This document shows, in pieces, positions 1 through 61,319 of a DNA stretch of 61,319 bases (positions within the stretch are counted from its first letter, which is position 1; each line of letters starts with the position of its first letter). This DNA comes from Armatimonadia bacterium. Lineage in GTDB: Bacteria > Armatimonadota > Zipacnadia > Zipacnadales > UBA11051. Where the stretch lies: assembly GCA_039683575.1 (NCBI GenBank), contig JBDKRC010000149.1, positions 1-61,319 on the forward strand, read 5' to 3'. The position numbers were made by a program, and so were the translations under genes. The notes beneath the pieces were generated by a model. It was not told the origin of the DNA, made no database searches, and was given only the letters and a program-made list of their open reading frames with translations.

Positions 1-410
1 AGTACTTCGGATCAAGCCGTATCGCCTCGCTGTAGTCCTGGATGGCTTGGTCGCACTCACCCTTGTCAAAATGCGCGTTACCTCGGTTGTTATAGGCTTT
101 GGAGTACTTCGGATCAAGCCGTATCGCCTCGCTGTAGTCCTGGATGGCTTGGTCGTACTCCCCCTTGTGAGAGTACACGATGCCCCGGTTGTTGTAGGGT
201 ATAGAGCACTTCGGATCAAGCCGTATCGCCTCGCTATAGTCCTGGATGGCTTGGTCGTACTCGCGCTTGCCATGGTACGCGTTGCCCCGGTTGTAGTAGG
301 CTATAGAGTACTTCGGATCAAGCCGTATCGCCTCGCTGTAGTCCTGGATGGCCAGATCATGGTTGCCCTTGTCGCTGTAGATGACTCCACGGTTGTAGTA
401 GCCAACGGCG
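1..410. repeat. 102-bp tandem repeats encoding 34-aa TPR units (at least 4 copies)
   Basis: The block 'agtacttcggatcaagccgtatcgcctcgctgtagtcctggatggc' recurs near-identically at 1, 103, 205 and 307. Confidence 0.95.
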
Positions 411-1612
411 GATTCGGGGAAGAGCAGCAAGCTGTGGCTGAGGGCGTCGAGGGCGCCGTCAAGATCTTTCGTCTCATAGAGACAACAACCCAGCCCGAAC
501 CACGCGTCGGCGTCCTGTTTGCCCAAGTCCATGGCGGCGCGGTACTTGGGGATGGCTTCGCTGTACTGCTTCTGGAATCTGAGGCGCTCGGCAGTCTCGT
601 ATCTGGCGGTTGCAAGCGTTCCCTGGGCCAGTTCCTCATCCTCTGTCGTCGCCCGCGTATACGCTTCCTGCAGTTCGGCCACCTTCTTCTGAGCATCCGC
701 CCTGTTGGGGTTGGTCTCGTCCCACGCAGCGGCCTGCCAGCGCTTGATTGCGGCCCGATAGGCCTCGTTGCGGGTCTGCATCAGCGCCGGCAGCAGGTCT
801 GGAGAGGCCGCCTGCCAGGCGCTGCCGACAAGCGTGATAGCGTCTTCGTACTTTCCCTCCAGCAGTGCCCGCTGCGCCTCGCCGTACCGCTGGTACACCT
901 CCGGCTTCTCCTCGTGGTGGGTCAGGTCGAGCTGGGCGCTATCGCCCCCCAAAGCCTGGCACAGTTGCTGGGCCAGCTTACATTGCACTTCCTGGAGCCC
1001 TGCGACGGAGGCCTCGCCCTCGGCGGTCGCCCCGCTGTGGCTCAGGACCAGGCCGGTCTCCACGCTAACGACGCGTATCGTGGCGACCAACTGCCCGCCT
1101 TGCCCCCACGGCTTGTCCAGCAGCACATCGCCGGCGAGCAGGTGGCTGGCCCCCAGCAGGCGGTTGCTGCACATTGTCATGGTCATGGCCGCGCCTGAGG
1201 CCTCGCCGGCCCCGGCGGAGACGGTGCGCGTACTGGACTGGCCGCTGTCCAGTTCCGACAGATGCCGCATGGCCTCGGCCGCCTGGCTAAGCGCGGCTTC
1301 ATCGCGATAATCGAGGTCCACGGGTGGCAGGCCGCGCCGGCGCAGTATCTCGGCCACATCGGTGCGCTCCACCTGCCGCAGGCCGGTCTTGCTCTGGGTC
1401 AGCCGCGCGGCCAATTGCTCCGCCAGGACCACTCCGACCCACGGGCAGTCGGTCCCCCCGGGCGAGTAGGTCTCCAGGCCCACCACAGCAAGCGTTGCCG
1501 GGGTTGCAGCCAGCGCGGAGTGGGCGATTCCCAGGCCTAGAACCATCAGAAGCATTGTCTTTGCAGCGGTGTGGGTGTGCATTCGGGCCCCCTTTAGATA
1601 AAAGCGGTTCAT
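1..1612 (-). CDS. Secreted TPR-repeat protein with a probable N-terminal CsgG/TolB_N-like domain; runs off the left edge
   Basis: Absent from the ORF track because no stop falls in the window. Manual translation gives a signal-like MLLMVLGLGIAHSALA, then ...LRQVERTDVAEIL..., then canonical TPRs (AYYNRGNAY..K.EYDQAIQDYSEAIRLDPKY). In-frame ATGs lie at 1612 (ATGA overlap with the cyclase stop), 1582 and 1555. Confidence 0.85.
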   Translation of the reverse strand, partial: MNRFYLKGARMHTHTAAKTMLLMVLGLGIAHSALAATPATLAVVGLETYSPGGTDCPWVGVVLAEQLAARLTQSKTGLRQVERTDVAEILRRRGLPPVDLDYRDEAALSQAAEAMRHLSELDSGQSSTRTVSAGAGEASGAAMTMTMCSNRLLGASHLLAGDVLLDKPWGQGGQLVATIRVVSVETGLVLSHSGATAEGEASVAGLQEVQCKLAQQLCQALGGDSAQLDLTHHEEKPEVYQRYGEAQRALLEGKYEDAITLVGSAWQAASPDLLPALMQTRNEAYRAAIKRWQAAAWDETNPNRADAQKKVAELQEAYTRATTEDEELAQGTLATARYETAERLRFQKQYSEAIPKYRAAMDLGKQDADAWFGLGCCLYETKDLDGALDALSHSLLLFPESAVGYYNRGVIYSDKGNHDLAIQDYSEAIRLDPKYSIAYYNRGNAYHGKREYDQAIQDYSEAIRLDPKCSIPYNNRGIVYSHKGEYDQAIQDYSEAIRLDPKYSKAYNNRGNAHFDKGECDQAIQDYSEAIRLDPKY

Positions 1613-3429
1613 GGCGCGGCCTTAGCTGCGGAGTCCTTGGATGGGGCAACTGACGGCGGCGCCGGGAAGAACTCTTGATACGCCAGGTCCCCGCGCTGTC
1701 CCTGGCGCCATCTGCCGTCCCCGGACAGGGTAGCGGCGGCGCTTCCGGCAGCTTCGAGCAGTGACTGGGACACGATGATCTCAGTTCCGCTTTCGGCGGC
1801 GATCTCCTGCAGCGCAAAGCAGTCGCCAACGGTGCGCCCGAGCACAGTGTACTCGAGGCGGCGTGGAAGACCCACGAAACCCAGCCACGCCGGGCCGCAG
1901 TGTACCGCCACGGCAAAGTGCAACTCATGCCCCGTGCTCTCGCGCCACCGCGGCGCCAGATCGGCCAGGCTGTCACGCACTGCGAAGGCCGTCGCAAGGG
2001 CCTCTTGCGGGGCCTGCGGGTCCAGGTTCTCTGCCGCCGGCCAAAACGTGAGCAGGCCGTCGCCGAGGTACTTGTTGACGATGCCACCGTGAGCAAGCAC
2101 GACTGCGCAGACCCGGGCCAGCAGCTCATTGATCGCTGGGCCAAACTCTGCCGGGTTCATTTCCAGCGCCAACTGCGACGACGCCCGCAAGTCAAAGTCC
2201 AGTATGACCAGGTTCTCGATCTCCCCGGCTCCCGGTTCGGGCAGGAGCTGCCGGCCCAGGGCGTGGGCGACCGGCCTGCTGACCATGGCACCGAGCCAGT
2301 TCCGCAAACGACGCTCTTCGAGTTCGCGGCTGACAATGCTCGTCAGGGTGACTGCCAGCAGGGTGGGGAGGATGTTCAACACATAGCCCGTGGTGCTGAA
2401 GAAACGTAGGCTGAGGTAACCTCCCAGCAGCGTAACCGCCGCCAGGGACAGGAGATTGCCCCAGACGACCCCGAGCCAGATGACTGCCAGGCTCGCGAGC
2501 GCTGCCACCACAAATTCGACGGCCACGCCCTGCCCGTAGCTGCCCAGGCGTGGCGGGTGGTGACTGAGCAGGGTCGCGATGCACTCGGCCTGCACCTCCA
2601 TGCCGTACATCTGGTCGTCCTCGAGCCCGGGCACAGAAGGGAACCGGACAGGAACATACTTCACATCCTGACAGGCGGCATCCTCCCGGCCGATGATAAC
2701 GATGGTATTGGGGAGCCACTCCAGGGGGATCGTCGCCGGCGACCAGGAAGGGAACTGAGCGCGAGGCCAGAACCGGATCGGCATCGGCTCTTCCGGTGGC
2801 GGGGGGCCGACCGGCAGGCCGCAGGCCAGCCGGCGGCGGCGGTAACTCTCACAGGCCAGCAAGGACATGCTCTTCATCGGGGTCGTGCCGGCAGTTGACT
2901 GAGGGTAAAGCCAGCGGACTTCATGGCCCTCCGTGGTCGGATCAACGGCGCCCGCCAGACCAGGCGTGAAGCTGTCCTTGTCCGGCCTGCGTGGATCGTG
3001 GGCGATGATGACCGGCACGTCGCGACTCGCCGCCCAGGCGATGGCGGCGCGAAGCTGATCGTCATCTGCGGTTCTGCGTTCGGCCAGCAGCAGGTCCACG
3101 CAGATCGCGGCCGGTTTCATCTGGGCGACACGCCGAATGAGCGCCGCCAACTTGTCCCGGGGGAAGTATTCTGGAAGGCGGGGGCCTCCCCAGCGCGCGA
3201 AATCATCGGCGGTGACGGCGATCAGCTTGATATCGCTGGAGGCGCGCTCGGTTTGCGCCGAGAACAGAGCATCGCTCCAGACCAGTTCCCAGGTCGCAAG
3301 ATAACCTTTGTGCACCATCAGCACCACCAGGATACCTACGGCTGTGCCGATGCACACGTCCAGCACGAAGTGGCGCAGTTGGTGACTCCTATGGTTGCGG
3401 GCATTGTGTGGAATGCGGATCGTGCTCAA
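1609..3429 (-). CDS. CHASE2-domain, membrane-bound class III adenylate/guanylate cyclase-like protein (catalytically degenerate)
   Basis: CHASE2 motifs (FPRDKLAALI, AAICVDLLL, MYGMEVQA), three TM helices, and cyclase motifs DFDLRAS, VNKYLGDG, EYTVLG. TTG start is preceded by AGGAGA. Confidence 0.9.
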   Translation of the reverse strand: MSTIRIPHNARNHRSHQLRHFVLDVCIGTAVGILVVLMVHKGYLATWELVWSDALFSAQTERASSDIKLIAVTADDFARWGGPRLPEYFPRDKLAALIRRVAQMKPAAICVDLLLAERRTADDDQLRAAIAWAASRDVPVIIAHDPRRPDKDSFTPGLAGAVDPTTEGHEVRWLYPQSTAGTTPMKSMSLLACESYRRRRLACGLPVGPPPPEEPMPIRFWPRAQFPSWSPATIPLEWLPNTIVIIGREDAACQDVKYVPVRFPSVPGLEDDQMYGMEVQAECIATLLSHHPPRLGSYGQGVAVEFVVAALASLAVIWLGVVWGNLLSLAAVTLLGGYLSLRFFSTTGYVLNILPTLLAVTLTSIVSRELEERRLRNWLGAMVSRPVAHALGRQLLPEPGAGEIENLVILDFDLRASSQLALEMNPAEFGPAINELLARVCAVVLAHGGIVNKYLGDGLLTFWPAAENLDPQAPQEALATAFAVRDSLADLAPRWRESTGHELHFAVAVHCGPAWLGFVGLPRRLEYTVLGRTVGDCFALQEIAAESGTEIIVSQSLLEAAGSAAATLSGDGRWRQGQRGDLAYQEFFPAPPSVAPSKDSAAKAAP

Positions 3430-3859
3430 GTGTTTCTCCTAATTCGATAGGGCGGCAGCCACGCAGGCGACGTGCGGTCGGCTGAATTGACACGTGTTCG
3501 CCACGAGCGAGCCGTCTCCTGCCCCGGCACCCCAGGTGCCGGATGACGAATGCGACTTGTCGGATATTTTGGCTCATGGAAGCTAGTTCCTTCTCACCGG
3601 AAAAGGCCTTCAACCTCTATCGGAACATGGCGAAATTCACGTCCAAATCTGGCGTTTCGGCATGCGTATTTGCTCAGTTTCATCGGAAATGGCTTCTCGA
3701 GCAGGAGCCTCGCGCCGACTGGGGAAGCTTCGTCTTTTGGGGGGGGAATCTCCGCAGCGCCGCCGTGCGGGCCGCAGAGGCCACTCTCGCCTATTCAATG
3801 AATCCGTTGAATAGTGCCTTTTTGGGGCCTGTAGGACGCCGGAGAAGAGTGAAACAGTA

Positions 3860-4140
3860 GCAAAATGGCTTCAGAGGCCCGTAGAGGGCATTGTTAGCCG
3901 TTTTTGCCTTTTCGTCGAGGGCGAGCTGATCAAGTTCTGACTCTGAGAGACGGGCAGGTGTGGCGATAACATACCAACGATAGCGACATGAGTGACAGCC
4001 ACTTTTGAACAGCGCGGCGGATTGTATACAATGTGGTGTCCACGCCCTTGTTGTTGCATCGTGTTGGAGTTATCGCCATGTTTCGTCAGCACTCGTTCCG
4101 ATGACGGCAACCACCATCGTCTTATATAGAAACGATCAAG
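3860..4140 (+). other. Structured non-coding segment: long imperfect hairpin (core 3956-4083) plus flanking hairpins
   Basis: TGGCGATAAC (3961-3970) is the exact reverse complement of GTTATCGCCA (4069-4078), with colinear inner and outer helices rich in G-T pairs. Confidence 0.55.
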
Positions 4141-4328
4141 TTTGCGCGTATAGAACGTGAGGCGAAACATAGCATTTGGTGCAGGGACCGCGCGGGATGC
4201 GGAGGGGCGGGAGTCCCCGGGGGATGGCGGGTTGCGTGGTTCAGAGGAGGTAGGCGGAGGGCGGCACTCCGAGGGAGGCGAGAGGGGGCCATCGCCGAGG
4301 CAACGGCCGAGACCAGGCCATCTGCGAG

Positions 4329-7300
4329 TTACTCGCCCTGGATCATGCCAATGATCTCGTCGGCCATCGGATCCCCCAGTTCTTTGGCCTTCCGGGCCTC
4401 CTTGAGCGCCTCATCTTTCCTGCCCTCCATCAGCAGCGCCAAGGCCAGGTAGTGGCGCGGCATTGGGTCGCGCGGGTCTACTCGGATCCCCACCCGGATT
4501 GCCTTCGCCGCCTCCGCGTACTGCGCGTCATCCATGTAGTTTTTGCCGAGACCTACCCACGCCCCCACGTTGTTCGGGTCAAGCTGAAGGGCCTTCGCCC
4601 AGAGGCCTTCGGCTTTCGCGAACTCGCCGATGGCGCCTTGCGCCTGCGCTTCCTCGCTCACCTGGACGGACTGTCGTGAGGCGTCTGCTGAGACAGAGCC
4701 TTTGCCGACCCTGGCAGAGAGCTTGTCGACATCGGCCTTCGGGAAGACGGGGATTAGATCCAGGTCGGTCTGCACCGGCGGCTTCGGCTGGCCCGTAGTA
4801 GAACCAGCCGGCGTTGCGCCCCCAACCGGTGGTTTGTGCGCGGACGGTGGGCGCCCGCCCCCGGTTCCGTCGGTGAGGTTTCCACTCCCCGTCGTCGTGG
4901 GGCGTGAGGGGGCAGTGAAGCGCTCTTCGCAGAAGGCGGCTATGACCGGGGCGACATCGGTAATGCGCGGGCGTGCGGGATTGGCGACCGCCCTCTGGAG
5001 CACCTGAATCAGCTGACTTGGGTCCCCACACTTCGGCTGGGCCACCATGAAGGACATGTGCATGTCATCCATGCTCATGCTGCCATGCTGGCTCGCATAG
5101 TTGCCGCCCGTCGTGTGATAGTACTGTTCGCCTTCCACCCGCTGCTTCGCCGGTGGCGGGTAGTGCGGAAGCACCAGGATGTCCCCGCTGCGCATGCAGC
5201 TCAAGTCATCAAAGCGCTTGGCGAGAAAGGCGATGTCTTCCGGAGTATTCTGCCATCCCAGCCGCACCCCGAAGGCATTGCCGGTCCGCCCCAGATATGA
5301 CTCCGGGTTCTCGAGTTGTGGTACTCCCGAGCCTTGGATCGGGACAACCACCGAATAGCGACCATTCCACCCATCGCGTTCGGTGTTCCGAACAAGCACG
5401 AGGTCGAAGTGGGGGTTGGGACCGATCTCCTTCGGTGGAAACTGAATCAGGTTCGCCTTCGCGATCTGGTTGGCCGTGTCAAGCACCCGTGCAAAGGGTG
5501 GCGGCTCAGCCCACCGCCTGCCGCAATTCGGATCCTCTTTTGCGCTCACGGCATTCACATATACGTGCGCCAGGCCGCCATTCAGGCGCACCACCACGTC
5601 GGACTTGTCGATGTCTTTGTCCTTGTCCCACATCGCGTATTCAGGCCCCAGAAACCACCGCCACTGCTCCCAGCCAATGTCACGAGCGTTCCTCGTGTCC
5701 GTGTGTCCGTGATCGCTCGCGAGCATGAAAATGGTACCGGGATAGTCATCGAAGAAATCCAGCACCGGCTTCAGCAAAGAATCGATACGGTCGCGGTACT
5801 CCGCCAACTGCTTGAGGTAGATGTCCTGGTCCACCTTGTGGCTGTAATGGTCCACGCCCGGCAGGTAGACCCAGATGATGGACGGCCACTGTTCTGCCCG
5901 CACCGGCTTCTCACCCGTTGGGTGCAGTAGCCGGAGTCGCTTCATGAGCTCTTCCTGCGCGTTCCGGTCATACCAGTGCGTGGTCATGGCCGGCAGGAAG
6001 GTAATCTGGTCAATCACGTCCCCCCGTATCCAGTCCTTGTCGGGCACACCCGCCGCGTACTGGTGGAAGATCGACAGCACCGGAAAGAGCATGTTCCGGC
6101 GTCGTATTTCCTCATAGATGGTCGGTGCTGTCAGCAGTTTGCTCGCCAAGCCCTCCTGGTAGACAGCGGACGCATCAGCTGCGAACACCACTCCGCCCTC
6201 TGACCCATCAAGGCCGTAGTTGCGCGCGCTTGAGCGGTCAAAGAAGGCGTTGCCCACGATGCCATGGATGCCTGGCTCCACGCCCGTGACGAATGAGGCC
6301 TGGGCAGGAAAAGTGTAGGACGGGAAGGTGGTGATCGCCTTGTCGAGCAGCACCCCGTTCTGAAACCCCGTCATGGCCAGCCCGCCGCCTGTCCGGTTCC
6401 CCGTGCGCTTGCCCAGCAGCCGCACCAGGTTGGTCGCCGTCCCCACGGGGTCGGTGCCCTCCACCAGGTGCGCCAGCACATCCGCCCGCAATCCATCCAC
6501 ATCCAGCACCACCACCAGCGGGTGTACTGCGAACCTGCCAATGCTCTTGACGCCATCTTTGTCCGTTACAGTGATGTCACGTTCACCCAAAGGCGCGTTC
6601 GCCGCGACCTTCAGATAGCAGTGCAGTCCATACACCCGCCCCAGGGGCCGGCTCGTGTCCGGCTCGTTGATCTGGTCAGCAGAGCGATACTGTTCGATCC
6701 CGGGCCCGAAGTCCGCTCGCCCCTCCCTGATTGGCGAGTCGCCAAGCAGTTCCATCTCGAGCTTTGTTGCGGGCCCGGCCCAATGCGGCTGCGCTTCCAG
6801 CTTCTGGGCCTTCGGCTCACAGATCCCCTTTTCCGCAAACAGGCTGTGGATTTTGGGCGCCATGGCTCTCACTTCGTTCAAAGCCCTCGCCGCGTAGGCG
6901 TCCGACCCACCGAAGCCCGCGCTACCGCCGCCGGCCCGCCAGGTAAGCTTCAGCCAGACGTAACCGCAGCGCCAGGTGGCGGTAGAACCGGAGTCGTAGT
7001 ACGTGTATCCGGCATCGTCCTTCGTCCTCATAAACTCGGCCATGGGACCGTGAGCACCGAGGTTCTTGATCCAGCGGTCAAACTCCGCCTTCTCGGCAGT
7101 GGCGCTGGTGCCTACCTCCACCTGCGTCAGAATGAACTTGGTCTCACCAGCCGCCAGATCCTCTCTGGGACTGTCAGTCCACCAGTCGATGTGGTCGGCG
7201 TGTTGGTAGCGCACGGGCGCTGTGGTCGGCATACCCAGAGTGGCGAGGGCCGCCCGCGCACGTTCGCACACATCCCTGGCCTCGTTCTCGGTTAGATCGG

Positions 7301-7391
7301 CGCGGACGGGGAGACAGCACACCAGGAGCATGATAGGCAGGAGGCACAAGAGCACACTGGGGAAGCGACAGGAGAAGCTGATTTGAGGCAC
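4329..7391 (-). CDS. Secreted nucleotide pyrophosphatase/type I phosphodiesterase (alkaline phosphatase superfamily) with C-terminal TPR
   Basis: Motifs VVLDVDGLR, TFPSYTFP (Thr nucleophile), TG..P..HGIVGN, DHYSH, SDHGH and QHG, then a Pro/Thr linker and TPRs. Likely GTG start at 7391 after GAGGAG with a signal peptide; the track's 7817 start is an artefactual extension. Confidence 0.85.
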   Translation of the reverse strand: MPQISFSCRFPSVLLCLLPIMLLVCCLPVRADLTENEARDVCERARAALATLGMPTTAPVRYQHADHIDWWTDSPREDLAAGETKFILTQVEVGTSATAEKAEFDRWIKNLGAHGPMAEFMRTKDDAGYTYYDSGSTATWRCGYVWLKLTWRAGGGSAGFGGSDAYAARALNEVRAMAPKIHSLFAEKGICEPKAQKLEAQPHWAGPATKLEMELLGDSPIREGRADFGPGIEQYRSADQINEPDTSRPLGRVYGLHCYLKVAANAPLGERDITVTDKDGVKSIGRFAVHPLVVVLDVDGLRADVLAHLVEGTDPVGTATNLVRLLGKRTGNRTGGGLAMTGFQNGVLLDKAITTFPSYTFPAQASFVTGVEPGIHGIVGNAFFDRSSARNYGLDGSEGGVVFAADASAVYQEGLASKLLTAPTIYEEIRRRNMLFPVLSIFHQYAAGVPDKDWIRGDVIDQITFLPAMTTHWYDRNAQEELMKRLRLLHPTGEKPVRAEQWPSIIWVYLPGVDHYSHKVDQDIYLKQLAEYRDRIDSLLKPVLDFFDDYPGTIFMLASDHGHTDTRNARDIGWEQWRWFLGPEYAMWDKDKDIDKSDVVVRLNGGLAHVYVNAVSAKEDPNCGRRWAEPPPFARVLDTANQIAKANLIQFPPKEIGPNPHFDLVLVRNTERDGWNGRYSVVVPIQGSGVPQLENPESYLGRTGNAFGVRLGWQNTPEDIAFLAKRFDDLSCMRSGDILVLPHYPPPAKQRVEGEQYYHTTGGNYASQHGSMSMDDMHMSFMVAQPKCGDPSQLIQVLQRAVANPARPRITDVAPVIAAFCEERFTAPSRPTTTGSGNLTDGTGGGRPPSAHKPPVGGATPAGSTTGQPKPPVQTDLDLIPVFPKADVDKLSARVGKGSVSADASRQSVQVSEEAQAQGAIGEFAKAEGLWAKALQLDPNNVGAWVGLGKNYMDDAQYAEAAKAIRVGIRVDPRDPMPRHYLALALLMEGRKDEALKEARKAKELGDPMADEIIGMIQGE

Positions 7392-7452
7392 GGGCGGCAC
7401 ACTCCTCGGCAGGCAATGGAGCAGCGACTCGGGCTGCGGCTGACTACGTGTT

Positions 7453-7689
7453 TCACCAAGTACAAGTGACGTTTCCAGGGGGATACGAGTTGGGCGAAGC
7501 GAAGCGTGGTCTGACGGTAACGTCACCTCGCGCGGCCACCGCGAAGCGCACAAACGGCTCCAGCGCGTACTGGTACCATTGCAGCGTCGTAGGCGTGGAT
7601 TGGCGCAGACGGCACTCACAGGGGAACTCGGAAACGGCGACCGGAAGGGGGAGCGGAATGGCGCTTTGGGGAGTGAGGGCGAGGGGCAT
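7453..7689 (-). pseudogene. Truncated tyrosine recombinase relic (N-terminal fragment only)
   Basis: LPVAVSEFPCECRLRQSTPTTLQWYQYALEPFVRF aligns by eye with LSPALDDFLADAQLRGLSPKTVEWYRYALGPFLQW (16485-17453) and DDFLQDLSIRQYSPYTINWYRSILSPFVRF (15086-16126). No catalytic domain follows. Confidence 0.8.
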
Positions 7690-7720
7690 TGCAGGCCACT
7701 CCAACGCCCCGAAGGTTCCG

Positions 7721-7736
7721 AACCTTGCGAACCTAA
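7721..7736 (+). promoter_or_regulatory. Accessory att-associated motif, copy 1 (AACCTTGCGAACCTAA)
   Basis: Identical to 7959-7974 and one mismatch to 17487-17502; ends 92 bp left of the att repeat. Confidence 0.65.
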
Positions 7737-7784
7737 CGGCCATTTGGGCCATTGTCGGGAGGGTAACCCAGAAGCCAGAACCAA

Positions 7785-7818
7785 AGAAAATGGCTCTGCA
7801 GAAGTCTGCAGGGCCATT
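7785..7818 (-). terminator. Intrinsic terminator-like hairpin downstream of the tRNA 3' duplicate
   Basis: AATGGCTCTGCAG/CTGCAGGGCCATT stem followed by a T-rich run on the minus strand; similar to the hairpin at 17553-17586. Confidence 0.7.
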
Positions 7819-7827
7819 CAGAGTACT

Positions 7828-7873
7828 TTGGTAGCGCGGAGAGGATTCGAACCTCTGACCTCAAGGTTATGAG
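7828..7873 (-). repeat. att direct repeat (3' half of tRNA-Met, anticodon loop to CCA)
   Basis: 46 bp identical to 17596-17641, extending to 53 bp with one mismatch (7874 g vs 17642 c). Confidence 0.97.
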
Positions 7874-7958
7874 GCTTGCGCACCATCGAAAGGGCAGAAT
7901 GCCGCTAATGGGGCGCTGTGGGGCAGCAAGCGCCTTTGGGCCTGAGAATAATCAGGCA

Positions 7959-7974
7959 AACCTTGCGAACCTAA
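7959..7974 (+). promoter_or_regulatory. Accessory att-associated motif, copy 2 (AACCTTGCGAACCTAA)
   Basis: Starts about 85 bp inside the element's left att repeat; identical to 7721-7736. Confidence 0.65.
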
Positions 7975-8113
7975 TTCTCCGCAAACTGGGGTCTCACCTT
8001 CTTCATCGAATGATAAGGCCAAAGGAGAATAGGCAGGCAAAAGCGAATATCACATCCAGCGACCATCTTCTGCCGTGGTAATCGCGTCCGTGGCACCGAG
8101 GGGGAATGAGCGT

Positions 8114-8587
8114 ATGCCCTCGAAAGCAAAGCTGGGGATACCGCTGCCGTTAGGTTGTCCCTGCGTCTGGTTTCCCCTTCTTCTCATCACTGTCTTCGTC
8201 GTCGTTGGGATACACTCGCTTCTCTCCCCGTATTCCCGTAAGGCCGAGCGCTGCGCTCGTGATTACCTGGAGTATCTGCAACACCCGAATGAGCCGCGCC
8301 GGGATGTTGCTATCAGCGCCGTTGACAAAGCGGGGCGGAACCATTGGAAGGTACGTGGGACAGACTGCCCTGGCCTTCCCCAATACATGGAATGGCGGGA
8401 CTACCTTGAGGCCAAGCGTGTACTGACCAAGGAGTTCACCATTGAGGTCTATCGTATCCCACAAGGGCAATCTTTCTACGTGCGAGACTCTTCTCGGCGA
8501 GGCCACCACCGCGAACGCGGACCTGCCTGGATGGTTTCTTTCCCTTCCCAACGGGGTCCAGTTTGTAAGGATCAGGTCTTCCAGTAA
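8114..8587 (+). CDS. Hypothetical membrane-anchored protein (element cargo)
   Basis: ORF with one N-terminal hydrophobic helix; ATG at 8114 follows GAGGGG. No recognisable family. Confidence 0.55.
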   Translation: MPSKAKLGIPLPLGCPCVWFPLLLITVFVVVGIHSLLSPYSRKAERCARDYLEYLQHPNEPRRDVAISAVDKAGRNHWKVRGTDCPGLPQYMEWRDYLEAKRVLTKEFTIEVYRIPQGQSFYVRDSSRRGHHRERGPAWMVSFPSQRGPVCKDQVFQ

Positions 8588-8639
8588 CAGCAAGCCCCTT
8601 GAACTCGCTCACGGCACGGACAGCGGACACAGCAAGCGA

Positions 8640-9323
8640 TTACTCGACATCCCCAAGTCGCAGCGGCTCTTGTGGCATCCAATCGGGATGAGACCTGATC
8701 ACCCAATCTGCTTCATACTGCTTAAAGCGACGAAAGACGGCGATCCCAGGACGAGCGCGTACAGTCTCGCCCCAAATGGTGAAGCTGTAATCACCGGGAG
8801 CGAGTTCCACAGTTAAAGTCTCGAAGGGGGGTATGGATACGGTTCGAGAGACAGGGCCAACGAACGCGACCGTCACGGTCTCAGGTGAGGAGTTGGTCAT
8901 AACGATCTTGGGTTGTTCCTGGGCAATAGGGGTCTCGACAAAAGGCGACTTCTCGGGCAGTGGCGCGACGGGCATAGGCGGAGGCGTTTGTGAGACCAGC
9001 GGAGGACCCTCTGGAAGTGGCGGGACCGCCCAACGAACTGGGGCGTCTGGCGACTTTTGGGCGAGAGGGGCAGATGGCTCCATGCCCTCCGGTTGCGATG
9101 CAGACTGTGGGGGTAAAGAGACAATAAGACTCTTGGTGATTTGGTCAACCTGATCTGGCTTCGGTGCCTGCGGTGGCTGCCTGAACCCCACAAGCGGCGC
9201 GATTGGTCGCCGCACACCAGCAAGATGGCAGTACGTGAACCCCAAAGCATTGGCGGAAACCACCAGTACCAACAAGCCGATCACAGCACGACGATCATTC
9301 ACGCCATTTCCTAAAGGTGCCAT
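8640..9323 (-). CDS. Hypothetical membrane-anchored protein with Pro-rich linker and C-terminal beta-sandwich-like domain
   Basis: TM helix, Pro-rich stretch, then IVMTNSSPETVTV...TVELAPGDYSFTI. Start uncertain (9323 after GAGAGG, or 9356). Confidence 0.7.
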   Translation of the reverse strand: MAPLGNGVNDRRAVIGLLVLVVSANALGFTYCHLAGVRRPIAPLVGFRQPPQAPKPDQVDQITKSLIVSLPPQSASQPEGMEPSAPLAQKSPDAPVRWAVPPLPEGPPLVSQTPPPMPVAPLPEKSPFVETPIAQEQPKIVMTNSSPETVTVAFVGPVSRTVSIPPFETLTVELAPGDYSFTIWGETVRARPGIAVFRRFKQYEADWVIRSHPDWMPQEPLRLGDVE

Positions 9324-9460
9324 ACTGAAACCTCTCGCCTGGCCCTTGGTTGGCATAGTGCTTCCACGCAGTCTCCCTTTTTCAGGCACGAAACACCGGA
9401 CCACGTTCAGTGCCAAGTCTCAGCGGCTCATCCGGGCATCCAACTCGGACGAGACGTGAT

Positions 9461-10789
9461 TCAGGGCTGACTCAACACCCTACGGGCATTGTTCGTGTGA
9501 GCTGAAGCAGACGTCCAGGCCGCTTGCACTATCTCAATAATCAGCAGTTCATAGCTGTACCCGGCGTTGTTAAACGGATTGGGCATAGCGCGAGCCTTAC
9601 TCTTTAGCCAAGGATAGCGGCCAACGGCGCGAGACACCTCCGTAGCATCCCATGAAATCGAGTATTGGACATGGTCAGAGGACCTGAATTCCCACGACCA
9701 CGCCTCCTGTGCAAACACGTAATCATCAAGTGCAGCGCTTGCTTCAGACCAGAAGGTTGTGCCTCCGAATTGGGTTGCATTGGCTGATCGGTCGAATTTC
9801 TGCTTCGCCGGGATAACGTAATCGGCGTATTTGGCATAGCTAATGCCAACATCACACGCTGCGGAAATGTCGTTCAGCGCGTTAAGGGCCTCCTCGCGCT
9901 GGTAGGTATCCTGAACCATTCGGGTACTGGTAGCGGTGCGGCTGGGTTCACTGCTTGCCGAGGATGGACCGTTGGCACTACTCGAACGGGCAGACTGCGG
10001 AGGTGCGGTGGCCTGTTGCGCATCCCGCGCGGGGTTTCCTGATTTAGCTCTTCTTCGGGCGGGAGGTGGTGCCTGCCCTGGTGTTTGCTGTGGCGCAGAA
10101 GACGCTTCTTCGCGAGCGTTGGGCGTCGCGTGGGGACGATGTCCCCGACGTCCGACCATGAGCCCGAACGTCGCGCCGAAGACCAGAACCAATGCCAGCG
10201 CTGCCCCAAGTGCCCACATAGGAATGCCGAGAAAGCCTGATCCATGCCTGATCTCTGTGTTGGGGGTGAAGTGTTCTCTTAGGCAGGTTCCGCACAATCC
10301 CTCGTTCTCGTCGGAAACTACTATAGGTATCTTGCGACGACACTGGCGACAGTAGACTGGAGTGTCGGATTCCGGCGCAGGCTCTGCCGCAGGGAACTGC
10401 TGCACAGCAGGGACTTGCTCCGCTTCCGGGCCGGTCTCCTTTTGCAGTTTGGCAATTTCGACTTGCGCTCTTGTGTAAGTTGGATCAAGCCGCAGTGCAC
10501 GTCGCTGCGCTTCCCCCGCCTCCTTCGGCGACCCCATCTTGCGAAGAATCGTTCCAAGGTTACACCATGCCAAAGCAGATTGGGGTCGCAGACGAGTAAC
10601 CTGCGTGGCGGCCATCCGTGCTGGCAGCCAGTGGCGAAGGTCAAAATGAACTTTCGCAAGCAGTTCCCACGCTGCCGCATCCTCGGGATGGTCATTCGTC
10701 CAAGCGACCATCTGCCGAATTGCTTCCGCTGGTTTCCCCGCGTCTACAAGAGCATTGGCTTCCTGAAGCACATTCTGGGTGTTTGACAC
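9461..10789 (-). CDS. TPR + Zn-ribbon (CRQC...CGTC) + single-TM protein with external helical domain
   Basis: N-terminal TPRs (AWCNLGTILRKMG), a CxxC pair, a TM helix and a low-complexity linker. GTG start follows GGGGAG. Confidence 0.8.
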   Translation of the reverse strand: MSNTQNVLQEANALVDAGKPAEAIRQMVAWTNDHPEDAAAWELLAKVHFDLRHWLPARMAATQVTRLRPQSALAWCNLGTILRKMGSPKEAGEAQRRALRLDPTYTRAQVEIAKLQKETGPEAEQVPAVQQFPAAEPAPESDTPVYCRQCRRKIPIVVSDENEGLCGTCLREHFTPNTEIRHGSGFLGIPMWALGAALALVLVFGATFGLMVGRRGHRPHATPNAREEASSAPQQTPGQAPPPARRRAKSGNPARDAQQATAPPQSARSSSANGPSSASSEPSRTATSTRMVQDTYQREEALNALNDISAACDVGISYAKYADYVIPAKQKFDRSANATQFGGTTFWSEASAALDDYVFAQEAWSWEFRSSDHVQYSISWDATEVSRAVGRYPWLKSKARAMPNPFNNAGYSYELLIIEIVQAAWTSASAHTNNARRVLSQP

Positions 10790-10880
10790 GATCCATCACT
10801 CCCCCTGTCCTGCGGATTCGATAGTAGGCGGATATATCCGTCTCGCCTTTGTCGGGAACTGAGGTTCTGCTTCGCGGCCT

Positions 10881-11426
10881 TCAATATCCAGGATAGCCCG
10901 CCTTGTCCATCAGCGTTCCGAAGGCTTCCACGCAAGACTGCGCCAACTTTGGAAAAGTGGTTCGGGCCTCGTCAACGTTGCCGCCGCTGAAACGGATTTG
11001 ACCTGTCGTCTGCGTAGCGCCGGCCTGCAGGTTGTATGCCCAGCAGTTAGTCATCTCCCGCGTTGCCATCCATACATAGAACGTAGGCATTCCTACCATA
11101 AGGGAGTTTTTAGTGGTTGCTGGGGCACAGAACAGCTTCCATGCCTGCAGTTCGATGCCATACCAAGCCTGGGTCTGAGTAGCGATAGCAGTATAACCTT
11201 CCGCTGTGCCTGCTTTGCCTTCACCGATGATGGTCTGCATAATGGGAATTCCAGCCTCGAATTGTGGCTTCACATATTCACTGACGAAGCTGTCTAGCGG
11301 TGCCCTAATGCTGGCCGCTTCGCGCTCAGCCTTGGCCTCAAAACCTGGGGTGGGGACGTAGACCTGAGCAAACAAGCAGTGCTGTACGGCACAGAGCACA
11401 TATGCCAGCAGTAGAGTCCTTTTCAT
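10881..11426 (-). CDS. Hypothetical secreted protein
   Basis: MKRTLLLAYVLCAVQHCLFA signal-like N-terminus after a GGGAGGA RBS; the track's longer start is unlikely. Confidence 0.7.
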   Translation of the reverse strand: MKRTLLLAYVLCAVQHCLFAQVYVPTPGFEAKAEREAASIRAPLDSFVSEYVKPQFEAGIPIMQTIIGEGKAGTAEGYTAIATQTQAWYGIELQAWKLFCAPATTKNSLMVGMPTFYVWMATREMTNCWAYNLQAGATQTTGQIRFSGGNVDEARTTFPKLAQSCVEAFGTLMDKAGYPGY

Positions 11427-11769
11427 AATCAATTCCTCCCGCTTCCGAGTGTTGCGCCTCATACACGGCAGACTCCCCCATCCAATAGAGACCGAGGCCG
11501 ACCTATGCCGGGAACATCTGGAAGGCAACGGGGGCGCTCTTCCCCCGATGATGGTTGTTTTTCGCCGTGTATCTCGGCATTCCCTCTTTTGCTCGCATTG
11601 GTTGCTGACAGAGAACCCAGAAACCTCTGAGTCGTCCCCGATGGTTCTTACACTTCTTTGCCTCTCCAAATGACACTCAACCCCCCGGTCCCCTTTCGTC
11701 ATGTCTCCCGAGACGGCGAATACGCCCACCGGGGCAGTTGACGGCAGGCCGCCCCCAACTAACGATAAA

Positions 11770-11814
11770 AGTGCTAAAGCACTGTTGACAAACACTGCCC
11801 GTATCTGCTATGAT
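11770..11814 (+). promoter_or_regulatory. Sigma70 promoter of the serine recombinase with an adjacent palindrome
   Basis: TTGACA (11785-11790), 18 bp spacer, extended -10 TGcTATGAT (TATGAT at 11809-11814). AGTGCT-AA-AGCACT at 11770-11783. Confidence 0.75.
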
Positions 11815-11847
11815 GGGAGACACTGAAATGAGAGGTTGGAGACCACT

Positions 11848-12669
11848 ATGAAGCGCGCTGCCGGGTATCTAAGGGTCAGTACCGCGACGCAGGCTGAGCA
11901 TGGCCTGGGCCTGGACATTCAGCGAGAGGCCATTACCGAATACTGCCAACAACAGGGCTTTGTACTGGTGGACTGCTACGAGGACGCGGGCGTTAGCGGC
12001 GCTAATGGTATTGAGGACCGGGAGGCATGGCCGCAACTGGTGGACGCCTTGGAGCAGAAGGCATTCTCCGTCGTCATTGTGCTGCGCCTGGACCGTCTGG
12101 CGCGTGATCTTATGCTGCAGGAGACGATGCTGGGGAACGTGCAGGAGCTAGGCGGGGAACTGATCTCGATAGACGAGCCTGACCTCTGCGACGGAGACCC
12201 TACCAGAACGATGTTCCGCCAGATCAAGGGGGCCATTTCTCAATACGAGAAGGTCATGATCGTTACGCGCCTGAAGGCAGGGCGGCGCAAGAAGGTCCGG
12301 CAGGGCGGCTATTCTGGGGGATGGTTGCCGTATGGCTACAGTGCTGAAGGCCAGGGGCCTGACGCGAAGCCGGTAGTGGACGGGGCTGCTGCCGCGATTG
12401 TGAGGCGGATATTTGCAGATTACGCGAAGGGCAATAAGAGCATGAAGCAGATCGCCCTGGAGCTAACTGCCGCCGAGGTACCGACTGCCCGAGGCGGACA
12501 GTGGGCGCAAGCGACCGTGCAGGCAATCTTGTCTAACCCCTTCTATACGGGACAGGTGGACGAAGAGGGCCGGGTTCCCAGAAAAGGATATGAGGCGGTT
12601 GTCACTAAGCGCCTCTTCAATAGATGTCAGCGGAGGATGGAAGAGGCGCGGCGGGGGCCATCCAAGTGA
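11848..12669 (+). CDS. Serine recombinase (resolvase catalytic domain + Recombinase DNA-binding domain; no Zn-ribbon/coiled-coil tail)
   Basis: Motifs GYLRVST, YEDAGVSG, RLDRLAR, GGWLPYGY, IVRRIF, GGQW..ATVQAILSNPFYTG. Confidence 0.93.
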   Translation: MKRAAGYLRVSTATQAEHGLGLDIQREAITEYCQQQGFVLVDCYEDAGVSGANGIEDREAWPQLVDALEQKAFSVVIVLRLDRLARDLMLQETMLGNVQELGGELISIDEPDLCDGDPTRTMFRQIKGAISQYEKVMIVTRLKAGRRKKVRQGGYSGGWLPYGYSAEGQGPDAKPVVDGAAAAIVRRIFADYAKGNKSMKQIALELTAAEVPTARGGQWAQATVQAILSNPFYTGQVDEEGRVPRKGYEAVVTKRLFNRCQRRMEEARRGPSK

Positions 12670-12999
12670 TTTTCATTCGGGAATCGAGCGCCGTTGGCGC
12701 GTCTCCGTCCGCGCAGGTTAGGATTTCACCAGTTATTCAGGGCTTTCGGCGCACGAGTGTTATCCTGAGAATGACGCACAATACTGTCGGACGCAGTCTG
12801 ACCCCATAGCTTTTCAGGCCCGGCATTACTATCAGTTGTAGTAGTATGGTCTCAGCTTACAGGTTACCGCCCCAATACGCGGGGGGCTTAGCTGGTAGGC
12901 CAAACTCCCTTTCCTGCTCATCCTGACGCACTAGGAAGCACATCTATTGATCTTCCAGGACTGAGGCGAGCGTCACCTTTACAAAGTGCACAAGTTGCC

Positions 13000-14076
13000 T
13001 CAGTTGGCTTTCTGTAGTGTGGATGGACGCGAAGAGCGTCGAATTCCTCCAGCACTGTCTTCAGACACAGTACGCAGGTGTCTGCACATGGTAAACTGGT
13101 TAATATTCTTGTGTGCAGACTGTAACGCCTCTACGGCTGAGGCAATTCTCGCCAAGGGATAGCTTTCTGCCAGTTTTATCGCGACCGGCGTCTTGATCCC
13201 GAAGGCAAATAGCAGACGGAACGCTTCTTCCTCCTCAGGGGTCAGCCCCTCGACGGTAGTTTTCGTTCGCTCGCGGCCCGTTGCCGTCTGCCGTATGTAC
13301 TCGACAGTAAAAGCAGAAGGACCCCACTGATCGGGGGACCCTTCGGTACTGGCTATCTTCGTCTCGTGGCCGTTCGTCGTCTGTCGTGAGGAAGCAGAAA
13401 GAGAAGAATCAGAAGAACAATTTTGCAGGCGAGACTGCTCTCTATCTTCTTTCTTTATCTCTTTCTCATCTAACGTCTCTCTCGGCTGCCAACCGGGTGG
13501 ACTGAGGCGACTTCTGGGCAGCATGCCTTGATGCGCTCCGACTGCCGCACGGCACTGAGATTCAGGGGGTCTTGCGGCGTCACTGCCTAACCCAGCGGGA
13601 GAGCCACAGGCAACCATAGAGATATTGCCGGGTTGCTCAGTCTGATACTCCTGTTGCTCGCTCTTTGCCTCAGGTTGCCCATTAGAGGCCTGCGGTTGCT
13701 CAGACTGGCGTTGGTATCTTGTGCCATCATTCCACTTACGGAAACCGACGACGCGGTAGTAGATGCTGCCACGAATTTCGACTCGTTCAATGAACCCTGT
13801 GCTGGTAAGGGATTTGAAGGCCTTGCAGATAGTGGTCTTGCTCCAGCCCGTTATTTCTCCTATCTGCTTCTGTGTCATAGGTCCCTGCCCCGCGTTACGG
13901 AGACAGCCTAGATAGCGCTCGCTTGTGGGGCGTTCGTCTCTCCAGGCGAGCAGTAGGCAGTTATCTAGGAGAACCCGGTCACGAAGGGAGAGCGCTTTCA
14001 CTGCCGGGTCAAACAGCATTGGTACTGGCATTCTGAAGTAGGGTGTGCGTTTTGGCTCGTTCGTACTATGGTCCAT
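13000..14076 (-). CDS. Phage/plasmid-type wHTH replication initiator-like protein
   Basis: HTH (MTQKQIGEITGWSKTTICKAFKSLTSTGFIE), central heptad repeats and a KEIKKE tract, an architecture typical of lambda O/DnaD-like initiators. Confidence 0.65.
   Translation of the reverse strand: MDHSTNEPKRTPYFRMPVPMLFDPAVKALSLRDRVLLDNCLLLAWRDERPTSERYLGCLRNAGQGPMTQKQIGEITGWSKTTICKAFKSLTSTGFIERVEIRGSIYYRVVGFRKWNDGTRYQRQSEQPQASNGQPEAKSEQQEYQTEQPGNISMVACGSPAGLGSDAARPPESQCRAAVGAHQGMLPRSRLSPPGWQPRETLDEKEIKKEDREQSRLQNCSSDSSLSASSRQTTNGHETKIASTEGSPDQWGPSAFTVEYIRQTATGRERTKTTVEGLTPEEEEAFRLLFAFGIKTPVAIKLAESYPLARIASAVEALQSAHKNINQFTMCRHLRTVSEDSAGGIRRSSRPSTLQKAN
13631..13707. repeat. Four iteron-like repeats at exact 21-bp spacing inside the rep-like gene
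   Basis: GTTGCY starts at 13632, 13653, 13674 and 13695; the outer copies are GGTTGCTCAGTCTG and GGTTGCTCAGACTG. Confidence 0.65.
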
Positions 14077-14365
14077 ATTCGTTCATCTCTTTTTGCGAGT
14101 CATCCAAAGTGATCCCCTCCGATGAGGGGTGGTCTAGCAGTGCGACGGAGACTGAAGTGTTCAGAGGTACCTTGGTGGGGCGCGGCTGAGGGAATGAAGG
14201 GGAGTTCTCTTGAGGCATCTGCGGGACGCGATTCTCCTGAGCGGAGACTCTTGATAGCTCCAAGTGCGCGGCATAGGTGGGGAAGCGGGAGACGATGGTG
14301 GTCGAGGAGAGGCTTCGCCGTGCGGCGAAAGCGCGGCAGGAAAGTACGCGGCAACAGAGACCCAC

Positions 14366-14394
14366 TTGCGCTCGCCTGCGGCCTGCAGTAGTAT
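14366..14394 (+). promoter_or_regulatory. Candidate antisense sigma70 promoter
   Basis: TTGCGC-N17-TAGTAT, followed by the perfect 14-bp palindrome TGTTGTGCACAACA (14396-14409). Confidence 0.5.
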
Positions 14395-14400
14395 GTGTTG

Positions 14401-14467
14401 TGCACAACAACTGTTCTTCAGTTGTAGGCCCCCGGTCTGTTGCCGCAGGTCGGGGGTCGTTCTTTCT
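14401..14467 (+). ncRNA. Candidate ~65-nt countertranscript (antisense RNA) to the rep leader
   Basis: Promoter upstream, a 7-bp hairpin (14407-14425), a 13-bp hairpin with 3 G-U pairs (14427-14458), then GTTCTTTCT. Confidence 0.45.
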
Positions 14468-14547
14468 GGGGGCGGATCAGTCAATATTCGGCCTCCCGAA
14501 ATCGCCGTCAGCTAGATGCCTGGTCCAGAGAATGGCATAGTGGACTA

Positions 14548-14964
14548 TCACTGCCAGTCACCATCCGGGAAGCTTGGCATATGGCCGAATAGCCCTTTCT
14601 CACGTTCATGCCATTCGCCGCGTTCAGTGAGACCGGCATCCACTATTCGTTCGACATCGTACAGCATCAGCGCCATCCCGGTGTTCAGGTGTCGCTGAAA
14701 GGCAACCTCGGGAGGTTCCAGGCCATCGTGCAGATCGTTCACAATGCGCCGGATGTCTGACGGCCATAGCTCCTTGTGCTCGTAGTCGTCGCTGCCCCAA
14801 CTTTCCTCCCAGTAGTTCCCCTCAATGTGCCGTTTCCATCCCTCGCCATCGTGTTCATCGCAGCATGGCTCCCACCGCCGACCGGCAACTTCAATGTTGC
14901 AGTCTTCGTCAATGATCGTCACGCCTCTATACTCGTACGGCAACTCAATTCTCTTCCTGAACAT
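14548..14964 (-). CDS. Hypothetical acidic, Trp-rich protein
   Basis: ATG at 14964 after a strong GGGAGGTG RBS; co-oriented with the integrases and rep. Confidence 0.65.
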   Translation of the reverse strand: MFRKRIELPYEYRGVTIIDEDCNIEVAGRRWEPCCDEHDGEGWKRHIEGNYWEESWGSDDYEHKELWPSDIRRIVNDLHDGLEPPEVAFQRHLNTGMALMLYDVERIVDAGLTERGEWHEREKGLFGHMPSFPDGDWQ

Positions 14965-15085
14965 CGCCAACACCTCCCTATTGTGTCGCCAGTGCGGTTG
15001 GTGCCAATCATGACGCACCGCAAGGCTTCAGACCTACGTATAGTCTCCATATCGAGCGGCGCGAAGTCAATGGCCCTGGCACACT

Positions 15086-16126
15086 CTAGCTGCACTTCCA
15101 TTCTGGAATCATCTTCATACGCCGCTGCCTGCTCAGCGGTAGGTCCATCGTGTGAAGAGGGCTGAGTTCCCTTTGGCGACTTATGGCATCCTCGTCGGCG
15201 ACCTCGCAGTATCGGCGCGTCATTTCGAGGGAGCTATGACCGAGAATGCGCTGGAGGTAGAAGGCGTCGCCGCCACTACGGATGAAGTTCACGGCATGTG
15301 TGTGTCGTAGGGTGTGCGGTGATACTCGGACGCCGCTTATTCCCGCCTTATCGCCGTACGCTCGCATCCTCACCTGAAACGCTTTCGGCGTCAGCTTCCC
15401 GCCGATGTCATTGGGGAACAGCCAGGGCGAGCCTCCCATGCCAATCCCCTCCAGTGCCTTCGCTCGATTCTGACGATATGCTTCAAGCTCATTCAGCATC
15501 CGACTGGATATGCCAACAACGCGCTCTTTGTTGCCCTTCCCCAGTGCCTTGACCGTCGCCTGTCCGAGGTCGAGGTCGGGTAGCTGCAGACTGAGTGTCT
15601 CAGACAGTCGCAGACCTGTATCGAGAAGCAGCATCATGAAGCAGAAGTCGCGGAGACCAACAAAGAGGTGAATTGGCGGCTGATCGAGGAGAGCCTTGAT
15701 CTGCGTCGAGGTGAGGGTGGCAATGATCTTGCGGCCCTCGCGAGCTTTCGCCACATGCTCCCACGGGTTCGCGGTTGCGTAGTCGTGCTCCAAGAGCCAC
15801 CGCCAGAAGAGGTGCAGGCCGTCGCGGTAGTCATTCTGGCGCTTCGCGCCAAGTGGCCCACGACCACTTGCGCCGTGTAGGCTGATGTCGGCTATGAAAC
15901 CTCGGGCGAGCACTTCGTCAACGCGTGAAGGCAAACACTTGCTGCCATCGTCACCCAGAAAGCGGACAAACGGCGACAGGATACTTCTATACCAGTTGAT
16001 CGTATACGGGCTGTACTGACGTATTGAAAGGTCCTGCAGGAAATCGTCAGAGGCTTCAGTCCATCCCGGCCATCCCGCAGAATTGGCGGTGACGAGTCTT
16101 AGGCGAGTGCTGGGGCTGTTGTGCAT
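15086..16126 (-). CDS. Tyrosine recombinase/integrase, paralog B (XerC/D-like size)
   Basis: LDTGLRLSE, GKGNKER, HTLRH, LGHSSLEMTRRY: complete R-K-HxxR-H-Y catalytic set. Confidence 0.95.
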   Translation of the reverse strand: MHNSPSTRLRLVTANSAGWPGWTEASDDFLQDLSIRQYSPYTINWYRSILSPFVRFLGDDGSKCLPSRVDEVLARGFIADISLHGASGRGPLGAKRQNDYRDGLHLFWRWLLEHDYATANPWEHVAKAREGRKIIATLTSTQIKALLDQPPIHLFVGLRDFCFMMLLLDTGLRLSETLSLQLPDLDLGQATVKALGKGNKERVVGISSRMLNELEAYRQNRAKALEGIGMGGSPWLFPNDIGGKLTPKAFQVRMRAYGDKAGISGVRVSPHTLRHTHAVNFIRSGGDAFYLQRILGHSSLEMTRRYCEVADEDAISRQRELSPLHTMDLPLSRQRRMKMIPEWKCS

Positions 16127-16417
16127 GGTCGTCCGCACCCCTTTTCGAGGGGGAAGCTTCGCAGGTGGATGACGTATTCAACAGGCACGGAGCGCTGAAA
16201 GTAGCGCTGGCAGACCTGGAGGCGAGAAGCGTCAGGCAAATTACCAGCACCACAAGCAGACCCCAGAGGGGGCGTCTCCAAGCCCAAATTGAATGTTCGA
16301 TCATAACACTTGTCCACGAGACTTCAGTTTTCTGTGACAGTACCATTAGGTTTACTATAGTGAAGCGGACGACAAGACATACACATATCGCACTATTAGG
16401 TAGCAAGGCTGCAAACC

Positions 16418-16446
16418 AGCGTATTGCTCGTGCCACGGGAAGTCAA
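16418..16446 (-). promoter_or_regulatory. Candidate sigma70 promoter for paralog B and downstream genes
   Basis: Minus strand TTGACT-N17-TACGCT in the AT-rich spacer between the two recombinases. Confidence 0.4.
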
Positions 16447-16484
16447 TAGCGTAGGGATGATTCCGGCCCGACCACAAAGTTTTG

Positions 16485-17453
16485 TCAACGGAGCCGCCCG
16501 CCGTCCGTCAAGTTGACGCTTCCTGCCGCCAGAGGACTGAGTTCCCTTTGCTTTGTCAGGAAGTCCACGTCTGCGAGTTCGCAGTACCGACGTGACATAT
16601 CGAGGCTCGTGTGTCCGAGAATCTTCTGCAGGTGGAAAGGGGACCCGCCGTTGCGAACGAAGTACAGGGCGAAGGTATGCCTGAAGGTATGGGGACTGAC
16701 ACGGACGCGCCTGATCTGCGCCTGTTGTGCGTACAGTTTCAGCCGCATCTGCAGAGCCTTGGCGGTACACTTGCCTGCCACATTGCTGGGAAAGAGCCAC
16801 TGGCAGTTGCCGTAGCCGTTCTGCCCGAGTACCTGTCGCCGAGATTGAAGGTATTTACGCAGATGTCTTTCCAGGACAGGTGAGAAGCCCGCGACGCGCT
16901 CCCGGTTGCCTTTGCCCATGACCCGCAGGGTTCCGCGAGTCAGGTCAAGGTCATCCAGAGTCAGCGAAAGTGCCTCGCTGAGACGGACTCCCGTGTCCAA
17001 GAGCAGCAGCATGAACAAATGGTCCCTCTGCCCGAGGAGTGTTCGGCGATCCGGCTTAGACAATAGGGCCTGCAGTTCTTCTTCAGTGAAGGTGGGAACA
17101 AGCTTCCGGGGCTCCCGTATCTTGCCAATTCCTGCGGTGGGGTTCGCGGTAAGGTCGCCAGTGCGCACCAGCCACTGGCAGAAGCGGTCAATGGCTTCGC
17201 GGTAGTGGTTCAGCCTGCGCGCCCCAACGCCGTCACGAGACGCGAGGAACTGACGAATGGTAGCTTCCTTCAGGTCATCTGCTGAATGGCAGTCTCGCTC
17301 ATTCAGCCATTGCAGAAAGGGTCCCAAAGCGTAGCGGTACCATTCGACGGTCTTGGGGCTGAGGCCCCGCAGTTGGGCATCGGCGAGAAAGTCATCAAGG
17401 GCGGGGGAGAGACTGGCGGAGGGGGTGATTTCGCATCGCAACAGGTGGGACAT
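16485..17453 (-). CDS. Tyrosine recombinase/integrase, paralog A (tRNA-proximal)
   Basis: LDTGVRLSE, GKGNRER, HTFRH, LGHTSLDMSRRY; ATG at 17453 after GGGAGG. Confidence 0.95.
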   Translation of the reverse strand: MSHLLRCEITPSASLSPALDDFLADAQLRGLSPKTVEWYRYALGPFLQWLNERDCHSADDLKEATIRQFLASRDGVGARRLNHYREAIDRFCQWLVRTGDLTANPTAGIGKIREPRKLVPTFTEEELQALLSKPDRRTLLGQRDHLFMLLLLDTGVRLSEALSLTLDDLDLTRGTLRVMGKGNRERVAGFSPVLERHLRKYLQSRRQVLGQNGYGNCQWLFPSNVAGKCTAKALQMRLKLYAQQAQIRRVRVSPHTFRHTFALYFVRNGGSPFHLQKILGHTSLDMSRRYCELADVDFLTKQRELSPLAAGSVNLTDGGRLR

Positions 17454-17486
17454 AATCGGTGCCTCCCGAATCACCAAAACCCGACG

Positions 17487-17502
17487 AACCTTGCGAAGCT
17501 AA
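17487..17502 (+). promoter_or_regulatory. Accessory att-associated motif, copy 3 (AACCTTGCGAAGCTAA)
   Basis: Ends 94 bp from the att repeat and lies just upstream of the integrase A RBS. Confidence 0.65.
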
Positions 17503-17552
17503 TCGCAGTTTTCAGGGGCTGGTGACTGTTCAGCACTTGCCGCCCACAAACG

Positions 17553-17586
17553 AAAAATGGCCCCAGAGAGCATCCTGGGGCCATTT
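17553..17586 (-). terminator. Intrinsic terminator after the tRNA, supplied by the element
   Basis: 12-bp stem AAATGGCCCCAG/CTGGGGCCATTT ending in a T-run on the minus strand. Confidence 0.8.
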
Positions 17587-17596
17587 CGGGTAAACT

Positions 17597-17673
17597 TGGT
17601 AGCGCGGAGAGGATTCGAACCTCTGACCTCAAGGTTATGAGCCTTGCGAGCTACCGGGCTGCTCCACCGCGCG
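17597..17673 (-). tRNA. tRNA-Met(CAT), initiator type
   Basis: CGCGCGGTGGAGCAGCCCGGTAGCTCGCAAGGCTCATAACCTTGAGGTCAGAGGTTCGAATCCTCTCCGCGCTACCA: cloverleaf, CAT anticodon, unpaired 1:72 and encoded CCA. Confidence 0.97.
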
Positions 17674-17680
17674 TTACCTG

Positions 17681-17712
17681 ATTATATTACCAAAATCTGT
17701 CACATAATGCAA
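17681..17712 (-). promoter_or_regulatory. tRNA promoter
   Basis: Minus strand TTGCAT...TAATATAAT, with TATAAT ending 7 nt before the tRNA. Confidence 0.65.
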
Positions 17713-17795
17713 CCCCTGTCGCTCACTTTCTCGCCATTGGGTCATAGTGGAACCAACCTGGCAGGGCATCTGTCATCCATAGAGAAATGTGTACA

Positions 17796-20522
17796 ATGCC
17801 CCGCCCGCTGCTCATCCTGTTGTGCCTTGTCTTCCCGCTCTGCGCTCTGGCGCAGCCGCGCGGCGTGAGCCGGATTGTCACCTATACATCCCCTCTGGAC
17901 AACTCCCCCCAGTCATATGGCGTATATCTGCCCGCCGCGCCCGCCCCTTCTGCAGCCGGATATCCCGCCGTGTTCCATGCGCATGGCTATGGCTGGTCAG
18001 TCAGCTCCGGCTTCTCGCAGTTTCAGAAGGATACCGCCGAGCGGTACGGCTGGGTACTGATCAATCTCAACGCCCGCGGGCCGCAGTTCTATGAGGGCGT
18101 GGGGGATGTCGAGACGCGCAACGTGCTTCGCGATGCCCACCGGCGCTTCGGGCTCGATCTTGCGCGGATCTTCATCACCGGAGGCTCGATGGGTGGCACC
18201 GGTGCCTTCCGGCATGTCATCCGATACCCGGACATGTTTGCGGCTGCGGTTGGGGTGGATGGCTGGTCAGACTACGTGGAATGGCATTATCACTGGTACG
18301 CCCGGACCGACCAGCAGAATGACATCGAGGAGGTCCGCCGGCCGCTGCTGGAGGCCTGCTCGCCACTGTACTGGGCTGGACGGGCCCGCTGGGCGCGCGT
18401 ACAGGCTTCGGTCAGCGGGCGCGATACCGTAGTCGGGCCACGCAATGGTCTCGATTTGTATGGCGCCTTGCTGGAGCGCTCGAGCAATCTACCCGGCGCC
18501 TATGACAACCGCTTGTTCGTTGATGACAATGCCGGGCATGGCGGCAGCACCCGGCTGGACCAGATCTACAACTACTTCGCCAACTACACCGGAGTCGAGC
18601 ACCCGCAGAGCTTTCTGTGCGAGACACCCATCCTGACCCACGGCAACATGTACTGGGGAAGCATGCTGCGGCAGAAGGTCCAGGGGGCGTTTTCGTCGCT
18701 GGAATCGGACGTCCAGCCGGCCAAGGATGACGCCAACGGCAAAGTCGTGACCGTGCTGACAAAGAACCTGTCAGAGTTCGCCCTGCACCTGCAAGCCTCC
18801 CCGGCCGCTGAGGCCAAGCAGGTTAGTGTGTACGTGGACGGTTTCCCTGCGTATGAGGGGCCGCCGACCGCTATCACACTGCGCGCTGACTGGTCGCCCG
18901 AGGGTGCCATGTGGGGCTGGCGTGTGGCTGAGGCGAATGGTCTGCGGAAATCCCCAGAGTTGGAAGGACCAATCGGGGAAGCGTTCAAGGTGCCCTTTAC
19001 GGTGGTGTATGGGACCGCCGGGGCACGCGCCGAGGCTGAGCAGAATCGGCGGGAGGCCCTGGACTTCGTCCACGGCTGGAATGCCTTCATGGTGCACGCT
19101 GAGGCTCTCGTGGCGGTGCCGGAGGAGAGGGTGAGCGACGTGGACGTGAAGACACGCTCGCTTGTGATCTTCGGTACCGAGGCCAGCAGCAAGCTACTAC
19201 GGGAAGCACAGGCACGCAGCGCGCTGCCGGTGCGGGTACAGTCTGGACGCGTGCTGGTGTCAGACCCACAGTGGGGCGATCGGGAGTACCTTGGCGATCA
19301 GTTTGGCGCGTTCTTGTGCTATCCCAACCCCCTGAGTGACTTCAGTACTTACCTGGTGGTGTTGCACGGGCAATGGGCGACGAAGGCCGATGGGACGGGC
19401 CGGCAGGGACTCGAGTATGACTTGGAGAAGCTCCCGTGGGCCTACCCCGACTATGTTGTGTTCAACATGGATCAGGCTCAGCTTCCACACGTGCTGAATG
19501 TGAACAACAAGCCGCCGGTCACGTGCTATGAGGCGGGGTATTTCGTCGAGAGCGGGTACTTCAGCCAGGACTGGCGGCCGTATCGGGCCGCGACGCTTGA
19601 CCGCATGCGAGCCATGAAGCTGCCTGTGAAGCGGCTGCATGTCGCGACGGTGACGTATGACCCCGGTAGTCATCGGGCGGCGGTGCAGGTCGTGGACGAG
19701 GCTAACCAACCTTTCGCTCGTGCCCGGGTGACGGCTCGCGCGGTGGACGGCCAGGCGAGGGTGACTTCTGCTCTCACCGACCAGCAGGGCTTCGCAACCT
19801 TCGCCGGCGGGGCGGAGGAAGCCAGCGTTGTCAACGTGGACGCCACTGGCGCGGTCTATGACTGGACCGCAGACTGGTGCACGTCGACCTCGGGAGCGGG
19901 CGTGGGGGTACGGGCCTTGGCCAAGGCGCCGGGTGAGGTGGCGCCGGGGCAGGTCACTGTCGAGGTGGCCGCGCCATTCGTTGCGCCCGCTACGGTCTCA
20001 GTTCAGTTCCCAGCGGGCACGGTCACTCCGGCGCAGCAGGATGTGCGGCTACTCCCAAACGTGGCGACTAAGGTAGCCTTTACCTGGGAAGCAGCCGGGC
20101 TTCCAGCCGGGGCCTATCCGGGGCTGGTGACCGTGCGGCTGCCAGACCAGGCTCTGGCACTAACGCGGCCGATTTGGCTGGAGTTGGGGAAGTGGCAGGA
20201 AAGCCCGCTGCGCCTTGTCGAACTCAAAGCCGCCGACCTGGTAGCGGGCGGGCGCTATGAAGTCACGGCGCGCCTGCTGAATACCTCGAGCAGCCCCTGC
20301 ACGGTGCCTGTGTCTTGCGCCCTACTGGAGGGGCGGCGGTATCTTCCGGCGCAGTCATTGACGGTACCGGCCGGGCAGGAGGCGACGGTGTCCTTCCGCC
20401 AGCCTTCCGGTGATCCCCCGTTGGCCCATGGGCCGCAGACGGTGCGGGTAAGCGTTCCGGGGCACTGCGGGGTTACTTCGAGTTGCGAGTTCATGGTGAA
20501 AGCAGTTAACAGTTCGCAGTGA
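17796..20522 (+). CDS. Secreted alpha/beta-hydrolase (esterase/S9 peptidase-like) with C-terminal Ig-like domains
   Basis: Signal peptide, YPAVFHAHG, GGSMGG nucleophile elbow and GHG motif. Confidence 0.8.
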   Translation: MPRPLLILLCLVFPLCALAQPRGVSRIVTYTSPLDNSPQSYGVYLPAAPAPSAAGYPAVFHAHGYGWSVSSGFSQFQKDTAERYGWVLINLNARGPQFYEGVGDVETRNVLRDAHRRFGLDLARIFITGGSMGGTGAFRHVIRYPDMFAAAVGVDGWSDYVEWHYHWYARTDQQNDIEEVRRPLLEACSPLYWAGRARWARVQASVSGRDTVVGPRNGLDLYGALLERSSNLPGAYDNRLFVDDNAGHGGSTRLDQIYNYFANYTGVEHPQSFLCETPILTHGNMYWGSMLRQKVQGAFSSLESDVQPAKDDANGKVVTVLTKNLSEFALHLQASPAAEAKQVSVYVDGFPAYEGPPTAITLRADWSPEGAMWGWRVAEANGLRKSPELEGPIGEAFKVPFTVVYGTAGARAEAEQNRREALDFVHGWNAFMVHAEALVAVPEERVSDVDVKTRSLVIFGTEASSKLLREAQARSALPVRVQSGRVLVSDPQWGDREYLGDQFGAFLCYPNPLSDFSTYLVVLHGQWATKADGTGRQGLEYDLEKLPWAYPDYVVFNMDQAQLPHVLNVNNKPPVTCYEAGYFVESGYFSQDWRPYRAATLDRMRAMKLPVKRLHVATVTYDPGSHRAAVQVVDEANQPFARARVTARAVDGQARVTSALTDQQGFATFAGGAEEASVVNVDATGAVYDWTADWCTSTSGAGVGVRALAKAPGEVAPGQVTVEVAAPFVAPATVSVQFPAGTVTPAQQDVRLLPNVATKVAFTWEAAGLPAGAYPGLVTVRLPDQALALTRPIWLELGKWQESPLRLVELKAADLVAGGRYEVTARLLNTSSSPCTVPVSCALLEGRRYLPAQSLTVPAGQEATVSFRQPSGDPPLAHGPQTVRVSVPGHCGVTSSCEFMVKAVNSSQ

Positions 20523-20550
20523 TATCAATGACGAACTATTGGAGCCCGAT

Positions 20551-21663
20551 ATGAAGAGACTTGCTCTATTGCTTGTTGTTCTGGCGACGACAACAGCTTT
20601 CGCCGTAGAACTGGTGCAGGTGACACCGCCCGCAGGCACTACGCTCACGCTCTATCCGGGGCAGACGCGGGCGCTTGTCCGGGAGACACGCCCCGTTACG
20701 CTTGCAGCCGGCGAAACCACCCTTAGCTTTTCGTGGACTAGTCCGGCCATCGATCCCGCCTCAGTCACACTGGCGCTGGCGGAGGCCGGCGTGGGTGACG
20801 CGGTGCGAGCGGGGGACGGCAAGCTCCTGCAGTGGAAGGTGACAAGCCCGCAGGCGCGCCAGGCTGAAGCCACTGTTTCCTACTCGCTCGAGGGCTGCAA
20901 ATGGGTGCCGCTCTACCAGGCGTCGCTCAGCGCCGATGGGCGGGCCAGTCTGCGGGGGTTCGTGCAGTTGACGAACGATTCCGGCGCCGCACTGAAGAAC
21001 GTCCGTGTGCAGGTCGCCATCAGTGGCCCCGGCATGATTGATGCGACTGAGCCCAGCGCCGCGGCGAAGCTATATGCGGTTGAAGAGCCTATTTCGCTCT
21101 CCCCCGGCGAGACAATCACGAGACCGTTCCTGCAGATGGAAGCTCTGCCCGCTACGCAGCGGTATGTGTACCAGGCGGACGCCTATGCAGGCAAGGTCGA
21201 GCGGTTGCTGACCCTGAACCTTCCAGACCAACTGCGCAATCTGCCGGAGGGTGCCCTGACGGTCTATGGTCCCGACGACAGCGGCATCCCCCTCTTCCGC
21301 ACTCAGCTCACGTACCAGCCCGGCCAGGAGCTTGAGATGGACCTGGGGCCCGAGCCAGATGTGATCGTCGAACGCAAGCTGATGACGACCCAGCGCACAA
21401 ACATCGAGACCGACCGCTTCGGGCGCGTGAGCGGGTCCGACACCACCGAGGAGTATCTCATCACAGCGCGTAACCGCACCGGCTGTGATCTCAACCTCGA
21501 GGTCATCGAGATGCTGCTGTCCACATGGGGACTACGGTCTCTGCCGGCTGTGGCGCGGGTGGAGCTCAACCAGGCGCTGTTCAACCTGCCTGTGACGGCG
21601 AACGGCGCGGCGGAGCTGAAGATGACACTGATTAAGCACTCGGGCACGCGGGTGAAGAAGTAA
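20551..21663 (+). CDS. DUF4139/DUF4140-type secreted protein
   Basis: TLYP...ALVRETR, IDPASV, SY....W...Y and LTNDSG patterns; signal peptide. Confidence 0.75.
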   Translation: MKRLALLLVVLATTTAFAVELVQVTPPAGTTLTLYPGQTRALVRETRPVTLAAGETTLSFSWTSPAIDPASVTLALAEAGVGDAVRAGDGKLLQWKVTSPQARQAEATVSYSLEGCKWVPLYQASLSADGRASLRGFVQLTNDSGAALKNVRVQVAISGPGMIDATEPSAAAKLYAVEEPISLSPGETITRPFLQMEALPATQRYVYQADAYAGKVERLLTLNLPDQLRNLPEGALTVYGPDDSGIPLFRTQLTYQPGQELEMDLGPEPDVIVERKLMTTQRTNIETDRFGRVSGSDTTEEYLITARNRTGCDLNLEVIEMLLSTWGLRSLPAVARVELNQALFNLPVTANGAAELKMTLIKHSGTRVKK

Positions 21664-21685
21664 GCCCTCGTTAGGAGTCTGAACC

Positions 21686-22855
21686 ATGCATGTAGTTCCG
21701 GACTATGATCGCGCGCGCGCCCAGGCCGGGTTCGGCTGGTCCGCCGGCGGCTCGCAGGGCGCCCTCAGGGCCCTTACAGGCACGCCAATTCGCGACTTCA
21801 ACCTTGACCCTGACGTCTGCATAGACTGTTTCCGGCGCGGGCGACCGCTGCTGCATGAGATGTTCGGCCCTGACGTAGGCCTTCCGGGCGTGAGCACCCC
21901 CGCAGTCAGCTATGGCCATCCCAACTGTCTCGGCTCGGAGCTGCTCTTCCCCGAAAACGGCGAGGTCGCGCACACCCACATCTACGGTTCGCTTGAGCAG
22001 GCGATCAAGGCCCTGCAGGAGCCTGTTGACTGGGGCAACGCCGGCATGGCGCCCTTCTTCCTCGACTTCAGGGAGAAGCTGCAGCAGGCCTTCCCCGAGG
22101 AGAAGGTGCGGCTGAGCTTCGGCGCGGAGGGGCCCCTGACGACGGCTTACGAAGTCCGGGGCGACGGCTTCTTCATGGACGTCCACGACCGTCCGGAGTT
22201 GACCCAGGAGTTCCTGCGCGTGCTGGTGGACAACACACTGGATTTCCTGCGCTGGGACGCCCTGGTGAATGAGCGCCCGGCCATGAATCCCACTGGCTCC
22301 GGGATCTGCGATGACATCGCCAGTTTCATCAGTCCGGCCCTCTTCCCCACCATTGTCATCCCCGCCTGGGAGCAGTACTACTCCGGGCAGACCACCGGCA
22401 AGCGTAGCGCACATGTCGAAGACCTGAACCCGGCGCAGCTACCCTTCCTCGAGACTATCGGCCTGAGCAGCTTCGACCCCTCGATCTCACCCAAGCTCAC
22501 GCCACGCTTAGTCGCCGATCACTGCCGCGTGCCCTTCGTCTGGCGTCTCGGCGGCTTCCACTACCGCGAGATGGACGAGCAAGAGGTCGAGGACTTCGTC
22601 TTCCAGTCCGCCGCCGATGGAGCCAGCGGGGTCACGACTGTCATTGAGGAAGTCATGTGCACGGAGGCCAACGCAGCCAAGGTTCAAGCCTTCATCCGCG
22701 CCGGCAAAGAGGCTAAGGCGCTGCTTGAGCAAGGCTGCAGCCGCGAGGAACTCGGCGAGCGCGTCTCGCCGGCCGGACGAGAGAAGCTGTGGGACAAGTG
22801 GTGCGGGTATAACGGCCCGCAAAGCAGTCGAGGCGGGGCGCGCGTGAGCGCCTGA
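21686..22855 (+). CDS. Uroporphyrinogen decarboxylase-like (URO-D/MtaA superfamily) protein
   Basis: EGPLTTA...RG..FFMD..DRPE and ICDD...FISP..F...VIP motifs. Confidence 0.65.
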   Translation: MHVVPDYDRARAQAGFGWSAGGSQGALRALTGTPIRDFNLDPDVCIDCFRRGRPLLHEMFGPDVGLPGVSTPAVSYGHPNCLGSELLFPENGEVAHTHIYGSLEQAIKALQEPVDWGNAGMAPFFLDFREKLQQAFPEEKVRLSFGAEGPLTTAYEVRGDGFFMDVHDRPELTQEFLRVLVDNTLDFLRWDALVNERPAMNPTGSGICDDIASFISPALFPTIVIPAWEQYYSGQTTGKRSAHVEDLNPAQLPFLETIGLSSFDPSISPKLTPRLVADHCRVPFVWRLGGFHYREMDEQEVEDFVFQSAADGASGVTTVIEEVMCTEANAAKVQAFIRAGKEAKALLEQGCSREELGERVSPAGREKLWDKWCGYNGPQSSRGGARVSA

Positions 22856-22867
22856 AGGAGTGTTCCA

Positions 22868-23665
22868 ATGCGTCTGGGTTGCCATCCCTACGTCTTCAGC
22901 GAGTACGGCTACGATCATGTCACCCAGCTTGACGAGATCTGGGACATGGTCGCGGCGTGCAGCTATCCCGCCATCGAGCTGCATGCCCCGATGCTCGACC
23001 GTCCGGACTGGTATGACGCCATCATGCGCGCCGCCGAGCGCACCGGCATGGAGATCATTGGGGGCTCCAATGGCGGCAACATGAGCGATGTGGGGGAGTG
23101 GGACGCGCTGCGGGAGCGGATGGACCTCTATGCCAGCAAGCTGGGCAGACTGCCGGGGCGCAAGTGCGGCTTTACCGGCACTGGCACGCGGGTGGCCGAG
23201 CGTACGGAAGCGGAGAACCAGCAGGTGGTGCGGGCGTGGACCGAACTGGGGCAGCTTTGCCAATCACACGGGGTACAGCTCAACTACCACACCCACGGCG
23301 AGCCGCCGGCGGACGTCCAGTTCGTGGTGGACAACGTGGACCCGGCGGTCCTGGCCCTGGGGCCGGACCTCGATTGGCTGCGTTTCGGCGGGAGCGATCC
23401 CGAGACGTTCTTGCGCCAGAACGCCCCGCGGCTGGTGATGCTTCACATCCGCGACTACCACCTCGGCGGGAGCCGGACGTTTGCTCTGGGTGAGGGCGAT
23501 GCCAACTACCCGCATCTGCGCCAGGTTCTGCAGGAGATCAACTTCGACGGTGACTTCGTAGTGGAACTGGCTACACCGCCGGGACTGCCACGAGATCGGG
23601 ACCTGCGGGAGATCTTGCAGACTTCGCGCGATCATATTCGAGAGACGATGGGGCTCCAGGCTTAG
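22868..23665 (+). CDS. Sugar phosphate isomerase/epimerase (IolE/xylose-isomerase-like TIM barrel)
   Basis: LNYHTH, GPDLDW, LHIRD, LGEG and VVE motifs. Confidence 0.85.
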   Translation: MRLGCHPYVFSEYGYDHVTQLDEIWDMVAACSYPAIELHAPMLDRPDWYDAIMRAAERTGMEIIGGSNGGNMSDVGEWDALRERMDLYASKLGRLPGRKCGFTGTGTRVAERTEAENQQVVRAWTELGQLCQSHGVQLNYHTHGEPPADVQFVVDNVDPAVLALGPDLDWLRFGGSDPETFLRQNAPRLVMLHIRDYHLGGSRTFALGEGDANYPHLRQVLQEINFDGDFVVELATPPGLPRDRDLREILQTSRDHIRETMGLQA

Positions 23666-24615
23666 CGGACGAGGCAAAAGCCCCGGCCCTGTGCCTTGAC
23701 TACCTCTCGTTGCCCCAGTCCGTCCGCCGGAACGAACCAGACGGACGACCGGCGACTGCCGTCTCCCAGGTAGAGATTCCGCGTCACGAACACCCCTGAC
23801 CCATCCGGGTGCCACACCGGGTCCCCGAACCCCTCCGCTTCCCCTGCCGCGAATAGCGACTGCGGCTCCCCCTTCAGCCCCACCAGCCACACGCCTCGCG
23901 CATTCGTGTAAGCAATCCGCTTGAGGTCCGGCGCGGTAGCCACGCCAGTGATGTCACGGTCGGCCCAGTCGGGAATCTCGCTGAACTTGCCAATCTGCCA
24001 CACCAAGCGGCCTTGCGGGGTAGTCTTGCCCGCGACGATGATACTGCCATAGCGAGCTTCACGCTCAGCGGGAGCCTGTTGCCAATCCGGGGTCAGTTCC
24101 CATGTGGGCGTAGCCTTGAGCGATCCATCTGCCGCAACGTCATCCCATACGAGCGTTTCCTCGTTCACCGGGTGCATGATGTACGGCGGGGTCAGCAACA
24201 GCTTGTAGACGCTGACAAAGCCGCCGGCGCCGCTCAGCCTGATCCGCAGCAGCAAGGCCTTGCCTGACGCCGTTAGCTGCACCCGCTGCAGGGTCCAGTC
24301 CGTACCCTCGCCAAAGGGATCGAGCCCCTTGAGCAACCGCCGGTTCTCGCCTGTGCGTACATTCGCGAGGTTGAGGCTGAACTCGATCAGGTTGCCGGTA
24401 TCATCGCGGGCCTCGGTAGTCCAGGCGAGCAGCCCATCGCGCAGGGGCTTGAGCAGTTCGACATTCCGCGCCCCGGCAAGCTCTGGCGGAGCGGCAATCC
24501 CGGCCCCTTGAACCTGCACCTGCCCGTCCTCTATCCACAGGCAGTCGTGCGGCAAGATGACAGCCCCGGCCAAGGTCGCCGCCAGCACTGCCAGCACAAC
24601 CATCGTCACACGCAT
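23662..24615 (-). CDS. Secreted TolB/beta-propeller-like hypothetical protein
   Basis: Signal MRVTMVVLAVLAATLAGA; PD40-like motifs APDLKRIAY and PVWHPDG. Confidence 0.7.
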   Translation of the reverse strand: MRVTMVVLAVLAATLAGAVILPHDCLWIEDGQVQVQGAGIAAPPELAGARNVELLKPLRDGLLAWTTEARDDTGNLIEFSLNLANVRTGENRRLLKGLDPFGEGTDWTLQRVQLTASGKALLLRIRLSGAGGFVSVYKLLLTPPYIMHPVNEETLVWDDVAADGSLKATPTWELTPDWQQAPAEREARYGSIIVAGKTTPQGRLVWQIGKFSEIPDWADRDITGVATAPDLKRIAYTNARGVWLVGLKGEPQSLFAAGEAEGFGDPVWHPDGSGVFVTRNLYLGDGSRRSSVWFVPADGLGQREVVKAQGRGFCLVR

Positions 24616-24620
24616 CCGTG

Positions 24621-25637
24621 TCACTCCCACGGCTTCAGGATGATCTTCGCCGTCTCTTTGCTGGCCGACAACTCCAGCGCCTCCTGGATCTTGCTCATTG
24701 GCAGCACGTGGCTGATGAGCTGTTCGATGATCGGGGAACGCTGGATGATCTGCATGATCTTCGGGAAGTCCGCGAGATTGTAATGCCACGAGCCACGGAC
24801 GGTGAGGCCTTTGCGGATCAGGTCATTGCTCGTCCAGAGGCTCACCGGGTCGTTGCACTCGCCAATGAACGTCACCTGGCCCTTCCGGCGCGCGGCGTCA
24901 ATGCAGAGCCGTTCGGCGGGCACAGTCCCCGAGCAGTCGAGGGCGCAGTCCACGCCGACTCCGCCGGTCAACTCCATGATCTTCGGCAGCGTCGCCTCGT
25001 CGCGCGGGTCGAGGATGTGCTCCACGCCCATCTGCCGCGCGCGCTCCACCCGCCACGGCACAGACTCGACCGCGATCACCCGCGCGCCACGGTACAGTGC
25101 GTTCACAACGGCCCCCAGCCCCACAGGTCCAAGGCCAGTAATCAGGATGGTGTCGAAGCACCCGACCTGCATGGTCTGCATCGCGCCAAACGAAGGGCCG
25201 AGGCCACAGCAGGCGAGCGAGGCCAACTCATACGACACGCCGTCAGGAATCTTGGGCAGCATCCAGTCGGGCTTGAGCAGATACTGCACCATGGTCCCCT
25301 GCCCCTCGGAGGTGCCATGAAACTCCTCAAACGGGACGCAGGACTGGCAATGGATGTAGTTGCCCTCAACGCACAGCGGGCACTTGCCACAGGAGTTCAG
25401 CGGCATCACCACCACGCGATCCCCCACCTCTACACAGCCAGACTGAGCGGTGGCAACCACTTCACCCGCCGCCTCGTGCCCTACATGAGCACAGGCCCAG
25501 CCCTCGCTGAAGGCCTTGTACTCGGTGCACATCGGCGCTGCATGCACCTTGACCACGACCCACTCGCCCTTCGGCTGCGGGTCCGGGACCTCGACTATCT
25601 CTGCCTGCCGAACGCCAGTGATAGCAACCTTTTTCAT
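24621..25637 (-). CDS. Zinc-binding (MDR) dehydrogenase
   Basis: GHEAAG, CGKCPLC...C and GLGPVG motifs. Confidence 0.93.
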   Translation of the reverse strand: MKKVAITGVRQAEIVEVPDPQPKGEWVVVKVHAAPMCTEYKAFSEGWACAHVGHEAAGEVVATAQSGCVEVGDRVVVMPLNSCGKCPLCVEGNYIHCQSCVPFEEFHGTSEGQGTMVQYLLKPDWMLPKIPDGVSYELASLACCGLGPSFGAMQTMQVGCFDTILITGLGPVGLGAVVNALYRGARVIAVESVPWRVERARQMGVEHILDPRDEATLPKIMELTGGVGVDCALDCSGTVPAERLCIDAARRKGQVTFIGECNDPVSLWTSNDLIRKGLTVRGSWHYNLADFPKIMQIIQRSPIIEQLISHVLPMSKIQEALELSASKETAKIILKPWE

Positions 25638-25662
25638 GCTGCGACCTTTCGTCATAAGCTTT

Positions 25663-28600
25663 CTAACGCTGCGCTTCCAGCCCCACCTGATCCAGGTTCA
25701 TCGAGCCCTCCAACCCCTCGATCCGCAGTCGGTACTCTCCCGACTTGAGATGCACTGTGCCGACTGCGAAATAGCGCCAATCGTCTGTAGTGCGCGCCCA
25801 GCCCCCCGTGCCGGCCATCCTCACCGCAAAGCCCTTCATCCCCACGATCTCGATAAGCCGCTTCACCTCGGACTGCTCGCTGCAGCCGCGGACGAGGATG
25901 CGATAATCGCCCTCATGTGGCACGGTCAGGGCCCACTCCGCCCACTGCCCGGCGGTGTCCCAGACGCAGTGTGCTACACTCTTCGACGCCCCGACCTTCT
26001 CCATTGGCTTGCCCTTTATCTCCCCCTCCGCCGCCGGCTTCTCCGCCTCGACGATCACAGAGTCAGCACCAGGCTTGTAGTCTTTCGGCAGCGTCTCTGC
26101 GCTTGTTAGCGCCACGCTCTCGCGCGCCAACTCAACCCGCGGTTCGCCCTGCAGGCCCGTCAGCAGCAGCAGATGTCGTCCAGGAGCGAGCCACGTCTTC
26201 GCTTCCCGTGTCTTCCCCTCCGTTAGCGACAGGGGCTTGTTGTCGAGCACCACCCGCGCCTTGCCCGTGGCGTCTGCCACAGACACCTTGTAGCGGTCCC
26301 CCTCCTTGATCTCCACATTCGCCCACCAGTACTGCTGCAGGGCCTCCCCGACCGGCAGTGCGTAGGCCTCGAACTCATAGTCGCCGCACTTCACCTTGCG
26401 ACTCTGCCCGACCGGCATCTTCTGCTCCAGCACCACCTGCTTCTCGCCAGCCGGTGCCTGCAGCTTGTATGACTTCTTCGGAGCAATTCGGACCGTCCCC
26501 GCCTGCGGCAGGTCACTATTGACGATCAGACCTGCCACATTGGCCGTCAGCGAGACATTCCCGCGCTGGCTGCTGCCGATGATCTCCTTGCCGTCGCGCT
26601 TGAGGTACGTCCCGCCAATCATCAGCGCCCGCGCGAGGCTCCCGTCGCGGTTGAGGGTCACGGTAGCCATCTCGCCGTCCGTCTCGATCCCACCTCCGCT
26701 GATGGTCCCGGTCTCGTTGCGCTTGCGGAACAGCGCCAGATGGCGCTGGCTAGCCGTCTTACACTCCACTCCGAGCGCCCTGGTGGCCGGGATCGCCCCT
26801 ATGGTCGCATCCTCAGCCCCCTCGACCCGCTGAATCTGCATGCCGACGAGGTAGTCCTCCTCCGCCCGCTTCTCGCGGGGCGTCGCCCACAACGTCCACT
26901 CATGCGAGTACTGCTCCGGCGGCACCGGGCGGGTGCTGTAGCCATCCACGGGCTCGACCGGGTATCCCTTCACCACGTTCAGCTTCAGGTCCGTGGGCGC
27001 CACAAACCGCCCCGACAGACGCGCCTCTCCGGAGGTGAGCGCGAAGCTCTGCTTGGCAGCATCCGTCTCAACTGGGGCCACGGTGTGCAGCAGCCAGTCA
27101 TACTGCGCCGGCTGCTTCGCCGCTCCGAGGACATCGTGGATGATCACGAACCCCGGCTTGATGAAGAGCGCCCGCCGGTCCCACTGCTTCAGCATCCCCC
27201 CATACATGTCGGGGTCAGAGCCATCACCGACCGTGTAGCCGTAGCCAGGGCTGTCGAAGTAGGCTTTGATCTGCCCGTCGCGTCCGGGCTTGCGCGAGTC
27301 CTGGTCCTTGCCGTTGACGAGGATCGCGTTGTGCGCCCGCGTCAGGACGGAGTAGTTCGTGAAGTGCGGGCTTCCAAACCAGTCGTAATAGCCGGAGTCG
27401 ATAGCCAGTTTCTCGCCATACGCATGAATGACGAAGGCATTCTGGTCCTCGTGCTGGTGGCCCGCCCAGAAGGGCCCGCTGCGCAGGGCAAAGGTCACGC
27501 CCTCCCCACCGTCCACAAGGCTCGTGTTGTGCATCGCCCAGCCGATGAAGCGATAGTGGATCGACTGCGGGATGTCAACCGGCGGGCGCGGGTCCACCCC
27601 GGCCTCGGCGAATGTCCCGCCCGAGTACCACAGCGGGTACGGGTCTTTGGTGCGCTGCGCCAACTGCTTCATCTGCGAAGTATAGGCCGGTCCGCGAACA
27701 CTATGGTTCGGTTTCGCTGTATCAGCGAATGACACCGCCCAGGCTCCCGGCGGCGCGCTATACATCGGAAAGCGCGCCGTCTGGTAGAGCCACGGGTGCT
27801 GGAACAGATCAATCCCGCACACATGCTTCATCATGTCCGCGTAGTCGATGACGAAACTCAGGCCATAGCCCCAGTAGGCAATGCCCTCGTTGTTGTCTCC
27901 CTGCCAGCCCAGCCCGCACAGAAACAGCCCCAGATAAAGCTCCCGCACGTACTCCGCCCAGTCCTCCGCCACCGGCACCTCGCCCGTCAGCAGCAGCCCA
28001 CTTTCGGCCAGCGCGAAGGAACAGAGCCACGCATGGTTGTTGTACTCACGCCCGCCGGTCGTGAAGGGGTTTAGCGAGGTCCAGAATTGCTCCGCACGCG
28101 CCACAATGACATCCCGAAGCTGCTTGCGCTCGGCCTCGGTCAGATCATCATAGAGGGCGTCATAGCACCAGTTCAGCCCCCGCAGGAAGTGCTGGGCCCC
28201 AATATCGCCCTTGCGCATCTCGCTGCCGCCCTTGGGGTCCCAGGTAGCCGCCCTGAAAGCCATGGCTTTGAGCAGCTCCCGCACCTTCGGGTCGCGCGTT
28301 TGCACATATAGCTCCGCCATCTGCTGCAACCGCCTGCCCGTCGCGCTGGTGATCCCGCCGTGGACCTTGCCATACCAGTCAATCCACGTCGGCCAGTCTG
28401 GGTTGCCCGGCTCATACCCCGGCGGGTCATCCGGCACCCCCTGCCGCGCCAGCCCCTCCGCCCGCCGCACCAGTTCGGGCTTGTCCTTCGCAGCAGCTTC
28501 TGTGGCCGCTATCAGCCGTGGATGCGCTCGCTTGGCGAGTTCGGCGAACGGAATCGGCGGCGTCACAAACCGGTGTGACTCCGGCAGGATCGTCATGCGC

Positions 28601-29379
28601 TGAACCGGCGTGTATGAGTCCGCCAGTTCGCTCTGCCGGTAGACACGCCAGTACCACACACCCGGCGCCAGCGGGGCCTCGGGCATGTAGAAGTTGCGGC
28701 GCACAGTCACTCGGGTGGTCTTCGCTGCGGGGAAGGTCTGGTCCTGGGAGTACTCAAGCTGCGCCTCGCCCTCGCCCCTCTGCCAGCCGAAGAAAGGCGG
28801 ATTCGAGTATGAGATCCGCTGCTTGTCTGACAGCTTCGGCTCCATCGCCCGGGTTTCGAGCTTGATGTTGTCGAGCCATACCGTCATCACCGCGTCGTTC
28901 GACCTGTCCGCCCGGCCATAGAGGTTGAGCCTCTCCAACACCTTCCCCAGCGTCAGCACACCATCATTCGGCGACCCCATGTCCCCCACCACGATCTCAC
29001 AGTGCCGCCACGTGCCGGAGAACTCGTCAGAACCGAACCACTGCTTGTCTTCCTTGTCGAAGAACAGGATGCCCAGGTAGGCAGGTTTCTTGCCCTGCTC
29101 GATCTCCTCGCGGTGGTCAAACGATAGCAGCAGGTTCTTCTGCATGCTCATCGGTCGCTTGATCGAGGTCTGGCAGTATGCCGACGGCTTCTGGTTGCGC
29201 ACCTGCAGGCAGTGGCCGCCATCGCGCTCGACGACCGCCGCTTCGGTGTCTTTCCCAAAGCTCAGCCCCTCATAAGTCTTAAGCTCTGGCCCCTGCTCAA
29301 ACCCATACTCAAACAGCACCTCCGCGCTCACCATCGAAGCGGCTACCAGCAGCATCAGGCCGACAAGTACCCTAAGCAT
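25663..29379 (-). CDS. DUF4962/heparinase II/III-like polysaccharide lyase with CBM-like domains
   Basis: HPRL, YNNHAW, EG..YW.Y, GHQHEDQNAF, DSGYYD and AHNAILVNG motifs; signal peptide. Confidence 0.85.
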   Translation of the reverse strand: MLRVLVGLMLLVAASMVSAEVLFEYGFEQGPELKTYEGLSFGKDTEAAVVERDGGHCLQVRNQKPSAYCQTSIKRPMSMQKNLLLSFDHREEIEQGKKPAYLGILFFDKEDKQWFGSDEFSGTWRHCEIVVGDMGSPNDGVLTLGKVLERLNLYGRADRSNDAVMTVWLDNIKLETRAMEPKLSDKQRISYSNPPFFGWQRGEGEAQLEYSQDQTFPAAKTTRVTVRRNFYMPEAPLAPGVWYWRVYRQSELADSYTPVQRMTILPESHRFVTPPIPFAELAKRAHPRLIAATEAAAKDKPELVRRAEGLARQGVPDDPPGYEPGNPDWPTWIDWYGKVHGGITSATGRRLQQMAELYVQTRDPKVRELLKAMAFRAATWDPKGGSEMRKGDIGAQHFLRGLNWCYDALYDDLTEAERKQLRDVIVARAEQFWTSLNPFTTGGREYNNHAWLCSFALAESGLLLTGEVPVAEDWAEYVRELYLGLFLCGLGWQGDNNEGIAYWGYGLSFVIDYADMMKHVCGIDLFQHPWLYQTARFPMYSAPPGAWAVSFADTAKPNHSVRGPAYTSQMKQLAQRTKDPYPLWYSGGTFAEAGVDPRPPVDIPQSIHYRFIGWAMHNTSLVDGGEGVTFALRSGPFWAGHQHEDQNAFVIHAYGEKLAIDSGYYDWFGSPHFTNYSVLTRAHNAILVNGKDQDSRKPGRDGQIKAYFDSPGYGYTVGDGSDPDMYGGMLKQWDRRALFIKPGFVIIHDVLGAAKQPAQYDWLLHTVAPVETDAAKQSFALTSGEARLSGRFVAPTDLKLNVVKGYPVEPVDGYSTRPVPPEQYSHEWTLWATPREKRAEEDYLVGMQIQRVEGAEDATIGAIPATRALGVECKTASQRHLALFRKRNETGTISGGGIETDGEMATVTLNRDGSLARALMIGGTYLKRDGKEIIGSSQRGNVSLTANVAGLIVNSDLPQAGTVRIAPKKSYKLQAPAGEKQVVLEQKMPVGQSRKVKCGDYEFEAYALPVGEALQQYWWANVEIKEGDRYKVSVADATGKARVVLDNKPLSLTEGKTREAKTWLAPGRHLLLLTGLQGEPRVELARESVALTSAETLPKDYKPGADSVIVEAEKPAAEGEIKGKPMEKVGASKSVAHCVWDTAGQWAEWALTVPHEGDYRILVRGCSEQSEVKRLIEIVGMKGFAVRMAGTGGWARTTDDWRYFAVGTVHLKSGEYRLRIEGLEGSMNLDQVGLEAQR

Positions 29380-29445
29380 ATAAGCACCTTACAGGCATCC
29401 CTCCCCCTTCCTCCCCATCCTTGCCTTTATCCTGCTCCCGAAATA

Positions 29446-29538
29446 GGTTGTCATTCTGAGCCCGCACGTACTCGTGCGGCAAGCGAAGAATCCCCGTGTC
29501 GGTGGCCGGGATTCTTCGCTTCGCTCAGAATGACAGCC
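29446..29538. repeat. REP-like palindromic element (TGTC...GACA ends, branched fold)
   Basis: GTCATTCTGAGC/GCTCAGAATGAC outer stem, AAGCGAAGAATCCC/GGGATTCTTCGCTT inner stem, CCGCACG/CGTGCGG side hairpin. Confidence 0.8.
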
Positions 29539-29628
29539 GTGTGCGACACATTTGCATCATCTCAGGGTGCCGGAGAATCCGGCATGAGGACTGCCCATCC
29601 CTAACATCCTGTGAATTCCCGCCGTCAC

Positions 29629-30606
29629 TCATCTCGGCGCCATCGGTATCCCGGGCGTCAGATTGCTCGGCTCAAACGGGGTGCCCTCCTCGATCAACTG
29701 CCGCACCCGCGCTTTGAGCAACTCATCCCCGATCTCAATCTGCGCCCGCTCTCGCGCCGCCTGCAGCCAGTCCCGTCGCGCCCACTCCAGTTGCTCGAGC
29801 TGCACGCGCGACCGCACGCTCTCTTTGACCTTCTCAAAGGGCTCCACGCCGCCGGGACGCTTTCCTTCAACCTTCAGGATCGCAAAGCCGTCGGGAACCT
29901 CAAAAACGCCACTGACCTGCCCCGGAGCGAGCTTGAAGGCCATGTCGCCAATGGCCTTGGCATAGTCACCGCGCTCAAACCAACCGGTGTCGCCACCTTC
30001 GTCCTTGGTGGCAGGGTCTTCTGAGAAGGCCTTGGCCAGCCCCGCAAAGTCCGCCTGCGGGTCCTTCAGTGCCTCGACCACAGTATCGGCATTTGCGCGC
30101 TCGCGAAAGAGCATCAGCCGCACACGGGCCTGCTCCTTGTGCGAGAACTCCACTTTGCGCTGCTCGTAATACTTGCGCAGGTCCGCATCGCTGGCCGGGC
30201 TTTGCCGCATCGCCAGGCGGTCCAGAAGCCCCTCCGCCCGTAGTTCCGCCCGGAACTCCTGCTTGCCGCGCCGCGTCTCCTTAAGCTTCTCCTCCAGGTC
30301 CCGCTCGGAACCGATACGCGCCGCCGCCTGCTGGTACTTCACATCCAGCTCGCCCTCGGAGATCGAAATCCCGTCTTTGGCCGCTGCCTGCTCGATGAGC
30401 GCCATGTCAATCATCTGCAGCAGCATCTTAGCGCCCTGCTGGATGATCAGCTCGCGGTTGAGGTCTTCTTTTGTAACTGTCGCGTCCCCCACCCGCGCCA
30501 GCACCCGTCCCTGCGAGTTGCAGGCGACCGGAACGATGACGCCGATCACAAGCAGCGCCAGCACAAATACCTTCGGATAGTGCTTCATCTTAGCCTTCAG
30601 GAACAT
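29629..30606 (-). CDS. PrsA/SurA-type parvulin peptidyl-prolyl isomerase (probable lipoprotein)
   Basis: FAGLAKAFSED...GGDTGWF, AF.L.PGQVS motifs; lipobox-like VPVAC. Confidence 0.9.
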   Translation of the reverse strand: MFLKAKMKHYPKVFVLALLVIGVIVPVACNSQGRVLARVGDATVTKEDLNRELIIQQGAKMLLQMIDMALIEQAAAKDGISISEGELDVKYQQAAARIGSERDLEEKLKETRRGKQEFRAELRAEGLLDRLAMRQSPASDADLRKYYEQRKVEFSHKEQARVRLMLFRERANADTVVEALKDPQADFAGLAKAFSEDPATKDEGGDTGWFERGDYAKAIGDMAFKLAPGQVSGVFEVPDGFAILKVEGKRPGGVEPFEKVKESVRSRVQLEQLEWARRDWLQAARERAQIEIGDELLKARVRQLIEEGTPFEPSNLTPGIPMAPR

Positions 30607-30625
30607 GTTTCTGATGACGCTTCCC

Positions 30626-31972
30626 CTACTTCACATACCACGCATTGGTCGTGGCAAACTCCGGCCATTCCCCATATAGCTCGGCGGTAACCCAGTCTCC
30701 CGCCTTCACGGGAACACTGACCTGCATCTCTGCCGAATTGCTCTGCATCGTGGCGGCAGGTGCTCCATTGACGATTACTACGAGCTTGTCCAACGGCCGG
30801 TTGGCGAGCATCTCGGCCTTGAGCGTCAGGCTCTGGCGCTCGCCGACGACAACATCACTGCCGGGCCCCTTCCCATCCAGCGTCGCCAGCAGCAGCGGCC
30901 CGTTCGTGACAAAGCCTCTACCGGCCTTCACTGCCGCCTGGACCGCATCGGGCGTCGTTGCCTCTAACTGCAGGTATGTCCGGTACGCACCGGAGTGAGT
31001 CTTCCAGGCCCACGGCGCAAGGGTCTTCTCAAAGTCCAGCAGCCGTGACAGCAGCGCCAGCCGCCGATCAATCTTCTGCAGTTCCGTGGAACCTAGAAGC
31101 ACCCTCCGGCCCGTCCCATTCAAGACGTCGTGGTTGTCGGAATCACCCACCACGGGCACCCGACAGCCCTGGCTCAGCATGCAGTGCCACGACGTGCGTG
31201 CCTGCAGCATATCAAAGACTGGCCCGTACGGTGCGATGCTGCCGTTCATTATCTCCATGGCATCATATCCGGTCACTTCCGGCGCCTGGTAGTTCATCCC
31301 CGGCACATTCGGGTGGGCCAGGATCGCAAACCCGCCCTGGGCATGGATCTGGCGGAAGATGTCCAGTATCCCGGCAGCGCTGATGGGGTCGGGGCGCTGT
31401 ATGCCCTCCGTGGTGTTGACCCCCACAATGTGTCCCATGCCTGTGCTGCATTCCTGCCCACCCAGCGGGAGGAAATCAGCCGCCTTCTGCGCCAGCCACT
31501 CCGTATGCCCCCGAGCCTGCCAGTGGTCGGTCAAAGCCGCTACCTCCAGGCCCTCCGCACGGCAGGCATAGGCCACCTCCGTCGGCGACTGCTTGCCATC
31601 GCTCGCGGTGCTATGCATATGCAGATCGGCCCCATAGTACCCCCGCGCGGGCATGTCCACGAGCCTCCGGAGCACGAATCGCAGTTCCCTGGGGCCATCC
31701 GCGGCCACGCTCTGCTCGGCAATGGTCCACTCAGGCCCATGCGAGGCCCAGACCCGCAATGGCCCGTCTGGTGCCTGCAGGCAGAACTTGCCCAGTGGCG
31801 TCGTATACGTCACAACAGCCTGTCGCGTCTCGGCATTGTAGGCGGTCACGCGCGCCGGCAGGCCCTGATCTGCCTCGCTCACCACCTCTCCCGTCAGCGC
31901 CGCCGCAGTCACAATCTGAGGCGCCACAAGCAGGCCAAGGACAAAATAAAGGGGAACCATCAGCCGTTTCAT
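30626..31972 (-). CDS. PHP-domain metallohydrolase (CehA/McbA-like)
   Basis: DLHMHS..SDG, LTDH, AHP, SDNH and FVTNGP motifs. Confidence 0.88.
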   Translation of the reverse strand: MKRLMVPLYFVLGLLVAPQIVTAAALTGEVVSEADQGLPARVTAYNAETRQAVVTYTTPLGKFCLQAPDGPLRVWASHGPEWTIAEQSVAADGPRELRFVLRRLVDMPARGYYGADLHMHSTASDGKQSPTEVAYACRAEGLEVAALTDHWQARGHTEWLAQKAADFLPLGGQECSTGMGHIVGVNTTEGIQRPDPISAAGILDIFRQIHAQGGFAILAHPNVPGMNYQAPEVTGYDAMEIMNGSIAPYGPVFDMLQARTSWHCMLSQGCRVPVVGDSDNHDVLNGTGRRVLLGSTELQKIDRRLALLSRLLDFEKTLAPWAWKTHSGAYRTYLQLEATTPDAVQAAVKAGRGFVTNGPLLLATLDGKGPGSDVVVGERQSLTLKAEMLANRPLDKLVVIVNGAPAATMQSNSAEMQVSVPVKAGDWVTAELYGEWPEFATTNAWYVK

Positions 31973-32063
31973 GCTATTCTTACACCTATTCCAGCCGAGG
32001 ATGCTCGCGCTGGGCAGAATCTTGTTAGTCTGACTCCAAACCTACCTGTTCAGGTTTCGTCTC

Positions 32064-33884
32064 ATGCCGCCCTTCATACGTTTCCTACGCTTTGCCAAGA
32101 ACTACCGCGCCCGCCTCGGGGTTGCGCTGCTGCTCGTATTCATTGGCACCGGCCTGACACTACCCGTACCGATCCTCACCGGCAAGCTGATTGACAACGC
32201 TGCCGGGTTCGAGCGAGCCCGCGAAACAGGCGGGCAGAACCTCGAGATCATCCGCACTCAGGCGATGCAGTTCGTTGTCCTGATCTGTGTCATCATGCTG
32301 GTGCTGGCAGTTATCGGCGCCATTGTCAACTACAGCCGCCAGATGCTGCTGATATTCGTAGGCAACCGCATCGTATACGACGTTCGACGGCGCGTTTTTC
32401 GCCACCTCCAGAAGCTCTCGCTCCGGTACTTCGAATCCAACCCCCACGGCCGCATCATGGCCCGCGTGCTCTATGACGTGGAGGCTGTACAAAGCGTCCT
32501 GTCGGGCGGCATCGTTGAGATCGTCAGCAACCTCGTCACTGTGGTGGTCATCATCTTTGTGCTCTTCGGGATGAACTGGAAGCTGGCCCTACTCTCGATC
32601 ATGATTCTCCCGCTGTACGTAATCAACTTCCTGGTATTCCGCAGTAAGATCCGTCTCGCCGCGGCCGAGGCCCGCGAGCAGTACTCGGAGGTCTACTCCA
32701 CCCTCAGCGAAACGGTCTCCGGCATGAAGATCATCATGTCCTTTGCCCGTGAGAACGCGGAGGCCCGGCGCTTCGTCAATGAGTGCCGGCAGAGCATCAG
32801 CCTCAACCTCCGCACGGGCCGCTGGCAGGCCCTTCTCGGCATCGGCGCCAATCTCCTGACCGTTATCGGCAACGTCCTGATTCTGCTCATCGGCGGCCGT
32901 GAGGTGCTCGTCACCGAACGCATGACCATGGGCGAACTGATCGCCTTCCGCACCTACCTGATGATGCTCTACACGCCCATCATTGCGCTGGTGACGGTCA
33001 ATGACACCATCAATACGGTCATGACGGCCGTAGAACGCATCTTTGAGACGCTGGACACCGTTCCCGAGCAGCAGGAGCGTCGCGACGCCGTCCGTCTCGG
33101 CAAGATTGACGGCCGCGTGGAGTTCGACAAGCTTTCCTTTGGCTATGAGCCCGGCGAGTTGGTGCTTGAGGACATCAGCTTTGTGGCCGAGCCGGGGAGT
33201 TCCACCGCCCTCGTCGGCCCCTCCGGCAGCGGTAAGACCACGCTCATCCACTTTATCCCACGCTTCTACGACCCTTCCTCCGGTCGGGTGCTCGTGGATG
33301 GTTACGACGTGCAGGATGTGACCCTCAACAGCCTGCGCAACAACATTGGTATGGTCATGCAGGAAAGCTTCCTGTTCATGGGAACCCTGCGCGAAAATAT
33401 CAAGTACGGCCGTCCCGAGGCCACGGACGAGGAGGTCGTGCAGGCCTCGATCGCCGCCAACTGCCACGATTTCATCATGGAGTTCCCGGATGGTTACGAG
33501 ACCCTGGTAGGCGAGCGCGGCACGCGTCTCTCCGGTGGTCAACGCCAGCGCATCAGCATCGCCCGCGCCCTGCTGCGTAATCCCCGCATCCTCATCCTCG
33601 ACGAGGCCACCAGCGCCCTCGACTCCGAATCCGAGGCCCTCATCCAGGAGGCCCTCGACCGCCTGATGAAGGGGCGCACCACCTTCACCATCGCTCACCG
33701 CCTCTCCACCGTCATGAATGCCGACGTGATCCTCGTGCTCGACCAGGGCAAGATCGTCGAGCGCGGCACTCATGCCGAGCTGGCCAGCGCCGGCGGGCTC
33801 TACGCGCGCCTGTGCGACGTGCAGTTCAAGAAGGCGGAGGAGAAGGTCCAGGAGCATCTGGCGAAAACGGAAAAGGCGTCGTAA
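32064..33884 (+). CDS. ABC exporter, fused permease/ATPase (MsbA-like)
   Basis: Six-TM domain, GPSGSGKT, LSGGQRQR, LDEATSALD and IAHRLST. Confidence 0.97.
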   Translation: MPPFIRFLRFAKNYRARLGVALLLVFIGTGLTLPVPILTGKLIDNAAGFERARETGGQNLEIIRTQAMQFVVLICVIMLVLAVIGAIVNYSRQMLLIFVGNRIVYDVRRRVFRHLQKLSLRYFESNPHGRIMARVLYDVEAVQSVLSGGIVEIVSNLVTVVVIIFVLFGMNWKLALLSIMILPLYVINFLVFRSKIRLAAAEAREQYSEVYSTLSETVSGMKIIMSFARENAEARRFVNECRQSISLNLRTGRWQALLGIGANLLTVIGNVLILLIGGREVLVTERMTMGELIAFRTYLMMLYTPIIALVTVNDTINTVMTAVERIFETLDTVPEQQERRDAVRLGKIDGRVEFDKLSFGYEPGELVLEDISFVAEPGSSTALVGPSGSGKTTLIHFIPRFYDPSSGRVLVDGYDVQDVTLNSLRNNIGMVMQESFLFMGTLRENIKYGRPEATDEEVVQASIAANCHDFIMEFPDGYETLVGERGTRLSGGQRQRISIARALLRNPRILILDEATSALDSESEALIQEALDRLMKGRTTFTIAHRLSTVMNADVILVLDQGKIVERGTHAELASAGGLYARLCDVQFKKAEEKVQEHLAKTEKAS

Positions 33885-34001
33885 AGCGCTCCCAGCCCCT
33901 CGTCCGGAACCAGCCCGGCCTCCCGGGTGTCTCCCCCTCAAACGCAGGTATCCCCGCGTCCGTTGTCGCATTTTCCCGTATCTTGGACATGGAGCAATTG
34001 T

Positions 34002-37000
34002 ATGCGTCACACCCTGTTCGGTCTCATCATGTTGATGGCTATCCCCGCCCTGGGCCAGGAACTCCTCAAGAACCCATCATTCGAAGACGTCACAGCTAAG
34101 GGCCTGCCCGCCTCCTGGCAGCAGTACTCTGGCGGTCCGCCGGAAAGCAAGCTCTCGATTGATCCCACCGCTCGCACCGGCAAGAACGCCATCCGCCTCA
34201 CCGACACCGGCCCGAACGAGCGCGACAACCGCTGGGCCATCGGAGTGCAGCAGGATGTGCCTGTCACCCCCGGCCAGACCTACCTCGCCAGCGTCTGGGC
34301 CAAGTGCCTCGCCACCAACAACCCCAACGCCGTGCTGCTGCAGCTAACCTTCATCGGCACCGACAAGACCTACTCGCGGCAGATTGTCGCCCCCCTCGGC
34401 GGTGACTGGCGCCGCTTCAAGATCATCGCTCAGGCCCCCGAAGACGCCAAAACGGTCCGCTTCCACCTGTACACGATGCACTTTTGGACCAGCGACACGA
34501 TCTTCGATGACGCCTCGCTCACGAGTATCACCGGCGAGGGTATCAATGGCGTCGTCCTGCAGGTAGGCGAGGAGCCGATCGCTGCTGCCCGCCCCCTGAA
34601 GCTCCAGACGCCCATTGCCGACAATAGTCAGCCCCAGGCCGTCATCGCCTGCCCCGCCGACCCTGCCTGGAAGCAGGTCGCCATGGACCTGCAGACGGCG
34701 ATCCAGCGCAAGACCGGCGCCACGTTGATGCTCCACACGGACCTCAAGCCGCTGCTGAACTCCGATCAGACCATCATCGCTCTCGGCAACCTTAACAACA
34801 ACTTCGTAATCGAGCGCCTCTACTTTAACTTCTACACGCGTGCCGACTCGCTCTGGCCCGGCAAGGGCCAATACGCCCTGCGCACAGTACATCAGCCCTT
34901 CAACTTCAAGGACATCAACGTCCTCACCCTCGAGTGCAGCGACCTCGAAGGCGCCAAACAAGCCGTCGCCGACTTGCTCCAGCGCCTGCCGGACGGCCCA
35001 GACTGCGCGCTGGACAAGCCCCTGCTCTTCGTCTCGAACAAGCAGCCCATGTCCGCCGAGGCCGCCAAGAACGTGGTTGAGGCGCCCATGGACATCTTCC
35101 TCTGGCAGCGTTTCTGGCAGTCGGTCGAGGCCTGGCGTGACAGCGGCGACCCGGCCCACGCCGCACGGGCCAAGAAGCTCTATCTCGCCGCCCGCGACCG
35201 ATTGCTCAAGGACCCGGCCTACCATATCAACTGGCCTGAGGAGACCACTGCCAGCCAGATCGGCGCGATGTGGGACGTTTTCGAGGAAGCCCCCGTTTGG
35301 ACCGACGCCGAGCGCCTTGAGGCCACTAACGTCTTCATGGTCACACTCGCCAATATGCGCAGCAATGTCTACAACTGGGGCACCTTCGCCGACAACGATA
35401 CCCTCGTCTGGAACCACCAGACCTTCCCCTTGCTGGGCGTCTACTGGCTCGCCCGCTACTACGACCGCTACTATCCCAACCAGACCACCCTGTTCGCAGA
35501 CTGCCTCCGGCAGGTCGAGGGCGCTTTCCGGGGCGCCGTGAAGAGCTGGAAGCCACAGTGCGACGCTGATGGCTACCTCACGATCACCCCGCGCCACACC
35601 ATCGAGTACACGCTGTCCCGCAATGACTACACCTACTTCGAGACCGGGCAGGTCCGGCAGCTTGCCGAGTATCTGACGGGCGTGTCCGACAACGAGGGCA
35701 CTATCCCCGGCTTCGGCGACTCCGGCTACAGTAAGGGCCCAGGCTACGAACTGAGCGCCCTGCCCATTGCCTACTGGTACTACAAGGACCCCCGCTACCT
35801 CTGGCGTCTGCAGCAGCTCTACGACGGCAAATGGGCCAACCCCTACCGGACCGATATCGAGCCCAAGCCCTGGAACGAGATGGCTGGCCTGAGCGTCTGG
35901 CAGTTCTCGCCCGAGTACTACCGCTGGGCCACGATGAAGTCATCCTATGGCGAGCAGCCTGAGCCAATCGGTCTCGGCTACGAAGAGACCTATGACAAGA
36001 TCACCTTCCGCGAAAACCTCGACCGCGACTGTCAGTTCATGCTCCTCGATGGCTGGGGCCGGGGCAAGCATCTCCACTATGACACCAATGCCATCATCAA
36101 GTACCACGATGACGGGCAGGACTGGCTGATCGACGGCGACTACCTCGTCCGCAACACCACCGATCACACCATGATCAGCGTCATCCGCGACGGCCGGGCT
36201 GATAAGCTGGTCCCGCCGGCGGCGCGGCTCGATGCCCATGCCGACCTCGACACTTGCGCGTTCACCCGCACCACGGTCGCCGACTACAACGGCGCCGACT
36301 GGTCCCGCAACATACTCTGGCTCAAGGGTCTCGGCTTCGTGCTGGTTGATGAGCTCAAGGCCCGCGAAGCCGGCGAGTACACCTTCGAGAACGTCTTCAA
36401 GACGCTCGATCTAGGCGACCAGAGCCTCTCCGAGGGCCGTATCTTCACGACCTCCCGCGCCACTGCCGGTGGCGCGGGCAGCCGCGACATGATAACAGTC
36501 ACCAATCCGACGCCCGACGTGCCGAAGGCGGTCAAGTTCGCCGAGCACACCTCCCGCCTCGAGTTCCCCGTCACCCTCGCGGCTGGCGATTATGCTCTCA
36601 CCCTCTATGCCCTCGCCAAGGACAGCGGAACCGACTCGCTCTTCCTGAGCATAGACGGCGGCGAGAACATCGCCTTCCACCTCACGGTGGGCAAGTTCGG
36701 CCCCTCAAGCTCCACTTGGAATCACGAAACACCCACGCCGAATGTCAAGATCGCCAAAGACGGTACGCACGTGATCCGGATCTTCCCGCGCGAGGGGCCC
36801 GGCGTGCTGCTGAGCCGCGTCACCATTCACGATGCCAGGGGCAAGCTACTGGAGGACATTGACGCCACCAACCCGCCCGCCCTCGACCCCGCCCAGAAGC
36901 AGCAGGCCCCCGATGCCCGCTTCTTCGTCAAGAACGACGGCCAGGCGCGCTGTGACATCACCACGCGTGTAAACAACGTCAACCTGCGCCTCAAGTACCT

Positions 37001-38603
37001 GCGCGAGACCTTCGGCGGGCAGCTCAAGGCCAACGAGGTCGCCAGCAGCCACAATCTCTTCTACAACGATCGCAGCGACAAGAGCGCCAATCTCGACCTG
37101 CGCCGGATCAGCGAGACGGAAACGCTGGTGCTGCGCGACGGCAAGCCCTGGGGCAAGCTGGAGACCATCCGGAATCGTGAACTGGCCACTGCGGGCGCCC
37201 CCGTGGCTGGCTGGACGACCGCCGACAGCATGACTTTCATTGACGTAAGTAGCGGCATAGTCAAGGCCGTCCCGCCGGTCTCACTCGAGGTGAACCTGAA
37301 GAACGGCTCCGCCACTGTCTACACCACCGCACAGACCGATCTGACGGTGGACGGCAAGTCACAGGTCCTGCCGAAGGGCAAGAGCTCTCTGGACCTCAGC
37401 AAGTGGAGTCTCCTTGGTAAGCTGCGCAAGGAAGCCCCAAAAACCATCGCCGAGGCCGCCGTTAAGGCTCTCACCCCCAAGCCTGCCTCTGCTGCCGCGC
37501 TCACCTGCCCCACCGCCAAGCCCATCTGGTCACTGCCTGTGGCCCAGCAGGACGACCGTCCGGCCGTCATCAACCGCCTTGTGCCCGCTGACCTCAATGG
37601 GGATGGCACGGAGGAACTGCTGGTCGGGTGGGGCCGCTACGCCGTGTGTCTCGACAGCGCCGGCAAGCAGCTCTGGTCACTGGAGACCGCCGCCCGCGTC
37701 AATGACTTCGCCACCGGCGACCTCACTGGCGACGGTAAGCCCGAGGTGCTGATCGGCTCGGACGATGAGTACTTCTATATCACGGATGCCGCCGGGAAGC
37801 TCCTCAGCAAAACGAAGTGCGATGCCATCCTCCGCGTGGGCACCAGCAGCGTCCGCGACCCGCGCGTGTCCAATGTCGCTATCGGCGACCTTGAAGGCGA
37901 CGGGCAGCCTGACATCATCATCGGCAGCCGCAACGGCAACATCATGCGCTTCAATACCAAACTGGAGAAGCAGTGGGCCTTCGACCGCGTCGAACATGGC
38001 ACCTACCGCATGCGCCTGCTTGACCTCGACAGGGACGGTGTGCTGGAGATCGTCGCCCCGAACCGTTACGGCTCGGTTGAGGTCGTCAGCGCCAAGGGGC
38101 AGGCCCTGCCCGGCAGCTACTCCGAGCTCGGGGACGTCGTCTGCGATGTGGCCGATCTCGACGGCGATGGCAAGTACGAGATCGTCAACGGCTCCTCCAC
38201 CGGCGCGCTGACCTGCACCCGTTGGCGCGACAAGGCCATGTGGAACTTCGACAACTTCGGCTATGGCGTCACCCAGGTGCTCTGCGCTGACCTCGACGGC
38301 GACGGCAAGCCCGAAACCGCCGTGGCCTCGGAGACTGGGTATGTGTACCTGCTCAACGCCGACGGCACGGTCAAGTGCCAGATCCGCCTCGGTAGCCCGG
38401 TCCTCTCGCTTGCGCTCTATGGGCAGAAACTCGCCGCCGGTTGCCGCGATGGCCGGGTGTACGTCCTGGACGCCGGCCTCAAGCCCTCGTCGTCCCTGAG
38501 CACCACCGGCCCGGTAACCTGGCTAAGCACCCTCAAGCGCCAGGGCGGTACCCAGTATCTCATCACCGCTGGAGGCGAGGCGCTCATCGCGACCCAGCCC
38601 TAG
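34002..38603 (+). CDS. Large secreted protein: CBM-like + heparinase/lyase-like core + FG-GAP beta-propeller
   Basis: LLKNPSFE, WNHQ, HLHYDTN and repeated DLxGDGxxE motifs; ATG at 34002 after GGAG. Confidence 0.8.
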   Translation: MRHTLFGLIMLMAIPALGQELLKNPSFEDVTAKGLPASWQQYSGGPPESKLSIDPTARTGKNAIRLTDTGPNERDNRWAIGVQQDVPVTPGQTYLASVWAKCLATNNPNAVLLQLTFIGTDKTYSRQIVAPLGGDWRRFKIIAQAPEDAKTVRFHLYTMHFWTSDTIFDDASLTSITGEGINGVVLQVGEEPIAAARPLKLQTPIADNSQPQAVIACPADPAWKQVAMDLQTAIQRKTGATLMLHTDLKPLLNSDQTIIALGNLNNNFVIERLYFNFYTRADSLWPGKGQYALRTVHQPFNFKDINVLTLECSDLEGAKQAVADLLQRLPDGPDCALDKPLLFVSNKQPMSAEAAKNVVEAPMDIFLWQRFWQSVEAWRDSGDPAHAARAKKLYLAARDRLLKDPAYHINWPEETTASQIGAMWDVFEEAPVWTDAERLEATNVFMVTLANMRSNVYNWGTFADNDTLVWNHQTFPLLGVYWLARYYDRYYPNQTTLFADCLRQVEGAFRGAVKSWKPQCDADGYLTITPRHTIEYTLSRNDYTYFETGQVRQLAEYLTGVSDNEGTIPGFGDSGYSKGPGYELSALPIAYWYYKDPRYLWRLQQLYDGKWANPYRTDIEPKPWNEMAGLSVWQFSPEYYRWATMKSSYGEQPEPIGLGYEETYDKITFRENLDRDCQFMLLDGWGRGKHLHYDTNAIIKYHDDGQDWLIDGDYLVRNTTDHTMISVIRDGRADKLVPPAARLDAHADLDTCAFTRTTVADYNGADWSRNILWLKGLGFVLVDELKAREAGEYTFENVFKTLDLGDQSLSEGRIFTTSRATAGGAGSRDMITVTNPTPDVPKAVKFAEHTSRLEFPVTLAAGDYALTLYALAKDSGTDSLFLSIDGGENIAFHLTVGKFGPSSSTWNHETPTPNVKIAKDGTHVIRIFPREGPGVLLSRVTIHDARGKLLEDIDATNPPALDPAQKQQAPDARFFVKNDGQARCDITTRVNNVNLRLKYLRETFGGQLKANEVASSHNLFYNDRSDKSANLDLRRISETETLVLRDGKPWGKLETIRNRELATAGAPVAGWTTADSMTFIDVSSGIVKAVPPVSLEVNLKNGSATVYTTAQTDLTVDGKSQVLPKGKSSLDLSKWSLLGKLRKEAPKTIAEAAVKALTPKPASAAALTCPTAKPIWSLPVAQQDDRPAVINRLVPADLNGDGTEELLVGWGRYAVCLDSAGKQLWSLETAARVNDFATGDLTGDGKPEVLIGSDDEYFYITDAAGKLLSKTKCDAILRVGTSSVRDPRVSNVAIGDLEGDGQPDIIIGSRNGNIMRFNTKLEKQWAFDRVEHGTYRMRLLDLDRDGVLEIVAPNRYGSVEVVSAKGQALPGSYSELGDVVCDVADLDGDGKYEIVNGSSTGALTCTRWRDKAMWNFDNFGYGVTQVLCADLDGDGKPETAVASETGYVYLLNADGTVKCQIRLGSPVLSLALYGQKLAAGCRDGRVYVLDAGLKPSSSLSTTGPVTWLSTLKRQGGTQYLITAGGEALIATQP

Positions 38604-38702
38604 GCGGCGCCTGAATACGAACTTAGGAAGCAGGAATCATCAACTGCTCTGCCCAATTGACGCGGAGCATACGCCTCACACGCACTAACAGGAGACTTCT
38701 CA

Positions 38703-39353
38703 ATGGGCGATTTTCTCATCAAAGACGGCCAGACGTATCTCTTCCAGGGCGACAGCATCACTGATTGCGGCCGTCGCGACGCCGCCTGCCCCTACGGCGG
38801 GGGCTACGCTGCCTTCACCCGCGAGCTGACCACAGCTCTCTACCCCGATCGGCAGATCACCTGGATCAACAAGGGCATCGGCGGCAACACCACCAAGGAT
38901 CTCAAGGAACGCTGGGACGACGATACCATCCGCCACCAGCCAGACTGGATCTCGATCCTCGTGGGCATCAACGACAGCCACCGCTACCTGTTCAACCCCG
39001 ACCCGAACATCAAAGTCTCGGCCGAGCAGTTCCGGGAGAACTACGATTGGCTGCTCAGCCGCGTGAAGTCCGAGACTAACGCCAACATCGTGCTGCTCGA
39101 CCCCTTCTACATCAGCCTCTCGTCCTGCGATACCAACCGCAAGATCGTACTGGATCTGCTCCCCGAGTACATCCAGGTCGTCCGCGACATGGCTGCCAAG
39201 TACAACACCCTCCACGTCCCAATGCACGACATCTACCAGCGCCACCTGACGTTCCGTGATGCCGACCACTTCTGCCCCGAGCCGGTCCACCCCTCACGCG
39301 CCGGGCACCTGCTGATGGCCACCGAATTGTTGAAGACGCTCGGCGCTTTCTAA
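38703..39353 (+). CDS. SGNH/GDSL hydrolase
   Basis: FQGDSIT, NKGIGG, GIND and EPVHP blocks. Confidence 0.93.
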   Translation: MGDFLIKDGQTYLFQGDSITDCGRRDAACPYGGGYAAFTRELTTALYPDRQITWINKGIGGNTTKDLKERWDDDTIRHQPDWISILVGINDSHRYLFNPDPNIKVSAEQFRENYDWLLSRVKSETNANIVLLDPFYISLSSCDTNRKIVLDLLPEYIQVVRDMAAKYNTLHVPMHDIYQRHLTFRDADHFCPEPVHPSRAGHLLMATELLKTLGAF

Positions 39354-39372
39354 CAAAGCGGCCCGAAAAGGC

Positions 39373-39402
39373 GACGGGGACTGACCTAAGTCAGTCCCCG
39401 TC
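39373..39402. terminator. Hairpin between convergent genes
   Basis: Perfect 13-bp stem GACGGGGACTGAC/GTCAGTCCCCGTC. Confidence 0.7.
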
Positions 39403-39472
39403 ATCTCGCTCACCCTGTCATCCTGAAGAGCGACGTCTGCGACGCAGCCTCTTCGTCATGACAACCCCGGCT

Positions 39473-40069
39473 TCAGCTCTCATCGATCCCTGCCGCTACC
39501 ATGGCCGGGGTCGCATGGACGTTCTGTCCTCCGTATTTGTCAAATACCCATTGCACATCCGCCTCGGTCGCGTCACCAGACGGAAGGTCCACTGAGACGA
39601 CCGCCCCTTCTGCTTCGAGGGTCTTGGCATAGTGGTGGGCAACATCCTCCGCCACGCCCTGGTCCTTGAGGTAGCCAACCGCCCCGCCGGCAACCGCTCC
39701 AGCTGCCGTCGCTCCCAATGCCCCCCCAATCGCCATGGCAAGCGCCCCGCCGCCAGCCACCACCCCGAAGCCCGGCACCACTATTGAGGCAATCGCCGCC
39801 ACCGCCCCGATGCCCAGACCCATTGCGCCGCCCTTTTTGGCGCCTGACATCGCGTCCTCGCGTGTCGTCGTGGTCAGGCCATGCTCCGCGGAGCGCTCCT
39901 GGGCTTGCGGATCCTCGACTTCCTCTTCTTCACCAGCGAAATCGGTCTGTTTTGTAACCATGCTCAGGCTGTCTTCCTCCACGCCCTTATCCAGCAGCGC
40001 TCCGACAGCCTTCTGCGCACTCCTCACGTCCACAAAGGACGCGTAGATTGTCTGTGCCAACCCTACCAA
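39473..40069 (-). CDS. General-stress-protein-like membrane protein (Gly/Ala-rich hairpin)
   Basis: A...V..L...G.....LS N-terminus; G...G.GIG...PG.G.V.GGG; Y...L..G..VVSV pattern. Confidence 0.75.
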   Translation of the reverse strand: MVGLAQTIYASFVDVRSAQKAVGALLDKGVEEDSLSMVTKQTDFAGEEEEVEDPQAQERSAEHGLTTTTREDAMSGAKKGGAMGLGIGAVAAIASIVVPGFGVVAGGGALAMAIGGALGATAAGAVAGGAVGYLKDQGVAEDVAHHYAKTLEAEGAVVSVDLPSGDATEADVQWVFDKYGGQNVHATPAMVAAGIDES

Positions 40070-40265
40070 CCCCTTTACTCATCGTAATACTGTGATGCAA
40101 GCAAGCCTCAACCCCCGCCGCAATCCACACCATGATACAGCCTGCTACCTGATACAGGCATTAGGGCAGAAGCGGAATTTGCCGGGAGCAAATCCTGACT
40201 TTGTCCCGCCGATTCCAGACCATCAAGCAGGCCCGGGTGCACTCCTCGCGGAATAGTTGCGCCCA

Positions 40266-41357
40266 ATGAAGCCACTACTTGCAGTCATCAGCGCACTCAT
40301 CTTCACGTTTGCCGTCGTGGCGGCGGTCTTCACGGCCTCACAGGGGGAATCGGTGCGAGCCACCCACGGCTCCAGCCACTCCCGTGCCCAGCGCTACTCC
40401 CGCCCCAGACCCGCTTCCGTCGATGCCGGGTTCCTGCCGTGGAACTACGATGACCCGCGCCCAGCTTTCAATGTCGCGAACTGCTCGGTGCTCGATGGCA
40501 TCTACGACCTCCATCCCTCTAAGGACGCCGTCCTGCCCCTGGACAAACCCGCCTTCATTGAGGCCGCCGACGCCACCTGGCTTACCGATCAGTCACCTGT
40601 GCTGGGCCTGAAGATAGGCGAGGCCTCACACTGCTACCCTCTGGCCATTCTCAACTGGCACTCGCTTGTCCACGACACTCTCGCGGGCCAGGCTGTGCAT
40701 GTCTTCTTTGACCCGCCAAGCGGCCTGGCCCTCGCCCGCCGCGCCCGCGCCAAAAGCCGTCCCCTGGGTCTCTCCGGCTACGGCTACCAGGGCGTTGGCC
40801 TCACCTATGAGCGCTCCAACGCGCGTCTCTACGATTTTCTCTCGGGGACGTATCTCAATGCCAAGCCTGCCTCCCCCGATGTCTACGGCGCCGGCGACAC
40901 AGATTGGCTGCCGCTTGAGCGCATGACCTGGCGTGAGTGGCGCCGACTGCATGGCAATACCCTCGTGCTGTCACGTGAGACCGGCTTCCCCGCCAACTAC
41001 GACCTTGATCCCTACACCGCCGCCGCCCTCGGCCCCGGCGGTGCCGCCGAAGACTACTGGTCCAGCGACACGATTCTCGCCCCTGACACCCTCCGCGACC
41101 CCGCGAAGAGCCTTCGCGACAAGGAATGGGTCCTTGGCGTGATACTGGCGGGCAAGCCTCATGCCATACCCCTGAGCGCCCTGCAGGCGGACGACGAGAC
41201 GCAGTTCACCACCGCCGCGGGCAAGCTGACCATCCACTCGGACCCCGGCGCCGACCGCTACTACGCTGTCGATGCACAGGGCAACCAGCCGCCGCAGGCG
41301 CGGCTCTTCTGGTTCGCCTGGCGAGCGCACTACCCGCAGACGACCCTCCTCAAGTAG
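40266..41357 (+). CDS. DUF3179-family protein
   Basis: LDKPAF, YPLAILNWH..V.D, TW.EWRR.H..T.VLS..TG and FWFAW.A.YP.T motifs. Confidence 0.85.
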   Translation: MKPLLAVISALIFTFAVVAAVFTASQGESVRATHGSSHSRAQRYSRPRPASVDAGFLPWNYDDPRPAFNVANCSVLDGIYDLHPSKDAVLPLDKPAFIEAADATWLTDQSPVLGLKIGEASHCYPLAILNWHSLVHDTLAGQAVHVFFDPPSGLALARRARAKSRPLGLSGYGYQGVGLTYERSNARLYDFLSGTYLNAKPASPDVYGAGDTDWLPLERMTWREWRRLHGNTLVLSRETGFPANYDLDPYTAAALGPGGAAEDYWSSDTILAPDTLRDPAKSLRDKEWVLGVILAGKPHAIPLSALQADDETQFTTAAGKLTIHSDPGADRYYAVDAQGNQPPQARLFWFAWRAHYPQTTLLK

Positions 41358-41466
41358 CCGCGAATGCTTGCCAATCTCCGAGATAGGGAAAGTGTACCGT
41401 AGGTGCGAGGCTGCGGCGCCCCCGCGAAGGGGCGACACGACCGCATAGTCGGGGGAGGGCCCGGGG

Positions 41467-41757
41467 CTATCCCGAACTCAGCCGATGGAAGGCCCAGGGG
41501 AAAGTGGCCGATGGGCTGGGGGCGGGCGTGGTCTCGATGTAGGCCAGGGAGGCCGTGAAAACGGTCACCACGGCGCCATCTACAATCATGCGCAGCATGC
41601 CCTCCTTCATGGCGCGGCTGAGTTGGACTTTGAGGTCCTCAACCGCGTCCCGTCCGGCAGGAGGTTCGGGGGTGTACTCAAATACTTCCTCATGACCGTC
41701 CAGGAAGCGGAGCTTCATCGTGAAGGAACGTTGTGGATCCCGCGAATGCTGTGGCAT
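41467..41757 (-). CDS. Small hypothetical protein
   Basis: ATG at 41757 after GGAGG; globular-looking sequence. Confidence 0.6.
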   Translation of the reverse strand: MPQHSRDPQRSFTMKLRFLDGHEEVFEYTPEPPAGRDAVEDLKVQLSRAMKEGMLRMIVDGAVVTVFTASLAYIETTPAPSPSATFPWAFHRLSSG

Positions 41758-41941
41758 TCCCAGCCTCCGATAGCATGACGGACTAAGCGGCAGTTGGTAT
41801 GATTTGATGTTAGCACCGCCTCCAACACGTGTCAACACAGCCCGTAGCGGTCACTGTACTACAGCAGCCAAAGCCGCTATACTTTACTCACCAGCCGTTG
41901 TCTGACCCCTGATACCTGACACCTGAGCCCTGGAGTTAACT

Positions 41942-43315
41942 ATGCTTGCAGCCCTGGTTCTCGCCGCTGGCGAAGGCAAGCGCATGAAATCCGCCCTCGC
42001 CAAGCCCCTGCACAAAGTGTGCGGTAAGACGATGATTGACCATGTCCTCGACTACCTCCGCCCGCTCGGCACAGAGCGGATCGCGGTGGTGCTGGGCGTG
42101 GGCCGTGAGATGATGGAGCAGGCGCTCGCCTCCGCTCACGTCGATACTACCATCCAACACGAGCAACTTGGCACGGGCCACGCTGTCATGTCTGCTGCTG
42201 AGCTTTTCGCCGACTATGATGGCGACCTGCTCATCACCTGCGCTGACATACCGCTGGTGCGCCCGGACACTCTCCGCGCTCTACTCGAGGAGCACCATAC
42301 CCGTGGCGCGGCAGGGACGGTCCTCACCGCCCTCTACGACGACCCCACCGGCTACGGCCGTCTCGTCCGCGATGACAACGGCCTCGTGCAGGGCATTGTC
42401 GAGCACAAGGACGCCACGCCCGAGATCCGCGCCATCCGCGAGATCAACGCCGGGATCTATGTGTTCAACGCCCGCAAGCTCTTCGCCGCGCTCAAGCTCC
42501 TGCGCCCCGACAACGCCCAGGGCGAGTACTACCTCACGGACGTCATCGCCCGCTTCGTCGAACAAGGCGACCCGGTCGCGGCCCTGCCCGCCCCCGACCC
42601 CGCCGAGGTCATGGGCATCAATAACCGCATCCAACTGTCCCAGGCCGAGACCGTTGCCCGCAATCGCACCCGCGAAGGAGCGATGCTCGGCGGCGCTACG
42701 CTCATTGATCCCACTAGCACCTACCTTGACTCTGACGTGACCATTGGCCCGGACACGATCATCTGGCCCGGGGCAATGATTCTCGGCAACACAACCATCG
42801 GCGCGAACTGCACCATCGGCCCCAACACGCGCCTCGAAGACGCCGTGATAGGCGAGGGCTGCCAAATCCGCCACGCCAGCACGATCAGCAACTCGACGCT
42901 GCATAGCCGCGTCACCGTGGGCCCTTTCGCCTATATCCGCCCCGATTGCGAAGTCGGGGACGACAGCCGCGTGGGCGCCCATACCGAGCTCGTCCGCACC
43001 ACTCTCGGCCGCGGGGTCAAGGACTCTCACTTCAGCTATCTGGGGGACTGTGAAGTAGGGGACGGCACCAACATCGGTGCCGGAACGATCACCTGCAACT
43101 ACGACGGAGAGACCAAGCACCGCACCATCATCGGCGAAAACGCCTTCATCGGCAGCGATGCCGTGCTCGTGGCCCCGGTGACCATCGCCGCCGGTGCCTA
43201 CATCGCGGCTGGTTCCAGCATCACCAAGGACGTCCCTGAAGCTGCCCTCGGCATCGGCCGGGCGCGCCAGGAGGTCATAGAGAACTGGGCCAACCGCCGC
43301 CGCAAGCACTCCTGA
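41942..43315 (+). CDS. glmU: Bifunctional UDP-GlcNAc pyrophosphorylase/glucosamine-1-phosphate acetyltransferase
   Basis: LAAGEGKRMKS, EQLGTGHA, GYGR, NAQGEYYLTD, hexapeptide repeats and NIGAGTITCNYDG. Confidence 0.98.
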   Translation: MLAALVLAAGEGKRMKSALAKPLHKVCGKTMIDHVLDYLRPLGTERIAVVLGVGREMMEQALASAHVDTTIQHEQLGTGHAVMSAAELFADYDGDLLITCADIPLVRPDTLRALLEEHHTRGAAGTVLTALYDDPTGYGRLVRDDNGLVQGIVEHKDATPEIRAIREINAGIYVFNARKLFAALKLLRPDNAQGEYYLTDVIARFVEQGDPVAALPAPDPAEVMGINNRIQLSQAETVARNRTREGAMLGGATLIDPTSTYLDSDVTIGPDTIIWPGAMILGNTTIGANCTIGPNTRLEDAVIGEGCQIRHASTISNSTLHSRVTVGPFAYIRPDCEVGDDSRVGAHTELVRTTLGRGVKDSHFSYLGDCEVGDGTNIGAGTITCNYDGETKHRTIIGENAFIGSDAVLVAPVTIAAGAYIAAGSSITKDVPEAALGIGRARQEVIENWANRRRKHS

Positions 43316-43337
43316 AACCGCATAGCTAGTCACTGAG

Positions 43338-43368
43338 CAGGGGCGCGGGGAGTCATCCCGCGCCCCTG
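43338..43368. terminator. Hairpin between convergent genes
   Basis: 12-bp stem CAGGGGCGCGGG/CCCGCGCCCCTG. Confidence 0.7.
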
Positions 43369-43373
43369 TGTAT

Positions 43374-44423
43374 TTAGCCTTTCCGCGCCCACAACCACTG
43401 TTCCGCTATCCGCAGGTCCTCCAGCGCCTCTTCCGCCCCGCAAGCCGGCTCCTCATCCCCACGCACTGCCCGCACAAACCGCTCCGCCTGTGCCCGCATG
43501 GCATGGACCCACGGCAACACCGGGCGCACCACCTCCGGCGCCTTACCATCTCCCGGATCGCGGTAGAACTCAGCTTCTCCCGCCCTGTTGCGCGCCAGCG
43601 GAGCCGGCAGTCGCAGCCGCACATACCCCTTCTCAAACCCCACCAGCGCCTCCTCATGCCAGTCCACGGTCGTCTGATAGGGAGCCATCTCGATGCAGCC
43701 CGCCACGCCGCTCTCGCTACGTGCCACCAGCACCACCCCTGAGGGGTCCGCATGAGCCACCCGGTACGGCTCGCCGAGCAGGTGCCGCAGCAGGTTCACC
43801 TGGTGAATGTAGTAATTCACAAACACCAGGTACTCCTTGTGCTCTTCCGCAGTCATGTTCGACGGCCCCGGATCCATCACCAGCGGCGGCAGCGCCTCGT
43901 CTGACCGGACCATGTCATCAAATCCGCCCGCAATCCAGTCCCCCGGCGGCATAGTCACCCGCACATACTTCAGCTTCCCAAGCTCCCCCGTCTCCTTGAG
44001 CCGCGCGATCTCCGCCATTGCCGCTACCGTCGCCGGGTCAGAACGCTTGTGATACCCCACCATGATCCACGTCCCCGTGTCCCGCACAGCCGCCAGCACC
44101 CGCTCCCCCTGCTCCACCGACCCCGCCAGTGGCTTCTCGATGAAGATCGGCTTCCCGGCCTGCAGAAGCTCGGGCAGCAGCGTCCCATGCCGCGTGAAGG
44201 GCTGCGCGGCCACGACTGCATCCACCTCTTCGTTCGCGAAGAGTTCTTCATGGCTCCCATACACCCGCGGGACGCCATACTTGCGCGCCACCGCCTCCGC
44301 CAGCCCCGGCCGTAGTTCCGCAAGCGCCACCACCTCGCACTCGGGCAGCACCGCATAGTTGCGCAAGTGCGCACACTGCCCCATGCTCCCCACGCCAACG
44401 AAGCCGATCCGTACGTTCTGCAT
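43374..44423 (-). CDS. Gfo/Idh/MocA oxidoreductase
   Basis: RIGFVGVGSMG, IEKPLA and MVGYHKR motifs. Confidence 0.92.
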   Translation of the reverse strand: MQNVRIGFVGVGSMGQCAHLRNYAVLPECEVVALAELRPGLAEAVARKYGVPRVYGSHEELFANEEVDAVVAAQPFTRHGTLLPELLQAGKPIFIEKPLAGSVEQGERVLAAVRDTGTWIMVGYHKRSDPATVAAMAEIARLKETGELGKLKYVRVTMPPGDWIAGGFDDMVRSDEALPPLVMDPGPSNMTAEEHKEYLVFVNYYIHQVNLLRHLLGEPYRVAHADPSGVVLVARSESGVAGCIEMAPYQTTVDWHEEALVGFEKGYVRLRLPAPLARNRAGEAEFYRDPGDGKAPEVVRPVLPWVHAMRAQAERFVRAVRGDEEPACGAEEALEDLRIAEQWLWARKG

Positions 44424-44465
44424 GGTTAGCCCTCGGATCACATTATCTTGCCAAATGACTGCGTT

Positions 44466-44588
44466 CTATCCCCAGAACAACCGGACCAGAATGGACAGGG
44501 ACGGCGGCACGAACTTCGCTAGCAGGATGATAACCATCCCCGTTAGGGTAAGCACATCGCTCAGGTCACCCAGCTTGATGGTAATCAT
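44466..44588 (-). CDS. Candidate 40-aa hydrophobic small protein
   Basis: GAGGTG-N6-ATG; MITIKLGDLSDVLTLTGMVIILLAKFVPPSLSILVRLFWG*. Below the ORF-track length cutoff. Confidence 0.45.
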   Translation of the reverse strand: MITIKLGDLSDVLTLTGMVIILLAKFVPPSLSILVRLFWG

Positions 44589-44825
44589 CTGAAACACCTC
44601 TTTTTAGACCAGATTCGGAGCTTGTGTCTCTTTGGCGGCCACAGGGGTTGCCTCTTCATATATTGCCGAATGATGGCACCGCTGAGGCCCATAGTAGTGC
44701 CGACTATCTCGAATAGGGTTCTAAGCGATATTTCCATGTTACGAACCGCCGTCTATCGAAGCGTTCATGTCTATGGCCCGGTCTTCTCACCCGCTTGCAG
44801 GGCATACCAGCAATCAAAAAGCGAT

Positions 44826-45521
44826 TCAGCGGCAACTAACGCACGACTGTGTGTCCCACTTGAACGATATGTAGTGTTCCCGGTGGTTGGCGATGTGGTT
44901 TCCACCTGCACCGCTATTCCATATCAATATCGGCTCGGAGACACCCATTTTTGCAGAGTATTGCAGAACGTTACGCGTCAATTCAGCGCGTGATAAGACA
45001 TTGATAGGCTGGTACTCCACGCTCAGCACTTCCTCACCACCTTTGAGGTTCCGGATGGCGATTCTCGAAAGCTCCAATTCGCGATTGACGTGCTGCTTGA
45101 GACTATGGAGCAAGATAGGTAATTCATCACTATCCGTTTCTCCCAATTCAGCCACGATCTTCCCAAGTCGCTCTACCTGCCCGTTCATACTCTCCCAGAG
45201 CTCTGGCAAGACGCCAGAGGAACTCTTTTCGGCCAACATCACTTCCGCTTCGCTCCTGGCGTGCCAGAATTGGTCCAAGTGCCACTGATTCCACTTCTCC
45301 GCATCGATGTTCGCTAGCCATCCAGTGCGGATAGACCTATCGCGAACCGTCGAATAAACAAAGAAATACCCGCACTCATTCCTTACCGGATCGGGAAAGC
45401 ATGGCTGCTCATCGTACTGAACCTCACGTTCGCTAACTACGTTCTCGTATTTCCTGTCGGGCACCCGAATGTAATCCGCCCCTGTCGCCATTAGCATCTG
45501 GTTGAAAACATCGTTATTCAT
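44826..45521 (-). CDS. Hypothetical protein in a low-GC islet
   Basis: ATG at 45521 after AAGGGAG; codon usage unlike the neighbouring genes. Confidence 0.6.
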   Translation of the reverse strand: MNNDVFNQMLMATGADYIRVPDRKYENVVSEREVQYDEQPCFPDPVRNECGYFFVYSTVRDRSIRTGWLANIDAEKWNQWHLDQFWHARSEAEVMLAEKSSSGVLPELWESMNGQVERLGKIVAELGETDSDELPILLHSLKQHVNRELELSRIAIRNLKGGEEVLSVEYQPINVLSRAELTRNVLQYSAKMGVSEPILIWNSGAGGNHIANHREHYISFKWDTQSCVSCR

Positions 45522-45704
45522 GTCGTTGCGTCTCCCTTTCACTACAAAGGAGCATAGCACTAAAGCAGAAACTTGAGGGGAGTTTCACGTTCTTTTTTTA
45601 GGGCGCCGATCAAACCCGTGAGAAGTGTTATTTGCATCTGTGGCCAGAGGTGCCCCCGCCTCCCCCATCGAACATCCCTCCATCACGACGCGGAGGTCCC
45701 ACCG

Positions 45705-48700
45705 ATGCGAACCATGGTCCTGCTTGTCGCGCTCCTCAGTGTCCTCACCGCCCACGCCCAACTCGCTAACCCCGGCTTCGAGGAGACGACTACCGCCCCC
45801 CTCCCGCCCGGCTGGATGGCCAAAGGTACCATCCTTCCCGCCTCCTGGACCTACAATAGTCAGCAACTCGGCACCGCGGGCCTCGTCGAGGACCCCCACT
45901 CCGGCAAGTACGCTTTCTCCATAGCACCCGTCAAGCAGGTGGCCCACGTCTTGCAGGCTCAGATTCCTGTAGCCCCCGGCGACCGCTTCGAGTACTCAGG
46001 CTGGGCCAAGAGCGGCCGCGTGTCCCTTACCTTCTACGAGTACGCAGGCAGCAAATGGCTGCGCACCACTCCCGACGTGGCAACCATCAACGCTGACGAG
46101 AAATGGGTTGATGGCGGCGGCTACTACACCGTGACCGATCCCACCGTCACCAGCATCGTCCCCGTCATCTCGGTTGACAACCCCGCCGGAGTGCTCGTGG
46201 ACGACCTGAAGCTGCGCAAGCTCGAAACCCCCGCGCAGGCCGCCGGGCCGGACATCGTGTTGGAGAACCCCACCCTGAAGCTCGTTCTCAACGCCCGCGG
46301 CGAGTGCCTGTCGCTCTTCGACAAGGTCCGCAACGAGGAACGCAACCTCGCCCCCGGCCGGCCCTTCATGAAAGCCGTCAGTGGCAATTGGAGCCTGCCG
46401 GTGAGTGCGCTCACCATGAACAAGGATGCCTTGACCGCCACCTTCGGCGAGAACAAGGCTTCAGCGACCATCCAGGTTCAGGTCCAGCCCCAGTTCATCA
46501 CCTTCATCCTGCGCTCCTGGCAGCCCGAGACCGTCGAAGCCATCACCCTCGCGGACCTCATCGTCACCAAGCAGGACATGGTTGCCGGGCAGATCGGCGC
46601 CACTCATGACGCCAACTCCGCCCTGGGCTTGCAGAGCCTGCACTTTAGCGGCCTGCAACGCGCCACCACCATCGGAGCCGACCGCGTCAACCTGTTCGTC
46701 AACTACAACCGCCTGCTCCGCGACCGCAACGCTCTCTATCCGACGCCCAAGTACCGTGGCGCCACCCTCTTCGCCTGCACGCGTGACCAGTTTGTGCCGA
46801 CCGTTCAGGCTATCGAGACGGCCTATGGCCTGCCCTCACCCAAGCTCGACGGCGTCTGGGGGAAAATGTCGCCTGCCATGCACAAGTCCTACTTCTTCGT
46901 CACCGACCTCACCGAGGCGAATGTTGACGAGGTCATTGCCTATGGCAAGCAGGGCCACTTCTCCTACATCCTGATCGTCGAGCACGCCTGGTCCAAGGCC
47001 GGCGGCGGCACCTTCGAGATCAACCCGACAGGCTTCCCGAACGGTCTCAAGGGCCTGAAGGCCACCATCGGCAAGATGCAGAAGGCCGGCTTCAAGGTCG
47101 GGCTGCATCTGCTCACCGCCGGCATGAATCCCCATGATGCCCTCGTCACCCCCGTGCCCGACAAGGGCATCTACAGCGACACCCAGATGCCACTCGCGGC
47201 TGACGTGGATGAAAAGGCGACTTTCATCCCCACCGCTGCCCCGCCGAAGGCTTTCCCCGCCGAGGAGGTCCTGTACTATGGCCACGGCACGACGCTCTGG
47301 ATCGGCGACGAGATCATCCGCTATGGCAAGCTCAAGCTCGACCCGCCGTATGGCTTCGAGAACTGCATGCGCGGGGTGTGGGGCACCAAACCTGCCGCCC
47401 ACAAGGCTGCTGACCCCGTCAAGCACCTGTACATGGCCTACGGCCTCGTACTCATCGATGCCGACTCGGACCTGATCGAGCGCATCTCCCAGCGCATCGC
47501 CGACGTCATGAACTACTGCAACTGCGATGGGATCTACTTCGATGGCTCCGAGCTTCTGCAGGGCGATCATAGCTACTACAACGCGCGCCTGCACATGGCC
47601 TACCTCGACAAGATCAAGAAGAAGGACCTCATCGTCCAGGGCTCCAGCTACTCCCCCTATAGCTGGCACGCCATCTCTCGCACCGCCTCCGCGGACGGCT
47701 TCCGCAAGATCAAGCTCTACCTCGACAAGCGTTCGCCAAGCTTCCCGTGGTACTTCAGCAACCTCATGCCCCTCGACATCGGCTGGTACGGGATCAACCC
47801 CAACATCCGCCCCGATGACATCGAGTACGTCTGCTCCCGCGCCGTCGGCTTCGATAGCTCTGTCTCAATCGAGACCAGTACCAGTTCCCTCCGCACCGTT
47901 CCGCAGGCGAGTGAGATGATCGACATCGTCGGTCGTTGGGAAGCCTTGCGGCTCTCAGGCCGAGTGCCTGCCGACCTCAAGGAGCAGATGCGCACTCCGG
48001 GCAAGGAGTTCCGCCTGATGCAGGTCAAGGGCCAGGACGTACTGGTCCCCGTGCAGTACTCGCCCTGGGCCATGAACCCGCCGCTGGACGCCCCGGAGCA
48101 GACCGAGAAGGATGAGACCGACGCGCTGCGCCCCTGGGATGACATTACGAGCGAACTGACCATCAAGAACGACCGCGGCACCCCGGCGCAGGTCGAACTG
48201 CATCTCGAATGTGGCGAGGGGATGCGACCCGGCCCGGATTACGCTGCAGGCCTTCCCCTCGAACTCTTCGAAAGTGCGCCAGCAGGCGACGCCAAGCCCC
48301 TGGACACCAACCAGTACGACCCCGCCACCCACGGCAGCCGCGCCACCAGCCAGGGCGTAACCCAGGAACTCACGCTCGTCACCGACGACGTCAAGGAAGG
48401 CAAGACCGCCCTCCGCTTTAGTGCCACCTCCACGCTCTCCGAGAAGGCCGGATGGGCCACCTTCGGCAAGGCCTTCCCCACTCCCCTCGATCTGAGCAAC
48501 TACGGCGTGATTGCGCTCTGGGTCAAGGGTGATGGCAAGGGTGAGGCGCTCAAGGTGCAGCTATGGGACACGGCGGGCAACCCGCAGGACCAGTACATCC
48601 CCATCAACTTCAGGGGCTGGCGGTTCATTGAGTTGCCCCGGCCCACGGGCCTGGCGATAGACCACAGCAAGATCAACCGCCTGAACTTCTACTACAACGG

Positions 48701-49034
48701 CATGCCGGGCAATACCACCAGTGTCACGATCCTCGACGGCGTCAAAGTCCTGCCGAAGGGCACCATCATGCAGCGCCCAACCCTGGTGGTGAACGGCAAG
48801 GCCCTCACCTTCCCCGTCACCATGGCCATCGGCGACCGGATCGTCTACCGCGGGGCCAACGACTGCTGGCAGTACCTGCGCGGCACCCAGGAGAAGCGCA
48901 AAGTCACGCCGGAGGGCAATGCAGGCCCTCTGACGGGCGACCTGACCCTGTCAGCCCAGGAAGCTTCGCATCAACTCCGCTACCGAGCCGCTCTCCTCTG
49001 GCCAAGCCTGGGAACCGTGCTTCCGAAGAAGTAG
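45705..49034 (+). CDS. Large secreted glycoside-hydrolase-like protein (CBM-like + TIM-barrel + CBM-like)
   Basis: Signal peptide, LANPGFE, FPNGLKGLK...GFKVGLH, DGIYFDG and LWVKGDG motifs. Confidence 0.75.
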   Translation: MRTMVLLVALLSVLTAHAQLANPGFEETTTAPLPPGWMAKGTILPASWTYNSQQLGTAGLVEDPHSGKYAFSIAPVKQVAHVLQAQIPVAPGDRFEYSGWAKSGRVSLTFYEYAGSKWLRTTPDVATINADEKWVDGGGYYTVTDPTVTSIVPVISVDNPAGVLVDDLKLRKLETPAQAAGPDIVLENPTLKLVLNARGECLSLFDKVRNEERNLAPGRPFMKAVSGNWSLPVSALTMNKDALTATFGENKASATIQVQVQPQFITFILRSWQPETVEAITLADLIVTKQDMVAGQIGATHDANSALGLQSLHFSGLQRATTIGADRVNLFVNYNRLLRDRNALYPTPKYRGATLFACTRDQFVPTVQAIETAYGLPSPKLDGVWGKMSPAMHKSYFFVTDLTEANVDEVIAYGKQGHFSYILIVEHAWSKAGGGTFEINPTGFPNGLKGLKATIGKMQKAGFKVGLHLLTAGMNPHDALVTPVPDKGIYSDTQMPLAADVDEKATFIPTAAPPKAFPAEEVLYYGHGTTLWIGDEIIRYGKLKLDPPYGFENCMRGVWGTKPAAHKAADPVKHLYMAYGLVLIDADSDLIERISQRIADVMNYCNCDGIYFDGSELLQGDHSYYNARLHMAYLDKIKKKDLIVQGSSYSPYSWHAISRTASADGFRKIKLYLDKRSPSFPWYFSNLMPLDIGWYGINPNIRPDDIEYVCSRAVGFDSSVSIETSTSSLRTVPQASEMIDIVGRWEALRLSGRVPADLKEQMRTPGKEFRLMQVKGQDVLVPVQYSPWAMNPPLDAPEQTEKDETDALRPWDDITSELTIKNDRGTPAQVELHLECGEGMRPGPDYAAGLPLELFESAPAGDAKPLDTNQYDPATHGSRATSQGVTQELTLVTDDVKEGKTALRFSATSTLSEKAGWATFGKAFPTPLDLSNYGVIALWVKGDGKGEALKVQLWDTAGNPQDQYIPINFRGWRFIELPRPTGLAIDHSKINRLNFYYNGMPGNTTSVTILDGVKVLPKGTIMQRPTLVVNGKALTFPVTMAIGDRIVYRGANDCWQYLRGTQEKRKVTPEGNAGPLTGDLTLSAQEASHQLRYRAALLWPSLGTVLPKK

Positions 49035-49056
49035 AATGGCGTTGTTGAGTAGCCAC

Positions 49057-49088
49057 AGGGGCCCGCGGAACGAGTTCCGCGGGCCCCT
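49057..49088 (+). terminator. Intrinsic terminator-like hairpin
   Basis: AGGGGCCCGCGGAAC/GTTCCGCGGGCCCCT followed by TCGTCTCTTT. Confidence 0.7.
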
Positions 49089-49156
49089 TCGTCTCTTTGC
49101 CGTGGAGCAGGCAGGATTCCGGAATGCTCTTCCCGAATCTACCACCGGGTGCAAGT

Positions 49157-50584
49157 ATGCGAGCTTCTCGACTGATTACCTTGTTGGTCCTATGCTGCTG
49201 GGCCGGCGCGGCCTCTGCGCTGCCTCTTGGCGCGCTTTGGCCCTGGGAAGCCGCAACGCACGCCACGGGCTGGCGCTTTCGGCAGGACTTCATCTCCTGG
49301 CCGGGCGACTACTGGCGCGGGCCAAGTGCTCCCCCTACCATCGGCGATCCCAACGACCACACCACCTGGGGTACCCTCCGCCTCGGGGGCAAGTTCGACC
49401 CGCCTCCGCCCGTTGTGGCCGATGCCCACGAGGTCATCGCCCCGCTGTTCGAGGGCATACCTATCATCAACGGCGCCATCGGCTATGACGAATGGAGCGG
49501 CGCGGCGCAGATTGTGCAGCGTCAGGGCGAGGGCGAGGAACTCGTGCTGCTGGCAGAACACACCGACTACGCCCTTTATGTCGCCGTAGCTCTTCCCTCC
49601 CTGCGGACCTTGCGGCAGGGACAGGCGGCGGAGCTATACCTCGACCTGGAGCCCGATAGGGCCGGCGCACTCAACCCGCAACAACTGAAACTGCGCGCCA
49701 TCGCCAACCGCTCCGGCAACGCCACGCTCGAAGCATACAGCGGCGGAGACGGCCGCTGGAGCCGCGAGCCCGTGAAGCAACTGAAGGCTCTCACCGCGGA
49801 GTCCAGCCAGTGGCGCGCGCAGGTAGCCACTGCCGGAGACGGCGCCTGGCAATATGTCGTGGCTGAGTTCGCGATCCCCTACCGCGATCTCTTCGGCGCG
49901 AACTGTCCACCCGAGAAGCTCGGCATCATGGCACGGATGCAGTCCGAGGCCGGGGGCAAGCGGGTCGTAACCGCCATAGGCCCCAGGCGGGAGGCCGTCT
50001 ACTGGCCCGATAGCCGTAACGAGTACGATGCCGCCACCGACGCGCCGCTCTCAATCAGGCCAGATTCCTGGGGCGCCCTCATCCTCTCCGCCACCGACCC
50101 CCGCTACGGCCTGCCAATCCCCTGCGCGAAACAGAAAGTGAAAGTTGACGGGCAGCTTGGCGTCAAAGAGTGGAAGGACGCCAGCCGCGCCGAGTATGTC
50201 TTCCCCGGCGACCAGTGGCGGGTCATGCTGACGCAGCAGGACGACAGCCATGTGTACTTCGCGGTGCGCATGCGCGCTGCGCGAGGCTCTCGCCTCAACG
50301 AAACCTGCGGTCTGTATCTCGACCCGTGTGGTGACGGCGGCTTGCGTCCGCGTAGTGATGATGTAATGTATCGCCTGCCGCTGGGGGTGGCGACGGCTGT
50401 CGAGGCTTTGAGTTACCAGGATTCAAAATGGCGGCCTGTTTCCTGTGTCGAACTGCAGGGCGCGTCATATCCGCTCAATGCGTACGAAAGCTGTTACGAG
50501 TTTGCGGTGCCCCGTGCCGTGATGAAGGGGCCCCAGCCCCCGAATCTGGCAGTGGAGGTCTCTTACGAACTGGAGCCACACTAA
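49157..50584 (+). CDS. Secreted protein with two DOMON/CBM9-like domains
   Basis: Signal peptide and duplicated I.G.I...EW..A / ELYLD / EFAIP motifs. Confidence 0.7.
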   Translation: MRASRLITLLVLCCWAGAASALPLGALWPWEAATHATGWRFRQDFISWPGDYWRGPSAPPTIGDPNDHTTWGTLRLGGKFDPPPPVVADAHEVIAPLFEGIPIINGAIGYDEWSGAAQIVQRQGEGEELVLLAEHTDYALYVAVALPSLRTLRQGQAAELYLDLEPDRAGALNPQQLKLRAIANRSGNATLEAYSGGDGRWSREPVKQLKALTAESSQWRAQVATAGDGAWQYVVAEFAIPYRDLFGANCPPEKLGIMARMQSEAGGKRVVTAIGPRREAVYWPDSRNEYDAATDAPLSIRPDSWGALILSATDPRYGLPIPCAKQKVKVDGQLGVKEWKDASRAEYVFPGDQWRVMLTQQDDSHVYFAVRMRAARGSRLNETCGLYLDPCGDGGLRPRSDDVMYRLPLGVATAVEALSYQDSKWRPVSCVELQGASYPLNAYESCYEFAVPRAVMKGPQPPNLAVEVSYELEPH

Positions 50585-50651
50585 CGGGGTTGGTCACGGG
50601 GGCGAGGGTGGACGATGGCGGCATGGACGCCATCTGATACCACTTCTGGTC

Positions 50652-52466
50652 TTGCTGTGCACCGGGGTCTCGGCCCATGTCGGGACGGAGTTTGAGGAGG
50701 CGCTGGGCAAGCTCGCAATGCGGGAAATGGTCTCGCGCAACGGGCTGGTCGAAACGCCGCTTCTGCAAGCCTGGGTGCAGCGTATTGGGGGAACGGTAGC
50801 CGCGCAGTCCAGCCGCAGCCACCTGCGCTACCGCTTTTTCATCCTTGATTCGAGTGAAAGCAACGCTTTCTCACTGCCTGGGGGCTACATCGTTGTCACA
50901 ATGGGCCTGCTTACCCAGGCCAGTTCCGACGAGGAACTCGCAGGGGTAATCGGCCACGAAGTGGCCCACTCGGACGATCACGACTTCCTGCGCCTGCTCC
51001 GACAGCAAGCGATCCACCTGGGCCTGCAAAGCCTCCTGCGGCGCGAGGTCAACGACGAGTGGGTCATGGGAGCCCAGTTCCTTCAGATACTGGACACGCT
51101 CCGCGCCTCCCGGCGCCACGAGATGCAGGCCGACATCGTCGGGGTGAAGCTTGCCTTCGCCGCCCGCTACGACCCTCAGGGGCACGTAGACTTCCTGCGC
51201 ACCGTGCAGCAGAAGCAGTCTGGAGCCGACAAGCTCTTCGCAACGCACCCACCAGGCGAGCAACGGGTGGCAACATCCTCGCGGACGATCTCAGAACTTG
51301 AGGTCGCCGACTACCCCGGCATGGTGGCGCTCGCAGACAGCCTGCGCCAGCGATGGCACTGGGCACGCGCGGCCGAGCAGTACGCGCAAACGGCGCGGCT
51401 ACATCAGCAGCAAGCGGAGCCCCTCCTCCGCCTGGGACAGCTTGAGGAGGAACGAGGGCGGACGGCGCAGGCGGCCAAAGCCTACGAGGGCGCACTGGCC
51501 CGGTCACCTGACCTGCAAGCCGCACAGGCCGGTCTGACACGAACGCAAGCGCGTGTCGAACCTCCACTGCAGACCGTCGCGCTGCCGCAGCCGCTGCGGG
51601 AGCAGGTAGGTGCCGCGGCAGAAGCTGTGCGCGCAGAGGCGAAGCATTCGTACGAGGCCGAGAAGCGGCTCCACGCCGCTCTCAAGGCTTTCGACCGCGA
51701 CTATGAGATCGCCGCAGCAATGCAAACGGCTCAGGTGATCGCCCCGGAGACCAATGACGCGGCCTACCTGGCCACCGTGGCGCGGGCCTACTATGCCCTC
51801 GCGCGCGCCCAGAAAGAGGCACGGCGACAGGGCGAAGTAATGGCGCGGGCCGCCTCGGTTCGCCAGGGCTGGGAGCGAGTTGCTGGCGCGCTGCAGACGG
51901 AGCACAAGGTAAAAGGGGCAACGGCGACGAATGAGGAGGAACTGACGCAGGTTGCCGAAGCCTTTGTCCCGGCCTCGGAACCAGCGGTGCGAGCCGTCAC
52001 GGCGGCTCTGGAGGCCGATCAGGGGGCCGCGGCGGAACTGAAATCGGCCACACAATTACTTGCTGCGGCCTTCCTTGCCCTTGTGGCTTCAGGACCGGAT
52101 CAGCCACTCGGCCGCCTCAACTTCACGCGCTTTCTGCTCCTGCAGGGCGAGATCACCACTGCGGACGCCAAGATCCGAAAGATCGGGCAGGCAGGGGACA
52201 AGATGATGCGAGAGGTTATTGGGCGGCATGTCGAGGTAACGGGCCTCGCTCTCTCAGCGGCGCATGCCACGGCCGGTCCGGAACTGGCCGCACTCGACCG
52301 GCATCTGGCCGAGCAGCGTGTCGGCGAGCCGGTTTCCGACGGTCTGCTTGGAACGTCAACGCTCGACGCCTTCGACAGAAGCATCACAGATGGTGGACTG
52401 AAATCGTTGCAGGCAAAAGACGCACTACTGCGGATGCTGTATCTCGATTTGCGCAGGGAGCGGTAG
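50652..52466 (+). CDS. M48 family zinc metallopeptidase with TPR (start uncertain)
   Basis: NAFSLPGG, ELAGVIGHEVAH, E.QAD and FATHP motifs. Confidence 0.9.
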   Translation: MLCTGVSAHVGTEFEEALGKLAMREMVSRNGLVETPLLQAWVQRIGGTVAAQSSRSHLRYRFFILDSSESNAFSLPGGYIVVTMGLLTQASSDEELAGVIGHEVAHSDDHDFLRLLRQQAIHLGLQSLLRREVNDEWVMGAQFLQILDTLRASRRHEMQADIVGVKLAFAARYDPQGHVDFLRTVQQKQSGADKLFATHPPGEQRVATSSRTISELEVADYPGMVALADSLRQRWHWARAAEQYAQTARLHQQQAEPLLRLGQLEEERGRTAQAAKAYEGALARSPDLQAAQAGLTRTQARVEPPLQTVALPQPLREQVGAAAEAVRAEAKHSYEAEKRLHAALKAFDRDYEIAAAMQTAQVIAPETNDAAYLATVARAYYALARAQKEARRQGEVMARAASVRQGWERVAGALQTEHKVKGATATNEEELTQVAEAFVPASEPAVRAVTAALEADQGAAAELKSATQLLAAAFLALVASGPDQPLGRLNFTRFLLLQGEITTADAKIRKIGQAGDKMMREVIGRHVEVTGLALSAAHATAGPELAALDRHLAEQRVGEPVSDGLLGTSTLDAFDRSITDGGLKSLQAKDALLRMLYLDLRRER

Positions 52467-52494
52467 GCGTCATCGGTAGCACCCACCGAACCAC

Positions 52495-53229
52495 ATGAGA
52501 TACGCGGTTCTATCGGACATTCACTCGAACCTGCCGGCGCTGGAGCGCGTGCTGGCCGAGTGTGCGCGCCTCGAGGCCGAGCAGTACCTGATCTGCGGCG
52601 ATATCGTCGGCTATGGCGCGCAGCCCAATGAATGCTGCGACCTGATCCGGGAGCTACCGGCCTCGATCGTGCGCGGAAACCATGATGACGTCGCAGTGCA
52701 TCCTGGTGGCGAGGAGTGGTTCACCGCGGCCGCTCGCGCTTGCATCCTGTGGACCCGTGAAGTGCTGGGCGACGAGAACCGCGAGTTTCTCGAGGGTCTG
52801 AGGCCCTCTCTGCAGCTTGAGGGAGCCCACCTCTGCCATGGCACTTTGCCCGACCCGGACATGTACACCACAAGCGCCACAGAGGCACTGTATTCGTTCC
52901 ACGTCATGGAAGAGCAGTGTTGCTTCCTCGGCCACACGCACTATGCCGAGTGGTACACCTATCACGGCGACAACCGCTCGCCCAGCCACCATCCCCGTCC
53001 CGAGGGCGGTGAGTGCCGGCTGGCCGACGACCGCCTGTACATTATCAACCCCGGAGCGGTAGGCCAGCCCCGCGACGGCAATAGCCAGGCCAGCTTTGCG
53101 GTCTGGGACACCGAGGCGAAGCTCGCGACGATCATCCGCGTGAGCTATGACATCGAAGCAGCACAGCAGCGCATATTGGAAGCGGGCCTGCCGCCGAACA
53201 TGGCGGAGCGGCTGAGGTATGGGATCTAG
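52495..53229 (+). CDS. Calcineurin-like metallophosphoesterase
   Basis: SDIHSN, GDIVGYG, RGNHD, GHTH and NPGAVGQPRDG motifs. Confidence 0.95.
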   Translation: MRYAVLSDIHSNLPALERVLAECARLEAEQYLICGDIVGYGAQPNECCDLIRELPASIVRGNHDDVAVHPGGEEWFTAAARACILWTREVLGDENREFLEGLRPSLQLEGAHLCHGTLPDPDMYTTSATEALYSFHVMEEQCCFLGHTHYAEWYTYHGDNRSPSHHPRPEGGECRLADDRLYIINPGAVGQPRDGNSQASFAVWDTEAKLATIIRVSYDIEAAQQRILEAGLPPNMAERLRYGI

Positions 53230-53271
53230 CGCGTTGGACGCGTAGGCGAACAATCTTTGGAGGTGAGCCTG

Positions 53272-53529
53272 ATGCCGCTTGAGGATAAAGCCTTGCGTCA
53301 CACGGTTGAGCGGGAAGTCACGAAACTGACCCAGACCATAGATGTGAGCCTCATGACCACTGCGGTGATCAATGGGGTCGTCTATCTGGGCGGACGCATC
53401 AAACCCTTGCGCGGCACTGCCGGCCGTGGCGTTGACCTCAAGCGCCAGGTAGCCATCCTGCAGGACGCCCTCTCACAGATTCGCGGCGTGTCGCAGGTCG
53501 TTGTTGATGCCGTGCTTGAGAATGCCTAG
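53272..53529 (+). CDS. Small BON-domain-like protein
   Basis: V.NGVVYLGG...IRGVSQVV pattern; GGAGGTG RBS. Confidence 0.65.
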   Translation: MPLEDKALRHTVEREVTKLTQTIDVSLMTTAVINGVVYLGGRIKPLRGTAGRGVDLKRQVAILQDALSQIRGVSQVVVDAVLENA

Positions 53530-53556
53530 ACCAAAGGCAGCCGAGCCCGTTGCGTC

Positions 53557-55284
53557 CTAACCCGTCTCGCTGGGACGCACAATCAGCGTGCGGAACTGCC
53601 GGTAGACCACAAACCCCGGCGGCGCGCCCTTGCTGCGCTGCAGGTGCTTGATTAGCGTATAGTCTACCTCGACAGTGGCATCGCGACGACGCCGGCTTTG
53701 TTTGGCTGCCAACTTCGCCGCCTGGATCAGTGTGCTTTGGGGCACTGAGTCCGGGCGGTTGTCGGTTCTGATCACCACATGTCCGCCGGGGGCACTCTGC
53801 ACGTGGAACCACAGGTCGTCCGGCCGTGCGGCCTTGAGCACCGCGGCGTTCTCAAGCCCGCTGCGTCCGTAGAGCACGCTGTACCCCTCTATCTCCGTCC
53901 GCCGGTAGTCAACCTTCACTTCGCGCCGTTTGCGAGGCGCCTTCAATAGCTCCCGCCCCACCATCTCCGCCTCGATCAGCCGCAATTCCTCCAACCCCGC
54001 GCCTTCCACCTGATCCAGCAGGTCCTCAAGGTACTCCCGCTCCTGCCGCGCCTCGGCCAGCAGTGCCGGCACCCGCTCAATGACCCGCTGCAGCTTCTTG
54101 TAGCGATCGAACAAAGCCTGTGCGTTCTGCTGCGGGCTCAGGCCAGGATCGAGCGGGATGGTGATCTTTTCGCCGCTATCCCAGTCGTCAACGGTCACCT
54201 CGGGCTGCTGCGGCCCGATCTCGTGCAGGTACGCCAGCACCAGATCCCCCCGATGGCGAACCTCATCCGCGTGCGCTGCCTTGTCCAGCGACAACTGCCG
54301 CTCATCCTCCCGCCGTCGCGCCTTCTCCAGCGCCGCATTGAGCGCACCACGCAGCCGTTGGCGAACCTGGGTCGCCTCCCCGGCTTCCGCTAACTGGCGA
54401 TGGAGCATCTGGCAAGCCGCACTCAGCGTCCCATACTCCCCCAGCTTCTCCCACTCCGGCGGCAGCGGCAACGGGTAGACGAGTGGCGCCTTCCCCGGAG
54501 GCAGGGCCACGTAGGCCCCCTCCACCTCTTCGGCCTCCGCCAGCATCCCCCGCAGCGCCTCGATCAGCCGTGGCATGGTCTCCGCGACCTCTGCAGTGCT
54601 GCCCTCGCCACCGACGCCGAGCCGCTGCAGCAACACCGCCAAAAACACGTCGCTGCCGCCCTGGAGGTTGCTGCGAAGCCACTGAGCCAGAGGCTCGGGC
54701 TCACCCGGCAACGCCGCCGTGAGCTGTTCGGTCGTCACCTCAACCGGGTTGAGCTTCCCGAACGTCGGCGGCGGCACATACGGTTCGCCCGGCAACGACT
54801 GCCGCACCCGGTTCACCCGGGCAGTGACATGCCGCGCGCACTCCAGGATCTCAAGCTCATCGGCCGAAGCGTGCGTCTCAGACACTCCGTCGAGCAGCAG
54901 CAGGTTCGAGTGCCGCCCCATGATCTCGGCCACGAGCGACCGGCGCGACTGCGGCCCCAGGCCTTCGGCATTGCTGAATTCAAGCCACAGTACGCGGTCA
55001 AACTGCCACTGCCACGCCCCCGTGAAGGTCGCCCCGCGCAGGTGCCGCCGCAGCACATCCGACAGCGGCGTATCGGCGCCGACGGTCGGTTCGCAATCAT
55101 CTGCCCGGTGGACCCGCCCGAGGTCGGCGCCGCAGTTCAGTACCACCTGTGGCAGCGCCCGTCTGCTCCCAAACTCGATCACGACCTCAAGCCGCGACGT
55201 CGGGAACACCCGCGCCACCTTTGCGCCTGCCAACTCACTTAGCTCCGCCACAATCCGGCGGAACATCAGACTGTCACAGGTCAT
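53557..55284 (-). CDS. rqcH: NFACT-family ribosome quality control factor (RqcH/FbpA-like)
   Basis: FDRV, EIMGRHSN, ARVNRVR..LPG..Y.PP, QQNAQ..F..YKK, DLWFH...PGGHVVI and VDYT motifs. Confidence 0.9.
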   Translation of the reverse strand: MTCDSLMFRRIVAELSELAGAKVARVFPTSRLEVVIEFGSRRALPQVVLNCGADLGRVHRADDCEPTVGADTPLSDVLRRHLRGATFTGAWQWQFDRVLWLEFSNAEGLGPQSRRSLVAEIMGRHSNLLLLDGVSETHASADELEILECARHVTARVNRVRQSLPGEPYVPPPTFGKLNPVEVTTEQLTAALPGEPEPLAQWLRSNLQGGSDVFLAVLLQRLGVGGEGSTAEVAETMPRLIEALRGMLAEAEEVEGAYVALPPGKAPLVYPLPLPPEWEKLGEYGTLSAACQMLHRQLAEAGEATQVRQRLRGALNAALEKARRREDERQLSLDKAAHADEVRHRGDLVLAYLHEIGPQQPEVTVDDWDSGEKITIPLDPGLSPQQNAQALFDRYKKLQRVIERVPALLAEARQEREYLEDLLDQVEGAGLEELRLIEAEMVGRELLKAPRKRREVKVDYRRTEIEGYSVLYGRSGLENAAVLKAARPDDLWFHVQSAPGGHVVIRTDNRPDSVPQSTLIQAAKLAAKQSRRRRDATVEVDYTLIKHLQRSKGAPPGFVVYRQFRTLIVRPSETG

Positions 55285-55682
55285 TGGACTTCCATGAATT
55301 TCGCGTTCGCGGTAGCGGTGACCGTGCCATCAGGCAGCACGATCTCGCCCTCGACCTCAAACAGCCGCCGGCGTTGGGCGACGACACGGCCCCGGATGGT
55401 CAGTTCCTGATCCAGCGGCGTCGGCTGCTTGAGCCGCACTGTCATCTCGGCAGTTACGACATTGTGCCCCCGCGACACCAGCCGCCAGGTCATCACCTCA
55501 TCCAGCAGCGTACTCACCAGCCCGCCGTGCAGGATCTTGACCCAGCCCTGGTGGTGAGGCTGGGGGTGCCAGCGACAGACGTAGTCATCCCCTTCATCCA
55601 CAAACTCCATGTGCAGCCCATAGGGATTGTCCTTGCCACAGGCAAAGCAATAGGCGTCCGCTTGTAGTTCGGGTTTGCTCAC
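55281..55682 (-). CDS. PaaI/hotdog-fold thioesterase
   Basis: CFACG..NP.GL and HGG....LLDE motifs. Confidence 0.92.
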   Translation of the reverse strand: MSKPELQADAYCFACGKDNPYGLHMEFVDEGDDYVCRWHPQPHHQGWVKILHGGLVSTLLDEVMTWRLVSRGHNVVTAEMTVRLKQPTPLDQELTIRGRVVAQRRRLFEVEGEIVLPDGTVTATANAKFMEVQ

Positions 55683-55864
55683 AGATGACCATCTCCCTCA
55701 TTCTCGCCACAGGATACCAGTTGCCGCGTCGCAGGTCAAAATCCCGGTCTCAATGAAGGGCCCCCGAGCAGGGCATTGCGAGTTGAAGGCGGAAGTACAG
55801 GTGCTGACGCCTCGTCTGTGAGCCGTCACCTCGCATGCTCGTAGCTCAGAAACAGGATAGCGCC

Positions 55865-56803
55865 ATGGAACCCGTCGACCTTGCCGTCATCGGCTATGGC
55901 TCAATGTCCAGCCGCACCTACTGTCCCCTGCTGCATACGCTGGTTGACCGCGTGCGTCTTGGTGGGCTGGTCGAACCCGATGAGACCCGCCGCGCCGAGG
56001 CCTGCCGCACCTACGCCTTCAGCAGCTCCCACGCTTCCGTCGCTGAACTGCTGGACAACGCTCCTCCGCAGGCGGCGCTCGTTCTCGCGCCTGCTGAGTA
56101 TCACGCAGACCTCATCCGTCCCCTCCTTCAGGCAGGCGTGGACGTCTACACCGAAAAGCCCGACACCTATCCACTCGCCGTCGCCCGTGAACTCGTGGAG
56201 CTGGCCCGCGAGCGTCGTCTCATCTACCAGGTCGGCCAGAACCGTCTTTTCATGACCGCGCTCACCCGCGCCAAGGACTTCCTCGCGGACACCCCCGTAG
56301 ACTTCATCCACGTCGAGAAGAGCAAAACCGTCCGCCGGACCGACCCCGGGTACCTATTCGACGACGGCATCCACGTCATGTCCCCGCTCCTGTGGCTCGC
56401 CGGCGAGGTTGATGAGGTACTATCCGCCGTCCACATCCCTCAGCGCATGCTGTCCGCCCACTTCAAGCTCGCCTCAGGCGGAGCTGCCAATCTCGTGATG
56501 CACGGCGATGACGGCTACTGGGTCGAACGCTTTCTGATCCACGCCCAGGGCCGGAGCGTGAACATCAGCGCCCCGGACACTATCGAGTGCTACGCGAATG
56601 GCGAGGCGGCGGGCAGCAACCATGTTGGCCGGATGAATCTCCTCTTCAACCAGGCCTCATTGATGGGCTTCCAGGCAGCCGTCTCACATTTCCTGGACTG
56701 CGTCGAGACCCGCGAGGAGCCGCTGGGCTCCGCCGCGAGTCTCCTGCGCGTTCACGAGCTCATGAACCAGGTCTTCACGCTGGCTGGCATACCCACACTC
56801 TGA
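55865..56803 (+). CDS. Gfo/Idh/MocA oxidoreductase
   Basis: AVIGYGSM, EKP, VGQNRLF and DDGIH motifs. Confidence 0.9.
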   Translation: MEPVDLAVIGYGSMSSRTYCPLLHTLVDRVRLGGLVEPDETRRAEACRTYAFSSSHASVAELLDNAPPQAALVLAPAEYHADLIRPLLQAGVDVYTEKPDTYPLAVARELVELARERRLIYQVGQNRLFMTALTRAKDFLADTPVDFIHVEKSKTVRRTDPGYLFDDGIHVMSPLLWLAGEVDEVLSAVHIPQRMLSAHFKLASGGAANLVMHGDDGYWVERFLIHAQGRSVNISAPDTIECYANGEAAGSNHVGRMNLLFNQASLMGFQAAVSHFLDCVETREEPLGSAASLLRVHELMNQVFTLAGIPTL

Positions 56804-56817
56804 AAGCGAACAGCGAC

Positions 56818-59709
56818 ATGTGGCGTTACAGCGATTGGCGCCCCGGCGGCGAGCGCACCACCCTCGGCGACCTGACTTTCGACAGCACCATCCACTGCGG
56901 CAACGGCCACGACTTCGAGCAAGTCGGACCCAACCACTACCGCTTCCGCGCTCGCCCCGGCCTCGTCACCTACGCCTGGCGCTTCCTGATGCGAATAGAG
57001 TCCCCCGGCGACGGCCGCGAGGTTATCCTCGAGGTCGCCGACTTCAACCACTTCGGTCAGGAGCTATGGCAGGAACAGGCCGCTGTCATGTCCACCGATG
57101 GCGAGAACTGGCACGACGTCGGTCTCGATAACCTCACCCTTGTCCCCTGGACCCCAACCGGCGATCCTGAGGGCGATACCTCAATCGACGACGGCTGGCA
57201 CCCGCCATACGGCGTCCAGCACCGCCTCCGCCTCGACGCGCCCGTCATCTGGTTTGCCACCGGCACCCCCTACACGCTTCAGCACAGCCGAGATCACCTC
57301 GCAGCGATGGAGAAGCGCTGCCGCTTCTTCCATACTCAGGAGATAGGCCGCGCCGCCTTCGCCGATCAGCACGGTTTTCCCCTGCTCATGAGCAAGGTCA
57401 GCAAGGGTTCCGACGAGGGCAAGCTGCGCGTCATGGTTATCGCCGGGGAGCACCCCTCCGAGTTCGCCGGCATGTACGCCGCCGAGGGACTGCTGGAGGA
57501 ACTCCTCCGCCGCAGCGACCTCCTGAGCGACTTCTCGTTCTGGGTAGTGCCCGTGGTCAACGTCGACGGCGTCGCCTATGGCCGCAGCTACCACAATCTC
57601 GATCCCGACGATCCCATCCGCAGCGGAGTCAACCTCTCGCGCGACTGGGCCCGCCGCACTCAGCCAGAAACGCAGGCTGCCTGGAAGATCGTCGAAGAGG
57701 TCCGGCCCCACTGCCTCGTCACCCTCCACAATGGTCGCCACCGGCGGGCCTACGAAGCCTACGCCCCGCCCAACCCGTCGGTCTCGACGCTCATGCGCCA
57801 CCTGCGCAAGCATCTCCCGCTGCCGCTGGAGCACTGGCGGCCCTTCACAGAGATGGACTCCCTGAACCCCGTCGCCTACGAAGCGGGCCTGACCGAGACG
57901 ACGGTGCTGATTGAGACACTGATCCTGCAAAAGCTCCCGGGCTGCGGCACTTTCAAGGAGAGTTACCGCCGCGCGGGCCGCTTCATCCTGCGCGGCCTCG
58001 TCGCGGCCCTGCGCGAGTTGTACAATCGCCCAAAGATGCTCGCCCTCGCCGAGCCCCTCGGCAAGGCCCCCCTGCGCTTTACCCCTTCGCACTTCCTGAC
58101 GCAGCTTCCGTGGTTCTACTACACAAGCGACTTCACTACGCCGTGCGAGCACAACACTTGGAATCTCGAACTCAATGGCCTGCCACTCGAGCCCGCCCAC
58201 TACGACCTCTGGCTGCACTCGCTGCCTGGCTCCCCGCCGCTGAAGGTCGTCGGCGGCAAGCGCGCCTGGCCCGGCGACGACGGCTGGACCCTCCTGCCCA
58301 GCCTTCCGGTCCCCGCCCGCATGCTCCGCCTGGAGTTCGAGCACTCCGGCCGGCCACCATTTGACGACGCCGTCATCGCGCCTGAGGGGACGGTCCTCCA
58401 ACACGCTCTCGCCCATTCCGAACCCTTCACCCGCTACGTCCGCGATACCCTCGCCGCCGAGAAACAGCCCCTCCGAAGCTGGCAGCCCTTCCACAACCGC
58501 CTCATGAGTGACAGCTTCGGCGCCTCGGATCTCGAAGCAATGGCCTCCGAGATTGTGGACTGGGTCGCAACCCGCCAGGTACTTGATCCAGCGGATCATC
58601 ACTACGGCGCGATCTGGTCCGAGGAAGACAAGTACGACGCCCGCGACGCCGCCGCGGCCGCTGCCTGCTTTGCCCGCCGCTATCGCGACACAGGCGACGC
58701 GCAATGGCTCGACCGTGCTCTCTCCGCCCGCCGTTACGTCTATCGCAACCAGCGCCGCGAACCGGGCAACGCCGCGCACGACGGCGGTTTCGTCCACATG
58801 GTCAGCGGCATGTGGGGCGTTGACTTCACCCGCCTGCACCCGCCCTACCCCGGCATCGACGGCGTAGACACCGGCGTGATCATCCACCAGCTATGCTCCG
58901 CCGCCGACCTCGGCCTCTGTCTCGCTGAAGAGGACTGCGATGTTCTCCGCAGCGCCGCCGGTTGGATCGCTGCCAACGAACCACTACCGGGCATGTTCCT
59001 CCATCACGAGGGCGCCACCCACGACTGCCAGAACGCCAACGCCATCGGCTTCTCCGCCCTCGCCAGAGCCTACCACACACTGGAGCGCGCTGGCGCCTCA
59101 CCTCCTGGTGACTGGCTCGCTGCCGTCGAACGCGGTCTCACTCACTATCTCGAGGGCCAGGAAGCCGTCGGGGTCTGGCCGTACTGGTTCGCCCAGGTCG
59201 GCCGGCGGGCCGGCGCGTTTCACTTCGACAACATCCCCGACCATGGCATTGGGCTCTACCATCTCACGCGCTCGCTCAACCTGTTCCCTATCTCGGATTG
59301 GCCCGGCCTCCACGATGCCCTCGGCCGCGCCGCCCGCTGGTATCTCTGCCTGTCCCGCCTCGAACCCGGCCCCGCCCACGAACCCACCATCAATCTCGAG
59401 TACGACCAACGCCCCGAACTCGGCGATGACATCTGCTTCTCGGGCTTCACGTGGTGCCGCTTCACCGCCGCCGCCACGCTCCTGCGTCTCGCCCGCTTCA
59501 CCGGCGAAGCCGAGCCCTGGCGGCACCTCGCCCTGCGCCTGATGGAGCATGTCCGCCGCAACCTCTGGCAGACCTCCGATCCTTCCCACGCCCCCGTGGT
59601 CGCCCATGCGCGGCCGGAAGCCAAACTGGCCACCTGGTGTCAGGCGGCGGAGTGGAACGCGGCGATGCTGGGGGAGATGGTGCTGGACCTGCGACTGCTT
59701 GAGAAGTAA
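56818..59709 (+). CDS. M14 zinc carboxypeptidase-like domain fused to a C-terminal helical (alpha/alpha toroid-like) domain
   Basis: GEHPSE, VP.VNVDG, NLSRDW and LHN motifs; Trp/Ala-rich helical repeats in the C-terminal third. Start at MWRY (56818). Confidence 0.75.
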   Translation: MWRYSDWRPGGERTTLGDLTFDSTIHCGNGHDFEQVGPNHYRFRARPGLVTYAWRFLMRIESPGDGREVILEVADFNHFGQELWQEQAAVMSTDGENWHDVGLDNLTLVPWTPTGDPEGDTSIDDGWHPPYGVQHRLRLDAPVIWFATGTPYTLQHSRDHLAAMEKRCRFFHTQEIGRAAFADQHGFPLLMSKVSKGSDEGKLRVMVIAGEHPSEFAGMYAAEGLLEELLRRSDLLSDFSFWVVPVVNVDGVAYGRSYHNLDPDDPIRSGVNLSRDWARRTQPETQAAWKIVEEVRPHCLVTLHNGRHRRAYEAYAPPNPSVSTLMRHLRKHLPLPLEHWRPFTEMDSLNPVAYEAGLTETTVLIETLILQKLPGCGTFKESYRRAGRFILRGLVAALRELYNRPKMLALAEPLGKAPLRFTPSHFLTQLPWFYYTSDFTTPCEHNTWNLELNGLPLEPAHYDLWLHSLPGSPPLKVVGGKRAWPGDDGWTLLPSLPVPARMLRLEFEHSGRPPFDDAVIAPEGTVLQHALAHSEPFTRYVRDTLAAEKQPLRSWQPFHNRLMSDSFGASDLEAMASEIVDWVATRQVLDPADHHYGAIWSEEDKYDARDAAAAAACFARRYRDTGDAQWLDRALSARRYVYRNQRREPGNAAHDGGFVHMVSGMWGVDFTRLHPPYPGIDGVDTGVIIHQLCSAADLGLCLAEEDCDVLRSAAGWIAANEPLPGMFLHHEGATHDCQNANAIGFSALARAYHTLERAGASPPGDWLAAVERGLTHYLEGQEAVGVWPYWFAQVGRRAGAFHFDNIPDHGIGLYHLTRSLNLFPISDWPGLHDALGRAARWYLCLSRLEPGPAHEPTINLEYDQRPELGDDICFSGFTWCRFTAAATLLRLARFTGEAEPWRHLALRLMEHVRRNLWQTSDPSHAPVVAHARPEAKLATWCQAAEWNAAMLGEMVLDLRLLEK

Positions 59710-59739
59710 ACAGGCGCCATCCAGAGGATGGCGCCTGTC
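59710..59739. terminator. Hairpin between convergent genes
   Basis: ACAGGCGCCATCC/GGATGGCGCCTGT stem. Confidence 0.7.
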
Positions 59740-59790
59740 GTACGCTCCCCTAGGTTGGACCACAGGGGCTTAGTTGCTGATTGGCCGTCC

Positions 59791-60555
59791 TTACTGCGCG
59801 TACTTCCCCGTCCACTTCTGCTGCCGCAGGAAGGCCTTAATCCCATCCTCACGCGTGGTATTCCCCGGATGGGTGGCAAACAGAAGCTCAAACTTGCTGG
59901 GTTCACTGCCCTGCGTCCGCTTGAACGCGGCAATAACCGCCAGAGCCGCCGTCGGGTCGTATCCCGCATCATGCGCGAAGGTCAGGCCTACCCGGTCCGC
60001 CTCGAGTTCCTGGTCGCGCCCGTAGTCCTGGACGGTCAATCCGGCGACCGCGCCCGCTATCTTCCCCGCTGTATCGTTGCCCAGGATAAGCTGGATGATC
60101 AGTTCATAGCCCAGCGCGCGCTCGATCCGGCGCACCGAATGCTGTCGCGCCACATGCGCCGCCTCGTGCCCCGCCACCCATGCCAACTGGTCTTCATCAT
60201 AGGCCAGCGCGTTGAACAGTCCGTTCCACAGGTAGACGATGCCACCAGGGAAGGCATTGGCGTTGATCTGGTTGTTGGCCAGAACCCGGAACTCGTATGG
60301 GTAATCCGGGTAGTTCCCTGCCACCGCCGCACGCCCGATCCGTGTACCGATGGTGCTGGTCAGCGAAGCTCGCCGCGCATCCCGATCCAGCCCGCCGTTC
60401 TGCCGCTCAAAGTCCACTGCCGCCTCGCGGCCCATGCGGACCTCTTCATCACGGCTGATTAGCCGCCCCCCGTCACCGCAACCGCCAATGTTGAACGTCA
60501 TGCACATCACGAAGAGAGCACTTGCCGCCAGCACTCGAACCCACTTCACAAGCAC
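59791..60555 (-). CDS. M48 family metallopeptidase (probable lipoprotein)
   Basis: NANAFPGG, GHEAAH, ELEAD and ATHPG motifs; IGGC lipobox-like; GTG start after GGGAGG. Confidence 0.92.
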   Translation of the reverse strand: MLVKWVRVLAASALFVMCMTFNIGGCGDGGRLISRDEEVRMGREAAVDFERQNGGLDRDARRASLTSTIGTRIGRAAVAGNYPDYPYEFRVLANNQINANAFPGGIVYLWNGLFNALAYDEDQLAWVAGHEAAHVARQHSVRRIERALGYELIIQLILGNDTAGKIAGAVAGLTVQDYGRDQELEADRVGLTFAHDAGYDPTAALAVIAAFKRTQGSEPSKFELLFATHPGNTTREDGIKAFLRQQKWTGKYAQ

Positions 60556-60684
60556 GCGACCACCTCCCTGCAATTCCCCAATTCCCACCTATCCGGAATT
60601 ATGTCTCTTCCCGCAGACATGGTCAAGCCCTGTGGCCCGCCAGTCCCGTGTGTGTGACGTTCTACCACATCATCTTGTTCAACT

Positions 60685-61319
60685 TCAGCGCCCTCCAAAT
60701 ATCGCACTTGAGCTTACCAGCACCCGGTCCCCCGGCCCCGCAGCGATGACCCGGAACCGCACCCGCCCGTCACCATCGGCGTCGCTGAAGGCTGCGGCAC
60801 TCAACGGCCCCTCAGCCTCAACGCTCAGTCCCTTATTGCTCTGCACCCTCCCCACCGGCTTGCCCGCCTCGTTGGCGATGGTCATCCCCGGCTCGGCGAA
60901 GTACATCTGTACATTGCCGCGTAAACTGCTACCCTCCACGCCCAGCACCGTCCCGCCCGCGGTCACCAGATCATCATCCGTCTCAAAGCAATCCGGCGCG
61001 ACCACCCGGCTCAGTCTCACCGCCGCCTCATGTGTCGCACTGCGCAGCGAAACCCACTTTCCCGCGTCCTCCGCCCGCAGACACCCCCGCGTCAGCGTTA
61101 TCCGCCTACCCGACACATCCTTGATCTCACACTCAGTCAGGCCGTTGCCCCTCACTTCTACCCCGCCCTGACGCAAGTACTCACCGTCAAACAGCCTCGC
61201 CGTCGTGATCTTCCCCGCCGCATCATACGCCACCACCGCCGCCCGCCCCTTCACCCGCAGGTCCTTCCCCACCGTATACTCCTGGCCGAGGTTACGCGTC
61301 CAGAAGATCACGTGCTTGC
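60685..61319 (-). CDS. C-terminal part of a larger hypothetical protein; runs off the right edge
   Basis: Open frame to the window edge with host-like codon bias. Confidence 0.65.
   Translation of the reverse strand, partial: KHVIFWTRNLGQEYTVGKDLRVKGRAAVVAYDAAGKITTARLFDGEYLRQGGVEVRGNGLTECEIKDVSGRRITLTRGCLRAEDAGKWVSLRSATHEAAVRLSRVVAPDCFETDDDLVTAGGTVLGVEGSSLRGNVQMYFAEPGMTIANEAGKPVGRVQSNKGLSVEAEGPLSAAAFSDADGDGRVRFRVIAAGPGDRVLVSSSAIFGGR

Follow-up and report, generated by a model that had tools for sequence, protein, structure and literature searches.

What is the function of a 16-base motif that recurs, always in one orientation, beside the attachment (att) junctions of an integrative island in the 61,319-nt stretch of DNA analysed here (the window)? 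The motif, AACCTTGCGAASCTAA, copies one half of the attachment site in tRNA-Met. The initial annotation had placed copies at 7721, 7959 and 17487, and all three are exact matches on the + strand. They lie within the following arrangement.

17487–17502, + strand: motif copy in the integrase-side (P) arm of the intact island; exact match to AACCTTGCGAASCTAA, 132 nt from the anticodon loop and 33 nt 5′ of the int1 ATG
7959–7974, + strand: motif copy in the other (P′) arm of the intact island; exact match to AACCTTGCGAASCTAA, 85 nt from the anticodon-loop copy
7721–7736, + strand: motif copy in the P arm of an older, decayed island; exact match to AACCTTGCGAASCTAA, 130 nt from the loop copy and 31 nt 5′ of the ATG of an int remnant
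17596–17648, unstranded: att repeat, right copy, inside the intact tRNA-Met; the loop at 17635–17641 is the likely overlap region
7828–7880, unstranded: att repeat, left copy, a displaced tRNA-Met 3′ fragment; loop copy at 7867–7873
17597–17673, − strand: tRNA-Met(CAT), the integration target (Rfam match)
about 7874–17634, unstranded: intact island of 9.7 kb, bounded by the att repeats
17554–17587, − strand: intrinsic terminator hairpin of the island, between the tRNA 3′ end and the motif (terminator scan)
7788–7819, − strand: equivalent hairpin of the decayed island, read by eye; no call from the terminator scan
16485–17477, − strand: int1 (P0002), Xer-like two-domain tyrosine recombinase; likely start ATG 17453, 322 aa
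15086–16138, − strand: int2 (P0003), paralogue of int1 (about 45–47% identity) with the same two-domain make-up
7453–7689, − strand: N-terminal integrase remnant of the older island, 79 codons from an ATG at 7689

The two att repeats agree over 53 nt with one mismatch, at 7874, which marks the start of element sequence. The repeat is the 3′ part of tRNA-Met(CAT) and occurs only twice in the window; its presence at both ends, with int1 beside the intact tRNA (the int1 start is 143 nt from the tRNA 3′ end), is characteristic of tRNA-targeting integrative islands. An Rfam scan found nothing besides the tRNA. The terminator hairpin is kept in relatives with compensatory changes. The cargo includes unnamed ORFs and genes for a serine recombinase, a TPR protein and a winged-helix protein. 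The remnant of the older island adjoins the intact one to the left of 7828, and tandem integration at tRNA-Met did occur here. Low-depth contigs from four public runs on 6900–18400 include none across the island and no circular junction, and are uninformative on excision.

The motif is confined to these sites. A pattern search of the whole window found no further match to AACCTTGCGAASCTAA at up to two mismatches; 0.01 matches are expected in the shuffled window, and none of 100 shuffles gave three or more. Genome-wide (6,231,525 bases, 352 contigs) there are three exact copies, all in the window, and at up to two mismatches there are six matches versus two for a reversed-pattern control. Sub-words such as TTGCGAASCTAA are found at these three sites only in the genome search, and a weight matrix built from 16 instances returns, at 12 bits or more, solely the three sites in the window (scores 31.6–33.3). 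Chance as the source of the three copies was rejected on the shuffles, the genome-wide count and the sub-word search. The motif had been said to sit at every att junction; it is indeed restricted to junctions in the 6.23 Mb, but the att repeats number just two in the window. The distance to the repeat edge, put earlier at 85–94 bp, is 91 nt at 7721 and 93 nt at 17487, in agreement, but 78 nt at 7959. Likewise, two copies do lie upstream of int starts, but at 31–33 nt and not at about 35–50 bp, and one of the two ‘int’ genes is the 79-codon remnant. The internal 9-bp repeat (CGAACCTTG/CGAACCTAA) was recovered at 7719–7736. In the circular form the P and P′ copies have the same orientation and lie about 130 nt (integrase side) and 84–85 nt from the loop.

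The resemblance to the tRNA half-site, already recognized in the initial annotation, takes a simple form. The half-site reads CCTTGCGA-GCTA and the motif CCTTGCGA-N-SCTA, i.e. with one base inserted, and this 1-nt insertion relative to the tRNA is constant across all motif variants. Only one half-site is copied, and the 8-mer TCGCAAGG is the same in the tRNA-Met core and arm.

Conservation in homologous elements, which had been expected of a functional site, was found in all eight integrase-side arms of the tRNA-Met type, each carrying the motif at up to two mismatches (the window twice, L009, L010, L103, L105, L106 and L124). This comparison uses the window twice and arms from five other sources, with integrases 48–57% identical. 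The motif is the most conserved 16-column window of the eight-arm alignment (majority fraction 0.97 versus 0.67 elsewhere), with a pairwise identity of 0.94 in the motif versus 0.52 in the flanks. The P copy lies 120–145 nt from the loop, with a gap to the ATG of 29–33 nt in seven of the eight arms. The P′ copy lies 84–85 nt from the loop in 12/12 instances, which represent four spacer lineages (mutually 52–67% alike) from three genomes only, one of them G002, an assembly of 9.9 Mb in which strain variation may account for the copies. The core TTATGAGCCTTGCG (at up to one mismatch) is present at the expected distance from every motif copy examined in the genomes G001 and G002 (seven of seven regions). 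Motif sites occupy both attP arms in the window (the 7721/7959 junction and 17487) and in P-core-P′ modules of G002. At least five such modules in G002 have no integrase nearby, and the accessory-site model leaves them unexplained. Integrases are the only proteins common to the related elements compared. The arrangement is rare, with motifs in an att/integrase context in 3 of the 401 phylum genomes searched. At up to one mismatch 32 of the 401 genomes match the pattern, a reversed-pattern control matches about as often (not tallied), and L096 alone among the 29 loci examined has an att/integrase context; because the control matches as often and nearly all loci are out of context, loose pattern counts are uninformative. 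The two exact matches, L075 and L084, each lack both a tRNA-Met loop copy within 140 nt and an integrase homologue in the locus.

The tRNA-Met-type motif is absent from relatives whose target is tRNA-Leu, Val or Gly; their arms bear copies of their own core half-site. The four unique close relatives without it (47–55% identity) lie at tRNA-Leu fragments (caa, cag twice, gag), and their arms hold repeats in which the 8-mer adjoining the loop follows the element's own core, as listed here with the tRNA-Met type.

L109: core ACACTAGG; arms TCACTAGG and TCGCTAGG
L107: core TCACTAGG; arm TCGCTAGG
L008: core CCACTAGA; arms TCGCTAGA, twice
L011: core TCACTAGC; arm TCACTAGC
tRNA-Met type: core TCGCAAGG; arm TCGCAAGG

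No second att copies of the tRNA-Leu-type elements were found in their locus sequences. In L007 an arm copy lies across the loop at a distance of 151 nt, the sole far arm seen for this type. Among distant relatives (33–39% identity), the exact word that an arm has in common with the 29-nt anticodon region is longer than any it has in common with the remaining tRNA in 23 of 28 arms, and nine of the 28 share 13–14 nt with this region, many rows being close kin and hence non-independent. The distant arm word varies with the tRNA (Val, GAGCGCTTGCTTC; Gly-ccc, GAGTGCTTGCTTC). A crude per-element test of the best 10-mer between an arm and its own core was not significant (7 to 200 of 200 shuffles equalled the score), and cross-class scores were similar to own-class scores. 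The case for target tracking therefore rests on reading the conserved and repeated arm words, not on a formal statistic.

The recombinases had been described as lacking an arm-binding domain, and profiles, the N-terminal tail shared by orthologues, a structure model and fold matches all bear this out. Pfam and NCBIfam Xer profiles match P0002 from residue ~19–28 onward, and the SAM-like core-binding domain of the 322-aa int1 begins at residue 19–25. Because only ~20 residues precede this domain, there is no room for the separate N-terminal arm-binding domain of ~60 residues that is expected of lambda-type integrases, and the protein consists solely of core-binding and catalytic domains, as does TnpI (discussed below). 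The ~20-residue tail ahead of the first conserved helix is common to all orthologues compared. Int1 orthologues measure 322–323 aa in five tRNA-Met-type genes and L008, and three tRNA-Leu-type integrases are longer (343–375 aa) through extended C-termini. In the int1 model residues 1–13 are disordered and the chain is all-helical from residue 15; its best fold matches are XerD, Brujita Int (PDB: 5vfz, the second best) and XerA, and lambda Int aligns from residue 75 only. P0002 misses the XerC and XerD equivalog cutoffs (170.4 versus 335 bits and 166.3 versus 330 bits; P0003 is similar) and scores 74.7 bits against a cutoff of 265 with the integron-integrase model TIGR02249. Most relatives have an int2-like partner beside int1.

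We propose, with a probability of roughly 0.6, that the motif copies are core-like accessory (arm) sites in the attP of tRNA-targeting islands and are bound by the recombinases; both the identity of the binder and the effect of binding are inferred. Because the copies keep fixed distances on both att arms and are retained in related islands, the motif most likely gives an integrase without an arm-binding domain extra binding places. Each copy would be an additional, non-exchanging version of the half-site found in the core beside the anticodon loop. Further protomers of Int1, perhaps with its paralogue Int2, would recognize these copies with the DNA-binding surfaces that they use on the core; the arms would fold back, and the extra protomers would shape an attP complex distinct from those at attB, attL and attR. 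Such a complex could supply what lambda-type enzymes gain from a separate arm-binding domain, namely selectivity or directionality. The integrase-side copy is probably also an int operator, at which binding would repress int1, since it lies between the tRNA terminator of the island and the int1 start codon.

That same position would suit a motif that does no more than control int1 expression (as promoter element, operator for a non-integrase regulator or 5′-UTR element), the P′ copy serving a cargo gene likewise or being a leftover. The narrow range of gaps to the ATG fits such a role, as does the half-site copy that abuts or overlaps the int start in distant relatives; the fixed distance of ~30 nt is compatible with a pure expression signal as well. 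We nevertheless regard this explanation as unlikely: a promoter scan found no sigma-70-like promoter over any motif copy, folding gave no RNA structure common to the three (z-scores −1.0 to −2.0), the P′ copies hold their distance to the core and not to any gene, integrase-less modules keep both copies, and the motif varies with the tRNA target, which a promoter would have no reason to do.

Lambda-type systems employ excisionase-like and DNA-bending factors in their arms, and the small unnamed ORFs of the island leave room for an element-encoded factor of the former kind, or a host protein of the latter, to bind the motif in place of the recombinase. Here, however, the cargo proteins have no homologue in the related elements compared, which have only integrases in common, and the motif is a copy of the core half-site. 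A host factor would not explain the change of motif, because a single genome, G002, carries both a tRNA-Met-type and a tRNA-Leu-type element with different arm motifs, and binding by another protein seems distinctly improbable overall. Tandem integration at this tRNA and the likeness of the motif to tRNA sequence also raise the idea of non-functional scars, left by earlier att or tRNA fragments after repeated insertion. Scars should decay, yet pairwise identity is 94% within flanks at 52%; the 1-nt insertion is invariant, a single half-site is copied and the spacing to the loop is fixed, all of which makes this origin very improbable.

Among known systems recombinase-bound arm sites would be closest in principle to the DR1–DR2 motifs of TnpI/IRS. 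PMC2847244 describes TnpI of Tn4430 as a tyrosine recombinase whose IRS has core motifs IR1–IR2 and accessory motifs DR1 and DR2, all with a common 9-bp sequence, and reports that the extra TnpI subunits on the accessory motifs dictate how the synapse is built and in which order strands are exchanged. In both cases core-like accessory sites would be read by the same enzyme, and in the island family the arms of relatives with a different target contain words from those relatives' own cores. The IRS, however, is a 116-bp resolution site with its two accessory motifs in tandem on one side, whereas the island, whose attP is integrative and directed at a tRNA, has motifs on both sides of the core, 84–85 and 120–145 nt from the loop; binding has been demonstrated for TnpI and is predicted for the island enzymes, which are Xer-like and usually paired. 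The integron site attI1 also has supplementary integrase-binding direct repeats (DR1, DR2) beside its core; according to PMC8946536, these are dispensable for one reaction, favour another and were proposed as topological filters. Unlike those of the island they are one-sided, attI recombines with folded single-stranded attC, and P0002 falls far under the cutoff of integron integrase profiles. Like the island, lambda-type systems have a two-armed attP of ~250 bp in which each arm holds accessory sites, and attB is expected to have none. In lambda Int a separate N-terminal domain reads the arms, whose sequences are not homologous to the core (PMC9791396 and PMC8138268), whereas the island enzymes are without such a domain and the arm motif copies the core half-site. 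The Brujita integrase (IntBrujita subgroup of simple tyrosine recombinases) is likewise a mobile-element enzyme with core-binding and catalytic domains only (PMC8138268); as far as that source describes it, the island family differs in keeping conserved arm elements at fixed spacing. XerCD at cer/psi are nearest in sequence and fold, form a paralogous pair and use accessory DNA beside the core. That DNA is bound by separate proteins, PepA, ArgR and ArcA (bioRxiv 10.64898/2026.02.23.706985), and P0002 and P0003 are far under the XerC/XerD cutoffs and are encoded in islands at tRNA genes. A search of openly accessible literature found no description of this integrase family, nor any Xer-like tRNA integrase described as having core-like arm sites.

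More tentatively, an Xer-like integrase clade, usually of Int1/Int2 pairs and extending from Armatimonadota into Chloroflexota, might build a two-armed, lambda-like attP without an arm-binding domain, by placing phased core half-site copies on both arms as ‘programmable’ arm sites that are rewritten when the tRNA target switches; the integrase-less P-core-P′ modules of G002 could then be miniature elements mobilized in trans. A recent survey of tyrosine recombinases (PMC8138268) suggests that elements whose enzymes are simple may stand for a stage that is earlier and less regulated. If these enzymes do bind the motif, the family would show a second route to a complex, asymmetric attP, in which the core-recognition surface is put to renewed use on phased, core-like arm sites. 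Between tRNA-Met, Leu, Val and Gly the arm words vary in step with the core, and because these natural ‘specificity swaps’ exist, a small two-domain enzyme allows direct tests of the recognition rules and of how accessory sites contribute to directionality. Compact two-domain systems of this kind could also serve as genome-engineering tools.

Exact copies of the 16-bp motif AACCTTGCGAASCTAA lie at 7721, 7959 and 17487, all on the + strand, as the initial annotation had it; a pattern search of the window finds no further match at up to two mismatches, and shuffles predict 0.01 matches by chance. The whole 6.23-Mb assembly, of an uncultured Armatimonadota from wastewater-type samples, contains only these three exact copies, bearing out the expectation that the motif is confined to att junctions. 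Allowing two mismatches adds three matches in the assembly vs. two for a reversed control, and sub-words of 11–14 nt are restricted to the same three sites, except for one coincidental 14-mer on contig C20. A weight matrix built from 16 motif instances recovers the three window sites and no others.

The motif copies flank the following features.

17597–17673, − strand: tRNA-Met(CAT), from tRNA and Rfam scans
17596–17648: right copy of the att repeat, the 3′ 53 nt of tRNA-Met, from a repeat search
7828–7880: left copy of the att repeat, a displaced tRNA 3′ fragment with a single mismatch at 7874
16485–17477, − strand: int1, likely ATG at 17453 with GGGAGG ahead of it
15086–16138, − strand: int2, a paralogue of int1 (~45–47% identical by sequence comparison)

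The DNA between the two att repeats is a 9.7-kb island, and the mismatch at 7874 lies immediately past the copy of the anticodon loop. Beginning at the intact tRNA, the island runs through an intrinsic terminator (17587–17554), the motif and int1; its cargo includes a serine recombinase, a TPR protein and a winged-helix protein. The serine recombinase (11836–12669, + strand; Resolvase N-terminal and Recombinase domains) is a second, unrelated site-specific recombinase of the island. One public wastewater run has a variant of the cargo beside int2: a contig that is otherwise near-identical over int2–int1 replaces 14470–15102 with 482 different letters.

The same order (hairpin, motif at 7721, integrase start) recurs left of the displaced tRNA fragment, and 7721–7974 is therefore the junction of two islands inserted successively. 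This segment has an attP-like order: motif in the P (integrase-side) arm, hairpin, tRNA 3′ half with the core, and motif in the opposite P′ arm. Two motif copies had been placed upstream of int start codons; int1 is indeed intact, but the other integrase is a 79-codon N-terminal remnant only, matching int1 at 35% identity across 51 aa (E 6e-8) and int2 at 44% across 32 aa. A 1162-codon frame spanning the remnant (4329–7817, − strand) is an artefact as a gene, its first ~150 codons being low-complexity read-through; the true product within it is a type I phosphodiesterase and TPR protein whose signal-like start lies deeper in the frame.

Relatives were scanned in one genome per species (53 loci), in metagenomes (80 loci) and in 401 genomes of the phylum. 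Close int1 homologues (47–63% identity) are of two kinds, those next to tRNA-Met and those next to tRNA-Leu fragments. In every locus of the tRNA-Met group [L009, L010 (same contig as L111), L103/L096, L105, L106 and L124] the motif lies between the tRNA and the integrase, and it is present at up to two mismatches in eight of eight tRNA-Met-type arms, the window's two included, so the anticipated conservation in homologous elements holds for this group; it is absent from the close homologues beside tRNA-Leu fragments. Alignment of the eight arms has two prominent blocks, the terminator hairpin and the motif. Among 16-column windows the motif shows the highest conservation (majority fraction 0.97 vs. 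0.67, pairwise identity 0.94 vs. 0.52), and the hairpin is maintained by compensatory changes, for example the stems GGCCCCAG/CTGGGGCC, GGCTCTGG/CCAGAGCC and GGTCCCGG/CCGGGACC. It is the islands that provide the reconstituted tRNA-Met with an intrinsic terminator (window 17554–17587; equivalents in L009, L010, L103, L105, L106 and L124). Over the phylum, loose motif-pattern counts are no better than the reversed control, and the motif in context is found in only three of the 401 genomes. In L009 (9381–9863), the intact tRNA-Met is separated from a second, partial tRNA copy by a 94-codon ORF for a GIY-YIG nuclease (Pfam E 4.8e-14); the stop codon of this ORF lies within the copied anticodon loop, and in this partial copy a different hairpin replaces the strand 3′ of the loop.

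Spacing to the core is constrained. The core word TTATGAGCCTTGCG stands at a set distance from every motif copy in two other genomes (7/7 regions examined). From the P′ copy to the loop there are 84–85 nt in all 12 instances, whose spacers come from four lineages and are only 52–67% alike. The P copy lies 120–145 nt from the loop (130–132 nt in five of eight tRNA-adjoining arms; 145 nt in the integrase-less modules measured, four instances) and 29–33 nt from the ATG in seven of eight arms. P and P′ copies are co-oriented: each directly repeats the half-site that lies 5′ of the loop in the tRNA. The integrase-less modules are attP-like segments of another genome, G002, on contigs C62 (L097, 10028–10295), C337 (L099), C290 (L187), C317 (L188) and C332 (L186), in the order P motif, hairpin, ~45 nt that are not tRNA T-arm, core, 84 nt, P′ motif. 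The searched stretches of these five contigs contain no integrase; ORFs flanking the modules on the two contigs scanned for them, C62 and C337, are glycosidase-type in appearance, and G002 has only two close int1 homologues. Mobilization of miniature elements in trans could account for the modules, which may alternatively be relics or strain variants within the 9.9-Mb assembly.

The proposed resemblance of the motif to a tRNA half-site can be made exact. The tRNA sequence on the + strand of the window is TTATGAG followed directly by CCTTGCGAGCTACC, and the motif takes the forms CCTTGCGA-A-GCTA or CCTTGCGA-A-CCTA, with a G002 variant CCTTGCGA-G-GCTA; each is the tRNA half-site plus one inserted base. 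The four unique close relatives that lack the motif are located at tRNA-Leu 3′ fragments, one of Leu(caa), two of Leu(cag) and one of Leu(gag), identities that were checked against the genome's own tRNAs. The repeats in the arms of these relatives track the relatives' own cores. In the four target classes the loop is immediately preceded by the tetramers AAGG, TAGG, TAGA and TAGC, and the arm words have the same four bases; between the Leu(cag) arm word TCGCTAGGTTCG and the Met arm word TCGCAAGGTTCG, the sole difference is the base that distinguishes the two cores. Arm-repeat positions +66 and +99/100 are preserved in L109 and L011. L007 (1–400), a tRNA-Leu(caa)-type element, has a Leu(cag)-type arm word CCCTCGCTAGG 151 nt from the loop on the T-arm side; here too, two related elements meet in tandem, and both arms bear an arm word.

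For distant relatives (33–39% identity, mostly labelled Dehalococcoidia), 28 arms were chosen from 62 integrase–tRNA pairs by taking the nearest tRNA and dropping same-contig copies; many of these rows are kin. In 23 of the 28 the longest exact word shared with the 29-nt anticodon region exceeds that shared with the rest of the tRNA, and nine share 13–14 nt with that region. The arm word varies with the tRNA (Val GAGCGCTTGCTTC, Gly-ccc GAGTGCTTGCTTC, Gly-tcc GTGCCTGCTTC). A crude per-element shuffle test of arm–core likeness is not significant, and L017, L013 and L145 are exceptions to the tracking. In arm words of all subfamilies a near-constant TTCG or TTC comes after the variable half-site copy that matches the target (TTCG in Met-type, TTCG/TTCC in Leu(cag)-type, TTCGTC in Dehalococcoidia-labelled relatives), where the real core has the anticodon loop.

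Pfam identifies a SAM-like core-binding domain and a catalytic domain in the integrases and nothing else. End-to-end alignments to the NCBIfam XerC, XerD and XerA profiles begin at ORF residue ~28, with scores far below the profile cutoffs, and XerD is the solved structure closest in sequence. The five tRNA-Met-type orthologues and L008 have 322–323 aa, three tRNA-Leu-type genes 343–375 aa with longer C-termini; a ~20-residue tail ahead of the first conserved helix is common to all. In the predicted structure (pLDDT 84.6) residues 1–13 are disordered and the chain is helical afterwards. Foldseek ranks XerD, the Brujita integrase and XerA highest, and its alignment to lambda Int begins only at residue 75. 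The enzymes are without an arm-binding domain, as the initial annotation had judged: Pfam, the short tail, the predicted structure and Foldseek agree. In most elements int1 is paired with int2. The two genes converge in eight related loci (L010, L103, L104, L105, L107, L109, L011 and L124) and lie in tandem in the window (15086–17477); L009 has int1 alone. The pairing suggests an XerC/XerD-like two-enzyme recombinase. Because the two core half-sites are unequal (TCGCAAGG vs. CCTCAAGG), one may speculate that, as with XerC and XerD, one paralogue reads the half-site that resembles the arm sites and the other reads the opposite half-site.

Other roles for the motif fare less well. Promoter scans over the copies are negative for a sigma-70-type promoter, as are Rfam searches and folding for a known RNA or shared RNA fold, and a decaying scar is very unlikely given the conservation, the constant insertion and the fixed spacing. 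A host-factor site is unlikely, since one genome has Met-type and Leu-type elements with different arm words and the integrases are the sole proteins common to the elements. In the reading that we prefer, binding by the recombinases themselves, extra protomers would occupy the P and P′ copies with the DNA-binding surfaces they use at the core; arms of 85 nt and ~130 nt would fold back, and the resulting complex would set attP apart from attB, attL and attR. Occupancy of the P copy should also repress int1, because this copy lies between the terminator and the start codon.

The proposed principle is the one known from TnpI at the Tn4430 IRS, where four motifs have a common 9-bp word and extra subunits bound to the accessory DR1–DR2 fix synapse geometry and exchange order (PMC2847244), and from IntI1 at attI1 DR1/DR2 (PMC8946536). 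The layout, two arms over ~250 bp, is like that of lambda, but here there is no arm-binding domain and the arm words are core-like instead of unrelated. The island family also differs from the characterized simple phage integrase of Brujita, which is described as arm-less. No description of this integrase family was found in the literature searched. Comparative sequence evidence supports the earlier reading of the motif copies as putative core-like accessory sites bound by the recombinases.

Follow-up and report, generated by a model that had tools for sequence, protein, structure and literature searches.

What kind of element occupies the tRNA-Met gene of an uncultured sludge bacterium (Armatimonadota) is the question raised by a 9768-bp (~9.8-kb) island carrying three recombinase genes and an initiator-like gene. 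The first-pass annotation had described it as an apparently replicative element of an undescribed family, devoid of virion and conjugation genes. We analyzed the island within the whole 61,319-nt stretch of DNA (below, the window), and compared it with related loci in genomes and metagenomes.

Boundaries and gene content of the island

The island is delimited by exact 46-bp direct repeats 9768 bp apart, as had been reported, and the right copy overlaps the only tRNA gene of the 61-kb window:

7828..7873, no strand assigned: left copy of the exact 46-bp direct repeat (attL core), by repeat comparison
17596..17641, no strand assigned: right copy of the same repeat (attR core), by repeat comparison
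17597..17673, minus strand: intact, initiator-like tRNA-Met(CAT), its 3' part being the attachment core on the attR side (ARAGORN; Rfam, 61 bits)

In the tRNA sense, the exact repeat runs from the first base of the anticodon loop (CTCATAA) to one base beyond CCA, so that the whole 3' part of tRNA-Met starting at the anticodon loop is present twice; allowing one mismatch extends it to 53 nt (7828–7880 and 17596–17648). The earlier designation of the target as tRNA-fMet holds as far as tRNA-Met(CAT) of the initiator-like type is concerned, while the fMet label comes from the C1xU72 mismatch and A11:U24, which we take to be initiator identity elements, and the anticodon stem has only two of the three G–C pairs. 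The GC content is 0.570 within the element versus 0.634 in the rest of the contig.

The attL-proximal part is occupied by four ORFs, and one more ORF lies next to a hairpin:

8075..8587, plus strand: o170, with one hydrophobic segment (codon-position GC, sequence reading)
8640..9416, minus strand: o258, Pro-rich, with one hydrophobic segment and no family match in Pfam, PHROGs or NCBIfam (sequence reading)
9461..10789, minus strand: TPR442, with TPR repeats at its N-terminus, then a stretch rich in Cys, a single transmembrane segment and a C-terminal domain (Pfam, NCBIfam, sequence reading)
10881..11795, minus strand: o304, an orphan (ORF call)
14427..14458, plus strand: 14-pair G+C-rich hairpin followed by a T-rich run, at the border of the variable o156 module (hairpin search)
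14548..15018, minus strand: o156, a coding-like orphan ORF (codon-position GC 0.65/0.38/0.66)

The first four were initially described as orphan envelope genes. A hydrophobic segment or a signal-like N-terminus is indeed seen in each of them, but TPR442 is not an orphan, as it has a full-length relative in a genome of the same order (G030:C330; 44% and 35% identity), with neither an integrase nor a tRNA nearby. o304 is matched in none of 78 further genomes of the class, and its real product is likely of about 180 aa, translated from an internal signal-like start MKRTLLL... (about 10881–11423). A minus-strand ORF at 8150–8593, overlapping o170, is an equally good coding candidate.

No family match was found for o156 in Pfam, PHROGs or NCBIfam, and its Atlas record begins at residue 19. 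Pieces of the element are present at 90–100% identity in contigs from four wastewater or sludge studies, one of them with a swapped o156 module: 482 other letters replace o156, and the divergence begins at position 14470. The candidate antisense RNA proposed earlier reduces to the terminator-like hairpin, with fold z-scores of –1.2 (plus strand) and –0.5 (minus strand), and Rfam yields no match besides the tRNA; hence plasmid-type copy control by such an RNA finds backing neither in the fold scores nor in Rfam.

No virion or conjugation family is observed among 16 ORFs compared with Pfam and 13 ORFs compared with PHROGs and NCBIfam, as the first reading of the sequence had it. The same three collections yield no match to hallmarks of ICEs or prophages (type IV secretion, coupling protein, capsid, terminase, tail) and no relaxase, primase or helicase gene in the element, and a Pfam comparison of 16 larger and 22 small ORFs detects neither an excisionase nor an AlpA-like gene. 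The data support the view of a compact element that sits in the 3' half of the tRNA gene, has intact recombinases and lacks recognizable transfer machinery. No circle, excision junction or empty site is seen in assembled contigs, which cannot show rare forms.

Recombinases and candidate recombination sites

Three recombinases, two of the tyrosine type and one of the serine type, were identified in agreement with the initial description, along with several associated features:

16485..17477, minus strand: IntA, Xer-like tyrosine integrase, inward-facing and adjoining the tRNA (Pfam, 5.7e-30; homologs by tRNA-Met)
15086..16138, minus strand: IntB, tyrosine recombinase, a paralog of IntA (Pfam; pairwise identity 45%)
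17485..17502, plus strand: 18-nt motif CGAACCTTGCGAAGCTAA between the core and IntA, a candidate arm-type integrase site or int operator (motif search)
7957..7974, plus strand: second copy of the 18-nt motif, in the int-distal arm, 84 bp from the core (motif search)
7513..7713, minus strand: remnant of an IntA-type integrase, the first ~67 codons, outside the element (tblastn and alignment)
11836..12669, plus strand: Ser277, short serine recombinase, putative resolvase (Pfam Resolvase and Recombinase domains)
11785..11814, plus strand: the best sigma-70-like promoter match in the element (TTGACA-18-TG-TATGAT, 11/12), upstream of Ser277 (consensus match only)

Both IntA and IntB retain full Phage_integrase (PF00589) and N-terminal SAM-like domains in Pfam, and the R..K..HxxR..H..Y positions are legible by eye, placing both among Xer-like tyrosine recombinases. 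Homologs of IntA with 55–57% identity are located directly downstream of tRNA-Met in L014, L016/L022 and L021. IntB homologs accompany IntA in L014, L015, L016 and L023, being convergent there versus tandem in the window; the adjacency recurs at four loci in three other genomes, which favors a module over an accident.

The 18-nt motif has three matches in the window against 0.01 expected, is also found between tRNA-Met and IntA in L014 and L016, and an equivalent arrangement of motif and att is seen in L015. Since it flanks the core on both sides and is conserved in relatives, we consider it a candidate arm site. Its third copy (7719–7736), together with a tRNA-terminator-like hairpin, belongs to the integrase remnant, which is 58% identical to the IntA homolog of G002 (tblastn, E 3e-17) and testifies to a previous element at this tRNA. 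The position of this decayed gene just outside attL points to tandem occupancy of the tRNA-Met site; moreover, extra att copies are found in L021 and L015. Fragments of int are common in L015, which comes from a genome of the same genus.

Ser277 contains Resolvase and Recombinase (PF07508) domains and has no zinc ribbon or coiled coil, the gene ending after the Recombinase domain. It was considered as a truncated large serine integrase, and this was rejected: there is no remnant downstream, and relatives with 55–80% identity have the same length, so the short form is native. Out of 2249 related proteins (E<=1e-3; 152–485 aa), the nearest, at that identity, have 259–306 aa; Ser277 is full length for its family (230–306 aa), and an alignment of 26 sequences demonstrates that the catalytic invariants Y11, R13, S15, R87, R90 and others are kept. 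Relatives reside in small elements with replication genes (L118, L097, L120, L096) and on 3–4-kb plasmids, e.g., a 3453-bp Bacillus plasmid has just two genes, one of which encodes a relative of 271 aa. As these plasmid-borne relatives are of the same length, a role of Ser277 in resolution seems plausible.

The putative initiator and its in-gene repeats

The claim of an initiator-like gene with phased internal repeats concerns the following features:

13000..14076, minus strand: Rep358, putative replication initiator (Pfam, PHROGs, protein search, AF2, structure comparison)
13631..13714, no strand assigned: four 21-bp phased repeats (core KGTTGCYC) in the linker-coding part of Rep358, candidate iterons or origin (motif search)

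In Rep358, an N-terminal winged helix (residues 7–125; AF2 pLDDT >90) is joined through a disordered linker rich in Q and E to a small C-terminal domain. The longest structural alignments of the N-domain are with the DnaD N-terminal domain (Z 7.0, 107 residues) and the pSK41 RepA initiator (Z 7.1, 100 residues), but these are tied with generic MarR-type winged helices (Z 6–7.5), so structure does not settle the choice between an initiator and a regulator. The family is very rare: a search of 1.84 billion representatives yields only 13 other proteins at E<=1e-3, and one of 72,556 plasmids and 50,697 phage records yields no relative. In other proteins the DNA-binding domain is fused to Prim-Pol primases; the relatives include P0003 (Prim-Pol, PriCT_1 and a Rep358-type domain) and P0013, a fusion with the NrS-1-polymerase HBD. 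Weak PHROG matches are to "DnaD-like helicase loader" (5e-8) and "replication initiation O-like" (6e-6), while no Pfam match to RepA_N or Phage_rep_O is observed at E<=0.01. The genome also encodes a paralog (on G000:C235), after which comes a DnaC-like helicase loader; no prophage was identified beside this paralog on that contig. Rep358 itself lacks primase, helicase and loader domains, and a loader is not found among its neighbors either. As it aligns only to the first half of its nearest relative (residues 94–394 of the 773-aa P0002), it could be C-terminally shortened.

The phased repeats are confirmed: KGTTGCYC cores start at 13631, 13652, 13673 and 13694, with an exact 21-bp period directly after the part encoding the DNA-binding domain, and account for 4 of the 11 matches in the 61-kb window (a 14-mer query had found two copies only). 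They also encode a heptad peptide repeat (xEQP) in the Q/E-rich linker, and the element's lowest-GC 100 bp (13381–13480, 41%) lie within the same gene. A paralog of Rep358 in L094 carries an in-gene array of 6 x 21 bp (GGGAAYC...CACCCCRTTTT), and a winged-helix gene in L096, one of 3–4 x 23 bp; each of the three arrays begins just past the winged-helix coding part. In 1.59 Mb of DNA the background of phased arrays is 1.38 per 100 kb (6-mer x3) and 0.31 per 100 kb (5-mer x4), the criterion having been set after the repeats had been seen.

In lambda O/ori-lambda, RepA_N plasmids (pSK41) and SPP1 G38P the origin lies within the initiator's own gene. Rep358 shares with them an N-terminal winged helix, central in-gene phased repeats with a low-GC stretch, and a separate C-terminal domain. 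This layout is found in the L094 and L096 genes as well, the function being predicted from sequence; unlike these systems, Rep358 is not a member of their sequence families, and its matches to replication organizers are weak. The similar arrays of the L094 and L096 genes fit an origin located within the initiator gene. The replicative reading has thus gained support from the Prim-Pol fusions, the paralog next to a DnaC-like loader, and phased arrays in three initiator-like genes.

Affinities and competing explanations

According to the accessible part of their description, tycheposons combine a tRNA-specific inward tyrosine integrase, a small replication module, cargo and partial tRNA remnants with no capsid or conjugation genes, are known from marine cyanobacteria and other marine bacteria, usually carry a tycheposon-specific lineage of tyrosine recombinases, and share hallmark gene profiles (Hackl et al., bioRxiv 10.1101/2020.12.28.424599). 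The island is arranged similarly: IntA reads from attR inward, Rep358 follows 2.4 kb further, and the four envelope ORFs are at the far end. As far as that text goes, partial tRNA copies, decayed neighbors at the same tRNA and the optional nature of the replication module are common to both, and a small serine recombinase, here Ser277, is among the tycheposon hallmark labels. The differences from what it describes are the host phylum and habitat, a winged-helix-only initiator instead of a primase, helicase or polymerase, and the second, paralogous tyrosine recombinase. Because the island has its own genes for integration, replication start and resolution but none for transfer, it resembles cargo-carrying tycheposons, the likeness being one of architecture.

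Looser analogues in metagenomes combine an integrase with a primase-helicase and with a short serine recombinase of the Ser277 type. L118, of about 9 kb, has 83-nt perfect tRNA-Leu repeats 9047 bp apart, a tRNA-flanking Xer-like integrase 39% identical to IntA, a replication gene between recombinases, and a short serine recombinase 41% identical to Ser277. It differs in having a D5_N/Pox_D5 primase-helicase, and L097, in having Prim-Pol, ParB and HTH_17; both have a single integrase and no cargo in common with the island. Given these analogues and the available tycheposon definition, the "undescribed family" was an overstatement, and the element is not a new class. Nor did a family with the exact layout emerge, since the int-int-orf-rep-serine recombinase synteny is shared by no relative: cargo or exact gene order recurs in 0 of 60 relatives, 0 of 53 GTDB integrase loci and 0 of 80 metagenome loci.

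We give somewhat better than even credence to a 9768-bp integrative, plasmid-like, cargo-carrying, tycheposon-like island of a probable Armatimonadota host, operating as follows. IntA would recombine attP with the tRNA 3' half, restoring the tRNA; the crossover would fall among the 46 identical base pairs, probably at the anticodon loop, and the 18-nt motifs, which lie some 90 bp from the core on each side, would serve as arm sites. The excised circle would replicate from an origin inside the rep gene, the Rep358 winged helix binding the four 21-bp repeats and the C-terminal domain recruiting host helicase-loading or priming functions by the logic of lambda O/ori-lambda, RepA_N and SPP1 G38P. 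Ser277 would resolve multimers, presumably also the task of its equally long relatives on tiny plasmids; IntB may be a conserved partner acting at a second site, in inversion or as a partner subunit; the four envelope ORFs would be cargo; and cell-to-cell transfer would rely on outside help (helper phage, conjugative element, vesicles or transformation). The element is probably active in this integrative, plasmid-like form.

A fixed or decaying island, immobile and non-replicating, where Rep358 is a regulator or relic, the repeats code for a peptide linker and the recombinases are leftovers, seems unlikely to us. It would account for Rep358 having generic structural matches, covering half of P0002 and lacking catalytic or loader partners, for the missing Xis, for the decayed sister element and the int fragments of L015, and for cargo shared with no relative; however, the 46-bp repeats match perfectly, each of the three recombinase genes is complete and retains its domains, the GC content is still 6 points under that of the host, phased arrays recur in two other initiator-like genes (one beside a DnaC-like loader), and swapped-module variants are seen in several studies. 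Quite improbable is a composite of a solo IntA from one element and an IntB-rep-Ser-cargo element behind it, with the 46-bp repeats bounding an array: the evident tandem occupancy, the extra att copies, and the paralogy and differing relative orientation of IntA and IntB agree with it, but the IntA–IntB spacer contains no att remnant (best local score 20; shuffle mean 19.0, maximum 28), and the recurrent adjacency of the pair speaks for a module.

We assign an equally small probability to a satellite of an unknown helper phage that excises and replicates on infection and is packaged via cos/pac without recognizable satellite genes. As the consulted portions of the literature present satellites, size, tRNA integration, an integrase-plus-replication module and missing transfer genes generally fit them, and minimal satellites of the PICMI type exist. 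In the part of the survey available, PICIs are defined by an AlpA/MerR/Stl regulator, a primase-replicase, and a capsid-morphogenesis gene and/or small terminase, and P4-like satellites, by Psu, Delta, Sid, Ash and the alpha primase-helicase, with an integrase and AlpA (de Sousa et al. 2023, PMC10085698). Like these, so described, the island has an integrase and a replication function, and its size is close to 10 kb. However, no AlpA/Stl/MerR-type regulator, primase-replicase, terS, capsid-morphogenesis or capsid-remodelling gene was found (16 + 22 ORFs in Pfam; 13 in PHROGs and NCBIfam), of the P4-like set the integrase alone is present, with no psu/delta/sid/ash or alpha (Pfam, PHROGs), the PHROG matches are confined to recombinases and weak replication-organizer matches, and the contig of the Rep paralog lacks an identified prophage. 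Integrative mobilizable elements, defined in the accessible text by a relaxase and/or oriT without a mating-pair system (PMC11389934), are likewise integrated, small and devoid of a mating-pair apparatus; the island has no relaxase family match in Pfam or NCBIfam, and may be of the oriT-only ("iOriT") kind.

Returning to the tycheposon-like reading, a bolder version of it is possible, though doubtful: the IntA/IntB pair, the very rare "GCLR"-motif initiator with in-gene iterons and the short serine recombinase would define a distinct, undescribed integrative-plasmid lineage of sludge Armatimonadota and neighboring phyla, which after excision replicates in the RepA_N/lambda-O manner with host helicase and primase only, spreads without a transfer gene of its own, and gains inversion or secondary-site capture from IntB. 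If so, it would be a functional counterpart of marine tycheposons.

Small integrative elements with replication modules and no transfer genes are thought to account for a large share of the unexplained "genomic island" content of bacteria, and have been characterized in few groups. The island extends this architecture to an uncultured phylum in wastewater sludge, and offers testable parts: a tRNA core of 46 bp flanked by candidate arm sites; a tyrosine recombinase pair that recurs as a module in relatives; a short serine recombinase family, abundant in metagenomes and annotated only generically; and a rare winged-helix initiator family with phased repeats within its members' own genes. Should Rep358 together with its repeats prove to be a functional minimal replicon, it may become a genetic tool for a phylum that has few.

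Boundaries of the island, its integration module and its predecessor

The 61,319-bp contig is complete in the window and belongs to a 6.2-Mb metagenome-assembled genome. Its sole tRNA gene, tRNA-Met(CAT), lies at 17597–17673 on the minus strand (Rfam, 61 bits) and shows a C1xU72 mismatch and an A11:U24 pair, which we take to be initiator identity elements; the anticodon stem has only two of the three G-C pairs. Two direct copies of 53 nt, differing at one position, are located at 7828–7880 and 17596–17648, with a spacing of 9768 bp. Their exact part of 46 nt, read in the tRNA sense, opens with the complete anticodon loop CTCATAA, where the first-pass annotation had placed the boundary, continues via the T arm and the acceptor strand, and stops one base beyond CCA. 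The GC content is 0.570 between the repeats, compared to 0.634 in the remainder of the contig. A hairpin immediately downstream of the tRNA (AAATGGCCCCAG...CTGGGGCCATTT, 17554–17596) is situated inside the element at its right repeat, attR, and in diverged form outside the left one, attL (7788–7827). The same hairpin follows tRNA-Met in integrase-free relatives (L018–L020); the element thus carries a tRNA 3′ half and a terminator of its own.

Main proteins of the element and copies of the 18-nt motif
16485–17477, minus strand: IntA, full-length Xer-like tyrosine recombinase (Pfam, 5.7e-30) with a SAM-like N-domain
15086–16138, minus strand: IntB, full-length Xer-like tyrosine recombinase (Pfam, 5.8e-33) with a SAM-like N-domain
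13000–14076, minus strand: Rep358, N-terminal winged helix, weak MarR_2/TrmB-type Pfam matches
11836–12669, plus strand: Ser277, serine recombinase, Resolvase and Recombinase domains only
17485: 18-nt motif, copy 1, between the 46-bp core and IntA
7957: 18-nt motif, copy 2, inside the opposite end by 84 bp
7719: 18-nt motif, copy 3, outside the element

Two intact tyrosine recombinases had been noticed previously, and the domain searches agree with it: both proteins are full length. The two share 45% identity, and match XerC/XerD-like NCBIfam models below the cut-off. IntA is transcribed inward, away from the tRNA, and its nearest named records come from Armatimonadota and Dehalococcoidia MAGs, which makes a host from the Armatimonadota probable. 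The 18-nt motif CGAACCTTGCGAACCTAA has three copies in the window, compared to 0.01 expected. In the circularised element, the copies at 17485 and 7957 would flank the core at approximately 90 bp on each side and in the same orientation; judged by this layout, the pair are candidate arm-type sites. The motif is also retained between tRNA-Met and the IntA homolog at two loci in relatives (L014, L016), and is found upstream of an att fragment at a third (L015). No excisionase is seen among the 22 small ORFs of the element, no att remnant above shuffle background in the IntA–IntB spacer, and no convincing inverted repeats around IntB that could make it invertible.

In a DNA search of 60 relatives, most genomes match at the tRNA, many at the peptidase gene of the right flank and a few at IntA/IntB-like DNA; among the matches listed, none falls in 7881–15140. 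IntA homologs with 55–57% identity are located directly downstream of tRNA-Met in the genomes G009 (L014) and G026 (L016) and at the GTDB locus L021, and in G002 (L015) an IntA homolog follows a tRNA fragment. At four loci in three genomes an IntB homolog is found beside IntA, full length at L014 and as fragments or at contig ends at L015, L016 and L023. The two genes are convergent and 17–80 bp apart in relatives, versus tandem and 346 bp apart in the window. The other element genes have no relative at these loci nor at 53 GTDB integrase loci. At the tRNA-Met loci that lack an IntA-type gene (L017–L020), the flanks do not keep synteny with the window, and hence none of them qualifies as a strict empty site. 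A search of literature listings yielded nothing specific on paired tyrosine recombinases in tRNA islands.

Left of attL, at 7513–7713 on the minus strand, we observe a sequence encoding the N-terminal ~67 residues of a further IntA-type integrase, 58% identical to the homolog in the same-genus genome G002 (E 3e-17) and preceded by its own copy of the 18-nt motif and a tRNA-terminator-like hairpin. Hence the tRNA site was occupied previously, and a decayed predecessor stands in tandem with the present element. The 1162-aa ORF at 4329–7817 (minus strand) encodes a phosphodiesterase plus TPR protein; its first ~165 codons are probably a spurious extension over the integrase remnant and the hairpin in a different frame, and a signal-like MLLVCCLPVRADL start is found further in. 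In G002, approximately 55 kb from the intact tRNA-Met, the L015 locus (C120:155000–174000, at 6400–11200) comprises an array of att and integrase pieces: two att fragments, one with the 18-nt motif, an integrase fragment reduced to the SAM domain, the full IntA homolog, and a convergent C-terminal fragment of IntB.

Rep358 and the phased repeats in its gene

Rep358 has weak PHROG matches to DnaD-like helicase loaders and to O-like replication-initiation families, and is a near-orphan. A word-index search returns only the protein itself, and an exhaustive HMMER search identifies 13 other representatives at E<=1e-3 out of 1.84 billion. No relative of Rep358 is found in 72,556 plasmid and 50,697 phage records. 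Among the 13 representatives, the Rep358-type domain is combined with Prim-Pol and PriCT_1 in P0003 and with an NrS-1-polymerase helix-bundle domain in P0013, and residues 94–394 of the 773-aa P0002 align to residues 8–327 of Rep358, whose C-terminus is possibly shortened. In 401 genomes of the phylum, clear members are confined to the window's own genome, namely Rep358 and, on contig C235, a paralog of 454 aa (E 3e-10), other hits being 35–60-column generic or weak helix-turn-helix matches. The paralog is directly followed by a DnaC/IstB-like helicase loader and sits, together with a tyrosine integrase, Dcm and Vsr, in an integrated region that is not of phage type. This second integrated region (L094 7848–14897; L175; L176) also contains a 338-aa ORF and a 925-aa protein, and near it are a PAPS-reductase-like gene, large uncharacterised proteins and a large serine recombinase of 487 aa; virion genes were not detected there.

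In the AlphaFold model of Rep358, pLDDT exceeds 90 at residues 20–120, residues 130–235 are disordered, and the C-terminal domain is of moderate confidence. Foldseek yields no match at E<=0.001, and VIA-align yields tied winged-helix matches (Z 6–7.5), of which two extend over most of the N-domain: 107 residues with the DnaD N-terminal domain (Z 7.0) and 100 residues with the pSK41 RepA initiator (Z 7.1). For the C-terminal domain VIA-align returns nothing except one helical row. The predicted structure is thus compatible with an initiator, without being diagnostic.

The core KGTTGCYC has 11 copies in the window, overall as chance predicts, and four of these, at 13631, 13652, 13673 and 13694, follow the winged-helix coding part directly with an exact spacing of 21 bp. 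The phased internal repeats reported for this gene are therefore real; a 14-mer test had placed them at chance level, a verdict that both inspection and a test with the 8-mer core reverse. As a background, 1.59 Mb of fetched DNA contain 1.38 arrays per 100 kb (exact 6-mer, at least three copies) or 0.31 per 100 kb (5-mer, at least four copies), so that a gene of ~1.2 kb is expected to hold ~0.02 or 0.004 arrays, the array criterion having been set post hoc, after the repeats had been seen; the shuffled element gives 0.08. The lowest-GC 100 bp of the element (13381–13480, 41%) also lie within the gene.

At the equivalent place, the paralog on C235 contains six units of 21 bp (GGGAAYC...CACCCCRTTTT), and the winged-helix gene of the metagenome locus L096 three to four of 23 bp (GGCGCATC...GCCAAAAAT). 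In P0004 and P0005, heptad peptide repeats are visible directly after the domain. As the Rep358 repeats encode a peptide repeat (xEQP) too, a function at the DNA level is something we infer; the origin repeats of lambda O likewise encode a peptide repeat. The layout, a winged helix and then in-gene phased repeats, resembles that of initiators with the origin in their own gene, such as lambda O, those of RepA_N plasmids, and SPP1 G38P.

The short serine recombinase Ser277

The serine recombinase noted in the first reading is supported by both of its domains. Ser277 aligns to the first half of large serine integrases (positions 84–362 of 651 in PHROG 95), its best longer relatives are 37% identical and 490–900 aa long, and no trace of a zinc ribbon is seen downstream. 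However, a search for proteins of similar length yields 2249 at E<=1e-3, the closest being 259–306 aa with 55–80% identity, and a 26-sequence alignment demonstrates that the catalytic-domain invariants are retained. These same-length relatives identify Ser277 as a native short form and rule out both a truncated large integrase and, for its Ser277 part, a single deletion clipping the 3′ ends of Ser277 and Rep358. The top promoter-like match of the element is immediately upstream of Ser277.

Relatives with ~30% identity over 98–99% of the length are annotated on Bacillus plasmids of 3.5 and 4.0 kb; on the plasmid of 3453 bp the 271-aa relative is one of two genes. In metagenome contigs, Ser277 relatives are found in small elements bearing replication genes, and the simplest reading is that Ser277 resolves multimers.

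Metagenome loci with a Ser277 relative
L097: ParB, HTH_17 protein, Prim-Pol-D5_N protein
L120: ArdC, D5_N helicase, Prim-Pol, integrase, tRNA-Leu
L096: 350-aa winged-helix protein and DUF3987 protein

A further ~9-kb metagenome element (L118, 781–9910) is bounded by an entire tRNA-Leu(CAA) of 83 nt at each end, the two copies being perfect and 9047 bp apart. Besides a D5_N/Pox_D5 primase-helicase it encodes an integrase (39% to IntA) and a short serine recombinase (41% to Ser277). Several of the metagenome loci with Ser277 relatives (L095–L174) have phased arrays of 18–35-bp repeats, for example L095 1621–1680, L097 7861–7920, L103, L111, L112, L129 and L130; these arrays may be iterons of other small replicons. 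Literature listings gave nothing specific on short serine recombinases with Resolvase and Recombinase domains.

Ser277 and Rep358 converge on an unusually long gap of 330 bp. It is spanned by a perfect 11-nt inverted repeat, TCAATAGATGT / ACATCTATTGA, with copies 312 bp apart, and a hairpin with 13-bp arms occupies the extreme 3′ end of Ser277, the two features involving 12609–12649 and 12940–12950. These could be a recombinase site or terminators, at approximately chance level over the 2.7-kb region.

Cargo, occurrence and reading of the element

The ORFs o170, o258, TPR442 and o304 each have a hydrophobic segment or signal-like start, in agreement with their earlier description as envelope genes. 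For o304, the 78 other genomes of the class that were compared contain no match. They had also been called orphans, which does not hold for TPR442, as a full-length relative exists in the genome G030, with no integrase or tRNA nearby. Between IntB and Rep358, o156 is coding-like and has neither relatives nor an Atlas neighbour. The candidate antisense RNA proposed earlier is not upheld: the region matches no Rfam family, has fold z-scores of –1.2 and –0.5, and contains only one strong hairpin (14427–14458).

Four wastewater or sludge studies have assembled contigs with pieces of the element at 90–100% identity, leaving parts of it uncovered; one contig covers 12442–12939, which takes in the end of Ser277 and the intergenic region. 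The contigs contain neither a junction of 7828 with 17641 nor a circular one, although, being assemblies, they carry no information on excision. In one wastewater contig the 631 bases of the o156 module (14470–15102) are replaced by 482 other letters, with both sides matching; the break exactly after the 14427–14458 hairpin suggests that this module is exchanged.

ORF searches of the element identified no capsid, terminase, tail, relaxase, secretion, primase, helicase, loader, excisionase or defence family, so the earlier remark on missing virion and conjugation genes stands, and PADLOC yields no defence match of note. We consider it somewhat probable that the element is integrative and plasmid-like. 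IntA would integrate it into the tRNA and also excise it, the circle would replicate from the in-gene origin via Rep358 with the host helicase and primase, and Ser277 would resolve multimers. IntB would be a conserved partner, the envelope proteins would be cargo, and spread would rely on outside help.

A fixed island, with Rep358 no more than a regulator, is a less probable alternative. We give little credence to a satellite of a helper phage; the element lacks the core-gene sets of PICI and P4-like satellites as defined in PMC10085698. A composite of two elements seems about equally improbable.

Compared to described classes, the element, having no relaxase, falls outside IMEs of the iMOB type (definitions in PMC11389934). 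Its organisation is that of cargo-carrying tycheposons, the comparison being with their published definition (Hackl et al., bioRxiv 10.1101/2020.12.28.424599). Its unusual features are the recurrent IntA/IntB pair, a winged-helix initiator family that is very rare and has phased repeats inside its genes, and a family of short serine recombinases that is abundant yet undescribed-looking.
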